DNA from: Sneathiella sp. | GTDB taxonomy: Bacteria; Pseudomonadota; Alphaproteobacteria; Sneathiellales; Sneathiellaceae | Reading direction: 5' to 3' | Length of the DNA: 64,000 nucleotides | Assembly: GCF_036844445.1 (NCBI RefSeq) | Contig: NZ_DAIUFV010000001.1 | Location: forward strand, 244,727 to 308,726 | In this document: positions 1 to 64,000 of the stretch, piece after piece | Layout: each line of letters begins with the position of its first letter | How positions within the stretch are numbered: the first letter of the stretch is position 1 | Translations under genes and position numbers: made by a program | Notes under the pieces: model-generated | Database searches by the model: none | Seen by the model: the letters and a program-made list of their open reading frames with translations, nothing else | What the model was told of the DNA's origin: nothing

Positions 1-206
1 TTACTTCCGAGGTGATCGGTTCCGTCTGGAAAGTGGAAATGAAGGTGGGCGACAGGGTGGAGAGCGGGGACGTCATCATGATCCTCGAATCCATGAAGAT
101 GGAAATCCCCGTCGAAGCGCCGACCGCAGGAACGATCGGCAGCATTCTGGTCAGCCCCGAAGATGCCATCGAAGAAGACCAGCTTTTGTGCACCATCGAA
201 AGCTGA
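1..206 (+). CDS. Biotinyl-domain protein (biotin carboxyl carrier domain), 5' end cut by window edge
   Basis: The reading frame is open to base 3. VIMILESMKMEIPVEAPTAGTI carries the E(A/S)MKM biotinylation motif of BCCP/biotinyl domains. Stop codon at 204-206. Confidence 0.8.
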   Translation, partial: TSEVIGSVWKVEMKVGDRVESGDVIMILESMKMEIPVEAPTAGTIGSILVSPEDAIEEDQLLCTIES

Positions 207-273
207 CGGGCCGCACGTCCGGCCGTTTCCGTGTCTAATTGGGGCACGGGTCTCCCGCCACACCCAGTTGAGA

Positions 274-1641
274 ATGAAGAAGAAGATGGCTTCTGTTGAA
301 AAGCTGCTGATCGCCAACCGCGGCGAGATCGCCTGCCGTATCATACGCACCTGCCGCGCGATGGGAATTCGGACCGTTGCCGTCTATTCGGAAGCGGACC
401 GGGACGCGCTGCATGTCCGCCTCGCCGATGAGGCATTCGAGATCGGGCCGCCACCGGTCAGCCAGAGTTATCTCAAGATCGACACCATTCTCGACGTCAT
501 GAAAAGGAGCGGCGCGAACGCCGTACATCCGGGCTATGGCCTGCTCGCCGAGAATGCGGGCTTTGCCCGCGCCGTGGAGGCGGCGGGATATATCTGGATC
601 GGGCCTGCGCCGGAGACTATCGAGACTATGGGCGACAAGGAGCGGGCGCGCGATCTCGCACGCCGGCTCAAGGTGCCGGTGACCCCCGGAAGCGGGCGGA
701 TAGCGCCAGGTGAGGGCCTCGACAGACCCGCCATTGATCGTGACATCGGCTATCCGCTGCTCGTCAAAGCGGCGGCGGGCGGCGGCGGCATCGGTATGCG
801 CATTGTCGGAAGCGAGGCGGAGCTCGACAGTCAGATCGAGACAACGCAGAAGCTCGCCGAGCGGATGTTCGGCGACGCGGCCGTCTTTCTTGAGCGCTAT
901 ATCGCGAACGCGCGGCATGTGGAAATTCAGGTGTTCGGCTTCGGCAACGGCGAGGGGGTTCATCTCTTTGATCGCGATTGCAGTATCCAGCGGCGCTTTC
1001 AGAAAATCATCGAAGAAGCGCCGGCGCCGAGCCTGCCGGATGAGATCCGCGAGGCGATGCGCCGCGCCGCGCTTACGCTGGTTCGCCATCAGTCCTATCG
1101 GGGTGCGGGCACGGTCGAGTTCATTTATGACTGCGACCGCAACACATTCTATTTTCTGGAAATGAACACCCGCATCCAGGTCGAGCATGCAGTCACCGAA
1201 CGCGTGACCGGCACCGATCTTATCCGCTGGCAGATTGAGGCTGCGACGGGTGATCTGACGGGCGTCCCCCAGCAGGGCATCCGGCTCGGCGGTCATGCCA
1301 TCGAATGCCGGATCTATGCGGAGCGACCGGAGAAGAAATTCATGCCATCGCCCGGCGTGCTGGAGAGGCTGCAGCTTCCCGACGCCGACATTGACCTCCG
1401 CATTGACACAGGTGTCACCGAGGGGGACAGGATAACCCCCTTTTACGATCCGATGATTGCGAAATTCATCGCCTACGGTGCGGACCGGAGCGCGGCCATC
1501 AAACGGATGCGGGCAGCCCTCGAGGCGACGGAAATAATTGGCCCCGGCAACAACATCGGCTTCCTCCTCGAGGTGCTGGACGATCCCGATTTCGCCGCGG
1601 TGAATTTCACGACGGCTTACGTTGAAAATCGGAAAAGCTAG
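274..1641 (+). CDS. Biotin carboxylase (ATP-grasp, AccC-like subunit of a biotin-dependent carboxylase)
   Basis: KLLIANRGEIACRIIRTCRAMGI N-terminus, GGGGIGMR glycine loop and EMNTRIQVEHAVTE motif. ATG 274 is preferred over the in-frame extension from 163, which overlaps the BCCP gene. About 455 aa. Confidence 0.9.
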   Translation: MKKKMASVEKLLIANRGEIACRIIRTCRAMGIRTVAVYSEADRDALHVRLADEAFEIGPPPVSQSYLKIDTILDVMKRSGANAVHPGYGLLAENAGFARAVEAAGYIWIGPAPETIETMGDKERARDLARRLKVPVTPGSGRIAPGEGLDRPAIDRDIGYPLLVKAAAGGGGIGMRIVGSEAELDSQIETTQKLAERMFGDAAVFLERYIANARHVEIQVFGFGNGEGVHLFDRDCSIQRRFQKIIEEAPAPSLPDEIREAMRRAALTLVRHQSYRGAGTVEFIYDCDRNTFYFLEMNTRIQVEHAVTERVTGTDLIRWQIEAATGDLTGVPQQGIRLGGHAIECRIYAERPEKKFMPSPGVLERLQLPDADIDLRIDTGVTEGDRITPFYDPMIAKFIAYGADRSAAIKRMRAALEATEIIGPGNNIGFLLEVLDDPDFAAVNFTTAYVENRKS

Positions 1642-1913
1642 CCGGCACTTAATGATTAATTCTATGGAATAAACAATATCCGCGCCCCGTCGGATGGTCG
1701 GATAAATGCCGAATATCGGACGTTTTCCGGGGTTAGCTGGCGCGCGTCACCGGCTTGCGAAACCCAAAAAGGCACGGCGCGATCTCCCTCTGCCCCGCTT
1801 CAAGCATCCTCTACATTAGCGGTTCATGAATCGTCTTGACTCCAATCTATATTGAATTTACTCTGAATTCAGGTGGAGGAATCAGGGTTCCCGTTGACCG
1901 GAAGTGAGACCGC

Positions 1914-3128
1914 ATGATGTACCAAAAAGAAGACGCGCTCCGGAACAAAACAGAGGAAAGCTCGCCGCTTGCAGGGGTGCGGGTTCTCGAATTCGGACAT
2001 TTTGCCGCTGGCCCTTTCGCGACGATGCTGCTTGCCGACTGGGGCGCGGATGTGGTCAAGGTGGAACCCCCTGAAGGGGAGCCGATGCGGCACTGGCCGC
2101 CGCTGGTCGGGGCGAGCGAGACAAATCTCGGCCTCAGCATGAATTTCGCGATCCTCAATCGTAACAAACGCTGTGTCGGTATCGACCTCAAAGACCCAAA
2201 AGGACTTGAGCAGGCGAGGGCGCTCTGCCGCGAGGCCGATATCGTGCTCGAGAATTTCAGGCCCGGCGTCCTCGAAAGCCTTGGCCTCGGCTATGACGAC
2301 GTCGTCAAGCTGAACCCGACGATCGTTTATTGCTCCGTCACCGGCTATGGCCAGACCAGCCCCGCGCGCGATCGCGGCGCGTTCGATGTCGCCATTCAGG
2401 CCGTGAGCGGCGTCATGAGCGTGACGGGAGAGGAGAACGGCCCGCCCGTGAAATGCGGCGTTGCGCTCGCCGATTACGGCACCGGCGTCTATGCGGCGCT
2501 GTCCTGCGTCACCGCGCTTCGCCGGGCCGAGAGGACGGGTAAGCCGGGCCGCGTCGACGTCTCCATGTATTCCTGCATGCTGTCGCTCGCCAATTTGCAG
2601 ACCAGCGAATACTGGGGCAGCGGCGTGCTGCCGAAACGGCTCGGGTCGCGCCATCCAAAGGCGGCGCCCTACCAGGCCTATCTCGGCGCCGACGGCAAAT
2701 GGTTTATTCTCGCTGCGGGGAGCGATCGCCTCTGGCATCGTGTTTGCGATGTACTGGAGGCCCCGGAACTGGCCACTGATCCGAGGTTCAAGACGGCAGG
2801 CGCCAGAGCCGAGAACCAGGTGGAGCTGGAGGAGGTATTGTCAGAGATACTCTCCAAAAGCTCCGCCTCGGTTTGGCTGGAAAAATTCGATGCCGCCCAG
2901 GTGCCCGCCGCGCCGATCAATGACTATGCCGAAGCGCTTTCCTCCGACCATGTGCAGGCGACAAATCTCGTCCATAAAATGAAGCTGCCCGACGGCGCCG
3001 AGGTGCCGACGGTGGGCAATCCGGTGGCCCTCAGTGACTATGAATTCCGTATTTTCCATGACCCGGCGCAGTCTGGCGCCCATACCGCGGAGGTTCTCGC
3101 GGACTGGACGGGTAGAGGCAGAGCGTAG
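1914..3128 (+). CDS. Class III CoA-transferase (CaiB/BaiF/Frc family)
   Basis: GVRVLEFGHFAAGPFATMLLADWGADVVKVEPP N-terminal signature. About 400 aa, typical of the family. Confidence 0.9.
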   Translation: MMYQKEDALRNKTEESSPLAGVRVLEFGHFAAGPFATMLLADWGADVVKVEPPEGEPMRHWPPLVGASETNLGLSMNFAILNRNKRCVGIDLKDPKGLEQARALCREADIVLENFRPGVLESLGLGYDDVVKLNPTIVYCSVTGYGQTSPARDRGAFDVAIQAVSGVMSVTGEENGPPVKCGVALADYGTGVYAALSCVTALRRAERTGKPGRVDVSMYSCMLSLANLQTSEYWGSGVLPKRLGSRHPKAAPYQAYLGADGKWFILAAGSDRLWHRVCDVLEAPELATDPRFKTAGARAENQVELEEVLSEILSKSSASVWLEKFDAAQVPAAPINDYAEALSSDHVQATNLVHKMKLPDGAEVPTVGNPVALSDYEFRIFHDPAQSGAHTAEVLADWTGRGRA

Positions 3129-3130
3129 CG

Positions 3131-3835
3131 ATGATGAGCGAAGATATAGTTGAGACTGAATGGCGGGAAGACGGGGTAAAGACGATCTACCTCAATCGGC
3201 CCGATATCGCCAATGCGATCAACCGGGAACTGGTCGCGGCGCTGATGCGCGAACTCATCACATCCTATAATGACGCAACGAAGCTGCTTGTCATTCGCGG
3301 GCGCGGCCGGCATTTCTGTTCGGGGTTCGATCGCTCGATGATGGCGAGCGCGACGCGGGTGGATCATGCAACGCTTGGCGTGGAGATCGAGGCGATGCTG
3401 CAGACGGTCGCCGCGGCGCCCTTCGTGACGCTCGCCCATGTCGAAGGGGCGGCGGTCGGCGCGGGCGCAGATCTTGTGGTCGCCTGTGATTACCGTATCG
3501 CCGCCAAAGACGCCGTGTTTGGCTTTCCGGGCTTCAATCTGCTCGGCGTTTCGCTTGGCAACAGCCGTCTCGCCGCGCGGATCGGTCCCGATCACGCGAT
3601 GAAGATGATCCTTCAGTCGGAGCGGATCGACGCGGACACGGCGCATCGGCGCGGTCTCGTCACGCATCGGATGGAGGGGGAGGAGCTCCCGCCTTTCATC
3701 GATCAACTCGCGGCGGCGATCGCCGATCTGCCGAAGGCGACCATCAGGCACATCAAACAATCCATTGAGCAGGGGAACGGCCGATCCTTCGGATATTCGC
3801 GTTATCCGGAGGGGCAGGGAGCCGCCATCGTCTAG
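3131..3835 (+). CDS. Crotonase-fold protein (enoyl-CoA hydratase/isomerase family), short and atypical
   Basis: IYLNRPDIANAIN, HFCSGFD and GAAVGAGADLVVACDYRIA motifs. The usual FGLPE catalytic-Glu segment reads FGFPGFNL. Only 234 aa. Confidence 0.8.
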   Translation: MMSEDIVETEWREDGVKTIYLNRPDIANAINRELVAALMRELITSYNDATKLLVIRGRGRHFCSGFDRSMMASATRVDHATLGVEIEAMLQTVAAAPFVTLAHVEGAAVGAGADLVVACDYRIAAKDAVFGFPGFNLLGVSLGNSRLAARIGPDHAMKMILQSERIDADTAHRRGLVTHRMEGEELPPFIDQLAAAIADLPKATIRHIKQSIEQGNGRSFGYSRYPEGQGAAIV

Positions 3836-3872
3836 GCGGCCCATCATAAAAGCCGGCAAAGGAGGCATTGCA

Positions 3873-4961
3873 ATGAGTACTGACGACCTGAAAGTAGTAG
3901 ATATCATGATCCGGAATGCCTGGTACAAGGCCGGCTTTTCCGAGGAATTTGAAACCGAAGTCCTGCGCCGCGAGGTCATTTGCGAAAAGGTGCTGGTATT
4001 CTGGAGAACCGCGGAAGGCGAGGTGGTCGCGTTCGATGATCGCTGTTGCCACAAGCGCATGCCGATATCGGCAGGCCGTTTTCTCGAAGGTGGCATTGTC
4101 GAATGCCCCTATCACGGCCTTGCCTTCAATTCCGAAGGCCAGTGTGTTAAAATCCCTTCCGCGCCCGATGCGCCAATCCCCAAAAGGGCGCGGCTGCTGC
4201 CCTACAAGGTGATCGAGCAGGACGGCGTCGTCTGGGTATGGCCGGGGGATGCCGAGAAGATCGGCAATATCCGCCCGCCCGCGACGCCTGAGATCGTCTC
4301 GCCCGACTGGGAGCATATTACCGGTGAGCTCTATATCAAGGGCAACTCGATCCTGATGATCGAGAACGCGCTGGATATCACGCATTTCTATCCCCTGCAC
4401 GGCAATACCATCGGCCAGAGCGCAGACAGCGATATCAAGTTCGATATGACCACGGGGGAGACCTGCGGCTGTGACAGCGTCACGGTTACCCGGCAGGTGG
4501 ACAATTATCCGCAGTCCGATGATTTCGCCGATCTCCTGACGCATAAAATGGCCGACAGCCACAGTATTCAGACGATGGTCGGACCCGGCATCATTATTGC
4601 CGGACGAACCCTCTGGCCCGCCGGCGGGCGGACTGAAAACAAAGACCCGAAGACCCTGAAAAACTACCACTTTCTGACGCCGATCGACCGGCGCTCGCAC
4701 AAATACACCTACGTCGTGAACATGCCGAAAGGGCAGATGAGCGGGCGTGATCCGAAGGTGCGGGCAGTCGATCGGGCGAAGGAGCTGCTGCGCGTTGTGT
4801 TCGAGGAAGATATCTGGGCAATCGAGAAGCAGCAGGAAATGTGCGAACTCCCCGACGGCGATTATCGGGAGGTTTTGCTGAAATCGGATCTGCCGCTCGC
4901 GGCGGGCCGCAAAATTCTCGATGCGATGTATCGCAAGGAGATGCACGAACACGCGGTGTAA
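3873..4961 (+). CDS. Rieske [2Fe-2S] non-haem iron oxygenase, VanA-like (class IA oxygenase component)
   Basis: CCH-x17-CPYH Rieske motif (CCHKRMPISAGRFLEGGIVECPYHG). About 360 aa, a size typical of VanA-type enzymes. A ggagg RBS at 3861-3865 precedes ATG 3873, so the ORF-track start at 3765 is taken as an upstream extension. Confidence 0.85.
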   Translation: MSTDDLKVVDIMIRNAWYKAGFSEEFETEVLRREVICEKVLVFWRTAEGEVVAFDDRCCHKRMPISAGRFLEGGIVECPYHGLAFNSEGQCVKIPSAPDAPIPKRARLLPYKVIEQDGVVWVWPGDAEKIGNIRPPATPEIVSPDWEHITGELYIKGNSILMIENALDITHFYPLHGNTIGQSADSDIKFDMTTGETCGCDSVTVTRQVDNYPQSDDFADLLTHKMADSHSIQTMVGPGIIIAGRTLWPAGGRTENKDPKTLKNYHFLTPIDRRSHKYTYVVNMPKGQMSGRDPKVRAVDRAKELLRVVFEEDIWAIEKQQEMCELPDGDYREVLLKSDLPLAAGRKILDAMYRKEMHEHAV

Positions 4962-5093
4962 GCAAAGGCGGCGCCTGTTCGTCTCGGGCGGGCGCAAGCC
5001 TATCGCGGGGAGGCGGAGGTTGATCCCGGAACGGCCGGGCAGCCGCGAGCGTGACAGAAATATACAAAATGAAACTGAGGCAGGGAGACAACA

Positions 5094-6158
5094 ATGGGAA
5101 GCAATTTGATATCATATCTTGGACGCATTGCCGGCGCGACCGCCATCGCGTTTGCGGTTACCGTCTCTTGCGCGGCGGCGGAGGATTATCCGAAAACGAA
5201 CCTGAAGGTCGCGCATGCGCTGCCGGAGACATATATCTGGTCCGAGCAGGTCGATAAATGGTTCTTCAGCGAGCTTGAAAAGCGCACCAACGGACAGGTA
5301 ACGTCGCAGATTTTCTGGAATGGCTCCCTCGTCGGTCCGAAGCAGGTGTTTGATGCCGTTGGCAGCGGCGCCGTTCCGATGGGGGCAGACGCGCAAGGTT
5401 ATTATCCGAGCGCCATTCCGCTGAACACGATGCCCAATTCGCTGCTCGGCACCCTGACCTTTGCCAGCTCCGAACAGGCCTCCATCCTGACGCGCGAGGT
5501 GTTTGAGAAATTCCCCGAAGTGCAGGAGGAATGGAAAGCACTGGGTATCTGGCCGCTCTACTTCAATGCGGTGCCGAATTTCCGCGTCGCCTGCACCGAG
5601 CCGGTTGCAACGGTCGATGATCTCAAAAACAAGAAAATCCGCCAGTTCAGCGCGTATCATCCGAAAGTCTGGGAAGCCGTGGATGCCGTCGGTGTGACCG
5701 TGCTGCCGGCCGAGATTTACGAAGGGCTGCAACGTGGCCGGATCGATTGTGTTTTCTACAACTATTCGGCCATCGTCAGCCAGAAAATGTATGAGCAGGC
5801 GAAATATGTCAGCAAGGCGAGTTTCGGCGCCGGGGCGACCTGGCCGATCATCATCAATTACGATCTTTACTTCAACAAATGGCCCGAGAATCTCCGCAAT
5901 CTCGTAGCCGAACTTGCGGGAGAAGCCGAGGCGCGGAGCTATGAAGTCGGTGAGAAGGAAGAAATCAAGGCGATCGAGACAATGAACGCGCTTGGTGTCG
6001 AACTCGTCGAGTTTCCGGAAGAAGAACAGCGCAAGCTGGAAGAAAAAATACCGGACTTCCTCGATATCTGGGTCGAGCAGCAGAAAGGCACTGATAAATA
6101 TGAGGTTGCTGGCCGGATTGCCGACTATATCCGCACGCGCGCCAAAGAACTGAACTGA
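5094..6158 (+). CDS. TRAP transporter substrate-binding protein (DctP family)
   Basis: Signal-peptide-like N-terminus, then NLKVAHALPE...ELEKRTNGQVT typical of DctP-family SBPs. Followed by Q and M genes. Confidence 0.85.
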   Translation: MGSNLISYLGRIAGATAIAFAVTVSCAAAEDYPKTNLKVAHALPETYIWSEQVDKWFFSELEKRTNGQVTSQIFWNGSLVGPKQVFDAVGSGAVPMGADAQGYYPSAIPLNTMPNSLLGTLTFASSEQASILTREVFEKFPEVQEEWKALGIWPLYFNAVPNFRVACTEPVATVDDLKNKKIRQFSAYHPKVWEAVDAVGVTVLPAEIYEGLQRGRIDCVFYNYSAIVSQKMYEQAKYVSKASFGAGATWPIIINYDLYFNKWPENLRNLVAELAGEAEARSYEVGEKEEIKAIETMNALGVELVEFPEEEQRKLEEKIPDFLDIWVEQQKGTDKYEVAGRIADYIRTRAKELN

Positions 6159-6189
6159 ACGCCCCGGTTGCAGATGCCGAAAGGCGAGG

Positions 6190-6250
6190 GGCCGCCGACA
6201 AATGGAGTCCTCCCGTTGTCCGTTTGTCGGCCGGTCACCTTTTTTCCCCA
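6190..6250 (+). terminator. Possible intra-operon hairpin/attenuator between dctP and dctQ
   Basis: A 9-bp stem GCCGACAAA (6194-6202) / TTTGTCGGC (6223-6231) with a 20-nt loop, followed by a T-run at 6240-6245. Confidence 0.3.
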
Positions 6251-6317
6251 GGCCGCACTAGGCACCGGATCGAGAGGCCCGTCCCCCTGAGAATAGTAAT
6301 TAACCCTGGACGTAGAG

Positions 6318-6842
6318 ATGAGAAAAAAATACGGCAGTCTGCTGTGGGCGGCGATCCTTGTTTCCGGAATATCCATGCTTCTCATGATGGCCATCAGCAC
6401 CGCCGACGTGATCGCGTATCTGGTAGTCGGTAAACCCTTCACCGGGGCCAATGAAATAGTCGAGATTTCGCTTGCCGTGTGCGTCGTCATGGCGATTGTG
6501 TATGCCCATTACGTGCGAAGCCATGTCCAGGTCGATATTCTCTCCGAAAGATTTGGTCCGAAAACTCGCCGGGTGACGGAGATTATCTCCCTCCTTCTCG
6601 CAACCTTCTGCACAGGCTTTCTCGCATATGGCGGCTGGCTTCTGGCGCTCGCAAGTGTCGCGGAGCGGGAGGTCGCAATTACGCTTTACAGCTTCCCGAT
6701 CTATCCGTGGAAAATCCTCTTCGCGGTCGGCTTCACCCTTGCGGCCGTCGAGGTGTTTCGACAGTTCGTCCTTGCCCTTCTCGGCCGACCGCACTGGATC
6801 GAAAGCGATGGCGGTCAGCACGCGGAAGAAACGGGAGACTGA
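6318..6842 (+). CDS. TRAP transporter small permease (DctQ family)
   Basis: About 170 aa hydrophobic protein with four predicted TM segments, sitting between the SBP and the large permease. Its stop overlaps the dctM start (TGATG). Confidence 0.85.
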   Translation: MRKKYGSLLWAAILVSGISMLLMMAISTADVIAYLVVGKPFTGANEIVEISLAVCVVMAIVYAHYVRSHVQVDILSERFGPKTRRVTEIISLLLATFCTGFLAYGGWLLALASVAEREVAITLYSFPIYPWKILFAVGFTLAAVEVFRQFVLALLGRPHWIESDGGQHAEETGD

Positions 6843-8164
6843 TGATGTCCGAAGCGCTTTTCCTCGGGTTCGGCGGGACGCTTGCCATCCTATTTATCGG
6901 CGCGCTTGGCATACCGGTTGCCTATGCGCTGATGGTCGTCGGGATGGCCGGTATGTGGTATGTCGGCGGGTTCAGCTTTCTTGAAACCACCGTCAAGATG
7001 CTCCCCTATACCATTCTCAGCAACTATTCCTTCGCCATCATTCCGATGTTCCTGCTGATGGGGGCGCTCGCCTCGGCGGCGGAAATCACGACGGAACTCT
7101 ATGCCTTCGCGAACCGCCTGCTTGGCCGCGTGCGGGGCGGGCTGCTGATGGCGACCGTCGTCGCCTCGGCCATTTTCGCGGCGATCTCCGGATCGACCAT
7201 CGTGAATGCCAGCGTTTTCACCCGCATCGCGCTGCCGGAGATGCGGAAATTCGGCTATGACCTTGGCATCAGCGCGGGCTGCATTGCCGCGGCAGGCACC
7301 TTCGCCGCGCTGATCCCGCCCTCCATCAGCCTGGTGATTATCGGCCTCTTGACCGAAGCCTCCATCGGCGCGCTGCTTATTGCCGGCATCCTGCCCGGCA
7401 TTCTGACCGCGGTGATGTATATTTTCGGCATCGGTGTTCTTGTCCGCGTCCGGCCATCGCTCGTGCCCCGGCACGGCCTCTCCGAGACGGCGGCGCGGAT
7501 CTCTAATTTCGAGGCGCTGGTCAGCATCGGCCCGGCGGTGCTTCTGATGGTCATCGTACTTGGCGGGATCTATACGGGGCTGATGTTCCCCTCATCGGCC
7601 GGGGCAGTCGGCGCGGCCGGCGCGCTGCTGATCGCCGTGATGCGCCGCAAGATCAATCTGGAGAAGCTCTGGCATGTGGTCCGTTCCTCGGCGGGCTCCA
7701 CGGCGACGCTCTTTTTCATCGTTATTGGCGGGCTCCTTTTTTCGCGCTTTCTCACCTTCGGCGGCTTCATTCACGAGGTGACGGCGCTCGTCTCGGAATG
7801 GCAGCTCACGCAGCTGCAGTTCCTGATCGTGCTCTCCATCCTTTACCTGATTCTCGGCATGTTTCTCGATACGCTGTCGATCCTGCTGGTGACGATCCCG
7901 TTCCTCTTTCCGATCGCGCAAAGCGTCGGCGTCGATGAAATCTGGTTCGGCATTCTCGTCGTCAAGCTGATCGAGATCGCCGCCATCACGCCGCCGGTCG
8001 GCCTTAACCTCTTCGCCGTCATGAGCGCGTCGGAGCGACGCATTCCGTCGAAAACAATCATTGCAGGCGTCATCCCCTTCGTCATCATCGAGCTTTTCAC
8101 GCTCAGCCTGATTATCGCCTTTCCGGCGATCTCGACGTGGCTTCCCTCGCAAATGATGAACTGA
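6842..8164 (+). CDS. TRAP transporter large permease (DctM family)
   Basis: MMSEALFLGFGG... polytopic protein of about 440 aa with DctM-like segments (AISGSTIVNA, LIPPSI, GILPGIL, ITPPVGLNLF). The ORF-track extension from 6479 overlaps dctQ and is rejected. Confidence 0.9.
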   Translation: MMSEALFLGFGGTLAILFIGALGIPVAYALMVVGMAGMWYVGGFSFLETTVKMLPYTILSNYSFAIIPMFLLMGALASAAEITTELYAFANRLLGRVRGGLLMATVVASAIFAAISGSTIVNASVFTRIALPEMRKFGYDLGISAGCIAAAGTFAALIPPSISLVIIGLLTEASIGALLIAGILPGILTAVMYIFGIGVLVRVRPSLVPRHGLSETAARISNFEALVSIGPAVLLMVIVLGGIYTGLMFPSSAGAVGAAGALLIAVMRRKINLEKLWHVVRSSAGSTATLFFIVIGGLLFSRFLTFGGFIHEVTALVSEWQLTQLQFLIVLSILYLILGMFLDTLSILLVTIPFLFPIAQSVGVDEIWFGILVVKLIEIAAITPPVGLNLFAVMSASERRIPSKTIIAGVIPFVIIELFTLSLIIAFPAISTWLPSQMMN

Positions 8165-8173
8165 TCCGCAGAA

Positions 8174-9133
8174 GTGACTATGTCCCAAACCAGACAGCAG
8201 CTTTTCGTCTATTCGATCACCTATGAGGCGGTTGATATCCTGCGGATCGAGCTTCGCGCGGTCCCTAGCGGCGCGCTTGCCGCCTTCACTCCGGGCGCGC
8301 ATATCAACCTGCATTTTGGCGAGGGCTTGAGCCGTTCCTATTCCCTCATCAACGATCCGGCGATGCAGGGCCGCTATGAAATCGCCGTGCAGCGGGAGGC
8401 GGCAGGGCGGGGCGGCTCCGCTTGGATCCATGACCGCCTGCGCGTCGGTGAGCGGGTTGAAGCGAGCCTTCCTGCCAACGCCTTTCCCCTGAGTGAGACG
8501 GCGACCCATTCGGTCTTGATTGCCGGCGGGATCGGTATCACGCCGATACGGGCGATGATCCGCTGCCTGGAGGCGCTCGGGAGAAGCTGGGAGCTGCATT
8601 ACCGGGCACGCTCCCGCGCGCGGGCGGCCTTTCTTGCCGAACTGTCGGCGCCTGAGTTTGCGGGAAAGGTCCATCTGTCTTTCAGCGACGAAACGCCGCG
8701 CGAATCTTGCGACATTGCGGCAATCATTGCCGCGGCCCCGGACGAGGCGGAGATCTACTGCTGCGGTCCGCTCGACATGATTGCGGCGTTTGAGGCAGCC
8801 ACGTCCGGTCTTGACCCTGCGCGGCTCCATACCGAGCGCTTTCAGGGCGAAGAAGTTGCGGCGTCCGGCGGTTTCACGGTGCGAGCGGTCAAAAGCAATG
8901 TGGAGGTTGAGGTGCGGGAAGGTCAGACGATCCTGCAGGCGCTTCGCGAGGCGGGGCTCGATCCTGACTATTCCTGCGAATCCGGTCTTTGCGGGGAGTG
9001 CCTGACGCGCGTGATTGCCGGTGAGCCCGACCATAAGGATTACTTCCTGACCGAGACGGAGAAAAAATCGGGCGAGGTGATCATGATATGCTGCTCTGGC
9101 AGTCGCTCTCCCATACTTGAACTTGATCTTTGA
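8174..9133 (+). CDS. Flavin/NAD(H)-[2Fe-2S] oxidoreductase, phthalate dioxygenase reductase/VanB family
   Basis: RSYSL flavin motif, IAGGIGITP NAD-binding motif, and a C-terminal plant-type ferredoxin cluster CESGLCGECLTRV. 319 aa. An alternative ATG start lies at 8180. Confidence 0.85.
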   Translation: MTMSQTRQQLFVYSITYEAVDILRIELRAVPSGALAAFTPGAHINLHFGEGLSRSYSLINDPAMQGRYEIAVQREAAGRGGSAWIHDRLRVGERVEASLPANAFPLSETATHSVLIAGGIGITPIRAMIRCLEALGRSWELHYRARSRARAAFLAELSAPEFAGKVHLSFSDETPRESCDIAAIIAAAPDEAEIYCCGPLDMIAAFEAATSGLDPARLHTERFQGEEVAASGGFTVRAVKSNVEVEVREGQTILQALREAGLDPDYSCESGLCGECLTRVIAGEPDHKDYFLTETEKKSGEVIMICCSGSRSPILELDL

Positions 9134-9144
9134 AAGAAGGGCTT

Positions 9145-9807
9145 ATGCGGCGCGAACAGAATGACGAGGGAATTGCAGCCGAGGTGATCTACGATGTGAC
9201 AGCGCGTATCGTCCTTTCGGCCGACTTTTTTACCGCCGGTGAAAGCGCCCTTCACCATCTTGCAGCAATCCTCGTCGCAGAATATGAAACGCCAGTCAAA
9301 GTGCTTCAACTCCACTTCGAAGACGTCTCGCGCGGCGATCACCTCGGGCCTTGCGCTGACCGCTCCGCCCTCGCGAGGGTTTACAATATCCTGCTTGAAG
9401 CGCCCTATTTTTCGGTTGCAGAGGTGACGGGAGCGGTAGAGGGGGATGCCGCGGGGATCGTCCTTGCCTGCGACTGGCGGAGCCTCTCCGCCGGGGGCAG
9501 CCTCTCATTTGATGGGCTGGAGACGGCGGATTCGTGCATTCCGCCGCGTCTCGCAGAACTTGCCGGCGGCTTTGCCGCGCTTGATCTGCTGCTAAGGCGT
9601 CATTCTTTCGGGCGGGAGGAAGCGATCGGCTACGGCCTTGCCGAGGAGCGGGGGGAGGAGCTGCTGGACCTGATCCGAGAGCATGCGAAGAAGCGGGGTA
9701 AATCGTCCATCCGGATTATGCGGGGCGCGGTCCGCGGCGCCGCAAAGGGAGATCAGAGCGTTGTCCGGCTTGTCGCCTCCCTTGCCGCTGTCGGGGAGAA
9801 GGCCTGA
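9145..9807 (+). CDS. Degenerate crotonase-fold protein
   Basis: AEVTGAVEGDAAGIVLACDWR aligns with the crotonase AAVNGxAxGGGxxLALACDxR segment, and EEAIGYGLAEE resembles the (A)EEAxxxGLV helix. The FxAGxDL oxyanion-hole segment is replaced by EDVSRGDHLG. Start taken at ATG 9145 after a gaagg RBS. Confidence 0.55.
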   Translation: MRREQNDEGIAAEVIYDVTARIVLSADFFTAGESALHHLAAILVAEYETPVKVLQLHFEDVSRGDHLGPCADRSALARVYNILLEAPYFSVAEVTGAVEGDAAGIVLACDWRSLSAGGSLSFDGLETADSCIPPRLAELAGGFAALDLLLRRHSFGREEAIGYGLAEERGEELLDLIREHAKKRGKSSIRIMRGAVRGAAKGDQSVVRLVASLAAVGEKA

Positions 9808-9836
9808 GCGCATTTTGACGCGCGATCAGCCGCGTA

Positions 9837-10523
9837 TCATTGATAGGGGCCGGACATATATTTCAGCGCATCTTCCGTCGCCCGGACGATGTGGGTTCGT
9901 GCGGCAATCTCCGCCCGTTCGGAATCTCGGTTTTCGAGCGCCTCGAGAATTTCGAGATGTTCATTGAGACGGCGCAGGGAAATTTCCCGCTTCTCGTCAG
10001 AATCGCGCCAGATCTGCCAGCCTTTTCGCTTGATCCGTGAAAAAGCGATGTTGAGATGCTGCCACTGCGCCTGCACAACCCAGTTGCCGCAATTGTCGGA
10101 AATGGCCTTGTGCAGGTTGTGACTGAGCTGGCTGTGGATTTCCGTCTCCGCCATTTCCGGCGCGTCCAGCATCGGTTCAAACTCTGCCCGGAAATCGAGA
10201 ATAAGGGATTTCGGCATGCGTTTGGCCGAGAGCCGCGCCGCCAGTCCGTCAATGATCTCGCGAAGCTGGTTGATGTTGCGGACCTCATCGCTGTTGATCG
10301 GGCGGATGATCGCGCCGCGGCCATCGAGAAGATCGACGAGGAAATCCCGCTCCAGAATGCTGAGCGCTTCGCGAACCGGCGTCCGGCTGACGCCGAGATC
10401 GCGCGCGCATTCGGAAATCTGGATAAGCTCTCCCGGGGCATATTCCCCTATAATGATTGCCTCTTTAAGGCGTTCGTAGGTGTCGGAACGGACGGCGCCG
10501 GACTTGATTTTCATATTGGCCAT
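9837..10523 (-). CDS. GntR-family transcriptional regulator (FadR/FCD subfamily)
   Basis: Winged-HTH segment YERLKEAIIIGEYAPGELIQISECARDLGVSRTPVREAL followed by an all-helical C-terminal domain. Confidence 0.9.
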   Translation of the reverse strand: MANMKIKSGAVRSDTYERLKEAIIIGEYAPGELIQISECARDLGVSRTPVREALSILERDFLVDLLDGRGAIIRPINSDEVRNINQLREIIDGLAARLSAKRMPKSLILDFRAEFEPMLDAPEMAETEIHSQLSHNLHKAISDNCGNWVVQAQWQHLNIAFSRIKRKGWQIWRDSDEKREISLRRLNEHLEILEALENRDSERAEIAARTHIVRATEDALKYMSGPYQ

Positions 10524-10626
10524 CTCAAAAATATAAATCGTCTGCTTCGTCGCTGATCGGCCCTGACGCGGGCGCTGTCAACGGATCGAAATGAAATACA
10601 CTCTGAACTCATGTTGAATTGAAGGG

Positions 10627-10641
10627 TATCGTCAAACGATA
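10627..10641. promoter_or_regulatory. Candidate GntR-type operator (TATCGTcaaACGATA)
   Basis: 6-bp inverted arms with a core GT-N3-AC, matching the generic GntR/FadR-type operator pattern. Lies about 100 nt upstream of the GntR start. Confidence 0.3.
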
Positions 10642-10864
10642 TTTATGTAAAGCACGGGCGCCGGGAAACCGCCTCGCGCGCGCCGCGATGAAAAGTCCTG
10701 AAAAAAAGCTCTGCGATTATAGCGTGAATTTTCATCCAATTCAGGCGGCGCAAAATCAGCCGCCCATCCGGCCTGACGGGAGCGGCGCGGCGGCAGTATG
10801 CCATGGAAACTTAAGATCTGCGCGCGATTTATTTCCGCTATTTACTAGTTGCATTTTTTCTTAC

Positions 10865-10880
10865 ATGAAAACGTTTTCAT
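10865..10880. promoter_or_regulatory. LacI-family operator candidate O1 (ATGAAAACGTTTTCAT)
   Basis: Perfect 16-bp palindrome with a central CG, the canonical LacI/GalR/PurR operator architecture. Lies just upstream of a TTGACG -35-like hexamer (10882-10887). Confidence 0.6.
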
Positions 10881-10914
10881 ATTGACGCGAAAATGAAGCT
10901 TTATTAGCGTTAAA

Positions 10915-10930
10915 ATGATAACGTTATCAT
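10915..10930. promoter_or_regulatory. LacI-family operator candidate O2 (ATGATAACGTTATCAT)
   Basis: Second perfect 16-bp palindrome, sharing the consensus ATGAWAACGTTWTCAT with O1. Centres are 50 bp apart. It abuts the GGAGGAGG RBS of the LacI gene. Confidence 0.6.
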
Positions 10931-10949
10931 TTGGAGGAGGCAGACGGTT

Positions 10950-11963
10950 TTGGCTCGCAAGAAACTGAGCGCGGCGGTGACGCAGGCCGATGTGGCCCGC
11001 GATGCGGGAGTTTCGGTGGTAACCGTCTCGCGGGCGCTCAGCGATCCGATGCTTGTCGCCGAGGAAACGCGGGATCGCGTCCTGGAATCGGCCGCGCGGC
11101 TCGGCTATACGCCGAACCTGCTTGCAAGCTGGCTCTCCTCGCGCCGCAGCAAGACCATCGGCGTCATAATTCACGAACTCGACTATGCCTATTTCAGCCC
11201 GATCCTGAGCGCGCTCGAGGAAAAGGCGCGCGAGGAGGGGTATCTCGTCATCATGACCGAATCCCTGCGGCAGGTAGCGCTTGAGCGCGAAGTCGTGGAC
11301 CGCTTCCGCCAGCTTTTGGTCTCGGCGATTGTCGTGCATCCGTCCTCCTCGAAAACCGAGCATCTCGAGGAGGCGGATCGGACCGGGACGCCCGTGATCG
11401 CCTTCGCCCGGCCGTGGGCAGGGGGAGATTCCGTCGCCGTCGACAATGTCGAGGCCGGCGCGATTGCGGCGCAGTTCCTGCTTGATCGGATCGGGTCCGA
11501 TGTGATGATCGTCGAGACGGAGGATGCGGAGAATATCCCGGCGCGCAAACGCGTTGTCGGTTTCGCCGACCATTTTTCAAAAGCCGGCCATATGGTCTCG
11601 CCCGAGCAGATCGTTGGGGCCCCGGATACCTCCTTCGAGAGCGGCCGGGCCGCCGCCGACAGGGTGGCCGAGCGCATGCCACGCGCCGTCTTTTGCGTGA
11701 CCGATCGGCTCGCCTTCGGTCTGATCAACCGCCTGCTGGAGAGGGGGGTCAGGGTGCCCGAGGATATTGCTGTTGTCGGCTGCGATAATCTTCCGCAGGC
11801 CGCTTACAGCCAGGTGCCGCTCACGACCGTGAAAATGCCCGTAAACCGGATGAGCAAGCTGATTACCAGCATGGTGTTCGATCGTATCAATCAGCCTGAC
11901 AGGCTGTCGCAGCGGCAGGAGTTGCTGGTGCCGGAACTGATTGTCAGGAATTCCTGTTCATGA
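10950..11963 (+). CDS. LacI-family transcriptional regulator
   Basis: HTH segment VTQADVARDAGVSVVTVSRAL plus a periplasmic-binding-protein-like core (KTIGVII...). TTG start 10 nt after GGAGGAGG. An alternative GTG start lies at the VTQADV codon. Confidence 0.9.
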   Translation: MARKKLSAAVTQADVARDAGVSVVTVSRALSDPMLVAEETRDRVLESAARLGYTPNLLASWLSSRRSKTIGVIIHELDYAYFSPILSALEEKAREEGYLVIMTESLRQVALEREVVDRFRQLLVSAIVVHPSSSKTEHLEEADRTGTPVIAFARPWAGGDSVAVDNVEAGAIAAQFLLDRIGSDVMIVETEDAENIPARKRVVGFADHFSKAGHMVSPEQIVGAPDTSFESGRAAADRVAERMPRAVFCVTDRLAFGLINRLLERGVRVPEDIAVVGCDNLPQAAYSQVPLTTVKMPVNRMSKLITSMVFDRINQPDRLSQRQELLVPELIVRNSCS

Positions 11964-11987
11964 AATGCAATTTAGAGAATAGCAATA

Positions 11988-14096
11988 ATGTCATTGAATA
12001 AGATGAAGCAGGGTGTCGGGGTCGATGTGGGCGGCACCTTTACCGATATTACGGTTGCCGATGAAAACGGATCCTTTTCGACCTTCAAGATCCTGTCGAC
12101 GCCGGATAATTACAGCCGGGCGATCATCGACGGGCTGATGCAGATGAACGCGGCGTCCTGCCTGGAGCCGCGCGATGTCAATCGCTTCATCCACGCCTTC
12201 ACCGTGGCGACGAATGCGCTGTTGACCGGTGAGGGGGCGAAGGTCGGCCTGATCACGACGAAGGGGTTTCGCGACGTGCTGGAGATCGGCCGTCTGCGGA
12301 TGCCGCAGCTTTATGACATGGACTGGGACAAACCGGTCCCGCTGGTGCCACGCCGCCTCCGCATGGAGGTAGCCGAGCGTCTTGACTTCAAAGGAAATAT
12401 CATCACCCCGCTCGATGAGGAAAATGTCGCCGAGGTGGTGAGAAATCTTCAGGCGGCGGGGGTTGAATCGATTGCCGTCTGTTTGCTGCATTCCTATGTA
12501 AATCCGGTACATGAGAAGCGTATTGTCGAGATAATTCAGAATATTGCACCGGATATCTCAACTTCCGCCTCATATCTGGTTCTGCCGGAAATCCGCGAGT
12601 TTGAGCGGACCAGCACGACGGTCGTGAATGCCTTTATCCGCCCGGTGGTGAGCGATTACCTTGGCGCACTCGAAAAGGCGCTCGCCGAAAAGGCGGTGCG
12701 CGCGCCCGTGATGGTGATGCAGTCCTCGGGCGGCATTATCCCGGCAAGCTCGGCGCGGGAATTGCCGGCCTATTGTATCGAATCCGGTCCGGCATCGGGA
12801 GCGATTGCGGCGGCGCGTGTCGGGCGCCAGCTCGGGATCGAGAATATTATCGCCTTTGACATGGGCGGGACAACGGCAAAAGCCTGCCTGATCGAAGGCG
12901 GCATCCCGCGCCTTGCCGCGGAGATGGAAGTTGGCGCCGGCATCAATGTCGGATCGCGCCTCCTCAGCGGCGGGGGCTACAAGGTCCGGGTGCCGACGGT
13001 CGATCTTGCCGAGATCGGCGCGGGCGGCGGCAGTCTCGCCTGGTGCGATAGCGCCGGCGCGCTGCATGTCGGGCCGCGAAGCGCAGGCTCGGTTCCGGGG
13101 CCCGCCTGCTACGGCCTTGGCGGCGACCGCCCGGCCGTCACCGATGCCAATGTCGTGCTCGGGTTTCTGAACCGCGAGCATCTGCTCGACGGCGAGATGA
13201 AAATCCATGCTGCGAAGGCGGAGGAGGCGATCCGCGCCCATGTCGCGGCACCGCTCAAAATGTCCGTCGAGGATGCGGCTTACGGGATCCATGAGGTTGC
13301 CGATGCGACGATGGTGCGCGCCATTCGCGCCGTCTCGACGGAGCAGGGACGCTCGCCGTCCGATTTCACATTGATCGCCTTTGGCGGCAGCGGCCCGGTT
13401 CATGCCGCGACGCTGGCCCGGCAGGCCGGCATCCGCCGCGTTGTTGTGCCGCCGGCGTCCGGGGTTTTCAGCGCCCTCGGGCTGCTGCTGACCGATGTCG
13501 AGCATCGCCTTGTCCGCACCTACTGGGTGGACATGAAGGAGGTCGATCTTGCCCACTTGAAAGCGCTGGCGGCGGAACTCTCGGCCGAGGGTGAAGAACT
13601 GCTCTCCCACGCCGGCTTCACGGCGGCGAATGTGGAGCTCAACTTCGCGCTTGATCTGCGCTACGCCGGACAGAGCGATGAGATTTCCATTCCGATCAAT
13701 GCCGATGCGCTTACCGCCGAGGGCATGAGCGAGGCTGTTGAAGGCTTCCAGCAGGAGCATGAGAACAGCTATGGTTACCGCAGCCACATTGAGCCGGTGC
13801 AGCTCGTCGCCATTCGCCTGCTCGCGCGCGGGATCGACAAGCAGCGGGTCAACCTCTCCTCGCGCATCAATGTCAGGGGGGCACCGTCCGGCGGCAGCAG
13901 GGAGCGGCAGATCTATTTCGGCCCGCAAGGCTGGCGCACATCGCGCGTGATCCGGCGGGAGGAACTGTCGGAGACCGACATTCCGGGCCCGCTCGTGATC
14001 GAGGAATATGACACAACAACCGTCGTCCCGCCGGACGCGGTCGTAAGAAATGCTGCGAACTGCATTCTGATAACCCTGAATGAGGAGGCCGTATGA
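11988..14096 (+). CDS. hyuA: Hydantoinase A/oxoprolinase family ATPase subunit (HyuA-like)
   Basis: GVDVGGTFTDI N-terminal actin-fold ATPase motif. 702 aa, paired with a HyuB-like gene by a 4-nt overlap. Confidence 0.9.
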   Translation: MSLNKMKQGVGVDVGGTFTDITVADENGSFSTFKILSTPDNYSRAIIDGLMQMNAASCLEPRDVNRFIHAFTVATNALLTGEGAKVGLITTKGFRDVLEIGRLRMPQLYDMDWDKPVPLVPRRLRMEVAERLDFKGNIITPLDEENVAEVVRNLQAAGVESIAVCLLHSYVNPVHEKRIVEIIQNIAPDISTSASYLVLPEIREFERTSTTVVNAFIRPVVSDYLGALEKALAEKAVRAPVMVMQSSGGIIPASSARELPAYCIESGPASGAIAAARVGRQLGIENIIAFDMGGTTAKACLIEGGIPRLAAEMEVGAGINVGSRLLSGGGYKVRVPTVDLAEIGAGGGSLAWCDSAGALHVGPRSAGSVPGPACYGLGGDRPAVTDANVVLGFLNREHLLDGEMKIHAAKAEEAIRAHVAAPLKMSVEDAAYGIHEVADATMVRAIRAVSTEQGRSPSDFTLIAFGGSGPVHAATLARQAGIRRVVVPPASGVFSALGLLLTDVEHRLVRTYWVDMKEVDLAHLKALAAELSAEGEELLSHAGFTAANVELNFALDLRYAGQSDEISIPINADALTAEGMSEAVEGFQQEHENSYGYRSHIEPVQLVAIRLLARGIDKQRVNLSSRINVRGAPSGGSRERQIYFGPQGWRTSRVIRREELSETDIPGPLVIEEYDTTTVVPPDAVVRNAANCILITLNEEAV

Positions 14097-15856
14097 CTAC
14101 CCGAGATCCCGTCCGCCTGGCGCTGCTGCGCAATGGCCTGGACGCCATTGCCGATGAAATGGCGGTTACTGTCGTCCGCACGGCGCGCTCCTACGTCATC
14201 AAGGAAGCCATGGACTTTTCGACCGGCCTTATCGCCCGCGACGGGCAACTCGTGGCGCAGGGTCTTTGCCTGCCCGTCCATATGGGCTCGTTCCCGCCGA
14301 CAATCCGCGCGGTTCTCGACAAATTTGGCGATACAATTCGCCCGGGCGACGTTTTTGCCACCAACGATCCTTATACCGGCGGCGGAACGCATTTGCCGGA
14401 TATCTATATTTTCAAGCCGGTGTTTCTGAAAGATGAGCTGATCGGCTTCGCTGCCGCCATCGGCCATCAGACGGATATCGGCGGGCGCGTTGCGGGCGGC
14501 AATGCCTGCGACAGCACGGAAATTTATCAGGAGGGGATCCGTATCCCGCCGATCCGCATCGCCGTGAATGACAAGATTGACCAGTCCTTCATGGAAATAC
14601 TGCGGCTCAACGTGCGCCTGCCCGACAAGGTCGAGGGGGATGTGATGGCGACGATCGCCGCTTGCCGGCGCGGTGAAAAGGGGCTTTTGGAACTTGCGCA
14701 CCGGCACGGCGCCGACAGCTTCGCCGATGATATCAACGCGCTCCTCGATCAGGCGGAGCATATGACGCGCGAGGAGCTGAAAGCGCTGCCCGATGGCGAG
14801 TGGGAGTTTGAGGATTTCCTCGATGACGACGGCTTCACAGACGATCCGCTCCGTTTCTATGTCAAGCTGACCAAGAAGGGGAGCGATCTCACGGTGGATT
14901 TCACGGGAACCTGCGCGCAGGTGCCAAGCTCGATCAACCTGCCAATCGCCATGACGGAATCCTGCGTCTATGCGGCGGTGCGCTCGGTGCTGAGTTCGGA
15001 TCTGCCGACCAACAGCGGCTTCATGCGCGTGATTAACATCATCACCGAGCCGGGCTCGATGGTGCATCCGGTGCCGCCCGGGGCGGTCGCCGCGCGCGGC
15101 CTGACCTCGATGCGTGTCTCCGAGGCGATTTGGGGCGCGCTTTCAAAAATGCTGCCGCATAAGGTCTTCGCCTGCGGCGTGCAGGGCGATTTCGGCGTCA
15201 TTATCGCCGGCTATCGCGACAAGAGCGACCCGTTCGTGCTGCTGGAATTCCTCTTCGGCACCTGGGGCGGGCGACCCAACAAGGATGCCAATGACGGGCT
15301 CGCCTCGCTTGCCGTCAACTACTCTAACTCCCCGGTCGAGATTATCGAAGGCGAGCAGCCGGTCCGCATCGAACGCTACGGCTTTCGCGATGATTCCGGT
15401 GGGCCCGGCCGCTATCGCGGGGGCCTTGGCCTGATCCGCGAATACTGCCTCGTTGGGGTGGATGAAGCGGTGCTGCAGGTCCGCAGCGATCGCCAGAAGT
15501 TCCAGCCCTACGGCTTGCAGGGCGGTCATCCCGGCGCCTTCGCCCGCAACTACATCAATTTCGGGAAGGACGATGAGGAGCGGCTGCCGGGCAAATTCAT
15601 GCGCACGCTGAAACGTGGCCAGACCTACTCGGCTTTCCTTGCAGGCGGCGGCGGCTGGGGCAACCCGCTCGACCGCCCGCCCGCCGATGTGCTGGAGAAT
15701 GTGCTCGATGACAAGGTCTCGCTCGAGACCGCGCGCGAAGCCTATGGCGTGGTGATCGATAGCGACGCCTGGGTGGTTGATGAGGCGGCGACAGAGCGCC
15801 TCCGCCAATCGCTCCGCCATGCGGGCGCGTCAACGCGGGAGGCGGCTGCCGAATGA
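14093..15856 (+). CDS. hyuB: Hydantoinase B/oxoprolinase family subunit (HyuB-like)
   Basis: TNDPYTGGGTHLPDI motif characteristic of HyuB, oxoprolinase and acetone-carboxylase alpha-type subunits. 587 aa. Confidence 0.9.
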   Translation: MTTRDPVRLALLRNGLDAIADEMAVTVVRTARSYVIKEAMDFSTGLIARDGQLVAQGLCLPVHMGSFPPTIRAVLDKFGDTIRPGDVFATNDPYTGGGTHLPDIYIFKPVFLKDELIGFAAAIGHQTDIGGRVAGGNACDSTEIYQEGIRIPPIRIAVNDKIDQSFMEILRLNVRLPDKVEGDVMATIAACRRGEKGLLELAHRHGADSFADDINALLDQAEHMTREELKALPDGEWEFEDFLDDDGFTDDPLRFYVKLTKKGSDLTVDFTGTCAQVPSSINLPIAMTESCVYAAVRSVLSSDLPTNSGFMRVINIITEPGSMVHPVPPGAVAARGLTSMRVSEAIWGALSKMLPHKVFACGVQGDFGVIIAGYRDKSDPFVLLEFLFGTWGGRPNKDANDGLASLAVNYSNSPVEIIEGEQPVRIERYGFRDDSGGPGRYRGGLGLIREYCLVGVDEAVLQVRSDRQKFQPYGLQGGHPGAFARNYINFGKDDEERLPGKFMRTLKRGQTYSAFLAGGGGWGNPLDRPPADVLENVLDDKVSLETAREAYGVVIDSDAWVVDEAATERLRQSLRHAGASTREAAAE

Positions 15857-16922
15857 CCGGGCTCGATCAGATTGCAACGCCGTTCCTTGCCGTGGACATC
15901 GATCTTCTCGATGAGAACATTGCGAGGATGCGCGATGCGATCATCGGCAACGGCATCCGCTGGCGGCCGCATATCAAGTCGATCAAATCGCCGCCGATTG
16001 CGACGAGGCTTCAGGCGGCGGGGGCGGAGGGGGTCACCTGCGCGAAAGTCGGCGAGGCGGAGATTATGGTTCGCGCCGGCATTCGCGACATTCTGATCGC
16101 CAATCAGGTGGTGGACCCGGCCGCCATCCGCCGCCTTGTCGCGCTCAACAAGGACGCCTCGGTTATGGCGGCGGTTGATAGCCTCGTGAACGCCCGCGCG
16201 CTCTGCGAGGCGGCGCTGGCCGCAAATCTCCGGCTCCCCGTTCTGATTGAGGTGGATGTCGGGCTTAAGCGCGCCGGCATCCCGCCGGGCGAGGGCTTGC
16301 GGATTTCGCCGCAGCGCTCCGCGATCTGCCGGGGCTTGATCTCAAGGGCGTGATGGCGTGGGAAGGACATACCACCGCCATCAAGGATGCGGCGGCAAAG
16401 CAGGCGGCGGTCGAGAGTGCGGTTGCGGCGCTTGTCGAGAGCGCCCGCCGGATGGAGGCGCGCGGCATCCCGGCCCCGATCGTGAGCTGCGGCGGGACGG
16501 GAACCTACTGGCTGACGGCGAAATGTCCGGGCGTGACAGAAATTCAGGCCGGCGGCGGCATTTTCTCTGATCTTCGTTACCGGACCGAATTCGCCGTGCC
16601 GAATGACTATGCCCTGACGGTCTGGACAACGGTCACCAGCCGCCCGAACCCCAAGCGAATTATCGTTGACGCCGGCTGGAAAACCATGGCCGCCTATCCG
16701 CGCCTGCCGATGCCGGCCTATATGCCGCATATCGCGGCGGTCAAGCTGTCTGCCGAACATACCACCATTGAACTGTCGCAGCCTTTTTCCCTTCCGGCGG
16801 TCGGGGAGCGGCTGCAGTTCATTGTGGGATATGCCGATTCGACCGTGTTCCTGAATGACAAGATTTACGCCGTCCGTAAAAATAACATCGAGGCCGTATG
16901 GCCAATCATAAGGGCGGAGTAA
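15853..16922 (+). pseudogene. DSD1-like PLP enzyme (D-serine dehydratase/D-threonine aldolase family) interrupted by a 1-nt frameshift near 16285-16297
   Basis: ORF 15853-16353 carries the alanine-racemase-like barrel (WRPHIKSIKS PLP-lysine motif, EVDVGLKRAGIPPGEG). ORF 16350-16922 continues the same fold (GVMAWEGHT...). Reading frame 0 backwards from 16350 gives LADFAAALRDLPGLDLKGVMAWEGH, which joins seamlessly onto ...GIPPGEG of frame 1. Confidence 0.7.
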
Positions 16923-16972
16923 AGGCGAGTAGCTTATGTGTGATCCACCAAGACGACAGAGAGGAGAGAATT

Positions 16973-17998
16973 ATGAGGAGAAGAAGTCTTTTGACCGGCG
17001 CCTTAAGCCTTGCCCTGTGCGCAGCGGCTTTGACCTTTGGTCATGGAGAGGCGAGAGCCGAGGATAACCCCAAACTTGACTGGGTGCTGGTTTCCACGGA
17101 ATCGACCCAGGGTCATCATACCGTGCAGGACCTGCAGAAATTTGCCGATGGCGTTGCGGCGCGCACCGGCGGCAATTTCAACATCCGTGTGGCGCTGGAA
17201 GGGGAGCTTGGCTTCAAGCGCGATGCCTATGTTCGGGCGTTGCAAAGCGAGCAGATCCAGATGGCGTCCTTTGATCCCGGCTTCCTGACGGCGCAGGTCT
17301 CGCACCTCGGCGTCTTCAACCTGCCGATGCTGCAGGATGGCTCGCTCGAGCAGCTCACGCTCATCGAACAGGCAACGCGGAGCCAGACCATCGATGCATT
17401 TGAGAAGCTGAACGCGATCCCGGTCGCCTGGTTCTCTTTCACCACGCAGGAGATGATCAGCAGCGTCGAGATCCCGGACTGGTCGAACCTTAACGGGCTC
17501 AAGATCCGCACCTGGCGCGAGCTCGATTCCAAGCTCGTTGAAGCCCTGAACGGCACGCCGATCAACATTGCCGGTTCCGAAGTCTACACGGCGATGCAGC
17601 GCGGCGTGGTGGCCGCTGCCAACACCGGAACGCCGGCCATGGTTGACCGATCGCTCCAGGAAGTCGGCAAGTATCTCTATCGCTTCGGCGGGGCGCCGGC
17701 CAGCCAGTATCTGGTGGTCAATATCAACGCCTACGACAAGCTCCCGAACGCCTACAAGCGCGCCATCATGCTGGAGGGCTGGGCTCTCACCGACCGCGCC
17801 AAGCGCTCGGTCGTGGATGAGGACGGCAAGGCTGTCGACATCATGGCGAAAGTCGGCGTGAAGGAATATCAGATCCCGGCAGACCAGCGTGAGGCCATGC
17901 AGAAGGCCGCCGCGCCGATCTGGGAAGAATGGGCTGCACGCTCACCCGCCAACAAGCAGGCTCTCGACGCCGTGAAACAGGCAATGGGACTGGAGTAA
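16973..17998 (+). CDS. TRAP transporter substrate-binding protein (DctP family)
   Basis: MRRRSLLTGALSLALCAAALTF signal peptide after a gaggagag RBS, then a DctP-like body. The upstream extension to 16898 is rejected. Confidence 0.85.
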   Translation: MRRRSLLTGALSLALCAAALTFGHGEARAEDNPKLDWVLVSTESTQGHHTVQDLQKFADGVAARTGGNFNIRVALEGELGFKRDAYVRALQSEQIQMASFDPGFLTAQVSHLGVFNLPMLQDGSLEQLTLIEQATRSQTIDAFEKLNAIPVAWFSFTTQEMISSVEIPDWSNLNGLKIRTWRELDSKLVEALNGTPINIAGSEVYTAMQRGVVAAANTGTPAMVDRSLQEVGKYLYRFGGAPASQYLVVNINAYDKLPNAYKRAIMLEGWALTDRAKRSVVDEDGKAVDIMAKVGVKEYQIPADQREAMQKAAAPIWEEWAARSPANKQALDAVKQAMGLE

Positions 17999-18058
17999 AC
18001 CCCGCATCGGACCGCCGCCCGAGCCGCGGCGGTCCGGCTGGTGGCGAAAGGAGCTTAC

Positions 18059-18565
18059 ATGCGTTTCATCAGAGGCATCGCGGCGGCGGTGACAAAACTT
18101 TCAGCATGGTTCGGATACGCAGCCGTGCTGTTTATGACAGCTATCATCGTGATGGACGTCGCTGGACGTAGCTTTTTCTCCGGTTCGGTTGCGACGGCCA
18201 CCGAATTTTCAGGCTACGCGCTCGTCGGTCTTATTTTTCTGGGGCTTGCCGAAGCCGACAGGGCGGGCCGTCATATCCGGATTGAAATTCTTCTCAACCT
18301 GCTGCCGGAAGGTCTGCGCAAAGGGGTTGAGAGAATTCTTCTGATCATTGCGGCGCTTGGCTTTGCGTTTGTCGCCTGGCTGAGCGCAAAAGCCCCGCTG
18401 ATCGACTATCAGATCGGAACGATCTCGATCACCGGCAGCAACATGCCCCTCTGGATCCCCGAAGCCTTCATCCCGATCGGCTTTGCGGCGCTGTCCCTGC
18501 GACTGATTGCCCGGCTTATCACCGATCTTCCGGGGGATCAGAGCATGTCGGCGGGAGGCTTGTAA
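18059..18565 (+). CDS. TRAP transporter small permease (DctQ family)
   Basis: Hydrophobic four-TM protein. ATG 18059 follows an aaaggag RBS (a GTG at 18041 is also possible). Its stop overlaps the dctM start (TAATG). Confidence 0.85.
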   Translation: MRFIRGIAAAVTKLSAWFGYAAVLFMTAIIVMDVAGRSFFSGSVATATEFSGYALVGLIFLGLAEADRAGRHIRIEILLNLLPEGLRKGVERILLIIAALGFAFVAWLSAKAPLIDYQIGTISITGSNMPLWIPEAFIPIGFAALSLRLIARLITDLPGDQSMSAGGL

Positions 18566-19860
18566 TGGAGCCGCTTTACGCGACCGCAATCATCCTTGTG
18601 CTGACACTCGCGCTGATGTTGAGTGGAATGTTCGTCGGGCTTGCGCTGATGGTCTCGGGGCTCATCGGGCTCTATGTCTTTCGCGACAATATGGCGATTG
18701 CCAGTAACGTCTTTTTTGACAGCACCAATTCCTTCACACTGACAGCTGTCCCGCTGTTTATCTTTCTTGGCGAGATACTCGTCGGCTGCGGGGCATCGGG
18801 AACGATATTTCGCGGCACAAGCCGGCTGCTCTCCTGGGCGCCGGGGGGCCTTCTGCACGCCAACCTCTTAAGTTGCACCATGTTCTCCGCCATCAGCGGC
18901 TCGAGCCCGGCCACCGCGGCAACCATCGGATCTGTCGCGTTGCCCGAGCTCAAGAAACGCGGCTATGACCAGCGGCTTTCGCTCGGCTCTCTCGCCGCCG
19001 GCGGGACGCTTGGCATTCTGATCCCGCCCAGCATTAATATGATTGTCTACGGGATGATTGCGAACGTCTCCATCGGTCAGCTGTTCATCAGCGGGGTTTT
19101 TCCCGGCATCCTGATGGTCGGGCTGTTTATGATCTATGTGGCGATCCGCGTCATGCGCCAGCGTGACCTTGCGCCGGTGGAATATCAGCTGACGTTGCGC
19201 GGCATCCTCATCGGCCTTGTTGAGCTGTGGCCCGTGTGGTTTCTCGCCTTCGTGGTGCTTGGCGGTATATTCTTTGGCATTTTCACGCCGACGGAGGCGG
19301 CGGCTGTGGGCACGGCGGGCGCACTCCTGATTGCGGCGGGGTTGCGCAAGCTGACATGGTCCATGCTGGTAAACGCCATGGGGAATACGGTGTCGATCAG
19401 CAGCAAGGTGCTGATTATCTATGTCGGCGCGATGGTGCTCGGCAATTTCCTCGGTGTCATGGGATCGCCGCAACAGATCGCGCGCTTCGTTCTCGATGCC
19501 GAGCTTGACGTCTATCAGGTGCTGCTGATGCTGCTGGCGCTATATCTGGTTCTCGGGGCGTTTCTGGATGGCATCTCGATGATGGTGCTCACGGTTCCGA
19601 CGGTGATGCCGCTGATACTCGGGCTCGGCATTGATCCGATCTGGTTCGGCGTCGCTCTCGTGATCCTCTGCGAATGCGGTATGATCACCCCGCCGATGGG
19701 GCTCAACCTGTTCGTGATCCAGGGTATTGCGAAAAGCACGCTCGGCGAAGTCGTCTACGGCGTCATGCCCTTCTTCGGCCTGATGCTGTTCACGCTGCTG
19801 GTGATTACGATCTTCCCGCAGATCGCGCTCTGGCTGCCGGGTCTGATGATCGGCGGATAA
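18565..19860 (+). CDS. TRAP transporter large permease (DctM family)
   Basis: 431-aa polytopic protein with SAISGSSPATAATIG, ILIPPSI and ITPPMGLNLF segments. Confidence 0.9.
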   Translation: MEPLYATAIILVLTLALMLSGMFVGLALMVSGLIGLYVFRDNMAIASNVFFDSTNSFTLTAVPLFIFLGEILVGCGASGTIFRGTSRLLSWAPGGLLHANLLSCTMFSAISGSSPATAATIGSVALPELKKRGYDQRLSLGSLAAGGTLGILIPPSINMIVYGMIANVSIGQLFISGVFPGILMVGLFMIYVAIRVMRQRDLAPVEYQLTLRGILIGLVELWPVWFLAFVVLGGIFFGIFTPTEAAAVGTAGALLIAAGLRKLTWSMLVNAMGNTVSISSKVLIIYVGAMVLGNFLGVMGSPQQIARFVLDAELDVYQVLLMLLALYLVLGAFLDGISMMVLTVPTVMPLILGLGIDPIWFGVALVILCECGMITPPMGLNLFVIQGIAKSTLGEVVYGVMPFFGLMLFTLLVITIFPQIALWLPGLMIGG

Positions 19861-19886
19861 GACCGGGTTGCGGTGATGCTGATATA

Positions 19887-22340
19887 ATGGAATTTAATTG
19901 CAATAACTGTTCAACAAGGGGTTTTCCGGTGACAGACAATCGAAGGCGCAAGGCTGAGATCCTCCGCGATCTGGAACGCAAGATCCTGTGGCTGGCTTGC
20001 TGGATGATTGATCAGGCTAACCGGCGCGACAAGGTGGACGGTGTCAAGGTAGGCGGACATCAGGCATCGTCGGCGTCGATGGTCTCGATCCTGACGGCGC
20101 TTTATTTCAGCGTCCTCCGGCCCGAGGACAGGATTGCCGCAAAACCGCATGCCTCGCCCGTCTTTCATGCCATCCAATATCTGATGGGCAATCAGACCCG
20201 AGAGAAGCTGGAGAATTTCCGGGGGTACGGCGGCGCGCAGTCTTATCCCAGCCGTACCAAGGATGTCGATGACGTGGATTTCTCGACGGGGTCCGTCGGC
20301 CTTGGCGTCGCCATCACCGCTTTCTCCTCCATCATACAGGACTATATCCGCACCCGGAAATGGGCGGCGGACCGGCTCGAGGGGCGGATGATTGCGCTTG
20401 TCGGCGATGCGGAGCTGGACGAGGGCAATGTCTATGAGTGCTTGCAGGAAGGCTGGAAGCATGATCTTCGCAACACCTGGTGGGTGATCGACTATAACCG
20501 GCAGAGCCTTGACGGCGTTGTCCGCGAGGGGCTTTACGACCGGATCGAGACGGTTTTCAAGGCATTCGGCTGGGACGTCATCACGCTGAAATACGGCGCC
20601 TTGCAGCGCGCCGCGTTCGAGGAGCCGGGCGGCGAAACCCTGCGCCGCTGGATCGACGCCTGCCCGAACCAGCTTTACTCGGCGCTCTGCTATCAGGGCG
20701 GCGCGGCATGGCGCAAGCGGCTGATGGACGAGATCGGCGATCAGGGACCGGTGACGGCGCTGCTTGAGCGGCGCTCCGATGACGAGCTGGCGGAGCTGAT
20801 GGCCAATCTTGGCGGGCACTGCCTGCCGACCCTGATCGATACTTTCAACAGCATCCGGCACGACCGCCCCGTCGCCTTCATCGCCTATACCATCAAAGGC
20901 TGGGGCACGCCGCTCGCCGGACATAAGGACAATCACGCCGGCCTGATGACCGAGGCGCAGATGGAGGACTTCCGCAGACGGATGAAGGTCCGCGACGGAT
21001 ATGAGTGGGAGCCCTTTGAGGGGCTTGCCTCGAGCGAGACCGAGCTCCGCGATTTTCTTCGCAAGGTGCCGTTCTTTGCCAAAGGCCGCCGCCGCTATTC
21101 GGCGCCGCGAATCAGCATCCCGGAGGGCGTGATCACGAACCCCTCGCCTCAGGGGACGGTCAATTCGACGCAAGCGGCGTTTGGCAAAATCCTCGATGAT
21201 ATCGCCAAGTCGAAGACGGATTTCGCCGATCGCATCGTGACGACATCGCCCGATGTGACGGTTTCCACCAACCTCGGGCCGTGGGTCAACCGGCGTCATC
21301 TCTTCGCCCCGCGCGAAGTGCCGGATATCTTCCGTGACGAGCGCATCCCGAGCGCGCAGAAATGGCAGTTCATGCCCGACGGGCAGCATATCGAGCTTGG
21401 CATCGCGGAGATGAATCTCTTCCTGATGCTGGCCGCGGCCGGGCTCTCGCATTCGCTGTTCGGCGAGCGGCTGCTGCCTGTCGGGACGCTTTACGATCCC
21501 TTCATCTCGCGCGGTCTCGATGCCCTCAACTACGCCTGCTATCAGGATGCGCGCTTCCTGCTGGTGGCGACACCGTCCGGTGTCTCGCTCGCGCCGGAAG
21601 GCGGGGCGCATCAGTCGATCGCGACGCCCCTGATCGGTATGTCGCAGGACGGCCTTGCGAGCTTCGAGCCGGCCTTTACGGACGAGCTGGCCATCATCAT
21701 GAACTGGGCCTTTGACTATATGCAGCGCGACGGGGAAGGGGATCCGTCCGAGAAGACATGGCTCCGCGATGAGACGGGCGGCTCAGTCTATTTGCGCTTG
21801 TCGACACGCCAGATCGAACAGCCGGCGCGAAAAATCAATCCGAACTTCGCCGAGGAGGTGATCAACGGCGCGACCTGGCTGAAGGAGCCCGGCCCGAACG
21901 CCGAACTCATCATCGCCTATCAGGGGACGGTGGCGACGGAAGCCATCAAGGCGGCCGGGATGCTGGGCGGCATGCGCCGCGATATCGGAGTGCTCTCGAT
22001 CACCTCGGCCGACCGCCTCAACGCCGGCTGGCAGGCGGCGCAGCGCGCCCGGGCGCGCGGGCAGGCGGGCGCCCTGAGCCAGATCGAGCGCATGCTCGCG
22101 CTGCTGCCCCGGCACTGCCATATTATCACGGTGATCGACGGCTTCCCGGCGACCCTCTCCTGGCTTGGCGGCGTTGCAGGGCATCCGACGGTCAGCCTTG
22201 GCGTCGAGCATTTCGGCCAGACCGGTACCGTTGCCGATCTTTATCGCCACTATGGGATCGATGCGGAAAGCATCACCGAAATCGCCGTCAATCTGACGAG
22301 CGGGCGGCGGTTTGCGGCACCGAAACTCGTTGCGACCTGA
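19887..22340 (+). CDS. Homodimeric (AceE-type) 2-oxoacid dehydrogenase E1 component / transketolase-like ThDP enzyme, N-terminally short
   Basis: GGHQASSASMVSILTALYF, GSVGLGVA and GDAELDEGNVYE...IDYNRQSLDG (ThDP motif) run collinear with AceE. The start is uncertain: ATG 19887, or GTG 19929 preceded by aagggg. The ORF-track start at 19674 overlaps dctM. Confidence 0.8.
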   Translation: MEFNCNNCSTRGFPVTDNRRRKAEILRDLERKILWLACWMIDQANRRDKVDGVKVGGHQASSASMVSILTALYFSVLRPEDRIAAKPHASPVFHAIQYLMGNQTREKLENFRGYGGAQSYPSRTKDVDDVDFSTGSVGLGVAITAFSSIIQDYIRTRKWAADRLEGRMIALVGDAELDEGNVYECLQEGWKHDLRNTWWVIDYNRQSLDGVVREGLYDRIETVFKAFGWDVITLKYGALQRAAFEEPGGETLRRWIDACPNQLYSALCYQGGAAWRKRLMDEIGDQGPVTALLERRSDDELAELMANLGGHCLPTLIDTFNSIRHDRPVAFIAYTIKGWGTPLAGHKDNHAGLMTEAQMEDFRRRMKVRDGYEWEPFEGLASSETELRDFLRKVPFFAKGRRRYSAPRISIPEGVITNPSPQGTVNSTQAAFGKILDDIAKSKTDFADRIVTTSPDVTVSTNLGPWVNRRHLFAPREVPDIFRDERIPSAQKWQFMPDGQHIELGIAEMNLFLMLAAAGLSHSLFGERLLPVGTLYDPFISRGLDALNYACYQDARFLLVATPSGVSLAPEGGAHQSIATPLIGMSQDGLASFEPAFTDELAIIMNWAFDYMQRDGEGDPSEKTWLRDETGGSVYLRLSTRQIEQPARKINPNFAEEVINGATWLKEPGPNAELIIAYQGTVATEAIKAAGMLGGMRRDIGVLSITSADRLNAGWQAAQRARARGQAGALSQIERMLALLPRHCHIITVIDGFPATLSWLGGVAGHPTVSLGVEHFGQTGTVADLYRHYGIDAESITEIAVNLTSGRRFAAPKLVAT

Positions 22341-22434
22341 GGCATGCTCTCCCGATCAGGCGGGCAAGCGGCTTGCGGGCGGCGTCTGGCGGTGCTAGTT
22401 ACGTGTCCGCCAATCGTCACGCAACCGGAAGTCG

Positions 22435-23085
22435 ATGCTCATGAAAGCCGTAAAGTCTGAAACGCGTCGCTCGCAGGCGGAAAGGCGGGCGGAATCGGAC
22501 CGCAGGATGATGCTCGCCGCGCTCAAGCTGATCGCTGAGAAAGGCTCGACGGGAATCAGTATGGCCGAGGTCGGTCTTGCCGCGGGCTACAGCAGCGGCC
22601 TTCCGGCCGCGCGTTATGGCAGCAAGCTCGCCATGCTGGAAGCGGTTGTTGATTTTTCGGAAAAATGGCTGCTTGAGACCATGCTCAAAAAGGCCGTAAA
22701 GGACAAGCGCGGCCTTGCCGCGGTGAAAGCGCGGATCGGCGCGCATCTTGACGGCGCGCGCGATACCTCGGTTGCGACGATCGCGCTTTTCCAGCTTTAC
22801 ATGGAATCGCTTGGCACCGCCGTCGAGCTTCGGTCGCGGATTATCGCGCTCAGCAACGAGTATAAGGCGGGGTTTACCCGCCATCTTCGCGAAGCGGTGG
22901 AGATGGGCGAGCTTGACCCCGGCTGCGATGTCGAACAGCTGGCGATGTTTATCCTCGGCGCCATGCGCGGCATGGCGATACAGGCGTTGATCGATGGCCG
23001 GACAGCCGATCTGGAAGCCGCGAAAGAATTCCTTTTCGAGACAATCTTCAAGACCTTCCGGGTAATTCCCGAGGCGACGCGCTAG
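22435..23085 (+). CDS. TetR-family transcriptional regulator
   Basis: N-terminal HTH segment MMLAALKLIAEKGSTGISMAEVGLAAGYSSGLPAARYGSK. 216 aa. Confidence 0.9.
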   Translation: MLMKAVKSETRRSQAERRAESDRRMMLAALKLIAEKGSTGISMAEVGLAAGYSSGLPAARYGSKLAMLEAVVDFSEKWLLETMLKKAVKDKRGLAAVKARIGAHLDGARDTSVATIALFQLYMESLGTAVELRSRIIALSNEYKAGFTRHLREAVEMGELDPGCDVEQLAMFILGAMRGMAIQALIDGRTADLEAAKEFLFETIFKTFRVIPEATR

Positions 23086-24668
23086 CTCTTCTTGGCCCAG
23101 TAGGGCGCGCGGAGCTCGCGCTTCATGATTTTGCCGAGCGTGCTGCGCGGCAGTTCCTTCCGGAACTCCATCGCGTGAAGCCGCGCCGTTTTGCTGAGCC
23201 GTTCGTTGGCCCACGTCTGCAGCGCTTCTTCGTCAATCTCTGCGCCCGGAACTTTGACGACAATCGCGAGCGGGCTTTCGCCCCATTTGCTCGGAATGCC
23301 AATAACCGCCACCTCCTGCACGGCAGGATGCTGATAGAGAACCGCTTCGATATCGGCGGCATAGATGTTGAATCCGCCCGAGATGATCATATCCTTCTTG
23401 CGATCGAGGAGGATCAGGAAGCCATCCTCATCGAGCTTGCCATAGTCGCCCGAGCGGTAGAAGACATCGCCATTTTCATCTTTCCAGACCAGCTCCTCGG
23501 TTTTGTCGGGTTGCTTGTGATAGCCCTTCATCATCATCAGCGGCGACCTGCCGACAACCTCGCCGACTTCCCCCGCCTTGAGGCTGTTGTTATCGGCATC
23601 GAGAATGCGAAGATCGACGGAGAGACCGGCTTTGCCGACGGTATGGAGCTTGTCGGGATGGGCACTGGCATCCAGCACGGTGCCGGGCCCGCCTTCGGTC
23701 AGGCCGTAAAGCTCAACCAGCCGGCCCGGCCAGCGATCGAGGATTTCTTTCTTGAGGCCCGCATCCATCGGCGATCCGGCGGTGAATTTGGTGCGAAACG
23801 CCGAGAGATCCGTGGCACCGAATTCCTTGAGGGCGAGCAGCCGCTGATACTGCACTGGGACCAGCATGGCGTGGGTGACGCGATAGTGCTCGCAAAGGGC
23901 GAGATATTCCGCTTCCCTGAACTTCTCCATCAGGATAACGGTTCCGCCATGAGCGAGAGCCGGGAGCATGCCGGCGAGCGTGAAGTTGCCATAGATGGGG
24001 GTCGAGACGATGGAAACTGTCGTGTCGTTGAAATCGAATGCTGCGAAGCGCACAGGCAGCGCCGAGCGCATCGAGTGAACGTGAATGATGCCCTTGGGGA
24101 GGCCCGTCGTGCCGGAGCTGTAGATGATGTTGAACTCATCGTCCGCCGCGATCTCCATCAAAAATGGATCGGACGGAGCCGCATTGAGCGCCGCACGGTA
24201 AGGGATCCAGCCGGGTGCCCGGAAGTCGAGCGCGATTTTACCGCCCTCCAGAAGCCCGTCGAGGCGCGGCTCGATTGCCGCGATGTTCGCGTAAAAACCT
24301 TCCGCGAGGAAAATCGCCTTCGTATCGGCATCGACGATCATGCGTTCAAGCGCATCGGTTGCGGTCATGGTGGAGAGCGGGACCGCGACGGCGCCGGCTC
24401 GCAAAATCCCCATAAAGGCAGTCAGATAGAGAGGCGAGTTCAGGCCGAGGATCGCGACCTTGTCGCCTTTTCGGATGCCGAGGGCGGCGAGGTAGTGCGC
24501 CGTCCGGTCGACATCGCGGTCAAAATCGCGCCAGCGCGTGACCTGATGATTGAAAATGACCGCCGCCTTCTCCGGCGTGCGTTGCGCCGCCCGGCGGATG
24601 CTGTCGGGGATGGCGATAAAGGGCGGAAGTGGTGTCTCGAGCGCGGTATTTCCCATCGTGCGTGTCAC
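23082..24668 (-). CDS. AMP-dependent acyl-CoA synthetase/ligase
   Basis: IIYSSGTTGLPKGI (AMP-binding motif I), YGLTEGG, YRSGDYGKLDEDGFLILLDRKKDMII and a C-terminal GKIMKRELR. Confidence 0.92.
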   Translation of the reverse strand: MTRTMGNTALETPLPPFIAIPDSIRRAAQRTPEKAAVIFNHQVTRWRDFDRDVDRTAHYLAALGIRKGDKVAILGLNSPLYLTAFMGILRAGAVAVPLSTMTATDALERMIVDADTKAIFLAEGFYANIAAIEPRLDGLLEGGKIALDFRAPGWIPYRAALNAAPSDPFLMEIAADDEFNIIYSSGTTGLPKGIIHVHSMRSALPVRFAAFDFNDTTVSIVSTPIYGNFTLAGMLPALAHGGTVILMEKFREAEYLALCEHYRVTHAMLVPVQYQRLLALKEFGATDLSAFRTKFTAGSPMDAGLKKEILDRWPGRLVELYGLTEGGPGTVLDASAHPDKLHTVGKAGLSVDLRILDADNNSLKAGEVGEVVGRSPLMMMKGYHKQPDKTEELVWKDENGDVFYRSGDYGKLDEDGFLILLDRKKDMIISGGFNIYAADIEAVLYQHPAVQEVAVIGIPSKWGESPLAIVVKVPGAEIDEEALQTWANERLSKTARLHAMEFRKELPRSTLGKIMKRELRAPYWAKKS

Positions 24669-25087
24669 CCTTTGAAACCGATCGCCTGTCCGACCGCGAC
24701 CTTGTCGCCACGCTCGTTTTCAACCCAGATATCAAGCTCGACGCGCTGGCGTCCATTCTCCGGTGCGATCCTGGCGACGATCCCGCTGACGCTGAGCACA
24801 TCATCGCGGCTGAGGAGATTGGTAAAGCTGACGTTCAGCTCGCCGCCCTGCACCCAGTCGGGGCCGAAAAACTCGGTGGCGATCTGCGAGAGATAGCCGT
24901 AGGCCATCAGCCCCTGCGGCGCGGCAACCTTGAGGCCGATTTTCTGCGCGAGATGGTCATGGGTGTGAAAACTCTCGTTCGGCAGCGAGAAGAGCCGCGC
25001 CTTGGTGATCGACATCTGGATCGCACGGGTCGGCAGCTTCATCCCGCTGTAGATCTCGCCCTCACTTTGCTCTGCTCGGCTTGTCAT
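24665..25087 (-). CDS. MaoC-like hotdog-fold dehydratase subunit
   Basis: NESFHTHDHLAQKIGL...APQGLM resembles the MaoC hydratase motif. 140 aa. 4-nt overlaps with both neighbouring genes. Confidence 0.75.
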   Translation of the reverse strand: MTSRAEQSEGEIYSGMKLPTRAIQMSITKARLFSLPNESFHTHDHLAQKIGLKVAAPQGLMAYGYLSQIATEFFGPDWVQGGELNVSFTNLLSRDDVLSVSGIVARIAPENGRQRVELDIWVENERGDKVAVGQAIGFKG

Positions 25088-25587
25088 TTCGTCTCTCCGC
25101 TTGCGATGCCCCGGATCGGGGCATGGCTTCGAACCATGATAGTGTGCCGGTATTCAGCGATCTGCGCGCCTTCCCGCGTTGAAAAGAGCGCCTCGATCAC
25201 CACAAATTCGCGCGCCCGGCGGATATATTTTTCGCATATCCCGACCTTTGCGACGATCTCCTCGCCGGCCTTGAAAGGGCTTATGAAGCGGGCGTGGGTC
25301 TTCGCATGCAGATATGGATATTCGAAGAGGTTCGGAAACTGATCCATGAACATTTTGAAATGACCCACCGCCCCTTCCTCCTGAATATAAAAGCCCTGCG
25401 GCCACCAGATATAGGTGGAGAGAACGACCGGATGGGCGAGCGGCGCTTTCGGGTCGCCGAGCAACCAGCCCGTCTCGTCGTCGACCCCGTAGCCGAGCTT
25501 CTTGATGGATTCGATCGTCGGGCGGAACCTTACCGTCCCGAGGGAGTAGGGAACCGGAAGGGTCTCGAATGTGACATCTTCATTCAT
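25084..25587 (-). CDS. Hotdog-fold protein (MaoC N-terminal-like partner subunit)
   Basis: About 167 aa starting MNEDVTFETLPVPYSLG. The size, its position and the 4-nt overlap with the MaoC-like gene suggest a heteromeric hydratase. The ORF-track extension to 25755 is rejected. Confidence 0.55.
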   Translation of the reverse strand: MNEDVTFETLPVPYSLGTVRFRPTIESIKKLGYGVDDETGWLLGDPKAPLAHPVVLSTYIWWPQGFYIQEEGAVGHFKMFMDQFPNLFEYPYLHAKTHARFISPFKAGEEIVAKVGICEKYIRRAREFVVIEALFSTREGAQIAEYRHTIMVRSHAPIRGIASGETK

Positions 25588-25777
25588 ATGTTTCTGATAT
25601 CTCGCTGGACGGTGGCGCTTGCGGCTATGGGTTGGGCCGGGGGCAGGTTTCGCTATCCCGTTTCTTATTTTACTTATTAACCAACCACTAAATAACATAG
25701 GGCTGATATCGCCGCAAGCGATCCATGCGGCCGTGAGACATTTGCCGCGCTGCACCGTTAGAGGCGCGGCGCTTGAG

Positions 25778-26530
25778 TCAGAAAGCTTGCCAGAAGAAAA
25801 TCGCGCTCATAGTGAAACCGATCAGGGCGATAATGGCGCGGATCACCGGGCGCGGCAGGGCGCGGGCAATGGGTGCGCCCGCATAGCCGCCGATAAGTGC
25901 GGCAATCATCATCAGGATCGCCTGATACCAGAGCACAAGGCCGCCGACCGCGAAAATCGCGACGGAAATGGTCGAGAGAATAAATGACAGCCCGTTTTTC
26001 AGGCCGTTCATCTGATGCAGGTCGGTCATCCCCCAAAGCGCAAACACCGCGAGCAGGACAATGCCGAGCCCGCCGTTGAAATAGCCGCCATAGATGCAGG
26101 AAACAAAGAGGGTGATGACAGGCAGCGCCCGGCCCGACCCGGCGTAACGGGCGGCGAATTGGCTGAGCTCCTTGCCATAGAGGAAGATGAGCGTCGCGCC
26201 GAGGAGCAGAAAGGGCACGATCAGCGAAAACGCCTCGTTGGAGGAGATGAGCAGCAAGAGCGAGCCGACAGCGCCTCCGGCCAGCGTGATGGCGGTATAG
26301 AGCAGCAGGGTTCGCCGCGGAAAGCGGCCGATCTCTTTTCGGAAGCCGAAGGTGCCGCCGAGATAGCCCGGAAAGACGGCAACCGCGCTCGTCGCGTTGG
26401 CGACGACAGGCGGAATCCCTGTAAAGACAAGGGCGGGAAAGGTGAGGAAGGTTCCCCCGCCCGCGATCGTATTCAGAACTCCGGCGCCAAAGGCGGCGAG
26501 CATAATAAGCACTATGTCGAAAAAAGGCAT
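25778..26530 (-). CDS. TauE/SafE-family (DUF81) anion exporter membrane protein
   Basis: MPFFDIVLIMLAAFGAGVLNTIAGGGTFLTFPALVF plus repeated Gly-rich TM helices typical of TauE/SafE. Start set at ATG 26530. Confidence 0.8.
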   Translation of the reverse strand: MPFFDIVLIMLAAFGAGVLNTIAGGGTFLTFPALVFTGIPPVVANATSAVAVFPGYLGGTFGFRKEIGRFPRRTLLLYTAITLAGGAVGSLLLLISSNEAFSLIVPFLLLGATLIFLYGKELSQFAARYAGSGRALPVITLFVSCIYGGYFNGGLGIVLLAVFALWGMTDLHQMNGLKNGLSFILSTISVAIFAVGGLVLWYQAILMMIAALIGGYAGAPIARALPRPVIRAIIALIGFTMSAIFFWQAF

Positions 26531-26705
26531 TTGTTTACTTGCGGGATCCCCGAAAAGGCGGGCGACCGGCGGCGATATGGGGTTTCGGGATACCTCTGGT
26601 TTAGCCCTTTCAACCCCGCGTGTCATTGTTTCTTTTCATCTCCCGCGAACGGATGGCGGGTGTCCGAGGTACTCACACAGCAGGTCGGCGGCGGATCGGC
26701 GCCTG

Positions 26706-27731
26706 CTAGGGGCGCGGCGCGGCGGTGCTGCCGCGAACGGTCAGGGTCGCGGTCGCGATCGAGGAGTGCTGCTGATTGGTGAGCTTTCCGGAATCTATAT
26801 GATGCAGGAACCAAAGTCCACAGGTCGTGGCCAGATCCTCGATCGGCATCCAGAGGGTGGTGAGGCCCGGGCCCCACCATTTGAACTCCGGCGCATCGCC
26901 AAAGCCGACGAGCGAGAGGTCGCCGGGGACGGAGATCTGCATCTCGTGCAGCGTCTCCAGAATGGCCTGGGTGACGCGGATTGTCCCGGTGATCAGCGCC
27001 GTCGGCGGGTTGGGGCGGTTCAGGAGTTCCTTGACCGCGTTGGCGCCGTATTGGGTGATCGAGGGAGGGCCGAAAATCTCGATCGCCTCGCTGCGGTCAA
27101 CGCCCATTTCCTGAAAGGCCCGGCGAAATCCCGCCCGCCGCGCCGTTCCGGTCGAGAGCTCAAGCGAGCCGCCAATATAGGCGATGCGGCGATGCCCGAG
27201 CGAGAGCAGGTGCCGCGTGCCTTCGCAGAGGCATTCCTCGTCATTGATGCCAAACCAAGCGGAGTTGTAGCTCTCGATCCGGCGGAGCAGCTGGACGTGC
27301 GGAAAATTATTGATGAGATCACGCGTCTCGCGCTTGGGCTGCGCGGTCGGGACAATGACGATGCCGGCCGCCCGCGCGCTGATCAGCTCGGTCACGTGAC
27401 GCGCTTCGGTTTCAGGATCATTGGCGATGGAGAGCGCGAGCTGGTATCCGTTCGCGCTGCAGCAGTCCGAGAGCGCCTCGGCAATCGTGGCATAGAAATA
27501 GTTGCGGATATCGGGGAGCATCAGCCCGACGAGATTACTTTTTGCCCCCCGCATCTGCCGGGCGGGCAGGTTGCCGACATAGCCGAGCTGGCTTGCCGCC
27601 TCCTTGACACGGGTAATCGTTTTCGCGCTGATCCGCGGATCGCCCGAGAGGGCGCGCCCGACCGTCGAGACCGAAACGCCGGCGATCTCGGCAACGTCGC
27701 GCGCGGTGACCATCCTGAATGATTTTGTCAT
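26706..27731 (-). CDS. LacI-family transcriptional regulator
   Basis: HTH segment VTARDVAEIAGVSVSTVGRALSG followed by NLVGLMLPDI and a sugar-binding-like core. Start at ATG 27731 after ggaaggg; an upstream ATG at 27761 would overlap the dehydrogenase gene. Confidence 0.9.
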   Translation of the reverse strand: MTKSFRMVTARDVAEIAGVSVSTVGRALSGDPRISAKTITRVKEAASQLGYVGNLPARQMRGAKSNLVGLMLPDIRNYFYATIAEALSDCCSANGYQLALSIANDPETEARHVTELISARAAGIVIVPTAQPKRETRDLINNFPHVQLLRRIESYNSAWFGINDEECLCEGTRHLLSLGHRRIAYIGGSLELSTGTARRAGFRRAFQEMGVDRSEAIEIFGPPSITQYGANAVKELLNRPNPPTALITGTIRVTQAILETLHEMQISVPGDLSLVGFGDAPEFKWWGPGLTTLWMPIEDLATTCGLWFLHHIDSGKLTNQQHSSIATATLTVRGSTAAPRP

Positions 27732-27753
27732 ATCCCTTCCGGCTTTTGCAGCA

Positions 27754-28692
27754 TCAGACAACCCTGTTGAGCACCGGCTCGCCCGTCCGGATGCGTCGGC
27801 AGTTCTCCTCGATCACCGCAAGGCTGCGGTCAATTGTTTGCGGCGTCAACCACGCAATATGCGGCGTCATCACGACATTCGGAAATTCCTTGAGCCGCCC
27901 GGCATCACGCAGCGGCTCGGCGGCAAAAACATCGAGCCCGGCGCCCGCCAGCCGGCCGGAGGCGAGGGACGCGGCAAGCGCGGCTTCATCGACAAGTTCC
28001 CCGCGCGCGGTATTGACAAGAATGGCGCCCGGTTTCATCCGGCCAAAGGCCGCCGCATTCAGGATATGGCGCGTCTCGGGCGTCGCGGGGATATGGAGCG
28101 AGAGAATGTCGCTGGTTGCGAGAAGCTCCTCGAAGGAGACGGCTTCGGCGATCGCATCCGGCTTGGGTGTGCGGCTCCAGTACTGCAGTTTCGCGCCGAG
28201 AGCGGTGAGCGGCGCCGCGAGCCGCATCCCGACCGCCCCATAGCCGACGAGCCCGACCGTGCTGCCGCTGATCTCGCCGATCGCTTCCGCGTCGTTGGGC
28301 GACAGCTGCCAGCCCTCGCCGATGCGCGTCGCACTGTCGAATGTGGTCATGCGGCGGAGCGTCGCCAGCATCAGGGCGAGGGTGTGTTCGGCGACGGCGG
28401 CCGTGTTAGTGCCCGGCATGTTGGCGACGATCACGCCGGCCTTTTTTGCGGCGTCAAGATCGATCGTATTGACCCCGATGCCAATCTTCTGGATCAGCTT
28501 CAATTGCGGCCCTTGCGCAATCATGTCGGCACTTACCGGCTTCAGGCAATGCAAAAGCACGTCAGTGTCCGGGATCTCGCGGATGAAACCGGCTTCATCC
28601 TGCTCGTCGATCACCGTGATCTCGATATCTTCTATCGTCGCAAGTCGCTTTTTCAGCCTGTCGCTGGCGGAAAACTGCAATAAAGCCTTCAA
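27754..28692 (-). CDS. D-isomer-specific 2-hydroxyacid dehydrogenase (glyoxylate/hydroxypyruvate reductase-like)
   Basis: GLVGYGAVGMRLA (GxGxxG), ILVNTARGELVDEAAL (catalytic Arg), GAGLDVFAAEP (Glu) and VVMTPHIAW (His). TTG start overlapping the enolase stop (TTGA). Confidence 0.88.
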   Translation of the reverse strand: MKALLQFSASDRLKKRLATIEDIEITVIDEQDEAGFIREIPDTDVLLHCLKPVSADMIAQGPQLKLIQKIGIGVNTIDLDAAKKAGVIVANMPGTNTAAVAEHTLALMLATLRRMTTFDSATRIGEGWQLSPNDAEAIGEISGSTVGLVGYGAVGMRLAAPLTALGAKLQYWSRTPKPDAIAEAVSFEELLATSDILSLHIPATPETRHILNAAAFGRMKPGAILVNTARGELVDEAALAASLASGRLAGAGLDVFAAEPLRDAGRLKEFPNVVMTPHIAWLTPQTIDRSLAVIEENCRRIRTGEPVLNRVV

Positions 28693-30008
28693 CGTCTCTC
28701 TCCTCGGGCCCGCTCTGGAATTGCTGAGGCGAAGACCAGCCCCTCGCGTCCGGCAAACCGCGCACGCGATCCGAGGGCCTCTTCAATTCTCAGGCATTCG
28801 TTCCATTTTGCCATGCGTTCGGAGCGAGCGAAAGAGCCCACCTTGAATTGGCCCGCATCCCAGCCGGTGGAAAGATGCGAGATAATGACATCTTCCGTCT
28901 CGCCGGAGCGGGCGGAAACGATCGTGCCGAGCCCTGCCGCCTTGGCCGCTTCGAGCGCCTTGCGGGTCTCTGTAATCGTCCCGGCCTGGTTCGGCTTGAT
29001 AAGCACGGCGGTGAGCGCCTTGTCGGCCGCCGCCCGGGTGACACGCGCGGCGTTGGTCACGAGATAGTCATCGCCAATAATCTGGCAGGTCGCGCCATAA
29101 AGCCGCGTGAAGGTCTGAAAGCCTTTCGGATCATCCTCGCTCAACGGATCTTCGATGGAAAGGATCGGGTAGGTCTCAAGCCAGCCGCCTAGGATGGAAA
29201 TCCACTCGTCGGTTTCATATTTCTTGCCGCCGAGGGCGAGGGTGTAAAGGCCGTTCCGGCCAAATTCCGAGGCCGCCACGTCAAGCGAGATGGCAACGTC
29301 TTCGCCGGGCTTGAAGCCGGCGCGCTCGATCGCAAGAACAAGCGTATCGAGAATCTCCTCGTTCGATCCGAATGCCGGCCAATAGCCGCCTTCATCGGCG
29401 ACCCCCCGCAGGCTGCCGCGCTCCTTCATTAGCGCGCCGGCGGCGAGATAGACCTCGGCCGTCCAGTCGAGCGCCTCGGAGAAGGATGTCGCGCCCGGAC
29501 ACATGATCATGAAATCCTGGATATCGACGCGCCGCGCCGCATGCGCGCCGCCGCCGAAAATCTGGATCTCGGGGAGCGGCATGCGAATATCCCGCCCGCC
29601 CGAGAGATAGAGCCAAAGCGGCAGTTTCTCGGCCGCCGCGCGCGCCTGCAATACCGCCATGGAGGTGGCAACGATGGCGTTGCCGCCAAGCCGGGCGCGA
29701 TCGGGCGTGCCGTCGAGCCGCACCATCGCACCGTCGACCTCTTCCTGGTGATCGGCGTCAAGGCCGATCAGGCAGGCGCTGATCTCCTCATTCACGGCGG
29801 CCACGGCGCGGCGCACATCAAGGCCGCCAAAGGCCTTGCCGCCGTCGCGCAAATCAACCGCTTCGCCGCTTCCCATCGACGCGCCGGCGGGCGCGATGGC
29901 CCGGCCCGTCGCGCCGCAGCCAAGGCGCACGTCCACCTCGACCGTCGGTCGCCCGCGCGAATCCCACACCCGCCGTCCAAAAACAGATTTGATTGTTGTG
30001 TCAGTCAT
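28689..30008 (-). CDS. Enolase-family protein (true phosphopyruvate hydratase family), divergent paralog
   Basis: Collinear with enolase: DSRGRPTVEVDV, PAGASMGSGEAVDLRDG, VADEGGYWP, SLDVAASEF, SIEDPL, IGDDYLVTN, LIKPNQAG, SARSGETED, GQFKVG and ECLRIEEALG. It reads IQDFMI and SARSGETED where canonical enolases read QEFMI and SHRSGETED. Confidence 0.85.
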   Translation of the reverse strand: MTDTTIKSVFGRRVWDSRGRPTVEVDVRLGCGATGRAIAPAGASMGSGEAVDLRDGGKAFGGLDVRRAVAAVNEEISACLIGLDADHQEEVDGAMVRLDGTPDRARLGGNAIVATSMAVLQARAAAEKLPLWLYLSGGRDIRMPLPEIQIFGGGAHAARRVDIQDFMIMCPGATSFSEALDWTAEVYLAAGALMKERGSLRGVADEGGYWPAFGSNEEILDTLVLAIERAGFKPGEDVAISLDVAASEFGRNGLYTLALGGKKYETDEWISILGGWLETYPILSIEDPLSEDDPKGFQTFTRLYGATCQIIGDDYLVTNAARVTRAAADKALTAVLIKPNQAGTITETRKALEAAKAAGLGTIVSARSGETEDVIISHLSTGWDAGQFKVGSFARSERMAKWNECLRIEEALGSRARFAGREGLVFASAIPERARGERR

Positions 30009-31002
30009 TTGCTAGGTTCCTTGCCCACACATCACGCAGTTCCGCCAGTCGGGTCGGAGGCGACTCGACAAAGGGCAGGGCCGTCATTCTGATTTTTTCT
30101 TTATCAATTTCATTGGTAATGTACTCAACCGGTGATTTTCCATCAACGCGTGCGAGAAACAAAGCCGGCAGCAGGCGCGCAACACGCGCCTCGAGCGCGT
30201 CCCGAGACTCCCATCCGACTTCATTGAAATAGGCGTCTTTCAAGGCGTCAAAGGCGCGGAGCAGGACGTCCCGCGCGCCCGGCATATGCACGCATTTGAG
30301 AAGCAGGTGATTGAGGCAGAAGGCAAGATCAAAGGCCGGCTCCCCGTACCAGGCGCATTCCGCATCGAGAAAGACAGGGCCCTCGCGGCCCATCAGGATA
30401 TTCTTCGGGCTCACGTCGCCGTGGACAAGCACGGTTTCCGCGCCAAGCGTCGCTTCGGCAAGGCAGAGAAGGCGCTCTGCAACCGCGCCATGCACGCGCG
30501 CGGTTGCTTTCAGGTAAGGCTCGATCCGCAGGGCATCGAATGTTTCGGGTACCCTGAATTTATCGGCGAGGCGGGGCGAGTGCGCGGTTGCCTGATGGAT
30601 GGCGCCGAGGCTTGCGCCCACCTTGGCCGCGAAGGCGATATCGACATCGCCGTCCATAAGCTGTGTTTTCCATGTCGGATAGTCGAGAAATTCCATGGCG
30701 AAGAGGGCGGATGCGGGCTCGGAATAGAGAATATCCGGAACGGCCTCGGGGCGGATTTCGCGAACTTCGCGGATCCAGTTCACTTCATTGGCGTTGCGAG
30801 AGAGTGGCGCCTCCCAATGCTGCGAGACGCGAAGCTCCGCAAGCGCCCGCTTGAGCACAAAACGGCGCGCGCCTGCGTCAATTCTCCAGATGTCCGAAGA
30901 AATGCCGCCGGTCAGCCGCTCGGCGCGGATGGCGGAGATATTCTCCGCCAGTCCGCTCCGTTTGAGAAACTCGCCCGTCTCCTGGTCAAGCATCGGTGTC
31001 AC
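30001..31002 (-). CDS. APH-fold small-molecule kinase (aminoglycoside phosphotransferase / methylthioribose kinase-like)
   Basis: LTGGISSDIWRI nucleotide-loop region, the Brenner motif HGDVSPKNIL, and FLDAECAWYGEPAFDLAFCLNHLLLK, which resembles the MtnK IDxEFAFYGPxGFDxG segment. 8-nt overlap (ATGACTGA) with the enolase-like gene. Confidence 0.8.
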   Translation of the reverse strand: MTPMLDQETGEFLKRSGLAENISAIRAERLTGGISSDIWRIDAGARRFVLKRALAELRVSQHWEAPLSRNANEVNWIREVREIRPEAVPDILYSEPASALFAMEFLDYPTWKTQLMDGDVDIAFAAKVGASLGAIHQATAHSPRLADKFRVPETFDALRIEPYLKATARVHGAVAERLLCLAEATLGAETVLVHGDVSPKNILMGREGPVFLDAECAWYGEPAFDLAFCLNHLLLKCVHMPGARDVLLRAFDALKDAYFNEVGWESRDALEARVARLLPALFLARVDGKSPVEYITNEIDKEKIRMTALPFVESPPTRLAELRDVWARNLAND

Positions 31003-31014
31003 AGGTTACTCCTC

Positions 31015-32358
31015 TCAGAACATCGTGCCGGGCAGCAGCAATGAGATGATCGGGAAAGCGATCAGCAGATAGAGTACTACCAGATCGGACATGATGAACA
31101 ATATACAGCCCTTAAAGATCTGGTTGAGCGGCACCGCGTCACCGACGACCGATTTGATAACAAACACGTTGATCCCGACGGGCGGCGTCATTAGGCCGAC
31201 CTCAATCAGCTTGACGATGATGATCCCGAACCAGATCAGGTCATAGCCGAGGGTTTCAATGATCGGAACCGCCAGCGGCAGCGTCAGCAGCAGAATGCCG
31301 ATGGCGTCAAGGAACGTGCCGAGGATCAGATACATGGCGCAGATCATGAACAGCACCAGCGCGGGCGAGAAGTTCTGTGCGTTTGTCCAGGCGACCAGAT
31401 CACTGGCAATCCCGGTGATGCCGACGAAAGAGACCATTAGCTTTGCGCCGATGGCAAGGACGAAGATGATCGCGCACTGGAAGGTCGTTTCACGAACTGC
31501 GTCCCAGAAGCCCTCCCACGTCAGCCGCTTCAGCAGGAAGCCGATGACGATCGTGACGCCCGCCGCGACTGCCGCCGATTCCGTCGCGGTCAGAATGCCG
31601 GTGTAGACGCCGCCGATGACGATGATGGCGATCAGCGTGATCGGCCAGATGCGGAGCAGCGCCTGAAGCTGTTCGCGGCCTGTTGCCGTGATATGGTTCT
31701 CCGGTGCCGCCTCGGGCCGTGCTTTCACCCAGACCAGAACAATGATGACATAGCCGACGACACTGATCAGGCCGGGAAGAATGCCGGCGACGAACAGCTT
31801 GCCGATCGACTGCTCGGTGAAGACACCGTAGAGCACCAGCACGAGGGAGGGCGGGATCAGTGAGCCAAGCGTGCCGCCGGCCGCAACCGATGCCGTGGCG
31901 AGCGATTTGCTGTAACCGAAGCGCAGCATTTCGGGAACCGCGATGCGGCCCATCGCCGAGGCGCAGGCCATGCTGGAGCCGGTGATCGACGAGAAGCCGG
32001 CGCAGCCGACGACCGAGGCAATCGCGAGACCGCCCGGCAGGCGCGGCAGCAGAATACGGATGGTATAGAAGAGATCTGTCGTGAACCTTGCCTTATGCGC
32101 GACATGGCCAAGCACGATAAAGAGCGGCACCATGGTGAAGGTGTAGGTCTTGATAAAGGAGAAGGGGTCGGTGCCAAGAAACGCCTGCACGGGCCGCATC
32201 GCGCGCGCCGGGTTGAAAGCCCCGCCCGGCGGCCAGGCGAAGATGATAAACATGCCGATGATGGAAACGGCGCAAAGCGCAAATGCAATCGGCACACGCA
32301 AAAACAGGAGGATCAGCAGGCCCGCGAGCACAGCAATCGCAAGGGTAGTCGGGTCCAT
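31015..32358 (-). CDS. TRAP transporter large permease (DctM family)
   Basis: 447-aa polytopic protein with SSITGSSMACASAMG, LIPPSL, GILPGLI and MTPPVGINVF segments. Confidence 0.9.
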   Translation of the reverse strand: MDPTTLAIAVLAGLLILLFLRVPIAFALCAVSIIGMFIIFAWPPGGAFNPARAMRPVQAFLGTDPFSFIKTYTFTMVPLFIVLGHVAHKARFTTDLFYTIRILLPRLPGGLAIASVVGCAGFSSITGSSMACASAMGRIAVPEMLRFGYSKSLATASVAAGGTLGSLIPPSLVLVLYGVFTEQSIGKLFVAGILPGLISVVGYVIIVLVWVKARPEAAPENHITATGREQLQALLRIWPITLIAIIVIGGVYTGILTATESAAVAAGVTIVIGFLLKRLTWEGFWDAVRETTFQCAIIFVLAIGAKLMVSFVGITGIASDLVAWTNAQNFSPALVLFMICAMYLILGTFLDAIGILLLTLPLAVPIIETLGYDLIWFGIIIVKLIEVGLMTPPVGINVFVIKSVVGDAVPLNQIFKGCILFIMSDLVVLYLLIAFPIISLLLPGTMF

Positions 32359-32392
32359 TGTTACAGTTACCTTTCTGGGACGGGTTTCGCGG

Positions 32393-32953
32393 TTACGAAA
32401 GCAGGTCTTGGGCGGCGTCTGGATAGACGATGCGCTTTTTCAGGTTCAGATCTTCCAGCAGGTTCAGCAGCAGCCGGATGCAGAACAGGGCAACCGCAAT
32501 CACGAAAACAAGTTTCGCCGGCCACACCGGAAGATACAGCTCGCCTTCGTAATACTGACCGCTGTTCCAGTCCTTGACGACGCCGAGCCAGACACACCAG
32601 AGAATGGTGGAGAAAATGACTAGGGCGATTAGATGCGCGAGCGCGCTGAGCGCCTGAAAATATTTCTTCGGCAGCCAGGCGGTGAAGACCTCAACCTCGA
32701 TATGCGCGCGCCTTGCCGTCGCATAGGCGAAGGGAAGGGCGATTATGATGGGCATCAGGTTTTCCGCGAGCACCACATCGTCAGGGATAGGAAGATGAAA
32801 AAACGTTCTGCCCGCGACGGAAAGGCAAATCAGGGCGAGCAGGAGGACGGTCGTCAGCATCGAGATTTTGAGAAACACCGTCTCGATGCTGCCGATGACG
32901 CGTTCGACGAGAGAAACTCCCGTCGAACCGTCGTCAAGCTTGAGGCGAACCAT
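32393..32953 (-). CDS. TRAP transporter small permease (DctQ family)
   Basis: 186-aa four-TM protein between the SBP and DctM genes. Its start overlaps the SBP stop (TGATG). Confidence 0.85.
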   Translation of the reverse strand: MVRLKLDDGSTGVSLVERVIGSIETVFLKISMLTTVLLLALICLSVAGRTFFHLPIPDDVVLAENLMPIIIALPFAYATARRAHIEVEVFTAWLPKKYFQALSALAHLIALVIFSTILWCVWLGVVKDWNSGQYYEGELYLPVWPAKLVFVIAVALFCIRLLLNLLEDLNLKKRIVYPDAAQDLLS

Positions 32954-34062
32954 CAGCTTTTGCCTTTATCCCACGGATAGCCGTTCTTGTTGAAATCGGC
33001 CTGATACTTATCGATCAGTTGCTGATAGTGATCCGCAACTTCGCGGGCGGGGAGGCCCTTTTTGGAGACGTTGGCAATCCACTCCTCGGCGAGGATCGCA
33101 CCATATTTCTTGACCTCGTCTAGCATGCCGGGCGGCGGAGGCGAGTAGATGACGCCAAATTCGCCGCCGGGGGCGGAAAGCTCGGCTTTGGCTTCAACAA
33201 CGCGGATGAGATGATCTTCAACGATATGGGCGTTCAGGTCGTTGGCGACCTCGCGGATCACCTTTTTGCGCTCGTCGCTGAGCTCATCCCAGAAATCCTT
33301 GTTCATGATGATGCCGTAGGCCATGACCAGCCCGAAGTCGATCTCGATCACATGCTTGGCGATTTCATACTGCCGGTAGCCCTTGATGGCGAGGTGATAG
33401 ATCTGGTTGCAATCGACAAGGCCGGTCTGCAATGCCTGATAGACTTCGGTCTGCGGCATGGCGATGGTCGTCGCGCCCATGTTCTTCAAGACTTCGGTGT
33501 AGGGGCCGCCCGTCCGGATCTTGAGGTTTTTCAGCTCGTCGAGGGAATTGATTGGCGCCTTGCAGATGAGCTGGACGTTCCCGGCATTGAAGTTGGCGAT
33601 ATATTCGATGTTGTTGCGCGCGAACTGCTTCTTCACATCCTCGTTGGTGGTGGCGAGTTCATAGATCGCCTGCTGCGCGACCCAGAGGTTCGACGGGCCG
33701 ATCAGCAGGTTACCAACCTCGTAAAGATCGAGAACGCCGGGGGTGTAGGAGGAAACGATCGATCCCATGTCGGCGAGGCCGGCGCCGACGATGCGCGGGA
33801 TATCGGCGGGTGCGCCAAGCGAGCCGCCCCAGTGAATGTCGAAGATGATGTCGCCGCCCGAGCGGCTTTCGATCTGTTCCTTAAACCACATGATATTGTC
33901 GCCCATGCCGCCGCGGTTGGCGCCGAAATGCGCGTAGCGGATCGAGATGGGGTCAGCGTTTGCGCTAAGAGGCGCTGCCACAACGGCTGTCACGGCGGCG
34001 ACTATGCCCGCGATGAGGCGTGTCGAGCGTCGTAACGGTTTCCAGAATGCTTTGATTTTCAT
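32953..34062 (-). CDS. TRAP transporter substrate-binding protein (DctP family)
   Basis: Signal peptide STRLIAGIVAAVTAVVAAPLSANA, then ISIRYAHFGA...FKEQIESRSGGDI, a DctP-like body. Confidence 0.85.
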   Translation of the reverse strand: MKIKAFWKPLRRSTRLIAGIVAAVTAVVAAPLSANADPISIRYAHFGANRGGMGDNIMWFKEQIESRSGGDIIFDIHWGGSLGAPADIPRIVGAGLADMGSIVSSYTPGVLDLYEVGNLLIGPSNLWVAQQAIYELATTNEDVKKQFARNNIEYIANFNAGNVQLICKAPINSLDELKNLKIRTGGPYTEVLKNMGATTIAMPQTEVYQALQTGLVDCNQIYHLAIKGYRQYEIAKHVIEIDFGLVMAYGIIMNKDFWDELSDERKKVIREVANDLNAHIVEDHLIRVVEAKAELSAPGGEFGVIYSPPPPGMLDEVKKYGAILAEEWIANVSKKGLPAREVADHYQQLIDKYQADFNKNGYPWDKGKS

Positions 34063-34100
34063 ACGTAAATTCCTCCCTTGTTAGATAGCTTATGTTATTT

Positions 34101-34120
34101 TTATGCAATTGATAGCATAA
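34101..34120. promoter_or_regulatory. Inverted repeat TTATGC-N8-GCATAA in the 5' region of the minus-strand TRAP/kinase/enolase operon
   Basis: 6-bp perfect arms in an AT-rich stretch about 40 nt upstream of the dctP start. Candidate binding site for the LacI regulator at the operon end. Confidence 0.3.
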
Positions 34121-34182
34121 CTCAAAAATCGCTGTCAATTCGCAATATCACGCGCATTTTGACCAAATACCCGATTAACTTC

Positions 34183-34218
34183 TTGACAGGAAAGGGGGTG
34201 GATTGCATAAAAATGCAA
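34183..34218 (+). promoter_or_regulatory. Candidate sigma70-type promoter with overlapping operator for the FAH operon
   Basis: TTGACA (34183-34188), 17-nt spacer, CATAAA (34206-34211). The inverted repeat TTGCAT-AAAA-ATGCAA (34203-34218) overlaps the -10 element. Confidence 0.35.
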
Positions 34219-34260
34219 ACGAAAGCATTACAATAACAGAATAAAATCGGGAGTATCGTT

Positions 34261-35175
34261 ATGACGTCACCAACGCGGTATGGGCTTTGCACGATCCAGA
34301 CGGACGCCGGGGCCACGCCGGCAATTGCGGTGGGGGGGAAACACTGGGAATTGGCGAAGGTCGCGCCGGAAATTAGACTTCCAGACGGGCTTATGAGCCT
34401 CTTCCCGGACTGGCAGGCGAGCGAGTCGGCACTTGCGAAGGTCGCCGATGCCATCGCCGCCGGCAAACATGGCGAGGGATTTGCTGTTGCCGATGACAAG
34501 TTCCTGCCGCCGCTGATGTATCCCGGAAAAGTCGTCTGCGCAGGCACTAACTATATTGATCATATCCATGCCGTCGGCCGCACCAGCTTCAGCAAGGAAG
34601 AGAATATCCCCGCAATGTTCATGAAGCCGCCGAAATCGGCGCTCGTCGGTGGGGGGCGGACAGCCCGCATTCCCACCAACTGCACGATGTATGACTGGGA
34701 GATCGAGCTCGGCGTCGTCATGGGCAAGCGCATCGATGTCGGAACGCCGGTCAGCCGCGATTTGAACGAGATTGCCGGCTATATGCTGACGCTCGATATG
34801 TCGGCGCGCGATTTCCAGCGCAACCCCAAGCATTTCGCGAAATCCGATCTTTTCATGGGCAAGGCGTTCGACACGAGCTGCCCTTCTGGTCCCTATTTCG
34901 TGCCGGCGAAATTCATCCCCGATCCGCAAGATCTCGATATGAAACTCTGGCGGAATGACAAGGTTGAACAGGATTCCAACACGAAGAACATGATCTGGTC
35001 GGTCTATGAGCTGTTGCAGGCGCTAACCGAGAATGTGACGATGGAGCCGGGAGATCTGTTCCTGACCGGAACGCCTGCCGGCACCGGGATCGAGACCGGC
35101 ACCTACGCGAGCCGCGGCGACAGGATCGAGGCGGAAATCGAGCATCTTGGCCGTCTCAGGATCGAACTCTACTAA
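34261..35175 (+). CDS. Fumarylacetoacetate hydrolase (FAH) family protein
   Basis: KVVCAGTNYIDH, FMKPPKSAL, YDWEIELGVVMGK (metal-binding Glu pair) and LTGTPAGTG. Confidence 0.88.
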   Translation: MTSPTRYGLCTIQTDAGATPAIAVGGKHWELAKVAPEIRLPDGLMSLFPDWQASESALAKVADAIAAGKHGEGFAVADDKFLPPLMYPGKVVCAGTNYIDHIHAVGRTSFSKEENIPAMFMKPPKSALVGGGRTARIPTNCTMYDWEIELGVVMGKRIDVGTPVSRDLNEIAGYMLTLDMSARDFQRNPKHFAKSDLFMGKAFDTSCPSGPYFVPAKFIPDPQDLDMKLWRNDKVEQDSNTKNMIWSVYELLQALTENVTMEPGDLFLTGTPAGTGIETGTYASRGDRIEAEIEHLGRLRIELY

Positions 35176-35205
35176 CCAAACGGCAGGCAAACGATTGAGG
35201 GCGAG

Positions 35206-36024
35206 ATGTTGACACAGGCAAAGGGCTGGGGCCCGGACGGCAAGCGCGCCGCCATCAGTATCACCTTTGACAACATGGGGGAGGCGTCGGAGCTGGAGCG
35301 CGGCCAGCCCCCCGTCATGGGGCCGAGCGGGAAGCATTCCTCGCTCGAAATTCTGCCCGATCTTCTCCGCATCCTCGACGGATCGAAAATCACCTATTTC
35401 GTCGAGGGGCTGAACTGCGAGATGTACCCGGATGTGATCCGGAGCGTTCAGGCGGCCGGCCATGAGATCGGCGTGCATGGCTGGCGGCATGAAAACTGGG
35501 GCACGACGGACGCGGCGCGGCGCGAGGATGCGCTCAAGCGCTCCGTCGCCGCCTTCCGAAGCCTCGGCGTTGACGTCAGGGGCTTCCGCCCGCCCGGCGG
35601 GAAAGTCGATGCGGCGGAGCTTCGCAAGGAGTGCCTCGCGGTCGGCCTCAACTTCGCCTCGCCGCTTGGCGATATCGGCGATGATACGAAGGACGCAGGC
35701 TTCACCTCTCTCCCGTTCGCGTGGCAGCATGTCGATGCCTATATGCTGCATCCCGGGCTGGGCGCGCTCCGTCAGATGTTCGGCGACCCCGAAGAGCCGA
35801 TCTCCTATGACGAGTGGGGCGGTGTTGTTGACGAGCTGATCCGGAAAGTCAAACGCGAAGGCGGCCACGCAACGCTTATTTTCCACCCCTCCATGCTGGT
35901 CCAGAGCGAGAGAGCCGTTGAGATATTTGCGCAATTCGTGAAAACTGTGCGCGAGGATGCGGACATCTGGGCGCCGACCTGCAGCGAACTTGTCGGCTGG
36001 CTATCTGAAAACGGGCATAGCTGA
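35206..36024 (+). CDS. Polysaccharide deacetylase (NodB-homology, CE4-like) family protein
   Basis: AISITFDNMGE (NodB motif 1, reading TFDN rather than TFDD) and GHEIGVHGWRHENW (HxxxH motif 2). Confidence 0.75.
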   Translation: MLTQAKGWGPDGKRAAISITFDNMGEASELERGQPPVMGPSGKHSSLEILPDLLRILDGSKITYFVEGLNCEMYPDVIRSVQAAGHEIGVHGWRHENWGTTDAARREDALKRSVAAFRSLGVDVRGFRPPGGKVDAAELRKECLAVGLNFASPLGDIGDDTKDAGFTSLPFAWQHVDAYMLHPGLGALRQMFGDPEEPISYDEWGGVVDELIRKVKREGGHATLIFHPSMLVQSERAVEIFAQFVKTVREDADIWAPTCSELVGWLSENGHS

Positions 36025-36160
36025 GCGTCACTTTCGGATCGCTTTCTGCGACCCGGCGTCGTATCCTGCGGGGCGCGGCGCCGGGTTTGTGCATTTTGAC
36101 CTCCACCCGGTCCCTCCGCGCGATGCAAAAAGCAAGAATAAGAATAGCAGGAGTTTTATC

Positions 36161-37714
36161 ATGACCGCTTCGCAGCCCTTGGCGTTGTCACAAGGTATTG
36201 TCATCAACGATCGTTTCACCTCCTTTCCCGATTTGGAGGAGCGCGTGAAGCGCCTCGCGGGCGGGCTTGCCGCGCTCGGCATCAAAGCCGGAGATTCGGT
36301 CGCGATCCTGCTTCGCAACGATACGCCCTTTCTTGAAGTCACCTACGGGGCGATGCTGCTCGGCGCGTATGCCGTGCCGATCAACTGGCATTTCCGCACC
36401 GATGAAGTGCTCTACATCCTTGAAGATTGCGGCGCGAAAGTGCTGGTCGCCCATAGTGACCTTCTGATGGGGCTGGACGCCGATCTGCCGACCGGGATCA
36501 CGGTGATCGAGGTTGATACCGCGGAAGATATCGTGGCGCGCGAGGTGACGATGGCGCGGCGGCGTGCACTGGAGCCGGCGACCCTTGACTATGCGGTCTG
36601 GGTTGACGCGCAAACGCCGTATGCCGGTCCGCCAAGCCCGCCGCCGCAAAGCATGATCTACACCTCCGGCACGACGGGACGGCCGAAAGGCGTCCGCCGC
36701 GATGTGCCGACGCCAGAACAGGTCGCAGCGGTCGCCCGTATGCGCTCGGAGCTTTACGGACTGACGCCCGGGCTTCGCGCCATGCTGGCGGGGCCGATGT
36801 ATCACTCGGCGCCGAACGCCTTTGCGGTGCGCGCCGGGCAGATTGCCGAGCTTTTCGTCATTGAGCCCTATTTCGATCCGGAGCGTTTCCTGCAGGTTGT
36901 GGAGGCGCACCGGATCGATACGACCTTCATGGTGCCGACAATGTTCATCCGGCTGCTCCGCCTTCCCGAAGAGGTGCGCGCGCGGTATGACGTCTCGTCG
37001 CTTCGCCATGTGGTGCACGCCGGATCACCCTGTCCTGTCGACGTCAAGAAGGCGATGATCGACTGGCTGGGCCCGATCATCTGCGAATATTACGGCGGGA
37101 CGGAGTCGGGGGCGGTGACCTTTATCACCAGCCCGGAATCGCTGCGCAAGCCCGGCTCGGTCGGGAAGGCCTTCGGCAATACGATCCTTCGCATCTATGA
37201 TGATGCGGGCAATGTGCTGCCGGCCGGCGAGATTGGCCATATCTATATGCGGATGCTGGATAATCCCGATTTCACCTATCACAACGCGCCGGAGAAACGG
37301 GACGAGATCGGCCGCGACGAGCTGATCACCTGCGGCGACATGGGCTATCTTGATGAGGATGGCTATCTTTATATCTCTGATCGCAAGAACGACATGGTCA
37401 TCTCGGGCGGCGTCAATATCTATCCCGCCGAAATCGAGTCAGTGCTGATCCAGCTTCCGGGCGTCAAGGATTGCGCTGTCTTCGGCATTCCGCATCCCGA
37501 ATTCGGTGAAAGCCTGATTGCGTTTGTCGAGCCGTTGGACGGGATGGAGCTGGATATTGCGGCGCTGCGTCAGCAGATGGCGGAGAAGCTGGCGGGGTAT
37601 AAAATCCCGCGGCAGATCGAAATCCGCCACGACCTGCCGCGCGAGGACAGCGGCAAGATCTTCAAGAAACATCTCCGCGCGCCCTATTGGGAGGGGGCGG
37701 GGCGGACGATCTGA
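36161..37714 (+). CDS. AMP-dependent acyl-CoA synthetase/ligase
   Basis: MIYTSGTTGRPKGV, YYGGTESG, ITCGDMGYLDEDGYLYISDRKNDMVISGG and GKIFKKHLR. ATG 36161 follows a gcaggag RBS. The ORF-track start at 35957 overlaps the preceding gene. Confidence 0.92.
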   Translation: MTASQPLALSQGIVINDRFTSFPDLEERVKRLAGGLAALGIKAGDSVAILLRNDTPFLEVTYGAMLLGAYAVPINWHFRTDEVLYILEDCGAKVLVAHSDLLMGLDADLPTGITVIEVDTAEDIVAREVTMARRRALEPATLDYAVWVDAQTPYAGPPSPPPQSMIYTSGTTGRPKGVRRDVPTPEQVAAVARMRSELYGLTPGLRAMLAGPMYHSAPNAFAVRAGQIAELFVIEPYFDPERFLQVVEAHRIDTTFMVPTMFIRLLRLPEEVRARYDVSSLRHVVHAGSPCPVDVKKAMIDWLGPIICEYYGGTESGAVTFITSPESLRKPGSVGKAFGNTILRIYDDAGNVLPAGEIGHIYMRMLDNPDFTYHNAPEKRDEIGRDELITCGDMGYLDEDGYLYISDRKNDMVISGGVNIYPAEIESVLIQLPGVKDCAVFGIPHPEFGESLIAFVEPLDGMELDIAALRQQMAEKLAGYKIPRQIEIRHDLPREDSGKIFKKHLRAPYWEGAGRTI

Positions 37715-37732
37715 GCGGCTCGCGAAATAAGA

Positions 37733-37762
37733 CAAAAAAGCCCGGCATATGCCGGGCTTTTC
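37733..37762. terminator. Bidirectional rho-independent terminator
   Basis: AAAAAAGCCCGGCATATGCCGGGCTTTT: a perfect GC-rich hairpin flanked by an A-run and a T-run, between convergent genes. Confidence 0.85.
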
Positions 37763-37791
37763 ATTTCACGGCGTCTCGTCAATGAGGCGCG

Positions 37792-38991
37792 TTACTTTTT
37801 CGCCTGAAGCGTGATCTTATTCTCCAGCAGGCTGTCGATTTCCGCCTGGCTGAAGCCGGCTTCGCGGAGGATGTCGACGCTTTCCTGACCGAGATGCGGG
37901 GGCACCTTGCGGATCGAGGATGGCGTTTCGGAGAAGCGGATCGGCGGATCCATCATGCGAAGCGTTCCCTCCGTCGGATGTTCCACCAGTTTCCAGAAGC
38001 CGGAGGCGTTGAGCTGCTCGTCATTGAGCAGCATTTCCTTCGACATAACGGTCTGGACGGGGATATTCTTCTCATCGAGGATCTCCTGCCACTCGGCGCA
38101 GGAGCGGGTCGCGATGATGTCGGCAAGGGTGCCATAGACCTCTTCCGAATGGGTGATCCGGGCCGCAAAGGTCTTGAAAATCGGATCTTCCTTCAGCTCT
38201 GGCCGGCCAGCGATATCGAAGAGATCAAACCAGTTGCGATCGGTATAGGGCAGCACGGCAAGATAGCCGTCGGTCGTTTTGTAGGGCTTGCGCATGGTAT
38301 TGAGCAACCGCTCATAACCCATCTGGGCGATCGGCGGTTCAAACGCGGCGCCGTAGAGATGCTCGACCATGACGAAATCGACGAGCGCTTCAAACATCGG
38401 AACTTCAATCGCCTGTCCCTTGCCGCCGCGCTCGCGGTTGACGAGGGCGGCAAGAACCGCCATCACGAGGTTATAGGAGGAGGTCTTGTCAGCCATGATC
38501 GTCGGCACGTAGCGCGGCTGGTCCGAGGCGATGGTCATGAGATCGGTAACGCCCGACGCGGCCTGGATAATATCGTCATAGGCCGGCTTGTCGGCGAGCG
38601 GTCCCTCGGCGCGAAAGCCATAGGCGGCGCAGTAAATGAGGTTCGGGAAGCGGTCCTTGAAATTCTCATAGCCAAGGCCGAGCTTGCTGCAAACTTTCGG
38701 CCGCAGGTTATGGACGAACACGTCGGCCGTTTCGATCACCCGAAACAGCGCTTCTTTCCCCTCCGGCTTCGTCAGGTCGAGAACGATGCTGCGCTTGTTG
38801 CGGTTAGTCGCGAGAAAAAGCGAGCCCATGTTGGGATTGCGTTTCGGGCCGGACTGCCGCGTCGTATCGCCCTGCGGCGTTTCCACCTTGATGATATCGG
38901 CGCCCATATCGCCAAGGATCTGGGTTGCCCATGGACCCATAATGACCGTCGTCAATTCCACCACGCGAATGCCGTCTAACGTGCCTGCCAT
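37792..38991 (-). CDS. Class III CoA-transferase (CaiB/BaiF/Frc family)
   Basis: GIRVVELTTVIMGPWATQILGDMGADIIKVETP N-terminal signature. 399 aa. Confidence 0.9.
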   Translation of the reverse strand: MAGTLDGIRVVELTTVIMGPWATQILGDMGADIIKVETPQGDTTRQSGPKRNPNMGSLFLATNRNKRSIVLDLTKPEGKEALFRVIETADVFVHNLRPKVCSKLGLGYENFKDRFPNLIYCAAYGFRAEGPLADKPAYDDIIQAASGVTDLMTIASDQPRYVPTIMADKTSSYNLVMAVLAALVNRERGGKGQAIEVPMFEALVDFVMVEHLYGAAFEPPIAQMGYERLLNTMRKPYKTTDGYLAVLPYTDRNWFDLFDIAGRPELKEDPIFKTFAARITHSEEVYGTLADIIATRSCAEWQEILDEKNIPVQTVMSKEMLLNDEQLNASGFWKLVEHPTEGTLRMMDPPIRFSETPSSIRKVPPHLGQESVDILREAGFSQAEIDSLLENKITLQAKK

Positions 38992-39012
38992 TTTTATTTC
39001 CTGTTCATTAGG

Positions 39013-39318
39013 TTACTTAGAGATCATTGCCGTCGCGGCGGCGCTGAAGTTGTCAATTCGTCCGCCGTCTGAAAATTTTCCGCCAAGAAGCCGAGTGGAT
39101 TCCGGAGCGGCATTGATTACGAGCGTTGCATTTTTATCCTTGTTTTTAACTATCGCTCTTTCGTTCTTAACGCCCGGGCGACGCCGTCCTGCCAACCGGT
39201 GCAAGGCGCAGCGGTCGCTCACCTTGCCGGATATTTCGCGGCGTCGTCCCATGCTAACTGTGTAGCGGATCAAAACGGGACTTTCAACTTTATCGAGGAC
39301 GGCGGGATGAAAATTCAT
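39013..39318 (-). CDS. Hypothetical small protein (101 aa), compositionally atypical
   Basis: Open frame filling the gap between the ACAD and CoA-transferase genes on the same strand. No recognisable motif. By eye, third-position GC is lower than in the neighbouring genes. Confidence 0.3.
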   Translation of the reverse strand: MNFHPAVLDKVESPVLIRYTVSMGRRREISGKVSDRCALHRLAGRRRPGVKNERAIVKNKDKNATLVINAAPESTRLLGGKFSDGGRIDNFSAAATAMISK

Positions 39319-39337
39319 CGTGCGGCAATCCGACCCC

Positions 39338-40495
39338 TCAGCGTTTGCCCGGCAGGATCCCCATCTCCTTGCAGATGACCTGCAGCATCACCTCGTTGGC
39401 GCCGCCGCCGACGGCCGTCTGGCGCGCCTCGCGATAGATGCGGGTGATGAAATTGTCGTTCATGAAGCCCTGGCCGCCCCAGAACTGCGTCAGCTCGACA
39501 GGGATTTCCATCGACAGCCGGCCGATGAGATATTTCGCCATGCTGGCGAGCTTGGTGACATTCTCGCCTGCGACATACTTCTCGGTCGCCTGATAGAGCA
39601 GGGCGCGGACAGATTCGATCTTCGCCTGGAACTCGGCGATCTTGAAGTGGATGACCTGATTGTCGAGCAGCGGCTTGCCAAAGGCGACGCGCTGCGAGAG
39701 GTACTCGACCGTCTCCTCGATCGCGAGCTCCAGAAAGCGGATGGAGCGGGCGACGACGAACAGCCGCTCCTCCTGGAACTGCTCCATCTGATAGATGAAG
39801 CCCTTGCCTTCCTCGCCGATCAGGTTGCGCTGTGGCACCCGCACGTCATCGAAGAAGAGAAGGGCGGTGTCGGAGGATTTGTAGCCCACTTTGTCGAGCT
39901 TCTTGCCAACCGAGACGCCCTTCGCCTTCAGGGGCACGATGATCAGCGACTTGTTGCGATGCGGACCGTTCTCGGTCGAGGTATTGCAAAGCAGGCAGAT
40001 CCAGTCACCCTGCACACCATTGGTGATCCACATTTTCGAGCCGTTGATCACATAATCATCGCCGTCTTTGCGGGCGGTCGTCTTCAGATTGGCAACGTCT
40101 GAGCCTGCGCCGGCCTCGCTCACCCCAATGCAGCCGACGAGATCGCCTGCGATGGTGGGGGCGAGATATTCGCGCTTCAACTCTTCCGAGCCGTAGTTGG
40201 TGAGCGCCGGGGTGCACATATTGGTCTGGACGCCGATGGCGGAGCATATGCCCATGGTGCGGAGATTGCCAAGCTCTTCAGCGAAGGCGACCTCAAAGGA
40301 AAAGTCGAGCGCCGATCCGCCATATTCCACCGGCTTGCCGATGCCGAGCAGGCCCGCATCGCCGAGCCGCTTCATCACCTGATGGGCGGGGAAAATGCCT
40401 TCTTCCTCCCACTGGTCGATATGCGGGTTGATATGTTCATCGACAATCCGCCGGGTGACGCGACGGATTTCATCATGCTCATGGGTCCAGATCAT
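39338..40495 (-). CDS. Acyl-CoA dehydrogenase
   Basis: 385 aa with ACAD layout: EEGIFPAHQVMKRLGDAGLLG, GVSEAGAGSDVANLKTTA, KMWITNG and a C-terminal QVICKEMG-type helix. Confidence 0.9.
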   Translation of the reverse strand: MIWTHEHDEIRRVTRRIVDEHINPHIDQWEEEGIFPAHQVMKRLGDAGLLGIGKPVEYGGSALDFSFEVAFAEELGNLRTMGICSAIGVQTNMCTPALTNYGSEELKREYLAPTIAGDLVGCIGVSEAGAGSDVANLKTTARKDGDDYVINGSKMWITNGVQGDWICLLCNTSTENGPHRNKSLIIVPLKAKGVSVGKKLDKVGYKSSDTALLFFDDVRVPQRNLIGEEGKGFIYQMEQFQEERLFVVARSIRFLELAIEETVEYLSQRVAFGKPLLDNQVIHFKIAEFQAKIESVRALLYQATEKYVAGENVTKLASMAKYLIGRLSMEIPVELTQFWGGQGFMNDNFITRIYREARQTAVGGGANEVMLQVICKEMGILPGKR

Positions 40496-40539
40496 TTTTA
40501 TTGCCTTTATATTGGACGGATGGGTGTCGAGGGCGGGGG

Positions 40540-40908
40540 TTATATCTCCAGCCAGCCCTGGATCACCACATCGTCATTCTGGGTTTTGACATAGACGTCA
40601 TAGCGGTTCGGGTTGTCGGCCGACTGTTCGCCGCCCGCCGTCACGATATCCCCGTTGCGAACCGGCTTGGAGAAGCGCACATTCATCTTTGCGCCCGCGA
40701 CGGCCTCTTTCCCGAGCGTACGCGTCGCCGACTGCCAGATCAGCGAGAGCGACATCGTGCCATGCGCGATCACATCGCCGAACGGGGTCTTTTTCGCAAA
40801 CTCCGGATCGACATGGATCGGGTTGAAGTCGTCGGTGATCTTTGCGTATTTCTGGATCGCCTCAGGGTCGACCTTGAGGCTGGCTTCCACAAGTTTCTGC
40901 ATCCTCAT
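40540..40908 (-). CDS. MaoC-like hotdog-fold dehydratase subunit
   Basis: YAKITDDFNPIHVDPEFAKKTPFGDVIAHGTM is the canonical MaoC hydratase motif. 122 aa. Confidence 0.85.
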   Translation of the reverse strand: MRMQKLVEASLKVDPEAIQKYAKITDDFNPIHVDPEFAKKTPFGDVIAHGTMSLSLIWQSATRTLGKEAVAGAKMNVRFSKPVRNGDIVTAGGEQSADNPNRYDVYVKTQNDDVVIQGWLEI

Positions 40909-41291
40909 CCTCCCCAGATGATGCCCATCAGGCCGGTGAACAGCAGATTGCCGTTCTGGTCCTTCGAGCGGGTTTCAAAATGGACCCAGTTATTGTTTTT
41001 CCGCGTCTCTTTCGCCCGGCAGATCGTCGTCGTGATGATATCATCGCCGAGTTTGGGGAGCCGGTGCACGGTAAATTCCTGCGTGCCGTGGATATTGCCC
41101 TTCGGGCGCGGCTGCACGGTCGCAAGAAAAGCGCGCATGGTGATGGCCGAGATCAGGCTCGGCGGCAGATCAGGCAGCAGCTCCCTGTCACCCGGGAAGA
41201 GATCGAGGAAGTCGGCTGCGGTCTCTTCGTTGAAGGGCTGGACATTCTCGCCGATGGTCTGGTCCGGCTGTAAGGCATCGAATGTGTACAT
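40905..41291 (-). CDS. Hotdog-fold partner subunit (MaoC N-terminal-like)
   Basis: 128 aa, with a 4-nt overlap onto the MaoC-like gene. It lacks the DxxNPxH motif. The arrangement matches heteromeric ChsH1/ChsH2-type hydratases. Confidence 0.6.
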   Translation of the reverse strand: MYTFDALQPDQTIGENVQPFNEETAADFLDLFPGDRELLPDLPPSLISAITMRAFLATVQPRPKGNIHGTQEFTVHRLPKLGDDIITTTICRAKETRKNNNWVHFETRSKDQNGNLLFTGLMGIIWGG

Positions 41292-41296
41292 GGGGC

Positions 41297-41701
41297 TTAC
41301 TTTCCAACCGCCTTCGCCTGCGGGATTTTCTGATCGCCCCGCTGTTCATAGACAAGCTCGATCTCCATGCCGAAGCGCACGTCTTCGGGCGCGCAGCCGA
41401 TGACATTCATCATCGCGCGCACGCCTTCTTCAAGATCGATGAGGGCGAGCACATAGGGCAGATCCTCCTTGAAGGCCGGGCTTGGCGCATGGTTGACGAC
41501 GGTGAAGGTCTTGACCTTGCCGCGGCCGCTCGCCTCGCGCCATTTAAGATCGTGGCTGTTGCAATGCTTGCAGAGCGCGCGGGGGTAGAACTGCGTCTTG
41601 CCGCAGGCGTTGCATTCCTGGATAAGGAATCTTTCCTCATTGCAGGCTTCCCAGAAGGGCGCGGTGTCGGGGTTTGCGACCGGAACCGGTTTCATTGTCA
41701 T
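41297..41701 (-). CDS. DUF35 OB-fold/zinc-ribbon protein (thiolase-associated)
   Basis: CNACGKTQFYPRALCKHCNS four-Cys zinc ribbon followed by an OB-fold region. The start codon lies 1 nt after the thiolase-like stop. The ORF-track extension to 41848 is rejected. Confidence 0.85.
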   Translation of the reverse strand: MTMKPVPVANPDTAPFWEACNEERFLIQECNACGKTQFYPRALCKHCNSHDLKWREASGRGKVKTFTVVNHAPSPAFKEDLPYVLALIDLEEGVRAMMNVIGCAPEDVRFGMEIELVYEQRGDQKIPQAKAVGK

Positions 41702-41702
41702 A

Positions 41703-42854
41703 TCAATTCCTCCCGAGAACGATGGAGCAGTGGGCGGAGAGAATGCCGCCGTCGCCATGCACAAAGGCGACCTCGCAGTCTTCAACCTGCCGGTTTTCCG
41801 CTTCGCGCCGCAGCTGGCGCACGGCCTCGACCACATGGAACATGCCACCGGCGGCGCCCGAATGGGCGTAGCTCATGAGGCCGCCGTGGGTGTTGCAGGG
41901 CAGCTTGCCGCCGAGCTTCAGCGCGCCCGCGAGGCAGGCCGGGCCGGCTTCGCCGCGCTCGAAAAAGCCGATCGATTCAAGCTCGACCAGCAGCGTGATG
42001 GTGAAGCTGTCATAGATCTCCGCGACATCGACATCCTTCGCCGTGATGCCGGCGCGCTCGAACGCCATTTTCGCCGCGCTCTTGCAGCCGAAATCGACGA
42101 GCGAGGGGGCTGCCATGATATGCTCATGCGTATGGCCCTGGCCTGTGCCCATGATCTCGATCGCCTTCTTCGGGCGATCTTTCGCGGCATCGGCCGCGCT
42201 CACCACGATGGCCGCGCCGCCGTCGGAGATGAGGCAGCAGTCGAGCACATGCAGCGGCGAGGCGATGATGCGGCTGTTCAGCACGTCATCGATGGTGATC
42301 GGCTTCTTCATATGCGCCTTGCTGTTCATGCTGGCGTATTCGCGGGCGGTGACGGAGATGGACGCGAGATGCTCCGACGTCACGCCATATTCATGCATGT
42401 AGTTCTGGGCGACCAGCGCATAGGCGGCGGGAACGGACATGCCGTAGGGGTGCTCGAACTGGCCATGGCCCACTTTCGCGAGCGTCGCGACGGCGCCGCC
42501 CTTCGGCATGCCGGTCATGCGGTTGTCGCCGGTGACGACGAGCACATGCTTGCAGATCCCGGCCTCGACCAGCGCGGCGGCCTGCATGACCATGACGCAG
42601 GCGGTGGCGCCGCCAACCTCGATGGCGGCGTTGAACTTGGGCTGGATATTCATGTATTCGCAGAACACCGAGCTCAGCATCAGATGCGGTTCGGTGAAGG
42701 AATAGGCGCAGAGGACACCGTCAATGTCGGCCTTGGTGAGGCCCGCATCGGCAAGGGCGCCAAGCGCCGCTTCGGCATGCAGGCCCATACAGCTGCTGCC
42801 GGGAAGGGCGCCGACATCGGTGTCGTAGACGCCCGTAATCATTGCTTTTTTCAT
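41703..42854 (-). CDS. Thiolase-superfamily protein, SCP-x/Ltp2/BbsB-like
   Basis: 383 aa with thiolase-like N- and C-terminal halves (CNTHGGLMSYAHSGAAGG, VHGDGGIL). Always paired with DUF35 in bbs/igr-type operons. Confidence 0.85.
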   Translation of the reverse strand: MKKAMITGVYDTDVGALPGSSCMGLHAEAALGALADAGLTKADIDGVLCAYSFTEPHLMLSSVFCEYMNIQPKFNAAIEVGGATACVMVMQAAALVEAGICKHVLVVTGDNRMTGMPKGGAVATLAKVGHGQFEHPYGMSVPAAYALVAQNYMHEYGVTSEHLASISVTAREYASMNSKAHMKKPITIDDVLNSRIIASPLHVLDCCLISDGGAAIVVSAADAAKDRPKKAIEIMGTGQGHTHEHIMAAPSLVDFGCKSAAKMAFERAGITAKDVDVAEIYDSFTITLLVELESIGFFERGEAGPACLAGALKLGGKLPCNTHGGLMSYAHSGAAGGMFHVVEAVRQLRREAENRQVEDCEVAFVHGDGGILSAHCSIVLGRN

Positions 42855-42867
42855 ATTGTCGAGACCT

Positions 42868-43680
42868 TTACTTTATTTTTTCATTGTCCCAGTTGAAGCG
42901 AAGCGGCTTCTTGCCGAGGAAGCGGGCGACGGCGTCGCGGTGATACTCGGATTCCATGCACATCGCCTGCGCATAGTTTTCCATCTCCGAGAGCGCCCGC
43001 TGATCGAGTTCAAAGGCTTTGTTGAGGATCGTCTTCGACATGCCGATTGCATCGCGCGAGGCATTGCGGAACTGGCCGGCGAAAGTCAGCGCATGCTCAA
43101 GCAGCTTGTCGCCCGCAATGATATCGCGGATCATGCCAAGGGATTTCGCCTCTTCCGGCTCAACCGTGCGCGCGGTGAAGATGATGTCTTTTGCCGCCGC
43201 CATGCCGACAAGACGGGGCAGGGTGTAGAAACCGCCAAGGTCGGGAACGAGGCCGATCCGTCCGAACACCGCGCAGAAGCGGGCGCGCGGCGAGGCAAAG
43301 ATGAAATCGGCGGCAAGGGCGAGGTTGAAGCCCGCGCCAAAGGCCGGGCCATCGACGGCGGCAATGACCGGGAGCTCGAGATCGACCAGTTCGCGGAACC
43401 ACAGATGCAGATCCTGAACGCGGGTGCGGTTCTCGGTAATGGGACGGCGGTTCTCGCTCAGCGACTTGAGGTCGCCGCCGGCGCAGAACGCGCCATTTGC
43501 CCCCGTCAGGACGAGCGCCGCAAGATCCTTGTCATGGCGGATTTCGAGGATAATCTCCGTCAGATCCGCCCGCATCTGCAGGTTCAGCGCATTGCGGGCA
43601 TCCGGGCGGTCGAGGGTGATCAGGCCGACCCGGTCGATGATCTGGTAGCTCAATGTTTCCAGTTTTCTTATTTCACTCAT
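42868..43680 (-). CDS. Crotonase-fold enoyl-CoA hydratase/isomerase
   Basis: ITLDRPDARNAL, FCAGGDL, AAVDGPAFGAGFNLALAADF and FGRIGLVPDLGG. The last motif is more reminiscent of PaaG/isomerase-type members than of canonical FGLPE hydratases. Confidence 0.88.
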   Translation of the reverse strand: MSEIRKLETLSYQIIDRVGLITLDRPDARNALNLQMRADLTEIILEIRHDKDLAALVLTGANGAFCAGGDLKSLSENRRPITENRTRVQDLHLWFRELVDLELPVIAAVDGPAFGAGFNLALAADFIFASPRARFCAVFGRIGLVPDLGGFYTLPRLVGMAAAKDIIFTARTVEPEEAKSLGMIRDIIAGDKLLEHALTFAGQFRNASRDAIGMSKTILNKAFELDQRALSEMENYAQAMCMESEYHRDAVARFLGKKPLRFNWDNEKIK

Positions 43681-43713
43681 TGTATCTGGCTCCCTGTCTG
43701 CCTTAAGGCATTG

Positions 43714-44850
43714 TTATAGATCGAGGCTGCGGGCGATGATGTTGCGCTGGATTTCGCTGGTTCCCTCGCCGATGACATAGACGAACGCATCGCGGTGGAA
43801 GCGGCCGACCGGATATTCGCGCATGATGCCGGCGCCGCCGTGAATGCGGATCGCCTGCTCCGAGACCTTGAGGGCGACTTCGGACGAGATCAGCTTGGCC
43901 TTAGAGGCAATCGGGTTGGTCAGCGTTTCCTGATCGACGCACCAGGCGGCGTGATAGACGATCCATTTCGCCGCTTCGATTTCCGCGGCCATGTCGGCGA
44001 GCTTGTGGGCAATCGCCTGGAAGTCGCCAACTTTCCGCTCGCCGATCTTCCGATCGCGGGCATAGGAGACGGAGGCATCCAGCGCGGCGCGCGCAATGCC
44101 GAGGGAGTTTGCCGCAACCCCAACGCGATTCTCGGTCAATGATTCGAGGATAACCGGGTAGGTTCCGGTCTCTCCGCCGAGCAGACAGTCATCGGGGACG
44201 AACGCATCGTTAATAAAAATGAGGCCGGTCTCCGAGCTGCGGATGCCTTCCTTCTTGAGCTTGTGGATTTCAAACCCCTTGTTTGGCATTTCAACTATAA
44301 ATAGACTGATCGAAGAGGGCTTCTGTTCGGGGGCGGTGCGCGCCGCGACCAGGATGAAGTCGGCGATTGGCGCATTGGTGATATACATTTTGGAGCCGTT
44401 CAGCTTCCAGCCGCCATCGACCTTCTCGGCGCGGGTTTTCAACGCGCGGATATTTGAGCCGACGTCCGGTTCACTAAGGCCGAACGCGGCGATTTTGTCG
44501 CCCGCGATGGCAGGTTTGAAAAAGCGCTCCTTCTGATCTTCGGTGCCGATTTTCCAGATCGGCCAGATGCCGAGGTGGGAATGGGCGGACATGCTGGAGG
44601 CGAAGGCCTGGCTGACATAGCTCAGCTCTTCGCGGATAATACAATCGCTGATTTTATCCATTCCGGTGCCGCCACTTTCAACCGGATATCGCGTCCCGAG
44701 TATTCCGAGATCACCCCATTTTTTGAACATTTCCTTTGGAAATGTCTCCGTTTCTTCGGCTTCAAAAACGAGAGGTTTTATTTCTGTCTCGCAAAAACGC
44801 TTGATCGTTTCACGAATTTGTTGTTGTTCCTCTGTGAAGGTGAAGTCCAT
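43714..44850 (-). CDS. Acyl-CoA dehydrogenase
   Basis: [19 protein letters not shown] start, [25 protein letters not shown] and [14 protein letters not shown]. The extension to 44934 is rejected. Confidence 0.9.
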
Positions 44851-45035
44851 GAAGATGGCTCCCTGTGCTACCGGCGTTATTGATAAAGATGTCAAAAGTT
44901 GTTCGGATTGGTGCAATCCAAAAACATATTGCATTCTTTATAAAAAACGATATTCTGTAAAGAGAATTTTTCCGGGGAAAATGGCACGACGAATCTGTGT
45001 CTGATAAACTATAATAAACTCTATCGGGAGGGTAG

Positions 45036-45569
45036 ATGATAAAACGATATCTAGATCGTCTCACCACGGGATTCAATTGGCTGGCCGGTCTTGCAATGCT
45101 CTTCATGATGCTGCAGATCGGTGTCGACGTCCTCAGTAAATATCTGTTCAACTATCCGTTTCTTTGGACGACCGATGTCGTAGCATCCTACCTGATGGTG
45201 GCGATTGTCTTCCTTCCGCTGGCGGGAGTGGAGCGTCAGAACAGTCAGATCCGGGTTGAGTTGCTGATCCAGCATATGAATTATCCGACACGCCGGGTCA
45301 TGGTGATTTTCACAACGATCGTGTCCATCGTCTATTTCGCAGGCATTACGTGGCGGACCTGGGGGGACGCGCTCGATAAATACCGGATCGGCGAATATGT
45401 GATGGGCGATTCGCAGGTAACGGTTTGGCCGGGGCGGTTTTTCCTGCCGCTCGGCTGCGGGCTTCTCACAATTTATCTGTTCTACAAATTGTGGCAACTG
45501 ATCGCCGATAAAGAGTACCTGAAATCAGAAGAAGAGCTCGCAGCCTCGGGGGAAATGGTCGATGAGTGA
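45036..45569 (+). CDS. TRAP transporter small permease (DctQ family)
   Basis: 177-aa four-TM protein after a gggaggg RBS. 8-nt overlap with the dctM gene. Confidence 0.85.
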   Translation: MIKRYLDRLTTGFNWLAGLAMLFMMLQIGVDVLSKYLFNYPFLWTTDVVASYLMVAIVFLPLAGVERQNSQIRVELLIQHMNYPTRRVMVIFTTIVSIVYFAGITWRTWGDALDKYRIGEYVMGDSQVTVWPGRFFLPLGCGLLTIYLFYKLWQLIADKEYLKSEEELAASGEMVDE

Positions 45570-46869
45570 TATTCAGATTGGTTTTGCCGGGCTGGCCATT
45601 ATGGTTTTGCTCATGCTGCTCTATGTCCCGGTTGGTGTGGCATTGGGGCTGGTGGGCGCGCTTGGAATTTTCGTTCTTATGGGGCCGGGCGCGATGTGGG
45701 GGATTATTACTGCAATCCCTTACGATTTTGCGGCTCACTGGACATTGAGTTCGGTCCCAATGTTTCTGCTGATGGGATATGTAGCCTATCATGCGCAGCT
45801 GACGGACGGTCTTTTCCGCACCGCGCGGCTCTGGCTCTCGGCGCTGCCGGGCGGCCTTGCGATTGCATCCATTGGCGGTGCGGCCGGCTTTTCGGCTGTC
45901 ACGGGATCGAGTATCGCCTGTGCGGCGGCCATGGGCCGTATCGCGGTGCCGGAGATGCTTCGCTATAACTACGACAAGGGCCTTTCGGCCGGCGTTGTGG
46001 CGGCGGCCGGTACTATTGGCTCGATGATTCCGCCGAGCATCATCCTGCTGATCTACGGCGTTTTCGCCGAAGTGCCGATCGGCAAACTGTTTGTCGCCGG
46101 TGTCATCCCGGGCATTCTGACGGCCGTCATGTTCGCGGCGATGGTCATCATTCGCGTCAAAATCAACCCGGAGCTTGCGCCGAGCTTTGTCGAGCGTCCG
46201 ACCTGGGCCGAGCGTTTCGTGTCGCTGAGTGAAACCTGGCCGTTGCTGCTCATTATTGTCGCCGTTGTCGGCGGCCTCTTCCTCGGTATTTTTACGCCGA
46301 CAGAGGCCGGTGCGGTCGGCGCGCTTATGGCATTCTTTGTTGCAACGCTCCGCGGCAAGCTCAGCATCAGGCTGATCAAGGACAGTACCCTTGAGACGCT
46401 GATCAGCACGGCATCGATCTTTGTGATCGCCATCGGTGCCGCAATCCTGACCCGCTTTCTTGCATTGACCGGGGTTCCGGATTTTCTTTCGATCACGGTT
46501 CTCGAGACGGTTTCGGACCCGTTCATGATCCTGGTGGGCATGGCCGTGGTCTATCTGATCCTCGGGATGTTCCTTGATCCAATCGGAATTATGCTGCTGA
46601 CGCTGCCAATTTTCCTGCCCGTGGTTGAAGCGGCGGATATCAGCCTGATCTGGTTTGGTATCCTGATGTGCAAGTTCCTGGAAATCGGCCTGATTACGCC
46701 GCCCGTCGGTCTCAACGTCTTTGTGATCAAGGGGATTGTCGGCGACAGGATATCGACCATGACCATCTTCAAGGGAATCGCATGGTTCCTTGTCGCCGAC
46801 ATTATTACGACGACGCTGATGATGGTGTTCCCGGCGATCAGCTTGTGGCTACCCGGTTTCATGAAATGA
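45562..46869 (+). CDS. TRAP transporter large permease (DctM family)
   Basis: 435 aa with SAVTGSSIACAAAMG, MIPPSI, GVIPGIL and ITPPVGLNVF segments. Confidence 0.9.
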   Translation: MSDIQIGFAGLAIMVLLMLLYVPVGVALGLVGALGIFVLMGPGAMWGIITAIPYDFAAHWTLSSVPMFLLMGYVAYHAQLTDGLFRTARLWLSALPGGLAIASIGGAAGFSAVTGSSIACAAAMGRIAVPEMLRYNYDKGLSAGVVAAAGTIGSMIPPSIILLIYGVFAEVPIGKLFVAGVIPGILTAVMFAAMVIIRVKINPELAPSFVERPTWAERFVSLSETWPLLLIIVAVVGGLFLGIFTPTEAGAVGALMAFFVATLRGKLSIRLIKDSTLETLISTASIFVIAIGAAILTRFLALTGVPDFLSITVLETVSDPFMILVGMAVVYLILGMFLDPIGIMLLTLPIFLPVVEAADISLIWFGILMCKFLEIGLITPPVGLNVFVIKGIVGDRISTMTIFKGIAWFLVADIITTTLMMVFPAISLWLPGFMK

Positions 46870-46947
46870 TGGCATCATGGATCCGAAAGCTGTGTTTACC
46901 TGGTAAGTTTACTGTCAAATTAACGAAGAAGAACGACCAGTAAGAGC

Positions 46948-46984
46948 GGGCATAAGCAGGAGGCTTGAACTTCATGCCCTTTTT
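46948..46984 (+). terminator. Possible hairpin/attenuator between dctM and the downstream SBP gene
   Basis: GGGCATAAG...CTTCATGCCC imperfect stem followed by TTTTT. It sits just upstream of the aaggagagg RBS of the SBP gene. Confidence 0.3.
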
Positions 46985-47005
46985 AAAAAGGAGAGGATAA
47001 ACAAA

Positions 47006-48145
47006 ATGAAAACTGCACTTTCAAAAATTTCACTGGTCGCCGGGGTAGCGCTTGCCGCGTCCGCCGCGTTCGCCAGTGTTTCGGTTGCCGCGGAGGGCCG
47101 TTTCGCGTCCTTCGTGTCACCGAAGAACCCGGTGGTCGAATATGGCGCGGTCCCGTTCATTGAGCGGGTCACGAAGGAAACCAACGGCGAGCTGACCTAT
47201 AAGATGTATGCCGGCGGCGCGCTGCTGGGCGGCAAGAATATGGTGAGCGGGCTCGCCGACGGTGTGGCCGATATCGGTCAGATCGTTTTCGGTTACTATC
47301 CGGCCGAGTTCCCGTACGCCAGCCTGATTGCCGATATGGCGATCTATGGAAAATATGCGCCGGCTGTCGCCGCCGCGGTTACGGAATTCAACTTCATGCA
47401 CTGCCAGGGCTGCCTGGATGACTACAAGCGCAATGGCCTTGTCATCCTCGGCTCCACCAGCACCTCGGCCTACCAGTTGCTGGCAAAGGAAGACGTGAGC
47501 AACGTTGAATCGCTGAAGGGCAAGAAGATCCGCACCGCGGGCGCTCTGTGGTCACGATGGGCAACCTCTGTTGGGGCTGTCCCGGTTTCCGCTCCGTCCA
47601 GCGAAATGTATGAGCAGATGTCCCGCGGCCAGGTGGAAATCGCCATTCAGCCGACCGGCGCTCTGAAAAGCCACAGCATCTGGGATGTGGGTAAAGACGT
47701 TGTCATGCTGAACCTCGGCACCTATCCGTCCTGGGGCATCTTCTCCTTCAGCGCCAAGCATTGGGCGTCGCTCTCCAACGAGCACCGCACTATCCTGATG
47801 AAGAATGCGGCGATCGGCCTGATCGAAGCCGCTCTCGGCTACATGGTTCTCGATGAGGAAGTCGAAGCTGTCGCGGCTGAAAAGGGCGTCAAGCTCATCA
47901 AGCCGTCTGAAGGCCTGGTCAACTCGGTCACCGAGTTCCTCAAGAACGACCGCGCGACCGTCATCGAAATGGCGAAGACCAAGTATAACATCGCAGACCC
48001 TGAGCCGCTCATGGACAAATATGTCGAGCTGATCAACAAGTGGGAAGCGAAGTTCGAGCCGGTCCGCGGTGACAAGGACGCCATGGCGCAGATGCTGTGG
48101 GATGAGGTGATGTCGAAAGTTGATGTTGCGACCTTCGGTCAATAA
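47006..48145 (+). CDS. TRAP-type substrate-binding protein (DctP-family-like), gene order QMP
   Basis: Signal peptide MKTALSKISLVAGVALAASAAFASVSVAA, then ...ERVTKETNGELTYKMYAGGALLG. Positioned after the Q and M genes. Confidence 0.7.
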   Translation: MKTALSKISLVAGVALAASAAFASVSVAAEGRFASFVSPKNPVVEYGAVPFIERVTKETNGELTYKMYAGGALLGGKNMVSGLADGVADIGQIVFGYYPAEFPYASLIADMAIYGKYAPAVAAAVTEFNFMHCQGCLDDYKRNGLVILGSTSTSAYQLLAKEDVSNVESLKGKKIRTAGALWSRWATSVGAVPVSAPSSEMYEQMSRGQVEIAIQPTGALKSHSIWDVGKDVVMLNLGTYPSWGIFSFSAKHWASLSNEHRTILMKNAAIGLIEAALGYMVLDEEVEAVAAEKGVKLIKPSEGLVNSVTEFLKNDRATVIEMAKTKYNIADPEPLMDKYVELINKWEAKFEPVRGDKDAMAQMLWDEVMSKVDVATFGQ

Positions 48146-48166
48146 TATCTTCCAGAGACGATACGA

Positions 48167-48197
48167 AAGAGCCGAGATTTTCTCGGCTCTTTTTTTA
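48167..48197 (+). terminator. Rho-independent terminator
   Basis: AGAGCCGAGATTTTCTCGGCTCTTTTTTT: a perfect 9-10 bp stem plus a T-run, immediately after the SBP stop. Confidence 0.85.
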
Positions 48198-48252
48198 TGC
48201 GTCGGGGGTATCAGGGCGGGTTCCCCCGCCAGAGGAGGGGGGGGGCGGGGCC

Positions 48253-49083
48253 TCAGCGGGCCGAGGCGCCCTGTATGGCGGCGGTGACGGTCGAGGTGGC
48301 GCGGGTGACCGCGGCGATGATTTTCTCGAGCTTCTCGGGGTCGAGCTGCGCGGTCACGGCGATCGCGCTCACGGTCATGACGGGAAGGCCATCGGCGCCG
48401 AATATCGGTGAGGAAATCGTCGTAAAGCCGCGCGAGAAGTTTCCTTCATCGATGGCGTATTTGCTCTTCCTCACCTCGTCGAGACTGTTATACCAGTCTT
48501 CGAACGACGCCGGGTTTTCGATCCGTATCCGGCCATAGGCGGCCTTGAGTTGCTGCTTCGTCATCCCTGAAAAGGCGGCGAAGCAGCGCCCGAGCGCGCC
48601 GACGAAGTAGGGCAGGCGCTGGCCGATACTCATATGGATGCTGATAACGGAGCCGGAGCTTGCGTTGGCGATCAGCATGACGCGCTCGCCGGGGATTTTA
48701 TGCCACAGCGTCAGCGTCACCTGATTTTCTTTTGAGATATCATCGAGCAGCGGCTGGATCATGCGCACAAGGCTCGCGCTGTTGAGCGCGGAGTGCGCGA
48801 TTTCGACAAGGCCGAGGCCGACCTGATAGGTTTTTGTGTCCGCATTGAAGACGACGAGGCCCTCATGCACGAGCGTCCGCAGCAGATTGAAGCAGGTGCT
48901 CGGGTTGATGTTGAGGTCGCGGGCGACCTGTGTCACGCCGAGCGGCATATTGTTCGCGGCAAGATACCGCAGGATGCTGATACCGCTTACCAGTGCGCCG
49001 ACGAGTTTGGGGTGGGGAGCTGTGTCATTATCCATATGCGTTCGCTGTATATCCATACATAACAATTCGGGCAGAGGGCGCAC
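48253..49083 (-). CDS. IclR-family transcriptional regulator
   Basis: LVGALVSGISILRYLAANNMPLGVTQVARDLNINPSTCFNLLRTLVHEGLV winged HTH plus a C-terminal effector domain. The true start may be a downstream ATG (49056 or 49035). Confidence 0.88.
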   Translation of the reverse strand: MRPLPELLCMDIQRTHMDNDTAPHPKLVGALVSGISILRYLAANNMPLGVTQVARDLNINPSTCFNLLRTLVHEGLVVFNADTKTYQVGLGLVEIAHSALNSASLVRMIQPLLDDISKENQVTLTLWHKIPGERVMLIANASSGSVISIHMSIGQRLPYFVGALGRCFAAFSGMTKQQLKAAYGRIRIENPASFEDWYNSLDEVRKSKYAIDEGNFSRGFTTISSPIFGADGLPVMTVSAIAVTAQLDPEKLEKIIAAVTRATSTVTAAIQGASAR

Positions 49084-49413
49084 TTGTCGAGATACTGAGC
49101 AGGTCTGGCGCAGTCATTCGGATGAGCGGCGAATTATAACATAACCTTCGAGCGGTCAAACATTTATGGCTGCATTCCGTGAAATGTTTCATGTTAGATG
49201 AAATGCCGCCTGTTCTGTTGCTCCCTCGATGCTTTCCGCTTAACCTTCAGAAGATACTTTTGTATCCTTCCAAGGTGACGCGGGTGACCTGACTTTTCGG
49301 GCCCCTTCCGGATTGCTGCCTTGCCTGTTCATATTCTCTTGACAGAAGAGTATTCTCATATAGAAATATATGCAAGGCAATTATTGCAGTCCCCCTTCAT
49401 TCAGGATGGCATA

Positions 49414-50403
49414 ATGAACTCAAAAAAAGCGGACAATGCCGCGGCCAAATCGCAGTTACTGGGATTTTACGAGCGAATGCTTCTGGTCCGGGAAGCCGAG
49501 AACAGGCTTGCCGCGCTGTTTGCCGACGGGGAGGTTCCGGGCTTCATTCATTTGAGCGTCGGGCAGGAGGCGGTCTCTGTCGGCGTCACCTCTGCGCTTG
49601 AGGCGAAAGATACGCTTGCCTCCAATCACCGCGGGCATGGGCACGCGCTCTCCAAGGGCGTTGATCTTGAGTCGTTCTTTCTCGAAGTTATGGGCAAGGA
49701 GGAGGGGATCTGCGGCGGTCGCGGCGGCTCCATGCATGTCGCCGATATGTCGGTGGGGATGCTGGGGGCGAATGGTATTGTCGGCGCGGGCATCCCGCTC
49801 AGCGTTGGCAGTGCGCTTGCGCATCAGGTGCAGGGCAACGGCGCGATTGCGGTCGCTTTCTTCGGTGATGGCGCGCTCGCCGAGGGCGTGCTTCATGAGA
49901 GTTTCAACCTCGCGGCGCTCTGGAAGCTGCCGCTTCTCTTCGTCTGCGAAAATAACGGATGGTCTGAATTCTCGCCGGCAAGCCAGCAGTTTGTCGCCAA
50001 GGTTCTCGATCTTGCCGCGTCTTTCTCGATCCCTGCAAAACGGGTGAACGGGAATAACGTCCTTGATGTCTATGAAGCGGCGTCCGAGCTTGCCGAAGCG
50101 GCGCGAAGCGGCAAGGGGCCGCAGCTTCTCGAATGCATCACGCACCGCGTGCGCGGGCATTTCGAGGGGGATCCGCAGAAATACCGCTCGCAAGATGAAA
50201 TGGCGAGCGTGACCGAGCATGATCCGATTGCGGCGTTTGAGGACATGCTCGCGGCGAAGCGGATCGGCAAAGGCGACCTGCAGGAAATCCGCGCGCGGAT
50301 AGGCGAGCGAATTGCGCGCGCGGTCGAGACCGGCCGGGCCGGGACAGCGCCCGATTTCGAGCGGGCGAAAGCCGATGTTTACACCGCCGAGGAGGCATCC
50401 TGA
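49414..50403 (+). CDS. 2-oxoacid dehydrogenase E1 component alpha subunit (ThDP-dependent; AcoA/PdhA/BkdA1-like)
   Basis: FYERMLLVREAENRL, GFIHLSVGQEA and FFGDGALAEGVLHESFNLAALWKLPLLFVCENNGW (ThDP GDG...NN motif). The ORF-track start at 49321 is rejected. Confidence 0.9.
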   Translation: MNSKKADNAAAKSQLLGFYERMLLVREAENRLAALFADGEVPGFIHLSVGQEAVSVGVTSALEAKDTLASNHRGHGHALSKGVDLESFFLEVMGKEEGICGGRGGSMHVADMSVGMLGANGIVGAGIPLSVGSALAHQVQGNGAIAVAFFGDGALAEGVLHESFNLAALWKLPLLFVCENNGWSEFSPASQQFVAKVLDLAASFSIPAKRVNGNNVLDVYEAASELAEAARSGKGPQLLECITHRVRGHFEGDPQKYRSQDEMASVTEHDPIAAFEDMLAAKRIGKGDLQEIRARIGERIARAVETGRAGTAPDFERAKADVYTAEEAS

Positions 50404-50405
50404 CA

Positions 50406-51380
50406 ATGGCCGAAGTAAGATTTGCCAAAGCCATCAACATGGCGCTCGACGAAGCGCTGGGTAGCGATCCGTCCGTTGTCGTCTTCGGGGAGGATCTGGC
50501 GCAGGCGGGCGGGCCGTTTGGCGTGACGCGCGGCCTGCTCGATGCACATGGGGCAAACCGCGTGCGCGATACGCCAATCTCGGAAGCGACGATCGTGAGC
50601 GCCGCCGTTGGCGCCGCGATGAGCGGCCTCAAGCCCGTTGTCGAGATCATGTTCATGGATTTCGTCACCCTCGCCATGGACGGGCTGGTCAACCAGGCGG
50701 CGAAGGCGCGGTTCATGTTTGGCGGGCAGGGATCGGTCCCGATGGTGCTGCGCACTCCGCACGGCGGCGGCGTCAATGCAGGGCCGCAGCATTCGCAGTG
50801 TCTGGAGGCGTGGTTCTCCCATATCCCCGGCCTTAAAGTCGTCGTGCCGAGCAATCCGTCCGATGCCTATCATCTGCTGAAAGCCGCGATCAACGATCCC
50901 GACCCCGTCATTTTCGTTGAGAACAAGGCGATGTATTCGATGAAGGGCGATCTCGATCCTGCGGGCGCTCCCGTCCGCCTTGGGGAGGCGCATATCGCGC
51001 GTGAGGGGACGGATGTCACCCTCGTCACCTACGGGGCGGCGGTTCACACGGCGCTCCGCGCCGCCGATGCGCTCGCCGCGCGGAACATCTCGCTTGAGGT
51101 CATCGACCTTCGCTCGCTGCAGCCCTGGGATGAGGCAACGGTGCTCGCCTCCCTGTCGCGCACTCATCGCCTCGTCATTCTGCATGAGGCGGTGACGCCG
51201 TTCGGTGTCGGGGCGGAAATCGCGGCGCGCATGGCCGATGTCGGCTTTGATGAGCTCGATGCGCCGATCCTTCGTGTCGGTGCGCCCTTCATGCCGGTCC
51301 CCTTCGCGAAATCCCTTGAAAGTCGCTATCTACCTGACGCCGATGATGTTATCGCGGCTGTGGAAAAGGTTCTTGCCTAA
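50406..51380 (+). CDS. 2-oxoacid dehydrogenase E1 component beta subunit
   Basis: FGEDLAQAGGPFGVTRGL, RVRDTPISEA and a transketolase-like C-terminal domain. 324 aa. Confidence 0.9.
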   Translation: MAEVRFAKAINMALDEALGSDPSVVVFGEDLAQAGGPFGVTRGLLDAHGANRVRDTPISEATIVSAAVGAAMSGLKPVVEIMFMDFVTLAMDGLVNQAAKARFMFGGQGSVPMVLRTPHGGGVNAGPQHSQCLEAWFSHIPGLKVVVPSNPSDAYHLLKAAINDPDPVIFVENKAMYSMKGDLDPAGAPVRLGEAHIAREGTDVTLVTYGAAVHTALRAADALAARNISLEVIDLRSLQPWDEATVLASLSRTHRLVILHEAVTPFGVGAEIAARMADVGFDELDAPILRVGAPFMPVPFAKSLESRYLPDADDVIAAVEKVLA

Positions 51381-51397
51381 TAACCGGAGATAAAACA

Positions 51398-52183
51398 ATG
51401 GCCGAAAAAGCAATTCTGATCGACAGGGACGGACCCGTCGCGACGCTGACAATCAACCGCCCCAAAACGCTGAACGCGCTCGATGTCCCGACATTGCTGG
51501 AGATGGAAAAGGCGCTCGACCAGCTTGAGCGCGATGATGAGGTGCGGGTGATCGTCTTCACCGGCGCCGGTGATCGCGCGTTCGTCGCGGGCGGCGATAT
51601 CGGCGATCTCAACTCGCGCCAGGGCCTTGCCCATTATGAAGAATTTGCCGAGGTCGTTCACCGGGTTTTCCGCCGCATCGAATCTTGCGACAAGCCGACC
51701 ATCGCCGCCGTCAACGGCTGGGCGCTTGGCGGCGGGACGGAGCTGATCCTCGCCATCGATATCCGCATCCTGTCCGAAAAGGCGCGGCTTGGCCTTCCCG
51801 AAATCACCCTCGGGCTTTTCCCGGGCGCCGGCGGGACGCAGCGGCTGATCCGTCAGATCCCGCTCTGCCGGGCGAAAGAAATCATGTTTACCGGCGATCA
51901 CATCAGCGCCGAAGAGGCAGTCTCTTACGGCCTTGCAAACAAGGTTGTGCCCGCCGACGAGCTTGCAAGCACGGTCAAGGAGCTGGCCGACAAGATCGCC
52001 CACAAGTCGCCGCTGGTCCTCAAGCTGCTGAAACGCGGCCTGCTGCATGGCGGCGATATGCCGCTCTCGGCGGCGCTGCCCTATGAGCAGAGCTTGATCG
52101 GGCTTGTTCTTGATTCCGCAGACGCTCACGAAGGCTGCTCGGCGTTCCTCGAAAAAAGGCCCGCTCAGTTCAAAGGGAAGTAA
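51398..52183 (+). CDS. Enoyl-CoA hydratase (canonical crotonase)
   Basis: LTINRPKTLNAL, AFVAGGDI, AAVNGWALGGGTELILAIDIR and LGLPEITLGLFPGAGGTQRL (catalytic Glu present). Confidence 0.9.
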   Translation: MAEKAILIDRDGPVATLTINRPKTLNALDVPTLLEMEKALDQLERDDEVRVIVFTGAGDRAFVAGGDIGDLNSRQGLAHYEEFAEVVHRVFRRIESCDKPTIAAVNGWALGGGTELILAIDIRILSEKARLGLPEITLGLFPGAGGTQRLIRQIPLCRAKEIMFTGDHISAEEAVSYGLANKVVPADELASTVKELADKIAHKSPLVLKLLKRGLLHGGDMPLSAALPYEQSLIGLVLDSADAHEGCSAFLEKRPAQFKGK

Positions 52184-52185
52184 GC

Positions 52186-53433
52186 ATGGCACAAGGCAGC
52201 GCGTTACTGATGCCGAAACTCGGGCTGACCATGACGGAGGGGAACATCTCCGAATGGCTCATCACCCCCGGCGAGACGTTCCGCAAGGGCGATATCCTTC
52301 TGGTGGTCGAGACGGAAAAGATCGCCAACGAGATTGAAGCCCCGGCGGACGGCGTGCTGTTTGACATTCTGACGCCCGCCGGTGAGACGGTCCCCGTCGG
52401 CACGCCGATCGCCCGCTGGGATATCGGCGGCGGAGGAGCGGGCGCAGCGACAGCAGAGGATAGGGCCGCTGCCCCGGCCGAGCCCGGCCGTGAAGAGACC
52501 GCCCCGCCGCTCGCAACAAATCCGCCCGCCGCGCCGCACACCGGCGAGACTGGCGCCGGCGCGCGTATTATCGCAACGCCGCTCGCCCGGCGCCTTGCCC
52601 GGCAGAATTCCCTTGATCTTGCCGCGGTCAGCGGTTCCGGCCCGCGCGGGCGGGTCAAGGCGGAGGATGTGAAGCGGGCGCTCTCGGCCGAGCCCGCGCG
52701 CGCATCCGTTGCCGCAGCTACGGCTGCCGCGGCTACGGCCGCGACGGCCGCGTCGCTCACGCGCGCGGCAACCGCTTATGAAGCCACCGTTGCCCGCCGC
52801 CTTACGGAAGCAAAGCGCGACACGCCGCATTTCTATCTTGCGACGGAAGCGAATGTCGGGCGGCTGATTGAGCTGAAAGAGCAGCTTGAGGGCGAGCTTG
52901 ATCTCAAAATCAGCATCAATCACCTCATCATCGCAGCCGTTGCCCGCGCGCTTGAAAGCAATCCGAAGGCCAACTCCGTCTGGCGCGACGGGCAGATCGT
53001 GCAATTCGCCAGCATCGATATCGGGATGGCGGTGAATACCGATAAGGGACTCTATGCGCCTGTCCTTCGCGATCTCGGAGATAAGGATATCCGCAGCCTT
53101 GCCGAGGTGGCGCGGGAAATGGTGGCGCGGGCGCGGGGCGAACGGCTGACGGGTGATGATCTTGCGGGCGGCGCGACGACCATCTCCAACGCCGGCATGT
53201 TCGATGTCACCTATATGAGCTCGATCATCAATCCGGGCCAGTCCTCGATCCTCGGCGTTGGCAGCATCCGCGACGTCTTTCGCCCGAACAAGAAGGGCAA
53301 GCCGGTTCTTTGCCGGGAGATGGGGCTCGTCCTCTCCTGCGATCATCGGATCTTCGATGGCGTCAGCGGTCTCGCCTTCCTGAACAGTATCAAATCATAT
53401 CTCGAAAAGCCGCTGCAGCTGCTGATCAACTAG
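52186..53433 (+). CDS. Dihydrolipoamide acyltransferase (E2 component of a 2-oxoacid dehydrogenase complex)
   Basis: Lipoyl domain (LVVETEKIANEIEAP), Ala/Pro-rich linkers, a peripheral-subunit-binding domain (IATPLARRLARQNSLDLAAVSGSGPRGRV) and a catalytic domain with SCDHRIFDG. Confidence 0.92.
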   Translation: MAQGSALLMPKLGLTMTEGNISEWLITPGETFRKGDILLVVETEKIANEIEAPADGVLFDILTPAGETVPVGTPIARWDIGGGGAGAATAEDRAAAPAEPGREETAPPLATNPPAAPHTGETGAGARIIATPLARRLARQNSLDLAAVSGSGPRGRVKAEDVKRALSAEPARASVAAATAAAATAATAASLTRAATAYEATVARRLTEAKRDTPHFYLATEANVGRLIELKEQLEGELDLKISINHLIIAAVARALESNPKANSVWRDGQIVQFASIDIGMAVNTDKGLYAPVLRDLGDKDIRSLAEVAREMVARARGERLTGDDLAGGATTISNAGMFDVTYMSSIINPGQSSILGVGSIRDVFRPNKKGKPVLCREMGLVLSCDHRIFDGVSGLAFLNSIKSYLEKPLQLLIN

Positions 53434-53448
53434 AAAAAGGGAAAAAAC

Positions 53449-54621
53449 ATGGATTTCCGGCTGACTGAAGAGCAAAGAATGATCGCCGAGACAGCATACC
53501 GGATCGGCGATGAATTCGGTCTCGATTACTGGCGCGAGAAGGACGCCAAGAAGGAATTCCCGAAGGAGCTCTGGCAGGCGGTCTGCGATGCGGGGCTTTG
53601 CGGGGTCGCCCTGCCGGAAGAATATGGCGGCGCGGGATCGGGCATGCTGGAAATGGCGCTGATCGTCGAAAACCTCGCGGCAAGCGGCGGCGGCGCGACG
53701 CTCGGCCAGCTCTTTATGATCAACCCCATCTTTGGCGGCGTCACCATTTCAAAGCATGGCACCGACAAGATGAAAGAGGAGCTGCTGCCGCGGCTGATCA
53801 AGGGCGATCTCAATTTCTGCATGGCGCTGACGGAAGCCCGCGCGGGCAGCAACAGCCTGGAGCTGAAAACTTTTGCCGAAGCAGACGGCGATGGCTGGCG
53901 GCTGAACGGCGAGAAAATCTGGATCACGGCGGTCGATCAGGCGGAGAAGATGCTGGTCATCGCCCGCACGAAAAAGGTCGAGGAGGTGCAGAAGCGCACC
54001 GACGGCCTTTCCATGTTCATGATCGACGTGAAACGGGACGGGCTGACCTACCATCCGATTGACAAGGTCGGCACAAAGACGCTCTCCTCCTGCACTGTCT
54101 TTTTCGATGATGTGCGGATTGAACCCGAGGAGCTGGTAGGCACCCTGCATGGCGGCTGGAAAGAGCTGCTCGATACGCTGAATACCGAGCGGATTGTCAC
54201 CACCGCAGGGCTCGTCGGCGCAGGCAGCCTCGCGCTTCGCGTCGCGGTCGATTATGCCAATGAACGAAAAGTCTTCGGCAACCGGCCCGTCGGCTCCTAT
54301 CAGGGCATCCAGTTCCCGCTCGCGCAGGCGAAAGCGGAAATCGAATGCGCCCGGCTGATGAACTACAAGGCGGCGGCGCAGTTCGATGCGGGTGAGCCGT
54401 TCGGCAGTGAAGCGAACGCGGCGAAGTTGATCGCGGCGCAGGCGGTTGCCGATGCAACGGAGCGCGCAATGCAGGCGATGGGCGGGATGGGCTATGCGAC
54501 CGAATCGCATCTTGAGCGGCTCTGGCGCGATGCGCGGCTCTTCCGCTTTGCGCCGGTCTCGGAGGAGATGATCCTCAACTTCATTGCCGTGCATGATCTC
54601 GGGATGCCGCGTTCCTACTAG
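53449..54621 (+). CDS. Acyl-CoA dehydrogenase
   Basis: MDFRLTEEQRMI, ALTEARAGSNSLELKTFA, KIWITA and MGGMGYATESHLERLWRDARL. Confidence 0.9.
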   Translation: MDFRLTEEQRMIAETAYRIGDEFGLDYWREKDAKKEFPKELWQAVCDAGLCGVALPEEYGGAGSGMLEMALIVENLAASGGGATLGQLFMINPIFGGVTISKHGTDKMKEELLPRLIKGDLNFCMALTEARAGSNSLELKTFAEADGDGWRLNGEKIWITAVDQAEKMLVIARTKKVEEVQKRTDGLSMFMIDVKRDGLTYHPIDKVGTKTLSSCTVFFDDVRIEPEELVGTLHGGWKELLDTLNTERIVTTAGLVGAGSLALRVAVDYANERKVFGNRPVGSYQGIQFPLAQAKAEIECARLMNYKAAAQFDAGEPFGSEANAAKLIAAQAVADATERAMQAMGGMGYATESHLERLWRDARLFRFAPVSEEMILNFIAVHDLGMPRSY

Positions 54622-54654
54622 GCGGCGCCGGACGATAAAAGGGAGGGAGAGAGA

Positions 54655-56145
54655 ATGGTCAATCTCGGCAGTTTCCTGAAATATCACGCGGCGCGCTGGC
54701 CCGACAAAATAGCGATTGTCTATCAGGACCGGCGGATCAGCTACGGTGAGCTTTGGCAGCGCGTCCAGCATCTCGCGCGGTTTCTGAAGGGGCAGGGGAT
54801 CGGCAAGGGCGATGTCGTGGCTGTCTTTATGAAAAACAGCCCGGCCTTCATCGAGATTGCCATTGCGACGAGCTATCTCGGCGGTGTCTTTCTTCCCATC
54901 AACTATCGTCTCGCGAACGATGAGGTCGCCTATATCACGGGCAATGCGAAGGCGAAGCTGCTCTTCGGCGATGCGGAGTTTGCCGGGGTGCTGGCTGTGG
55001 ATGTCCCGAAATTTCTCCTCGATGATGCCATGCAGAAGGATCCGCGCGCGCTCACCGGCGAGAGCGGTGACATTCCGGTGCAGGAATTCGTCCGACCCGG
55101 CGATCTCTTCCGCCTGATGTATACCTCCGGCACGACCGATCGGCCGAAGGGCGTCATGCACACCTATGAGAATTTCTACTGGAAGAGCATGGAGCATGTG
55201 ATCGTGCTCGGCCTCTCGCATCAGACGCGCCTGCTGGTGACCGGGCCGCTCTACCATGTCGGCGCGTTCGACCTGCCGGGCGTTGCGGTGCTCTGGCTTG
55301 GCGGCATGCTGAAAATTCACCGCGAGTTCAATCCGGCCGAAGTGCTTGCGGCGATCGAGCAGGAGAAACTCACCGGCGCCTGGCTCGCGCCCATTATGAT
55401 GGCGGGCGTCCTCAGCCACCCGGAGCGTGACAGATATGATGTCAGCAGCCTAGAATGGTGCATCGGCGGCGGCGAGAAAACGCCGGAGGGGCGCATTATC
55501 GAGTTCCAGAAATATTTCACCAACGGGCGCTATATCGATGCCTACGGCCTGACCGAATCCGGGAGCGGCGATACCTTTATGGAAGCGGGCTGGGAGATTG
55601 AGAAAATCGGCTCGACCGGGCGGGCAACACCGCATGTCTCCATCGCCATCGCCAATGATGGGGGCCAGTTCCTCGCGCCGGGCGAGGAGGGGGAGATTTG
55701 CCTGCGCGGCCCGAAAATCACGCAAGGCTACTGGAACGATCCGCAAAAGACAGCGGACACCCGCATCGGCGACTGGTTCAGGACGGGCGATGTCGGCTAT
55801 CTCGACGAAGACGGCTTTCTCTACCTCACCGACCGCAAGAAAGATATGATCATCTCTGGCGGCGAGAATATCGCCTCCTCCGAGATCGAGCGGGTGATCT
55901 ATCAGATGCCGGGCGTGATGGAAGCGGCCGTCATCGGCATGCCCGATGAGCGCTGGGGAGAGGTGCCGGTCGCGATTATCGTGCCCGCCAAGGGCGTCAC
56001 CATTGACGAGGCGGCATTCCAGGCGCATTGCCGCAAGCATCTCGCCGGCTTCAAAATTCCAAAGCGGCTGATTTTGCAGGAAAGCCTGCCGCGTAATCCA
56101 TCGGGTAAAATCCTGAAACGCGTGCTTCGCGACGAGATTAGTTAA
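54655..56145 (+). CDS. AMP-dependent acyl-CoA synthetase/ligase
   Basis: LMYTSGTTDRPKGV, AYGLTESG, FRTGDVGYLDEDGFLYLTDRKKDMIISGG and GKILKRVLR. Confidence 0.92.
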   Translation: MVNLGSFLKYHAARWPDKIAIVYQDRRISYGELWQRVQHLARFLKGQGIGKGDVVAVFMKNSPAFIEIAIATSYLGGVFLPINYRLANDEVAYITGNAKAKLLFGDAEFAGVLAVDVPKFLLDDAMQKDPRALTGESGDIPVQEFVRPGDLFRLMYTSGTTDRPKGVMHTYENFYWKSMEHVIVLGLSHQTRLLVTGPLYHVGAFDLPGVAVLWLGGMLKIHREFNPAEVLAAIEQEKLTGAWLAPIMMAGVLSHPERDRYDVSSLEWCIGGGEKTPEGRIIEFQKYFTNGRYIDAYGLTESGSGDTFMEAGWEIEKIGSTGRATPHVSIAIANDGGQFLAPGEEGEICLRGPKITQGYWNDPQKTADTRIGDWFRTGDVGYLDEDGFLYLTDRKKDMIISGGENIASSEIERVIYQMPGVMEAAVIGMPDERWGEVPVAIIVPAKGVTIDEAAFQAHCRKHLAGFKIPKRLILQESLPRNPSGKILKRVLRDEIS

Positions 56146-56163
56146 ATAATAGAGACGCAAAAG

Positions 56164-56189
56164 CAGCCGGCCGAAAGGCCGGCATTTTC
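56164..56189 (+). terminator. Rho-independent terminator
   Basis: GCCGGCCGAAAGGCCGGC hairpin followed by ATTTT, 20 nt after the ligase stop. Confidence 0.75.
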
Positions 56190-56249
56190 GTATGATTTAA
56201 CCTCTATTCACCGATTACACGCTATCTGATGCGCACGCGCGCCCTCATG

Positions 56250-56277
56250 CTGACACAATTTGCAAAAATATTATATT
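56250..56277 (+). promoter_or_regulatory. Candidate sigma70-type promoter of the small membrane-protein gene
   Basis: CTGACA, 16-nt spacer, TATATT, in an AT-rich tract about 45 nt upstream of the AGGAGG RBS. Confidence 0.35.
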
Positions 56278-56323
56278 TGTGAAAAGTTATATTGTTGATG
56301 TTTATTGAGAAGGAGGACTCAAC

Positions 56324-56575
56324 GTGGGCGACGCAGGAATTGGCTGGATTGCAGCGATTATTATCGGCGGAGTGGCGGGCTGGATAGCCTCTACCCTGAT
56401 GAAAGCGGATACCGGAATATTCTTCAATATCATTCTCGGGATCATTGGGGCGGCGATAGCGAGCTTCCTCTTTGGCTTGCTCGGGATCTCCTTTGGCGGT
56501 TGGCTCGGCTATCTTGTGGCCGGCATCATTGGCGCCTGTATTCTCGTCGGGATCGTCCGGGCGATCAAGCGCTAG
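56324..56575 (+). CDS. GlsB/YeaQ/YmgE-family transglycosylase-associated small membrane protein
   Basis: GWIAAIIIGGVAGWIASTLM...FNIILGIIGAAIASFLFGLLG, the typical Gly-rich three-TM pattern. GTG start 8 nt after AGGAGG. Confidence 0.85.
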   Translation: MGDAGIGWIAAIIIGGVAGWIASTLMKADTGIFFNIILGIIGAAIASFLFGLLGISFGGWLGYLVAGIIGACILVGIVRAIKR

Positions 56576-56596
56576 CCGTCTATTGATAAAAAACGG

Positions 56597-56626
56597 GAAC
56601 GGGAGGGCGACCCCCTCCCGTTTTTT
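56597..56626 (+). terminator. Rho-independent terminator
   Basis: ACGGGAGGG-CGAC-CCCTCCCGT hairpin followed by TTTTTT. Confidence 0.85.
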
Positions 56627-56645
56627 ATACCTCTCTCAGCGCATG

Positions 56646-56677
56646 AAAAACCCGCCGTTTTGGGACGGCGGGTTTTC
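56646..56677. terminator. Bidirectional hairpin terminator (serves the minus-strand dctP gene)
   Basis: GAAAAA-CCCGCCGT-TTTGGG-ACGGCGGG-TTTTC, lying 25 nt beyond the stop of the 56701-57735 gene. Confidence 0.75.
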
Positions 56678-56700
56678 TCGTCTAAGACGCGCTCAGAGGA

Positions 56701-57735
56701 TTATTTCTGCTTGTCAAGCGCAGCGCGGAACTGGGCGAGAACTTCGCTGCCCGGCTGACCGCGATTGTCGAGGTCTTTCGCCCACTCATCGGCAACCTCG
56801 TCGGAATGCTGCGAGAAGGTGAGAAGATCGCTCTCCGTCAGCGTGTAATATTCGACGCCTTCGCCGGCCATCTCCGCGAGTGCTTTCTCGACGTCATTGT
56901 CGATGTTTTCGCACATCGTCGTGACCATCTTCTCACTTGCCTCGGTCATCACAGTCTTGACGTCGTCCGGCAGCTTGTCCCAGGCGTTCTGGTTGATCAC
57001 GAAGGTGACGATGAAGCTGCCGAAGTTCCCGCCGCGGGTCCCGTATTTGAGCAGCGAGACAAGGTCATAGGAGATCACGCTCTGATTCGGGAAGATCAGG
57101 CCGTCCATCGTGCCGCGCGAGAGTGATTCACGCACTTCCGTTGCCGTCATGCGAACCGGAACAGCGCCGATCTTGCGGGCGAACAGGTCCATCGGGCCGC
57201 CGGTGCTGCGAAGCTTGAGGCCGGCTGCGTCAGAGGCGGTCTGGACTTTCTTGTTGACGGTGTAGATCTGGTAGGGCTCGAGAACGAAGGCGAACAGCAG
57301 ATGAACCTTGTTTGCGGTGAATTCCCGGCTCTTGATCGGATCCTGATTGGCGACTTCCCAGAAGGCTTTGGTACCGATGCAGGAGGTCGGGAAGCTGCCC
57401 GGCAGCTGTGCAACACCCGAGAGCGGCATTTTGTCAGAGACATAGGACGGGCCGACATAGCCGATATCGGTCACGCCGTTCTGCGTCAGCGTCAGCATGT
57501 CTTTTGCCTTGCCAAGCTGTTCGGCCGGATATTCTTCGAACGTCACGCGCCCGTTGGTGGCTTCTGTTATCTGCGCCATCCAGGGGGCGACGGCCTGAAC
57601 CTGGATAAAATGCGCCGTCGGGAAGGAATGCGCCAGGCGCAGCTTGATTGGCTCCTGCGCCGAGGCCGTCGTCGACAATCCGGCGAGCATCGCAACGGCA
57701 GCCGTAAGTGCCAGTTTGGAAATGATTTTTTTCAT
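56701..57735 (-). CDS. TRAP transporter substrate-binding protein (DctP family), not adjacent to Q/M genes
   Basis: Signal peptide MKKIISKLALTAAVAMLAGLSTTASA, then IKLRLAHSFPTAHF...ATNGRVTFEEYPAEQLG. Confidence 0.88.
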   Translation of the reverse strand: MKKIISKLALTAAVAMLAGLSTTASAQEPIKLRLAHSFPTAHFIQVQAVAPWMAQITEATNGRVTFEEYPAEQLGKAKDMLTLTQNGVTDIGYVGPSYVSDKMPLSGVAQLPGSFPTSCIGTKAFWEVANQDPIKSREFTANKVHLLFAFVLEPYQIYTVNKKVQTASDAAGLKLRSTGGPMDLFARKIGAVPVRMTATEVRESLSRGTMDGLIFPNQSVISYDLVSLLKYGTRGGNFGSFIVTFVINQNAWDKLPDDVKTVMTEASEKMVTTMCENIDNDVEKALAEMAGEGVEYYTLTESDLLTFSQHSDEVADEWAKDLDNRGQPGSEVLAQFRAALDKQK

Positions 57736-57886
57736 TTGTCTCCCTTTCTGTTGCGCCTTTGGTCCATTTGGAATTGGAATTTTGCGGTGTTATATACTGG
57801 CGCGACGTATTTTGTTAGATTATGATTGTTCCGTTATCTGCATAATATACGATATTGAGAACGGTTCAAGAATTTTAGGAGAGTCT

Positions 57887-58726
57887 GTGACTAAAAATAC
57901 GCCAAAAGGACCCCGTTCTCCCGCCCGGGTTATGCAGTTGCTGGAACTTCTTGCCTCCCATACCGACGGCCTGACCTTGGCGAGGATGAGCGCGCTGGTC
58001 GATACGCCGAAAACCAGCCTGCTGAGCCTCCTCCGTTCGCTTGAGGCCGAAGGATATATCGAAGTCCATAATAAGACATACAGCCTTGGCGCGAAAGCAT
58101 TCCGTCTTGGGAATATGATAAATGCGCGCATGAAGGCGCAGTCGTCCTTTCCGTCGGCGGTGCGGCCCTTTCTGCTGGCGCTCTCGCGCGACAGCGGCGA
58201 GACGGTCCTCTCCGGCGTCCTCGCCGAAGACGGTACTCATGGCATCTTTATCGACATCGTTGAAGGCAACGGGTCGATCTATCTCTCCTCCGTTATCGGG
58301 GCGCAGCGCCCGCTTTTCTGCTCGTCTTTCGGAAAAAGCCTGCTCGCCTTCCAGAGCGTCAGCTTCATCCATAATTACCTGGAGAATGTCGATCCCGTCT
58401 CGCCGATGACCGGCATCCGATACGAGATCAGTGCGATCCTCGAGGATCTGGAATATATCCGCAAATCCGGCGTGAGCATTACAATGGGCGATACGGTCAA
58501 AGAGGCGGGCGGCATCAGTGTGCCGGTCTTCGGCGCGGAAGGGTATATTCTCGGGAGTATAACCCTCGCTGCGCCGCTTGACCGGCTGAAAAGCCAGCTC
58601 AATCACTATGCCGAGCTGGCTCACGCCGCCGGGGAGAGGGCATCGCAGTTTATGGGCTATTTTCTCCCCTATCCCGGATCAAAAAACAACAAGAGGGCCG
58701 ATGGCGCGCGGGCGAGGCAATCATAA
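57887..58726 (+). CDS. IclR-family transcriptional regulator
   Basis: RVMQLLELLASHTDGLTLARMSALVDTPKTSLLSLLRSLEAEGYIE winged HTH. GTG 57887 follows an aggagag RBS. The ORF-track extension from 57644 overlaps the divergent dctP gene. Confidence 0.85.
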   Translation: MTKNTPKGPRSPARVMQLLELLASHTDGLTLARMSALVDTPKTSLLSLLRSLEAEGYIEVHNKTYSLGAKAFRLGNMINARMKAQSSFPSAVRPFLLALSRDSGETVLSGVLAEDGTHGIFIDIVEGNGSIYLSSVIGAQRPLFCSSFGKSLLAFQSVSFIHNYLENVDPVSPMTGIRYEISAILEDLEYIRKSGVSITMGDTVKEAGGISVPVFGAEGYILGSITLAAPLDRLKSQLNHYAELAHAAGERASQFMGYFLPYPGSKNNKRADGARARQS

Positions 58727-58879
58727 GGCTCATAAGGTCGCCGCGTCGTGCCGGGCGCCGCAGTGGAGGAGGCGGGACATTCTTTCTTTCAAAGAGATGA
58801 CCCGGACCGCGCGTATTGCGACGGCGATGACCTGACGCACCGCGCACCGGTCGTATGCCATCGCCCGGCAATTTCCGGC

Positions 58880-58908
58880 TTGACAGTAGAAAAGCGCCCC
58901 GATATTTT
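58880..58908 (+). promoter_or_regulatory. Candidate sigma70-type promoter of the CitE/CoA-transferase operon
   Basis: TTGACA (58880-58885), 17-nt spacer, TATTTT (58903-58908). Followed by an AT-rich segment with the partial dyad AGAA-N5-TTCT. Confidence 0.4.
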
Positions 58909-59059
58909 GGTCTTAAATAAGAACAATATTCTGTTATCGGAACAAAAATCGCAGGGCCGCAACTAAAAAGACCTTTCAACCCCTGTGACCGTTCCGAAAG
59001 CGCCGGATTTGGCGGTTCCGCCTCTTTCCGTCACGCCTTACGCACCGGGAGATTTGGTC

Positions 59060-59941
59060 ATGTTGTTTAGGAGTCTTTTCTTCGCCCCCGCCAACCGGCC
59101 GGATCTGCTGGCGAAGTTTCCGCGATTTTCCGCTGACTGCTACGTCATCGACCTTGAGGACGGCACGCCGCCCGGCGACAAGGTTGCGGCGCGCGGCGCC
59201 CTCGCGGGCAATATGGCGATGCTGCGCGACGCGAAGGTAAAGGGGCTTGTCTATGTGCGGGTCAATGAGCCGGGATCGGAATTCTTTCTTGACGATATCG
59301 CGGCCGCCGTTGCCTGCGATATTGACGGCATCGTCATCCCGAAACTCGAAACCCCCGATCAGTGCGATCCGATCGTTGCGGCAATCCGCGCGGCGCGGGG
59401 GAAGGATCCGGCGAAGCGGGAGATACGGATCCTCGGCGGGATCGAATCCATGCTGGGCGTCCTGAATGTGAACGAGCTTTGCAAGGCCAACGAGCTGATG
59501 AGCGCGGTCTTCTTTGGCGCAGAGGACTATGCGTCCGATCTTGGCGCGCGGCGGACAGCGGGCGGGGACGAGGTCCTCTATGCCCGCTCGCGCGTTGTGC
59601 TGGCCGCGAAAATCGCCGGCATCGTGCCGATCGACCAGGCAGTGGTCGAGGTGCGCGATGACGAACAGTGCCGCCGCGACGCTGGCAAGGGGCGCGATCT
59701 CGGCTATGAAGGCAAGATCTGCGTCATCCCGCGCCAGATTGACATCTGCAACAGCATTTTCGCCCCGACGGAGGAGGAAACCCGCGAGGCGGCTGAGGTT
59801 GTCGCGGCCTATCGCGACGCCATGTCGAGGGGCATCGGGACGATTGACTTCAAGGGTAAAATGATCGATGGGCCGCTCCTCAAGCGCGCCGAACAGACAC
59901 TGGCGATCGCCGAGGTAATCCGGAGCAGGGAGGAAGACTGA
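59060..59941 (+). CDS. HpcH/HpaI aldolase / citrate lyase beta subunit-like (CitE family) acyl-CoA lyase
   Basis: MLFRSLFFAPANRPDLLAKFPRFSADCYVIDLEDG and FFGAEDYASDLG are typical of CitE, malyl-CoA lyase and citramalyl-CoA lyase proteins. ATG 59060 is preferred over GTG 58985. Confidence 0.85.
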   Translation: MLFRSLFFAPANRPDLLAKFPRFSADCYVIDLEDGTPPGDKVAARGALAGNMAMLRDAKVKGLVYVRVNEPGSEFFLDDIAAAVACDIDGIVIPKLETPDQCDPIVAAIRAARGKDPAKREIRILGGIESMLGVLNVNELCKANELMSAVFFGAEDYASDLGARRTAGGDEVLYARSRVVLAAKIAGIVPIDQAVVEVRDDEQCRRDAGKGRDLGYEGKICVIPRQIDICNSIFAPTEEETREAAEVVAAYRDAMSRGIGTIDFKGKMIDGPLLKRAEQTLAIAEVIRSREED

Positions 59942-61212
59942 TGAAGGAACTGGATATTGCCGAGCTGGACCTTTCCGCTCTGATAAAAAAATCGGAAACG
60001 ATTACGTGGGGCAATGCCTGCGCCGAGCCGCTGACGCTGACCGAAGCGCTGGTCGCGCAGCGCCATAATCTTGAGGATGTCCGCGTTTTTTTTGGCGCGA
60101 GCTTTTCAAAAACCTTCGCGCCCGAGCATGCGGACAAGATCAAATTCATGTCGACGGGCGGCATTGGCGCGGCGGGGGCGCTCACGAAAGCGGGCGTTTG
60201 CGATGTGATCCCGTGTCATGTCTCGCAGGTTGCGGGATATATCGAGGCGGGCCGCATTCCTTGCGACGTCGTGTTCGTCCAGGTCAGCCCGCCGAACGAG
60301 CGCGGCGAATATAGCCTCGGCGTCACCAGCGACTTCATCTACACTGCCGTCAAGAAAGCGCGCCTCGTCATCGCCGAGATCAACAGCCAGACGCCGCAAA
60401 GTTTCTGCGTGGAGCCGCTGACGGCGAAGGATATCGACTATTGCATCTATTCCGACCGGCCGGTTGTCGCCGTGCCGGCGGCCGCCGTCACGGACGTCGA
60501 CCGGACAATCTCCGGCTTTGCGGAAGGGTTTATCCCGGACCGCGCGACATTGCAGGTCGGTATCGGCGGCGTTCCGGAAGCCCTGATGGCGACGCTGAAA
60601 TCGCGGCGCGGGCTTGGCATTCACTCGGGGATGATCGGCGACAGCGTCGTTGATCTTGCGGAATCCGGAGCGCTGACCAACGGCTTCAAGGAAATCGATG
60701 CCGGCGTGACGGTGACCGGCGCACTCATCGGTACGAAGCGGCTCTATGATTTTGCCCACAGGAATCCCGAATTGCGTATGGCGCCGGCATCCGTCACCCA
60801 CGACATCCGGCTTCTCGCCGAGCTCTCCAACTTCATCTCGATCAACTCGGCGCTCGAAGTCGATATCACCGGGCAGGTGAATGCCGAAGGGATCGGGGCG
60901 AATTATTTCGGCAGCGTTGGCGGGCAGGTGGATTACGTCCGCGCCGCCGGTCTCTCCAAGGGCGGCTGCTCGCTGATTGCGCTTCGCAGCGCCGCCAAGG
61001 GCGGGGAGGTCAGCAAGATCGTCTCCCGCCTCTCCGGTCCTGTCACAACGCCCCGAAGCGACGTCGGCGTCGTGGTGACCGAGTTCGGCGCCGCCGATCT
61101 TCGCGGCCTGCCGCTCCGGGCGCGGGTCCGGGCGATGATCGATATCGCGCCGCCCGAGCACCGCGAGCGCCTGGAGCGCGAAGCGCATGACATCGTCAAG
61201 ATGGCCTCGTGA
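59941..61212 (+). CDS. Acetyl-CoA hydrolase/transferase family CoA-transferase (Cat1/AbfT/RipA-like)
   Basis: ATLQVGIGGVPEAL, INSALEVDITGQVNAE and GSVGGQVDYVRAA (the GGQxD(F/Y) motif). Its start overlaps the CitE stop by 1 nt (TGATG). Confidence 0.85.
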   Translation: MKELDIAELDLSALIKKSETITWGNACAEPLTLTEALVAQRHNLEDVRVFFGASFSKTFAPEHADKIKFMSTGGIGAAGALTKAGVCDVIPCHVSQVAGYIEAGRIPCDVVFVQVSPPNERGEYSLGVTSDFIYTAVKKARLVIAEINSQTPQSFCVEPLTAKDIDYCIYSDRPVVAVPAAAVTDVDRTISGFAEGFIPDRATLQVGIGGVPEALMATLKSRRGLGIHSGMIGDSVVDLAESGALTNGFKEIDAGVTVTGALIGTKRLYDFAHRNPELRMAPASVTHDIRLLAELSNFISINSALEVDITGQVNAEGIGANYFGSVGGQVDYVRAAGLSKGGCSLIALRSAAKGGEVSKIVSRLSGPVTTPRSDVGVVVTEFGAADLRGLPLRARVRAMIDIAPPEHRERLEREAHDIVKMAS

Positions 61213-61384
61213 GGCAACAAAAATCGCCGGGACGGGCCTCATGGCGCGAAAACAAACGACCGCGCGCCTGACAGGATAGATTGACCTCGGCAATATTACA
61301 GCGGAATAATAATTTCGCGTGGGAGAAGAAATAACTCAGCCACCGTCATCGCGACTGTGAAAATATAATAAAGGGAGTTCCGTC

Positions 61385-62149
61385 ATGGCAGAGGCCATTC
61401 TGTTTGAGGTCGAAGACGATATCGCCATCATCACCATCAACCGCCCGGACCGGCGCAACGCGATCAATGACGCGGTGAGCGAAGGGATGCGGGCCGCCTG
61501 GGCGCGGTTCGAGCAGTCGCCGGAGCTGAAGGTCGCCATTCTGACCGGGGCAGGGGACAAATCTTTCTGCGCGGGCATGGATCTGAAAGAGGCGGCGGAT
61601 AAGATGCTCGGCGTTCCGGCGCGCGATTTCATTCCCGTCCTCGGCGACAGCGTCACGGTAACAAAGCCGGTCATCGCCGCCGTCAACGGCTTCGCCTTTG
61701 CGGGCGGCTGGCTGTTCGCGCAGATGTGTGATCTTTGCATTGCGTCGGAAAACGCCACCTTCGGCATCACCGAGGCGAAGGTCGGCCGGGGCATGCCCTG
61801 GGCCGCGCCGCTCGGCGCGATGATCCCGCAGCGGGTGATGATGGAGCTGCTGCTGACGGGTGATACGCTGTCGGCGCAGCGCGCACTGGAGATCGGCTTT
61901 GTCAACAAGGTGGTGCCCCAGGCCGAGCTGATGGCGGAGGCAATCACCATGGCGAAGAAAATCGCCGCCAATGCGCCGCTCACCGTCAAGGCCGCGAAGG
62001 AGCTTGTGTATCTCTCGGCCGAGATGGGCCGCTCCGCCGCGCTCCGGGCGGGATATCATCTGTTCGAATCAGTTTATAAAAGCGAGGACGCGCTGGAGGG
62101 GCCGCTCTCGTTCCGTGAAAAACGGCCACCCAAGTGGCAGGGAAAATGA
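61385..62149 (+). CDS. Enoyl-CoA hydratase (crotonase family)
   Basis: ITINRPDRRNAIN, SFCAGMDL, AAVNGFAFAGGWLFAQMCDLCIA and FGITEAKVGRG. Confidence 0.88.
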   Translation: MAEAILFEVEDDIAIITINRPDRRNAINDAVSEGMRAAWARFEQSPELKVAILTGAGDKSFCAGMDLKEAADKMLGVPARDFIPVLGDSVTVTKPVIAAVNGFAFAGGWLFAQMCDLCIASENATFGITEAKVGRGMPWAAPLGAMIPQRVMMELLLTGDTLSAQRALEIGFVNKVVPQAELMAEAITMAKKIAANAPLTVKAAKELVYLSAEMGRSAALRAGYHLFESVYKSEDALEGPLSFREKRPPKWQGK

Positions 62150-62181
62150 CGGAAAAAATATAACTAGGGAGGGATAAATCG

Positions 62182-62709
62182 ATGGAGTTGCTGGACAAGG
62201 TCATCACCTTGATTGAAAAGGCGGTGATCTCGCTGTCGGGCGTCTGCCTGACGATTATCATGCTGCTGATCACTGTGGATGTGGTCATGCGGTATGTATT
62301 CTCATCGCCGCTCAGCTGGTCGTTTGACCTGATATCCCTGTATCTTGCGACGCTGCTGTTCTTCGCGGCCGTCTCCGATACCTTCCGTCGCGGCAGTCAT
62401 GTGAAGATCGACCTGTTTGACAAGCTCGGCTCCGTCCGCGTCCGTGCGGCGCTGGAAGTAATCGGCTTTGTCAGCGCTCTCGTTCTGTTCTACCTCATGT
62501 TCCGCCTCGGTGTTGAAGACGGCATCGACAGCTACGTGAAGGGCCATGTGATCGCAGGCGCGATCCACTGGCCGACCTGGATCCCCTATATGATTGTCGC
62601 GCTTGGCTATGGCCTGCTCTCGCTCAGGATCGTGGTCACTATTCTGGAGCGGATAAAAGTACTGATAACTGGCGTGCAGATAGAACGTGCCGTTGAGCAT
62701 CTGGAATAG
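62182..62709 (+). CDS. TRAP transporter small permease (DctQ family)
   Basis: 175-aa four-TM protein after a gggaggg RBS. Confidence 0.85.
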   Translation: MELLDKVITLIEKAVISLSGVCLTIIMLLITVDVVMRYVFSSPLSWSFDLISLYLATLLFFAAVSDTFRRGSHVKIDLFDKLGSVRVRAALEVIGFVSALVLFYLMFRLGVEDGIDSYVKGHVIAGAIHWPTWIPYMIVALGYGLLSLRIVVTILERIKVLITGVQIERAVEHLE

Positions 62710-62721
62710 GGAGGGCGGACC

Positions 62722-64000
62722 ATGGTGTTTATCGGTTTGATTGTATTGTTGACGATGCTCGTCTTCGGCATGCCGGTGGCGTTCGCGCTCGGCATATCCG
62801 GAATGGTTGGCCTCTACACGATCGGGGGGCTGCCGATGGTGGAAGGGATCCTGCGGACCGTGTCGCTTTCGACCACCGCGTCTTATGAGCTGCTGACGAT
62901 CCCGATGTTTATCCTGATGGCAGAGTTTATTATCGTCAGCCGCATCGCCAACGAACTGTTCGACAGCGCGAAGGCATGGATGGGGCGGACGCCCGCGGGC
63001 CTCGCCATTGCGACCGCACTTGCGGGGGCGGGCTTCGGCGCCATTTCCGGCTCCAGCACCGCCTCGGCCGCAACGCTGTCGGCGACGACCATCCCGGCGA
63101 TGCTGGAGAGCAAGTATAACCCCCGCTTTGCCTCCGGCGTGGTGGCAATCTCCGGGCCGCTGGCCATGCTGATCCCGCCGAGTATCGCGCTCATCCTGTA
63201 CGGGCTGATCGCCGATATCAGTATCGGAAAGCTGCTGATCGCGGGTGTCGTACCGGGATTGCTGGTCACCTGCGTCATTATTCTGACGTCTATTCTGCTG
63301 GTGACGATCTATCCGCATTTCGCGCCCGCCGGGCGGGCCTACACGATGTCGGAGAAGTTTCGATCGCTGAAAGTGATCGGCCCGATGGTGATTTTGATCA
63401 CCCTGGTGACCGGCTGTATCTATCTCGGCATCGCCACCCCGACGGAATCGGCAAGCCTCGGCGCGTTTGGCGCCTTCTGTATTGCGTTCTTCCGGGGCCG
63501 GCTGACGCTGGCGACCTTCTATTCCGCGCTTCGCAAGGCGGCGGCGACCAGCTGTATGATCGTGCTGATCATCATCTGCGCCCATATCTTCAGCTACTAT
63601 TTCACCCTGACTGGCGTGACGCAGGCCCTCGTCAGCATGGTTGGCGATCTTGACGTGGATCGCTGGGTGATCCTCGCTCTGATGATCATTCTCTATCTGG
63701 TTCTCGGCTGCTTCATGGACCAGATCGCCATCCTCTTCCTAACGGTTCCGGTCACGCTGCCGATTATGATGAGCCTTGGCTACGATCCGTTCTGGTTCGG
63801 CGTCATCGTTATCATCACGGCGGAAATCGGCCTTGTGACGCCACCGATCGGGCTCAACGTGTTCGTTGTTGCGGCCTATTCGAACGTCAAGGTGCAGGAT
63901 ATTTTCATCGGAGTATTCCCGCATGTAATCACCCATATTCTGGTGATTATCCTGCTCAGTATCTTTCCGGCGATTGTCACCTGGCTGCCCGAGACCGTCC
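62722..64000 (+). CDS. TRAP transporter large permease (DctM family), 3' end cut by window edge
   Basis: Not in the ORF track because it has no stop inside the window. My translation from ATG 62722 (RBS gggaggg) gives MVFIGLIVLLTMLVFGMPVAFALGISGMVGLYT...GAISGSSTASAATLS...LIPPSIALILYG...GVVPGLL, which is DctM-like. The frame stays open to base 64000. Confidence 0.85.
   Translation, partial: MVFIGLIVLLTMLVFGMPVAFALGISGMVGLYTIGGLPMVEGILRTVSLSTTASYELLTIPMFILMAEFIIVSRIANELFDSAKAWMGRTPAGLAIATALAGAGFGAISGSSTASAATLSATTIPAMLESKYNPRFASGVVAISGPLAMLIPPSIALILYGLIADISIGKLLIAGVVPGLLVTCVIILTSILLVTIYPHFAPAGRAYTMSEKFRSLKVIGPMVILITLVTGCIYLGIATPTESASLGAFGAFCIAFFRGRLTLATFYSALRKAAATSCMIVLIIICAHIFSYYFTLTGVTQALVSMVGDLDVDRWVILALMIILYLVLGCFMDQIAILFLTVPVTLPIMMSLGYDPFWFGVIVIITAEIGLVTPPIGLNVFVVAAYSNVKVQDIFIGVFPHVITHILVIILLSIFPAIVTWLPETV

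Follow-up and report, generated by a model that had tools for sequence, protein, structure and literature searches.

A conserved kinase-enolase paralogue gene pair, found in a Sneathiella TRAP transporter operon, and its proposed role in routing a three-carbon hydroxy-acid to phosphoenolpyruvate

The window analysed here is a 64-kb (64,000-nucleotide) stretch of DNA from a Sneathiella species, a marine bacterium, in which seven minus-strand genes follow one another closely. The operon begins with the open reading frames of a TRAP transporter, dctP (32953-34062; solute-binding subunit, DctP family), dctQ (32393-32953; small membrane subunit) and dctM (31015-32358; large membrane subunit), followed by those of an APH/MtnK-fold small-molecule kinase (30001-31002; PF01636, APH) and an enolase-family paralogue (28689-30008; Enolase_N and Enolase_C). 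A short, SerA/PGDH-like D-isomer-specific 2-hydroxyacid dehydrogenase (27754-28692; PF02826 and PF00389, 2-Hacid_dh and 2-Hacid_dh_C) and a LacI-family repressor (PF00356 and PF13377, LacI and Peripla_BP_3) complete the series. For lacI, the ATG at 27731 (gene 26706-27731) was preferred over the TTG at 27761 (26706-27761) because the ribosome-binding site GGAAGGGA precedes the ATG. When the junctions were read directly, dctP and dctQ were found to overlap by 1 nt (TGATG), the kinase and enolase genes by 8 nt (ATGACTGA) and the enolase and dehydrogenase genes by 4 nt (TTGA), while gaps of 34 nt, 12 nt and 22 nt separate dctQ from dctM, dctM from the kinase gene and the dehydrogenase gene from the lacI ATG. 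The gene series and the six junctions described by the first-pass annotation were thus borne out by the open reading frames and this reading. No sigma-70-like promoter match was found on the coding strand from dctP through lacI, and terminator-like matches in the region (7, against 8.1 expected from shuffled sequence) were not in excess.

Each transporter subunit matched its family: DctP PF03480 (1e-31) and also NF037995, DctQ PF04290 (6e-21) and DctM PF06808 (1e-79), with DctM also passing TIGR00786 (278 bits; cut-off 268). The best solved relative of DctP, 4n6d, scored only 100 bits; at such a distance from ligand-bound structures, the ligand of DctP cannot be named by comparison. The dctP orthologue of Sneathiella chinensis (locus L007) is 71% identical, and both the association with a TRAP transporter and the gene order are Sneathiella-specific. 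For the dehydrogenase, the best model was PGDH (211 bits, under the cut-off of 454) and the closest solved relatives were PGDH and glyoxylate/hydroxypyruvate reductases; we propose it to be a 2-oxo-acid (hydroxypyruvate) reductase.

Divergently transcribed from the operon, and beyond the segment covered by the first-pass annotation, lies a gene for a fumarylacetoacetate-hydrolase (FAH)-family enzyme (34261-35175, plus strand; PF01557 at 3e-57). The 198-bp intergenic region holds two of the four occurrences of ATGC-N8-GCAT in the window, and both are probable LacI operators: ATGCAATTGATAGCAT at 34103-34118, proximal to dctP, and ATGCAAACGAAAGCAT at 34213-34228, proximal to the FAH gene. In S. 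chinensis the first is kept with one mismatch and the second as ATGCTAACGAAAGCAT. LacI orthologues with 48-81% identity were found in kinase/enolase loci of Sneathiella, Bosea, Rhizobium, Ralstonia, Cupriavidus and Burkholderia, and a related palindrome, TGCTAACGTTAGCA, was found in eight other loci, upstream of ppc-dehydrogenase-kinase genes and beside enolase, VOC and FAH genes. Seven of these eight contain a LacI gene, the eighth being that of Caballeronia (L004), which lay outside the LacI search. Judged from these palindromes, the conserved putative operator would link the divergent hydrolase gene of the window, and in Rhizobium a PEP carboxylase gene, to LacI control.

The FAH gene is a probable member of the operon's regulon, supplying or processing a C3 acid. 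Its product has L-2,4-diketo-3-deoxyrhamnonate hydrolase (8gsr) and FAHD1 as best solved relatives. FAA_hydrolase was the commonest family among the 129 genes at most two positions from the kinase-enolase block; related FAH copies occur in about 14 loci, directly beside the kinase or enolase gene in Rhodococcus, Paracoccus, Roseibium and B. pseudomallei. To make a 2,4-diketo-3-deoxy acid on which this enzyme could act, a dehydratase and an SDR would be required, and the window has neither. Downstream of it lies a polysaccharide-deacetylase-family hydrolase gene (35206-36024, plus strand; PF01522), whose 51% identical orthologue adjoins FAH in S. chinensis and in no other locus; it is a possible accessory whose conservation is confined to Sneathiella.

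In the kinase both the catalytic loop and the metal-binding motif are intact, the motifs HGDxSPKN and LDAE and Lys51 being invariant. Its AlphaFold2 model (mean pLDDT 93) gave MtnK structures as top fold matches, with TM 0.80-0.84 and 16% identity. A bona fide MtnK was rejected on this low identity together with its TIGR01767 score (55 bits; cut-off 275), and a fructosamine kinase was rejected on a score under the gathering score of that family. Some sources label the protein 5-methylthioribose kinase or fructosamine-3-kinase. None of the glycerate-kinase families was matched in the family and fold searches. Most likely the protein is a 2-kinase of glycerate or a related 2-hydroxy-acid, and it would then represent a type of glycerate kinase not recognised before.

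The enolase paralogue scored 462 bits with TIGR01060 (cut-off 300) and is 47-48% identical to solved enolases; public annotation names it phosphopyruvate hydratase. In yeast numbering, used throughout unless marked as window, it retains S39, H159, Q167, E211, D246, E295, D320, K345, R374, S375 and K396, and all kinase-linked enolases keep the metal ligands, Lys345, Glu211 and the phosphate-binding residues; binding of a 2-phospho-carboxylate, proton abstraction and beta-elimination should therefore persist. All of them also carry E168D, H373A/G and N155S/G, which in the window enolase are E168D, H373A and N155G (window D165, A366 and G152). These were the sole positions that separated 38 cluster representatives of the paralogue from 78 of canonical enolases, D168 being invariant among the 38. 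All three changes put a small residue in place of a large one and lie together in a single corner of the active site, beside the C3-hydroxyl site, and the comparison revealed no new positively charged residue for an extra carboxylate. According to mutagenesis work on yeast enolase, E168 is required in the hydroxide-elimination step and substitutions of H373 lower activity. The three changes suggest that the paralogue differs from canonical enolase in substrate, leaving group or inhibitor profile. The kinase-linked enolases are monophyletic in an old clade that excludes canonical enolases, and the distinct clade and altered active site uphold the earlier description of a divergent paralogue. 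We propose that it is a dedicated 2-phospho-acid dehydratase yielding PEP.

The kinase and enolase genes were followed across genomes. At least 578 matches to the kinase/enolase-paralogue core were obtained in a collection with one genome per species. Both genes were present in 76 of 80 species loci drawn from several phyla, haloarchaea included, and in 69 of the 80 they were adjacent on the same strand. The distance matrices of the two proteins were correlated (Mantel r = 0.51, a value reached in 0 of 999 permutations), and natural in-frame kinase::enolase fusions were found as P0268 and P0409 (770 aa, on 6 contigs) and P0324 (745 aa). Many copies are located on plasmids or chromids. A D-2-hydroxyacid dehydrogenase adjoins the pair in 37 of the 80 loci (at least 45% identical to that of the window in 28 of the 37); it was drawn from two subfamilies, one SerA-like and one annotated as C-terminal binding protein (CtBP-like). 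The majority of loci are bare kinase-enolase bicistrons with no partner downstream, which fits a common metabolite such as PEP as product. What is conserved as a unit is the kinase-enolase pair, to which the dehydrogenase and a hydrolase may or may not be added. The proposal that the gene set forms a unit held for this core, and the adjacency of kinase, enolase and dehydrogenase recurs elsewhere as had been expected, whereas the full seven-gene set is confined to Sneathiella. No published characterisation of the pair was found in the literature, and this widespread pair is apparently unstudied.

Such linkage bears on whether a dedicated pathway exists at all. A redundant glycolytic enolase could lie beside an unrelated methylthioribose, aminoglycoside or fructosamine-type kinase, as would agree with an enolase that passes the NCBI equivalog cut-off under the phosphopyruvate hydratase name and with the kinase labels mentioned above. 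We give this very little credence in view of the adjacency across phyla, overlapping stop and start codons, fusions, correlated divergence, the enolase clade's own invariant signature and the many plasmid- or chromid-borne copies. The kinase scores also speak against it, and agree with the earlier view that the protein is no bona fide methylthioribose or aminoglycoside kinase.

The genes around the pair provided clues to the substrate. On Rhizobium plasmids a predicted operator is followed by ppc (PEP carboxylase), dehydrogenase and kinase genes with the enolase gene nearby, a set that corresponds to the hydroxypyruvate-to-oxaloacetate segment of the serine cycle. A B. pseudomallei plasmid has the order SDR, two UxuA copies, SDR, lactonase, FAH, kinase, enolase and sugar ABC transporter; Brucella has FAH, SDR, UxuA, kinase and enolase; Paracoccus and Roseibium have kinase, enolase, FAH and SDR. 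In Asaia the dehydrogenase, kinase and enolase genes precede a GarD-type (galactarate-type) dehydratase, in one Burkholderiales genome formate-THF ligase follows the pair, and the pair also occurs within haloarchaeal sugar-acid clusters. TRAP and TTT carboxylate transporters recur beside it. Oxidative sugar-acid pathways, a galactarate-type dehydratase, formate-THF ligase and ppc are independent contexts that agree in indicating glycerate and PEP, in support of the first-pass suggestion, the substrate being inferred.

We therefore hold, with moderate confidence, that the most likely route is hydroxypyruvate/D-glycerate to 2-phosphoglycerate to PEP. A carboxylic acid, the class of ligand we infer for the transporter, would be imported via the TRAP system and a three-carbon hydroxy-acid funnelled into PEP. 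The dehydrogenase would reduce hydroxypyruvate to D-glycerate and may also oxidise the imported acid; the kinase would phosphorylate the 2-hydroxyl of glycerate with ATP, and the translationally coupled enolase paralogue would remove water from 2-phosphoglycerate to give PEP. The FAH-family enzyme probably yields the C3 acid, whether through C-C hydrolysis or by decarboxylating a keto-acid precursor, and the LacI repressor, with its presumed ligand, would control both transcription units through the two operators.

Against glycerate stands the almost obligate linkage of the pair, since a housekeeping enolase would suffice for ordinary D-2-phosphoglycerate. The near-obligate pairing and the fusions suggest that the housekeeping enzyme cannot accept the kinase product, and it is possible, if less probable, that the same logic (2-oxo reduction, 2-hydroxyl phosphorylation, enolase-type beta-elimination) acts on another substrate to give an enol phosphate other than PEP. 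The enlarged active-site corner with its invariant D168 could take a C3 substituent, as in 2,3-dihydroxybutanoate, tetronate or tartrate, and the age and monophyly of the clade and the recurrent carboxylate transporters agree with this; if true, the enolase subgroup would gain its first new substrate specificity. However, most loci are without a dedicated enzyme for consuming an unusual enol phosphate, ppc under the same predicted operator in Rhizobium points to PEP itself, a C3 product is what the sugar-acid, GarD and C1 contexts would lead one to expect, and no positive residue for an extra carboxylate has appeared. The enlarged pocket could instead serve a leaving group larger than hydroxide with PEP as product, for example in 3-sulfolactate to 2-phospho-3-sulfolactate to PEP plus sulfite, the ComA reaction reversed. 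A same-strand TauE/SafE sulfite-exporter-family gene 79 nt downstream of lacI, the marine host and, for the product, the ppc linkage elsewhere would suit it, but TauE lies beside the pair in no other locus, S. chinensis included, and neither sulfite dehydrogenase nor sulfonate genes recur among the neighbours. Sulfite elimination leaving a trapped enol phosphate should moreover be thermodynamically unfavourable, and the literature yielded no such route; we regard this as very improbable.

The glycerate route was compared with known systems. MtnK, the 5-methylthioribose kinase of methionine salvage, is the closest solved fold and has the APH-type catalytic motifs in common with the window kinase, which is however about 60-70 residues shorter, and no further methionine-salvage genes lie near the operon. 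What is called 'enolase' in methionine salvage belongs to the RuBisCO-like or HAD proteins rather than to the enolase family. In the non-phosphorylative L-rhamnose/L-fucose diketo-hydrolase pathway, a 4-dehydrogenase and an FAH-family hydrolase lead to pyruvate and L-lactate; the window FAH is closest to the hydrolase of this pathway, and in Brucella, Paracoccus, Roseibium and B. pseudomallei the pair has SDR and FAH genes at its flanks. By analogy, the same chemistry on a hexonate would release glycerate, not lactate. The known route ends at lactate without kinase or enolase, and the window is without its dehydratase and SDR. Of the methylotroph serine cycle (HprA, GckA, Eno and Ppc), the Rhizobium plasmids combine dehydrogenase, 2-kinase, enolase and PEP carboxylase under one predicted operator, and the Burkholderiales formate-THF ligase is a further likeness; the kinase is non-homologous, though, and the carriers are mostly not methylotrophs. 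With a TRAP importer and LacI regulation attached to the module here, its role appears catabolic rather than one of C1 assimilation. Canonical enolase (EC 4.2.1.11) shares with the paralogue the two-domain architecture, the metal ligands, the Lys345 base, the Glu211 acid, Lys396 and the phosphate-binding residues, whereas the paralogue, although over the TIGR01060 cut-off, forms a separate clade with its three-residue signature, is often plasmid-borne and has a nearly obligate genomic partner, to which it is sometimes fused. The glycerate kinase step of the E. coli gar pathway is carried out by garK, and a GarD-type dehydratase accompanies the pair in Asaia. GarK and GlxK of E. coli produce the 2-phospho isomer from glycerate (PMC4378991). 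Together with the housekeeping enolase they perform, in glyoxylate, galactarate and tartrate catabolism, the same chemistry as proposed here, D-glycerate and ATP to 2-phosphoglycerate to PEP; the window kinase is unrelated to them in fold, and the enolase step would fall to a paralogue that is dedicated to it, co-inherited and altered in its active site, rather than to the housekeeping enzyme.

Exact-sequence clusters assigned the window to a marine alphaproteobacterium of the genus Sneathiella. The seven minus-strand ORFs were all found within the coordinates that the first-pass annotation had given for the block: dctP (32953-34062), dctQ (32393-32953), dctM (31015-32358), the APH-fold kinase gene (30001-31002), the enolase-like gene (28689-30008), the 2-hydroxyacid dehydrogenase gene (27754-28692) and lacI, which extends over 26706-27761 from a TTG or over 26706-27731 from an ATG preceded by GGAAGGGA. 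The six junctions it had listed were recovered by direct reading of the sequence (TGATG, a 34-nt gap, a 12-nt gap, ATGACTGA, TTGA and a 22-nt gap to the ATG), and its family assignments for the seven genes were each confirmed by Pfam and NCBIfam. No promoter-like match was obtained on the coding strand within the block, terminator-like matches in the region were no more frequent than in shuffled sequence, and a megablast search of plasmids with the 7.4-kb operon region returned no match. PF03480, PF04290 and PF06808 were present in consecutive genes, as is characteristic of a DctPQM-type transporter, and no ligand could be inferred when the binding protein was compared with solved TRAP binding proteins. 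The dehydrogenase carried both the catalytic and the NAD-binding Pfam domains, with PGDH as the best equivalog (211 bits, cut-off 454), which falls short of any named specificity. Three more DctM-like TRAP large subunits encoded on the plus strand (6479-8164, 45562-46869 and 62722-64000) clustered with the operon dctM in an all-against-all comparison, so that the 64-kb window holds at least four TRAP systems. A gene for a TauE/SafE (sulfite-exporter / TSUP) membrane protein (25778-26626) follows lacI on the same strand at a distance of 79 nt, and between it and an acyl-CoA synthetase gene are two minus-strand ORFs of 140 and 223 aa (24665-25087 and 25084-25755), each overlapping its neighbour by 4 nt and neither with a Pfam match.

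One genome per species was scanned with a kinase alignment; at least 578 matches were confirmed and 80 loci were kept. Adjacency was counted by tblastn throughout, because ORF calling on GC-rich loci had failed to detect the kinase in 13 of the 95 sources, and counts of neighbouring families are lower bounds owing to the same imperfect gene calls. The enolase paralogue was present in 76 of the 80 kinase loci, and in 69 of them it adjoined the kinase on the same strand (60 in the order kinase-enolase, nine in the order enolase-kinase). A D-2-hydroxyacid dehydrogenase was adjacent in 37 of the 80, and 28 of these 37 were at least 45% identical to that of the window. Divergence of kinase and enolase was correlated (Mantel r = 0.51; none of 999 permutations was as high), and natural fusions, with the APH domain N-terminal, the enolase C-terminal and a short in-frame linker, were found in two independent groups on eight contigs in total. 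The first-pass annotation had made its proposal of an acid-to-enol-phosphate operon depend on conservation of the kinase/enolase/dehydrogenase adjacency, and the adjacency, the Mantel correlation and the fusions all bear that conservation out. Together, these results identify the kinase-enolase pair as the functional core. The full seven-gene arrangement was common to Sneathiella chinensis only; in most genomes the predicted operon consisted of kinase and enolase alone, with or without the dehydrogenase. Carriers included Alpha-, Beta- and Gammaproteobacteria, Acidobacteria, one Methylomirabilales genome and actinomycetes, to which the plasmid collection added Rhodococcus, haloarchaea and one Bacteroidota strain. 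On plasmid p1 of Azospirillum brasilense Sp7 (8947-13253 of that locus), small ORFs and a transposase follow the kinase in the enolase's place, and a PEP-mutase-family gene, an Fe-ADH, a TRAP system, a PhyH dioxygenase and a GntR regulator lie upstream; the module appears to have been disrupted or rearranged here.

The regulator LacI carried PF00356 (HTH) and PF13377 (effector domain), and a FAH-family gene (34261-35175) was found divergent from dctP across a 198-bp intergenic region. Two ATGC-N8-GCAT palindromes lie in this region (34103-34118 and 34213-34228), out of four such sites in the 64-kb window, and both were kept in S. chinensis, where the flanking sequence has diverged. The arrangement corresponds to that of a LacI-family repressor with putative palindromic operators near divergent promoters. 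A related palindrome, TGCTAACGTTAGCA, occurred in Rhizobium, Ralstonia, Cupriavidus, Burkholderia and Caballeronia loci, upstream of ppc-dehydrogenase-kinase and beside enolase, VOC and FAH genes, and the LacI proteins of the first four were 48-50% identical to that of the window. Matches to this 18-mer numbered 22 in 1.73 Mb of loci, against about one expected by our own calculation; 20 of them fell in nine kinase/enolase loci, one was the second operator of the window and one was the unrelated window site at 10914. A LacI orthologue was confirmed in eight of these nine loci, the Caballeronia locus lying outside the LacI check. The site at 10914-10931 is a near-perfect LacI-type palindrome (AATGATAACGTTATCATT) far from the operon and is presumably the operator of another LacI-family regulon in the window. 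Of the Pfam families represented in 129 genes lying no more than two positions from the pair, FAA_hydrolase was the commonest (nine members), followed by LacI, SDR, MFS, GntR, Gfo/Idh/MocA and UxuA, and the window FAH protein was closest to L-2,4-diketo-3-deoxyrhamnonate hydrolase and FAHD1. On the strength of the conserved palindromes and of this recurrence, the FAH gene and the two putative operators were added to the system.

The kinase matched PF01636 at 1e-16 and had the features of the APH family: an HGDxSPKN catalytic loop and an LDAE metal motif, with K51, H194-G-D196-x4-N201 and D213 invariant across 20 homologues. When its AlphaFold2 model (mean pLDDT 93) was used in a fold search, methylthioribose kinases came out best (TM 0.80-0.84, identity 16%), followed by PsiK and the lanthipeptide kinase LxmK, and a sequence search of solved structures gave weak MtnK matches only. 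A place in methionine salvage was rejected, as the protein scored 55.5 bits against the MtnK equivalog TIGR01767 (cut-off 275) and no mtnA, mtnB or mtnD neighbour was found in 94 loci. Glycerate kinases belong to three unrelated folds, GlxK/GarK, MOFRL/TtuD and the plant-type P-loop GLYK. No match of the window kinase to a glycerate-kinase family was obtained, Pfam and NCBIfam returning APH-type models only; if it is a glycerate kinase, it would be a functional equivalent outside every known class. Its relatives form a family as large as that of the enolase-like protein, and one without a name. A distant homologue (40% identity) on an Enterobacter chuandaensis plasmid (8917-18906 of that locus) has no enolase and lies among genes for a U32 peptidase, an NAD(P) oxidoreductase, an aminotransferase, an M14 peptidase, an MFS transporter and a nucleotidyltransferase, in a cluster that looks biosynthetic; the kinase family thus has at least one further role.

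The enolase-like protein carried PF03952 and PF00113 and scored 462 bits with TIGR01060 (cut-off 300). Its residues were numbered by alignment to yeast enolase, in which the expected residues fell at the expected numbers. The metal ligands D246/E295/D320, the base K345, the acid E211 and the phosphate-binding R374/S375/S39/H159 were kept, together with Q167 and K396, by the window protein and by all kinase-linked enolases. On the other hand, Glu168 was replaced by Asp and His373 by Ala in every kinase-linked enolase; the window protein has D165, A366 and G152 at the positions of E168, H373 and N155. In canonical enolases, Glu168, His373 and Asn155 surround the site of the C3-hydroxyl or water. 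The E168Q variant of yeast enolase is reportedly about 10^5 times less active, with the reaction halted at hydroxide elimination, and substitutions of H373 are said to lower activity too. We then compared representatives of 50%-identity clusters drawn from 1.8 billion proteins: E168 and H373 were present in all 78 canonical representatives, and D168 with A or G at 373 in all 38 full-length paralogues. Only one further position discriminated the two groups, N155, where the paralogues have S or G, and all three changes are from a larger to a smaller residue. A neighbour-joining tree placed 37 of the 38 paralogues and 11 further-diverged variants in a clade of 48 without a single canonical enolase. 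The window enolase thus passes the NCBI enolase model but fails one defining canonical feature. It is the only enolase-like gene within the 64-kb window; many paralogue copies are plasmid-borne, and its relatives at 70% identity or more number thousands in Alpha- and Betaproteobacteria, all labelled phosphopyruvate hydratase. The clade also holds further-diverged sequences that have lost Glu211, Lys345 or Arg374 as well (cluster sequences P0278, P0384, P0316, P0263, P0280 and others), and these may represent further enolase-like proteins that are neofunctionalised or inactive.

We consider it the most probable reading, with moderate confidence, that the operon leads from hydroxypyruvate or D-glycerate through 2-phosphoglycerate to PEP. 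The acid would be supplied by the TRAP system and probably by the FAH enzyme, the kinase would be a new, fourth kind of glycerate 2-kinase, and the dedicated enolase would convert 2-phosphoglycerate to PEP. This reading is weakest in one respect: a private enolase whose C3 pocket is remodelled should be unnecessary if the substrate is ordinary 2-phosphoglycerate. Speculatively, the pair may have been transferred as a self-sufficient module, its product may be channelled within a complex, or the paralogue may resist an inhibitor that the kinase could form from glycerate precursors, a candidate being tartronate semialdehyde phosphate, which is a tight enolase inhibitor. The main rival, for which the remodelled pocket leaves some room, is a clearly less probable route of the same logic in which the acid is C3-substituted or the leaving group is another one. 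It is conceivable, if rather unlikely, that the D168/A373 enolases are not 2-phosphoglycerate enolases and have a second reaction specificity within an enolase subgroup supposed to be isofunctional, for a C3-substituted or unusual-leaving-group 2-phospho-hydroxy-acid made by a new APH-fold hydroxy-acid 2-kinase. Most loci, however, have no gene that would consume an exotic product, so that PEP or a similarly common metabolite is the simplest assumption for the product. A sulfolactate version of the leaving-group reading, prompted by the TauE gene, is weak: none of the other 94 loci has TauE/SafE beside the pair, its link to the operon is therefore probably fortuitous, and no support for a sulfonate substrate was found in the full-text literature searched. 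L-2-phosphoglycerate was rejected as a substrate on inferred stereochemistry, since its C2 proton would face away from Lys345 once the conserved metal and Arg sites keep the carboxylate and the phosphate in place.

The contexts of the pair elsewhere bear on the glycerate-to-PEP route. On Rhizobium plasmids, PEP carboxylase, D-2-hydroxyacid dehydrogenase and kinase genes stand under one putative operator with the enolase nearby. A B. pseudomallei plasmid carries an SDR, two mannonate dehydratases, another SDR, a lactonase, FAH, the kinase, the enolase and a sugar ABC transporter. Together these make up a complete oxidative route, with FAH expected to cleave 2,4-diketo-3-deoxyhexonate to pyruvate and glycerate; shorter versions were found in Brucella haematophila, Paracoccus seriniphilus and Roseibium. 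In Asaia, a GarD-type dehydratase follows the pair; in the gar pathway of E. coli, the corresponding step is carried out by the glycerate kinase garK. A formate-THF ligase follows the pair in one Burkholderiales genome, and on haloarchaeal plasmids the pair lies among MR/MLE sugar-acid dehydratases and aldolases. These unrelated contexts converge on glycerate and PEP.

In Rhizobium plasmid pRspN324b (7088-21534 of locus L087), the pair lies within a larger island marked by LacI operators, as it does in loci L030, L034, L044, L068, L094 and L004. This island of rhizobia and Burkholderiales holds ppc, a small cupin, a Zn-dependent alcohol dehydrogenase, an NAD(P)H oxidoreductase, FAH, a branched-chain-type ABC importer and an HpaD-like extradiol dioxygenase (276 bits, cut-off 321), and the compound catabolised may be aromatic. 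In the window, genes for a family III CoA-transferase and an acyl-CoA dehydrogenase (37792-38991 and 39338-40495, minus strand) lie 3-5 kb from the operon; such genes, with 3-hydroxybutyryl-CoA dehydrogenase and ETF genes, flank the Rhizobium, Rhodococcus, Caballeronia and Burkholderia clusters (L087, L088, L004, L051), and either coincidence or a linked pathway may account for this.

The pair is widespread and systematically mis-annotated: its enolases are labelled 'phosphopyruvate hydratase / glycolysis' in public databases, yet they form a separate clade, are often plasmid-borne and have an invariantly altered active site. A genome-scale metabolic model may be in error where it treats them as a second glycolytic enolase. 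As a fourth kind, a glycerate kinase of APH/MtnK fold would account for steps now missing from the annotated sugar-acid, tartrate, galactarate, glyoxylate and C1 pathways of many Proteobacteria, Acidobacteria, actinomycetes and haloarchaea. If the altered pocket did mean a new substrate, it would mark the first case of functional divergence inside the enolase subgroup proper. With a second specificity of this kind, the pair, sometimes one fused protein, would serve to dehydrate 2,3-dihydroxy acids in general through coupling to ATP, with no need for dehydratases of the Fe-S or mandelate-racemase type. No description of an APH-type glycerate kinase or of a kinase-linked enolase subfamily was found in the full-text literature searched, which lacks most subscription journals.

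Compared with known systems, the window kinase falls outside the known glycerate-kinase folds, and its enolase differs from canonical enolase in being without the E168/H373 feature. The product of the E. coli glycerate kinases is 2-phosphoglycerate (PMC4378991). The chemistry proposed for the operon resembles both the step formed by GarK/GlxK plus enolase and a segment of the serine cycle, and the Rhizobium plasmid unit has the same four activities as the segment of that cycle from hydroxypyruvate to oxaloacetate.

Follow-up and report, generated by a model that had tools for sequence, protein, structure and literature searches.

An enolase-family branch with a predicted change in the substrate pocket, coupled to an APH-fold kinase in a LacI-type regulon

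The enolase family proper is treated as a family with one function, and annotation pipelines label every member 'phosphopyruvate hydratase'. Does this label fit the enolase gene, called here ENO2, that lies in the 64 000 nt stretch of Sneathiella DNA analyzed in this work (the window)? An earlier note had described its product as an enolase paralog with substitutions at two residues on the C3 side of the substrate. The gene and the two codons are located as follows:

28689..30008, minus strand, variant enolase ENO2 (439 aa), enolase fold with Asp165 and Ala366
29514..29516, minus strand, codon GAT of Asp165, which replaces the invariant Glu of QEFMI (yeast Glu168)
28911..28913, minus strand, codon GCC of Ala366, which replaces the invariant His of SHRSGETED (yeast His373)

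The protein is a complete two-domain enolase (Pfam Enolase_N, 149 bits; Enolase_C, 282 bits), with a score against NCBIfam TIGR01060 of 462 bits, above the cut-off of 300. Its AF2 model, built with an alignment, has a pLDDT of 89 and TM scores of 0.91–0.94 to the enolases of M. tuberculosis and E. coli; the fold is common to ENO2 and the canonical enzyme (EC 4.2.1.11; TIGR01060; PF03952 and PF00113; E. coli Eno, Rv1023, yeast Eno1), at an identity of 41–48%. ENO2 does not fall among the MR/MLE acid-sugar dehydratases: the MR_MLE_C match is weak and partial (37.9 bits) and lies beneath that of Enolase_C, and the protein has Enolase_N as its N-terminal domain together with the phosphate binders of enolase, whereas the MR/MLE type is marked by MR_MLE N- and C-terminal domains, a KxK or His/Lys base pattern and the lack of a phosphate site. 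The designation as a paralog is correct as well; a canonical enolase is encoded on another contig of the genome and scores 677 bits versus 462 for ENO2.

Both substitutions, originally read from an alignment by eye, reappear in HMMER alignments to 4mks, 4rop and 4yws, where QDFMIM is set against QEFMIM and SARSGETED against SHRSGETED without gaps. Every one of the conserved residues that had been listed with them was also found. In the yeast numbering, where the assignment of motifs to yeast residues is the one that we take to apply, the Mg2+ ligands D246, E295 and D320 are kept as D243, E286 and D313, the second-metal and phosphate binders S39, H159 and R374/S375 as S44, H156 and R367/S368, the general base K345 as K338, the general acid E211 as E206, and K396 as K389. 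The metal, phosphate and acid/base residues are invariant across the clade of ENO2.

The signature proved to be wider than the two residues of the earlier note. The residues holding the C3-OH and water are replaced throughout the variant branch, namely Glu168, His373 and their neighbours Asn155 and Thr397; N155S/G and T397V/I span the entire branch, while A215W, G209A and D385H characterize the ENO2 subtype. Clade-invariant changes at positions that are invariant in canonical enolases include, besides the Asp/Ala pair, S36A, N155G, G209A, A215W, D385H and T397V, which adjoin catalytic residues, and N16R; the DD metal motif is followed by a clade-invariant Y/L instead of the canonical L/F. Thus the proposal of the earlier note, retained enolate/Mg2+ chemistry with a remodelled C3 pocket, stands in the alignments to this extent: the enolate/Mg2+/phosphate machinery is kept, and on the C3/leaving-group side residues are exchanged across the clade in a way that points to selection. 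In M. tuberculosis enolase, E163 (the equivalent of E168) and E204 were assigned to the water/C3 step, and the mutation E163A abolished activity (PMC10619443). The branch-wide substitutions bring no positive charge to C3-side positions, so that a C3 carboxylate or sulfonate is not obviously accommodated; N16R is common among the variants.

The Asp/Ala pair is a mark of a clade, not a one-off. It was present in 119 of the 120 closest proteins and in all of the 85 variant genome copies, versus none of the 27 canonical enolases from the same genomes. A phylogeny, which had been suggested as a check, placed the D168/A373 proteins in one clade, in whose loci a kinase is a recurrent neighbour, and a single branch (SH-aLRT 100) divided variant from canonical enolases. 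A broader pattern, E168D and H373A/G with N155S/G and T397V/I/L and with ten core residues kept, was seen in 40 of the 137 nearest representatives of 50%-identity clusters; ENO2 conforms to it with D, A, G and V at yeast positions 168, 373, 155 and 397. The frame of ENO2 is intact, with 63–88% identity across phyla. Judged by its sequence, ENO2 belongs to a large branch of the enolase family that has not been studied and whose substrate pocket is altered. In the literature we found nothing on the Asp/Ala clade, on the kinase–enolase pair, or on 2-phospho-tartrate, -threonate or -erythronate. Streptomyces coelicolor SCO7638 was considered as a possible studied member of the clade and was set aside, as it gave no functional lead; the published work handles it as an ordinary enolase, 57% identical to the housekeeping SCO3096, versus ∼44% identity between ENO2 and canonical enolase here.

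ENO2 is not the housekeeping enolase. A canonical enolase accompanies the variant in 55 of 58 host genomes, and the three without one are MAGs; it scores 668–700 bits versus 457–503 bits for the variant copies, i.e. ∼200 bits higher. The variant is patchily distributed, and within the genus 4 of 25 genomes carry it. The lower score, the separate clade and the patchy presence all argue against orthology to the housekeeping gene; unlike the canonical enolase, ENO2 is an accessory gene, in one operon with a kinase or, in some relatives, fused to it.

This kinase lies directly upstream of ENO2:

30001..31002, minus strand, APH/MtnK-like small-molecule kinase (333 aa; Pfam APH, 61.7 bits)

The stop of the kinase gene and the start of ENO2 overlap by 8 nt, ATGACTGA. 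Against the NCBIfam model MTRK (TIGR01767) the kinase scored 55.5 bits, far under the cut-off of 275, which places it in the general APH family only and outside MtnK. Neither LVHGDxSPKNIL, the catalytic loop, nor the DAE motif varies among 60 orthologs. Among 80 related loci the kinase was found in 72, directly upstream of the enolase in 49 and elsewhere in the locus in 23; it also adjoins all three distant type-2 variant enolases, and fusions of kinase and enolase in one protein exist (P0130, P0186). These observations support the conclusion that the variant enolase is locked to its own kinase. Taken together, the retained machinery, the C3-side changes, the non-housekeeping status and the lock to the kinase argue for a substrate that is made by the kinase and is not the glycolytic 2-phosphoglycerate (2-PG).

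MTR kinases are the nearest solved relatives of the partner kinase, which has in common with MtnK and other APH-fold kinases the APH/protein-kinase-like fold, the HGDxxxxN loop and the metal-binding Asp. It differs from MtnK in a family-invariant motif of its own, RxDGKSPxEY, in having no methionine-salvage genes nearby, and in its presumed substrate, a hydroxy acid and not a sugar. We know of no precedent for an APH-fold kinase that phosphorylates an alpha-hydroxy acid, and this counts against the reading that we prefer below.

The operon in the window runs from the TRAP transporter through the kinase, ENO2 and a D-2-hydroxyacid dehydrogenase to a LacI-type regulator, with a second operon diverging from it:

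26706..27761, minus strand, LacI-family repressor, last gene of the operon, with an 8-nt overlap with the dehydrogenase gene
27754..28692, minus strand, D-isomer-specific 2-hydroxyacid dehydrogenase (312 aa), TTG start overlapping the ENO2 stop (TTGA)
31015..34062, minus strand, TRAP transporter (DctP 32953-34062, DctQ 32393-32953, DctM 31015-32358)
34104..34117, LacI-type operator-like palindrome TGCAATTGATAGCA in the dctP/FAH intergenic region
34212..34229, LacI-type operator-like palindrome AATGCTTTCGTTTGCATT (minus strand), the sole match in 64 kb, with 0.04 expected
34261..35175, plus strand, fumarylacetoacetate-hydrolase (FAH)-family enzyme of the acylpyruvase / 2,4-diketo-acid hydrolase type, transcribed away from dctP
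35206..36024, plus strand, polysaccharide-deacetylase-family (CE4-like) hydrolase, 3′ of the FAH gene
35957..37714, plus strand, AMP-forming acyl-CoA synthetase, family match starting at residue 79

Because its family match begins only at residue 79, the true start of the acyl-CoA synthetase is probably later. The ENO2 operon is followed, after 80 nt, by a gene of the TauE/SafE family. The nearest solved relatives of the dehydrogenase are short phosphoglycerate dehydrogenases and glycerate/glyoxylate reductases, and an ortholog or paralog of it was found in ∼35 of the 80 loci; orthologs of the LacI protein (47–81% identity) were found in 21 loci, including Streptomyces. The TRAP arrangement is repeated in Sneathiella chinensis (L003) and Oceanicola (L113). 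The solved binding proteins nearest to DctP scored 60–100 bits and have varied ligands, so we make no ligand call for it.

The FAH gene, present in 27 of the 80 loci, has its best NCBIfam and PDB matches to 2,4-didehydro-3-deoxy-L-rhamnonate hydrolase and FAHD1, and Pfam FAA_hydrolase was seen on its homologs. Sites matching TGCAATTGATAGCA are found in the equivalent spacers of L003 and L113. The operator consensus, TGCTAACGTTAGCA, occurs in 1–6 copies in 30 related loci ahead of operons of the cluster, with 0.03 copies expected per 17 kb; the predicted shared operator precedes kinase, enolase, dehydrogenase, FAH and transporter operons from Sneathiella to Streptomyces. This conserved operator-like site would tie the ENO2 operon to the divergent FAH-hydrolase operon, both here and in distant phyla. 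The CE4-like family recurs in the equivalent clusters of L003 and L113 and in the distant type-2 locus L119; an AMP-binding gene is found in the Oceanicola cluster and an acetoacetate-CoA ligase in L119. Other members of the regulon are an HpaD-like dioxygenase, a CMD-family protein, a Zn-dehydrogenase, a cupin and an FMN reductase in Streptomyces and Burkholderiales, and CE4 hydrolase and acyl-CoA ligase in marine loci. We considered ascorbate/threonate/oxalate, tartrate, hydroxylated aromatics and pyrones as a single substrate for all regulon members; none of them explains all. This misfit, like the lack of added positive charge on the C3 side, weighs against the reading preferred below.

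The reading that we prefer, and to which we give an even chance, is that ENO2 acts as the lyase in a conserved pair of enzymes, a 'phosphorylate, then eliminate' module that makes up the lower part of a LacI-controlled catabolic regulon. ENO2 probably feeds a sugar-acid-like compound to central metabolism and is probably not the glycolytic enzyme named in databases. The order of the steps, as we infer it, would be the following. An acid would enter by the TRAP system or be freed by the FAH-type hydrolase; the dehydrogenase would convert it to a (2R)-2,3-dihydroxy acid, and the APH-fold kinase may put a phosphate on its 2-OH. ENO2 would then hold the 2-phospho-carboxylate by its unchanged two-Mg2+ site, the Arg/Ser/His phosphate binders and Lys396; Lys345 would take the hydrogen from C2 and Glu211 would expel the 3-OH, giving an enol phosphate of the PEP type, which could return its phosphate to ADP.

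With regard to the nature of the acid, a classical glycerate kinase (MOFRL-type or GlxK-type) was found in all of the 26 genomes tested. A role of the kinase–enolase pair in filling a gap in hosts with no glycerate kinase was rejected on this count. As the residues that hold the C3-OH and water are replaced, and as the hosts are already equipped for glycerate with an enolase and a kinase of the normal kind, D-glycerate is most likely not the acid; a relative of glycerate altered at C3 would be the most likely one. As a guess, we place L-threonate, D-erythronate and the tartrate isomers first, all of them C4 acid sugars or dicarboxylates, with a 3-alkyl or 3-aryl glycerate less likely.

Parts of such a scheme resemble known systems. 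In the glycerate branch of glucarate, tartrate and glyoxylate catabolism, an inducible pathway with links to acid transporters, PEP is reached by way of hydroxypyruvate or tartronate-semialdehyde reductase, glycerate 2-kinase (GarK/TtuD) and the housekeeping enolase. The logical order of reductase, 2-kinase and enolase is common to this branch and the ENO2 module; however, the branch uses GlxK- or MOFRL-type kinases and the housekeeping enolase, whereas the module has an APH-fold kinase and a dedicated variant. The non-phosphorylative acid-sugar routes (e.g. that with L-2,4-diketo-3-deoxyrhamnonate hydrolase) share with the ENO2 regulon an FAH-family hydrolase, a LacI-type regulator and acid transporters, but their MR-type or IlvD/Edd-type dehydratase is absent from the regulon. 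If this analogy holds, the kinase and ENO2 would stand in for the dehydratase step, a substitution not described before. Two precedents have Mg2+-enolate chemistry of the enolase type on 2-phospho(no)-carboxylates that are not 2-PG: the carboxyphosphonoenolpyruvate-forming enolase homolog of the phosphinothricin pathway, and phosphosulfolactate synthase (ComA). Both are biosynthetic and belong to antibiotic or coenzyme M clusters, neither of which the ENO2 locus resembles, and ComA, unlike ENO2, is not an enolase-family protein.

A different reading, which we hold to be unlikely though deserving of attention, keeps 2-PG as the substrate. An FAH-type cleavage or another upstream step would lead to hydroxypyruvate, the dehydrogenase would reduce it to D-glycerate, the APH-fold kinase would be a new class of glycerate 2-kinase, and ENO2 would be a true 2-PG enolase tuned by its substitutions, e.g. 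to allow channelling between it and the kinase or to withstand an inhibitory intermediate. Dehydrogenase, kinase and ENO2 would thus make up the whole route from hydroxypyruvate to PEP, with 2-PG as a simple alternative substrate. The relatives of the dehydrogenase include glycerate dehydrogenase, hydroxypyruvate reductase and phosphoglycerate dehydrogenase; varied upstream gene sets meet at a common core of FAH, dehydrogenase, kinase and ENO2, like a lower pathway; one locus adjoins a gene for a GarD/UxaA-type dehydratase, an enzyme known from a pathway with glycerate as its end point; and all residues of 2-PG chemistry are kept save E168 and H373. Yet these two do not vary among canonical enolases, and the enzyme is inactive once its E168 equivalent is lost (PMC10619443). 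Fixation of Asp/Ala with N155S/G and T397V/I over a deep and diverse branch points to a different optimum, not to drift, and the genomes already hold a canonical enolase (55/58) and a classical glycerate kinase (26/26 tested).

It is improbable that a group other than hydroxide leaves from C3, whether sulfite from 2-phospho-3-sulfolactate (ComA reversed), phosphate, an amine or an alkoxide, each yielding PEP. The pocket, as predicted from the substitutions, is larger at the position of the leaving group, the dehydrogenase is closest to enzymes with a 3-anionic substrate (phosphoglycerate dehydrogenase), and the nearby TauE/SafE-family gene would fit with sulfite. This gene is, however, missing from all of the other 80 loci, the sister species included; genes for the handling of sulfite, sulfonates or amines do not recur in the regulon; and the general acid Glu211, which would be needless for such good leaving groups, is strictly kept. 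That ENO2 is a non-catalytic or moonlighting copy, e.g. one with a role in binding or regulation, or a duplicate in decay is highly improbable, as, in spite of the loss of two residues important to canonical catalysis, its frame is intact at the above identity across phyla, the metal, phosphate and acid/base residues are all invariant, and the gene is translationally coupled, sometimes fused, to an intact kinase within a substrate-regulated catabolic operon.

Returning to the 'phosphorylate, then eliminate' module, its full form is one that we put forward tentatively, at somewhat less than even chances. The Asp/Ala enolases may be the first branch in the enolase family proper with a distinct function. 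Paired with APH-fold kinases that would form a new class acting on alpha-hydroxy acids, they may dehydrate an acid sugar or related 2,3-dihydroxy acid in an ATP-neutral way, through a 3-substituted phosphoenolpyruvate; in a pathway that is widespread, horizontally mobile and under LacI control, this would take the place of the step of an Fe-S or MR-type dehydratase.

The conserved operator and its regulon give a direct experimental handle on the inducer and the substrate. NCBIfam scores the variant above its cut-off, and public records of the homologs bear the name 'phosphopyruvate hydratase'. With at least 586 species representatives matched, a different substrate for this branch would mean that hundreds of genomes carry a wrong annotation; it would also define a new kinase specificity and a new route into metabolites of the PEP type.

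ENO2, the variant enolase of the window, matched both Pfam Enolase_N and Enolase_C over full length and scored 462 bits against NCBIfam TIGR01060 (cut-off 300). Its reading frame and the two codons of particular interest are located as follows:

28689-30008, minus strand: ENO2 variant enolase, 439 residues
29514-29516, minus strand: codon GAT of Asp165, in the QDFMIM motif
28911-28913, minus strand: codon GCC of Ala366, in the SARSGETED motif

HMMER alignments placed these motifs, without gaps, opposite QEFMIM and SHRSGETED of solved enolases, motifs whose variable residues we take to be yeast Glu168 and His373. The replacements that the earlier note had read by eye, Glu168 to Asp and His373 to Ala (E168D and H373A, yeast numbering), are thus real, and the residues it listed as conserved (S39, H159, E211, D246, E295, D320, K345, R374, S375 and K396) were all found. 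The view that the protein is a paralog also held, with a canonical enolase (677 bits) encoded on another contig of the same genome. An AlphaFold2 model built from an alignment of 50 homologs had mean pLDDT of 89 (only 35 from the single sequence) and gave TM scores of 0.91-0.94 to the M. tuberculosis and E. coli enolases. The model is confident except at the ADEGG acid loop and two lid loops (residues 204-208, 41-50 and 151-160), and several clade-specific substitutions fall in these segments.

The Asp/Ala pair is not peculiar to the window. QDF and SARSGE were present in 119 of the 120 database proteins closest to ENO2; scanning genomes that represent species gave at least 586 matching stretches, and in all 80 loci kept the Asp/Ala state was observed. 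An alignment of 85 variant copies and 27 canonical enolases that those genomes also encode showed 25 positions ≥90% conserved inside each group yet different between the groups; besides E168D and H373A they included N16R, S36A, N155G, G209A, A215W, D385H and T397V, several of them adjoining catalytic residues. The question whether Asp/Ala proteins form a clade was answered by a maximum-likelihood tree, in which a single branch (SH-aLRT 100) parts them from canonical enolases. An exhaustive HMMER search over 1.84 billion cluster representatives found, among the 137 nearest full-length ones, 77 with Glu/His and 40 with Asp/(Ala or Gly); the variant representatives also have in common that Asn155 is replaced by Ser or Gly and Thr397 by Val or Ile, and nearly all kept the ten core residues. 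Two subtypes were distinguished, the window's type with Gly155, Ala209, Trp215 and His385, and type 2 with Ser155 and no Trp215. The Asp/Ala pair is a clade signature.

The variant is accompanied by a kinase gene whose stop overlaps the ENO2 start by 8 nt (junction ATGACTGA):

30001-31002, minus strand: APH-fold kinase, Pfam APH 61.7 bits

The closest solved relatives of the kinase are methylthioribose kinases, and it reached just 55 bits against the MtnK model (cut-off 275). At 49 of 80 loci its ortholog immediately precedes the variant enolase gene, and at a further 23 it occupies another position in the locus; an APH gene also adjoins all three distant type-2 variant enolases. Two proteins, P0130 (770 aa) and P0186 (745 aa), are fusions with the kinase N-terminal and the variant enolase C-terminal. 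A third, P0121 (595 aa), includes no more than the kinase's C-terminal half, perhaps through a truncated gene call. Across 60 orthologs neither the LVHGDxSPKNIL catalytic loop nor the DAE metal motif varies, and therefore the kinase looks active.

Seven minus-strand genes form the order DctP, DctQ, DctM, kinase, ENO2, D-2-hydroxyacid dehydrogenase and LacI, with overlapping junctions at kinase/enolase, enolase/dehydrogenase and dehydrogenase/LacI; the dehydrogenase is nearest to short phosphoglycerate dehydrogenases and glycerate/glyoxylate reductases. Divergent from them are genes for a FAH-family hydrolase (best matches 2,4-diketo-3-deoxyrhamnonate hydrolase and FAHD1), a CE4-type hydrolase and an acyl-CoA synthetase. 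The synthetase frame overlaps the CE4 gene by 68 nt (35957-36024) and its family match begins at residue 79, so the true start codon is probably further downstream. Predicted operators and other neighbours are as follows:

34104-34117: predicted LacI-type palindrome, in the 198-nt spacer between the divergent operons
34212-34229: predicted LacI-type palindrome, in the same spacer
25778-26626, minus strand: TauE/SafE-family membrane protein, 80 nt downstream of the LacI gene
18041-18565, plus strand: DctQ of a second TRAP permease pair
18565-19860, plus strand: DctM of the same pair
within 18041-22340, plus strand: 888-aa transketolase/E1-like ThDP enzyme, after the second TRAP pair
37792-40495, minus strand: family III CoA-transferase and acyl-CoA dehydrogenase genes, just past the FAH/CE4/acyl-CoA synthetase operon

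The two palindromes are the sole matches to the operator motif (consensus TGCTAACGTTAGCA) within the 64 kb. The second TRAP pair and ThDP enzyme are unrelated to these sites. No operator was found at the CoA-transferase and acyl-CoA dehydrogenase genes, whose products might process the acid released by the FAH enzyme.

The motif recurs in the corresponding spacers of the Sneathiella chinensis and Oceanicola loci and, in 30 related loci, at 1-6 copies per locus (4 or 5 in most Streptomyces loci), the chance expectation being 0.03 sites per 17 kb. In Streptomyces, Trinickia, Ralstonia, Rhizobium and Variovorax it precedes the dehydrogenase-kinase-cupin operon, transporter, FAH, LacI and FMN reductase genes, as well as the ENO2-dioxygenase-CMD-Zn-dehydrogenase operon; sites lie at 2705, 5464, 5534, 7584 and 7698 of the related locus L013, and in L007, L021, L029 and others. 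Together with LacI proteins 47-57% identical across these phyla, the common motif defines one regulon; the predicted operator marks a multi-operon regulon common to Alphaproteobacteria, Betaproteobacteria and Streptomyces. Its constant core is kinase, ENO2, dehydrogenase, FAH, transporter and LacI. Soil bacteria add an HpaD-like extradiol dioxygenase, a CMD-family protein, a Zn-dehydrogenase, a cupin and FMN reductase, the first three following the enolase in one operon in Streptomyces (dioxygenase 289 bits, cut-off 321); marine bacteria add the CE4 hydrolase and acyl-CoA ligase. One distant type-2 locus has a similar set (FAH, acetoacetate-CoA ligase, dehydrogenase, enolase and kinase), beside a CE4 hydrolase, a VOC protein and a Rieske oxygenase.

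In canonical enolase Glu168 and His373 complete the site of the C3 hydroxyl and water. The conserved core residues imply that ENO2 would keep unchanged enolase chemistry on a 2-phospho-carboxylate: Lys345 would remove H2, two Mg2+ ions and Lys396 would stabilise the enolate, and Glu211 would protonate the leaving group on C3. The M. tuberculosis enolase, where the Glu168 and Glu211 equivalents were assigned to the water/C3 step, was inactive once the former was replaced by alanine (PMC10619443). Across the deep variant branch Glu168, His373, Asn155 and Thr397 are swapped for smaller, less polar residues, and the branch is served by a kinase of its own, although its host genomes already encode an enolase and a glycerate kinase. 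Canonical enolase (640-700 bits) accompanies the variant in 55 of 58 genomes, the three without a match being metagenome-assembled, and classical glycerate kinase was found in all 26 genomes tested (MOFRL type in 21, GlxK type in five).

Our best reading, to which we give even chances, is that ENO2 dehydrates the kinase product to a substituted PEP, this product being some 2-phospho-2,3-dihydroxy acid and not D-2-PG. The main rival, a plain funnel from hydroxypyruvate through D-glycerate and 2-PG to PEP, makes economical use of the core genes but leaves a dedicated, remodelled enolase unexplained, and we think it rather unlikely. A C3 leaving group of another kind, for example sulfite lost from phosphosulfolactate, ranks as a minor alternative, as the adjoining TauE/SafE gene was conserved in no other locus compared, Sneathiella chinensis included. 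That ENO2 is a non-catalytic copy is unlikely given its invariant catalytic residues and the kinase-enolase fusions. For the proposed 2-phospho acid, a C4 parent (L-threonate, D-erythronate or a tartrate isomer) would fit the size of the pocket change, the acid transporters and the LacI regulator, and the FAH enzyme could act on the resulting 2-oxo acid.

Although ENO2 shares the fold and most of the catalytic set of canonical enolase, it lacks two defining active-site features and is not an ortholog of the housekeeping enzyme; for these reasons we place it in a variant branch, outside EC 4.2.1.11. Public records name it 'phosphopyruvate hydratase', and our literature search found no description of an Asp/Ala enolase branch or of the kinase-enolase pair.

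The variant occurs in just four of 25 genomes of the window's own genus; it is therefore an accessory trait, other than the housekeeping enzyme. The Streptomyces copies (67-69% identity) and an Oceanicola copy on a repABC-type replicon point to horizontal spread. In the latter (L113, Oceanicola sp. 22II-s10i, 15969-19476) the whole TRAP-kinase-enolase-LacI cluster, with its FAH, CE4 hydrolase and dehydrogenase genes, adjoins genes of repC/parB/parA type, and so the cluster probably sits on a repABC plasmid or chromid. In the Streptomyces loci (L012-L037) the module has 67-69% protein identity to its proteobacterial counterparts and shares their LacI and operator, which suggests that the whole regulon was transferred between phyla.
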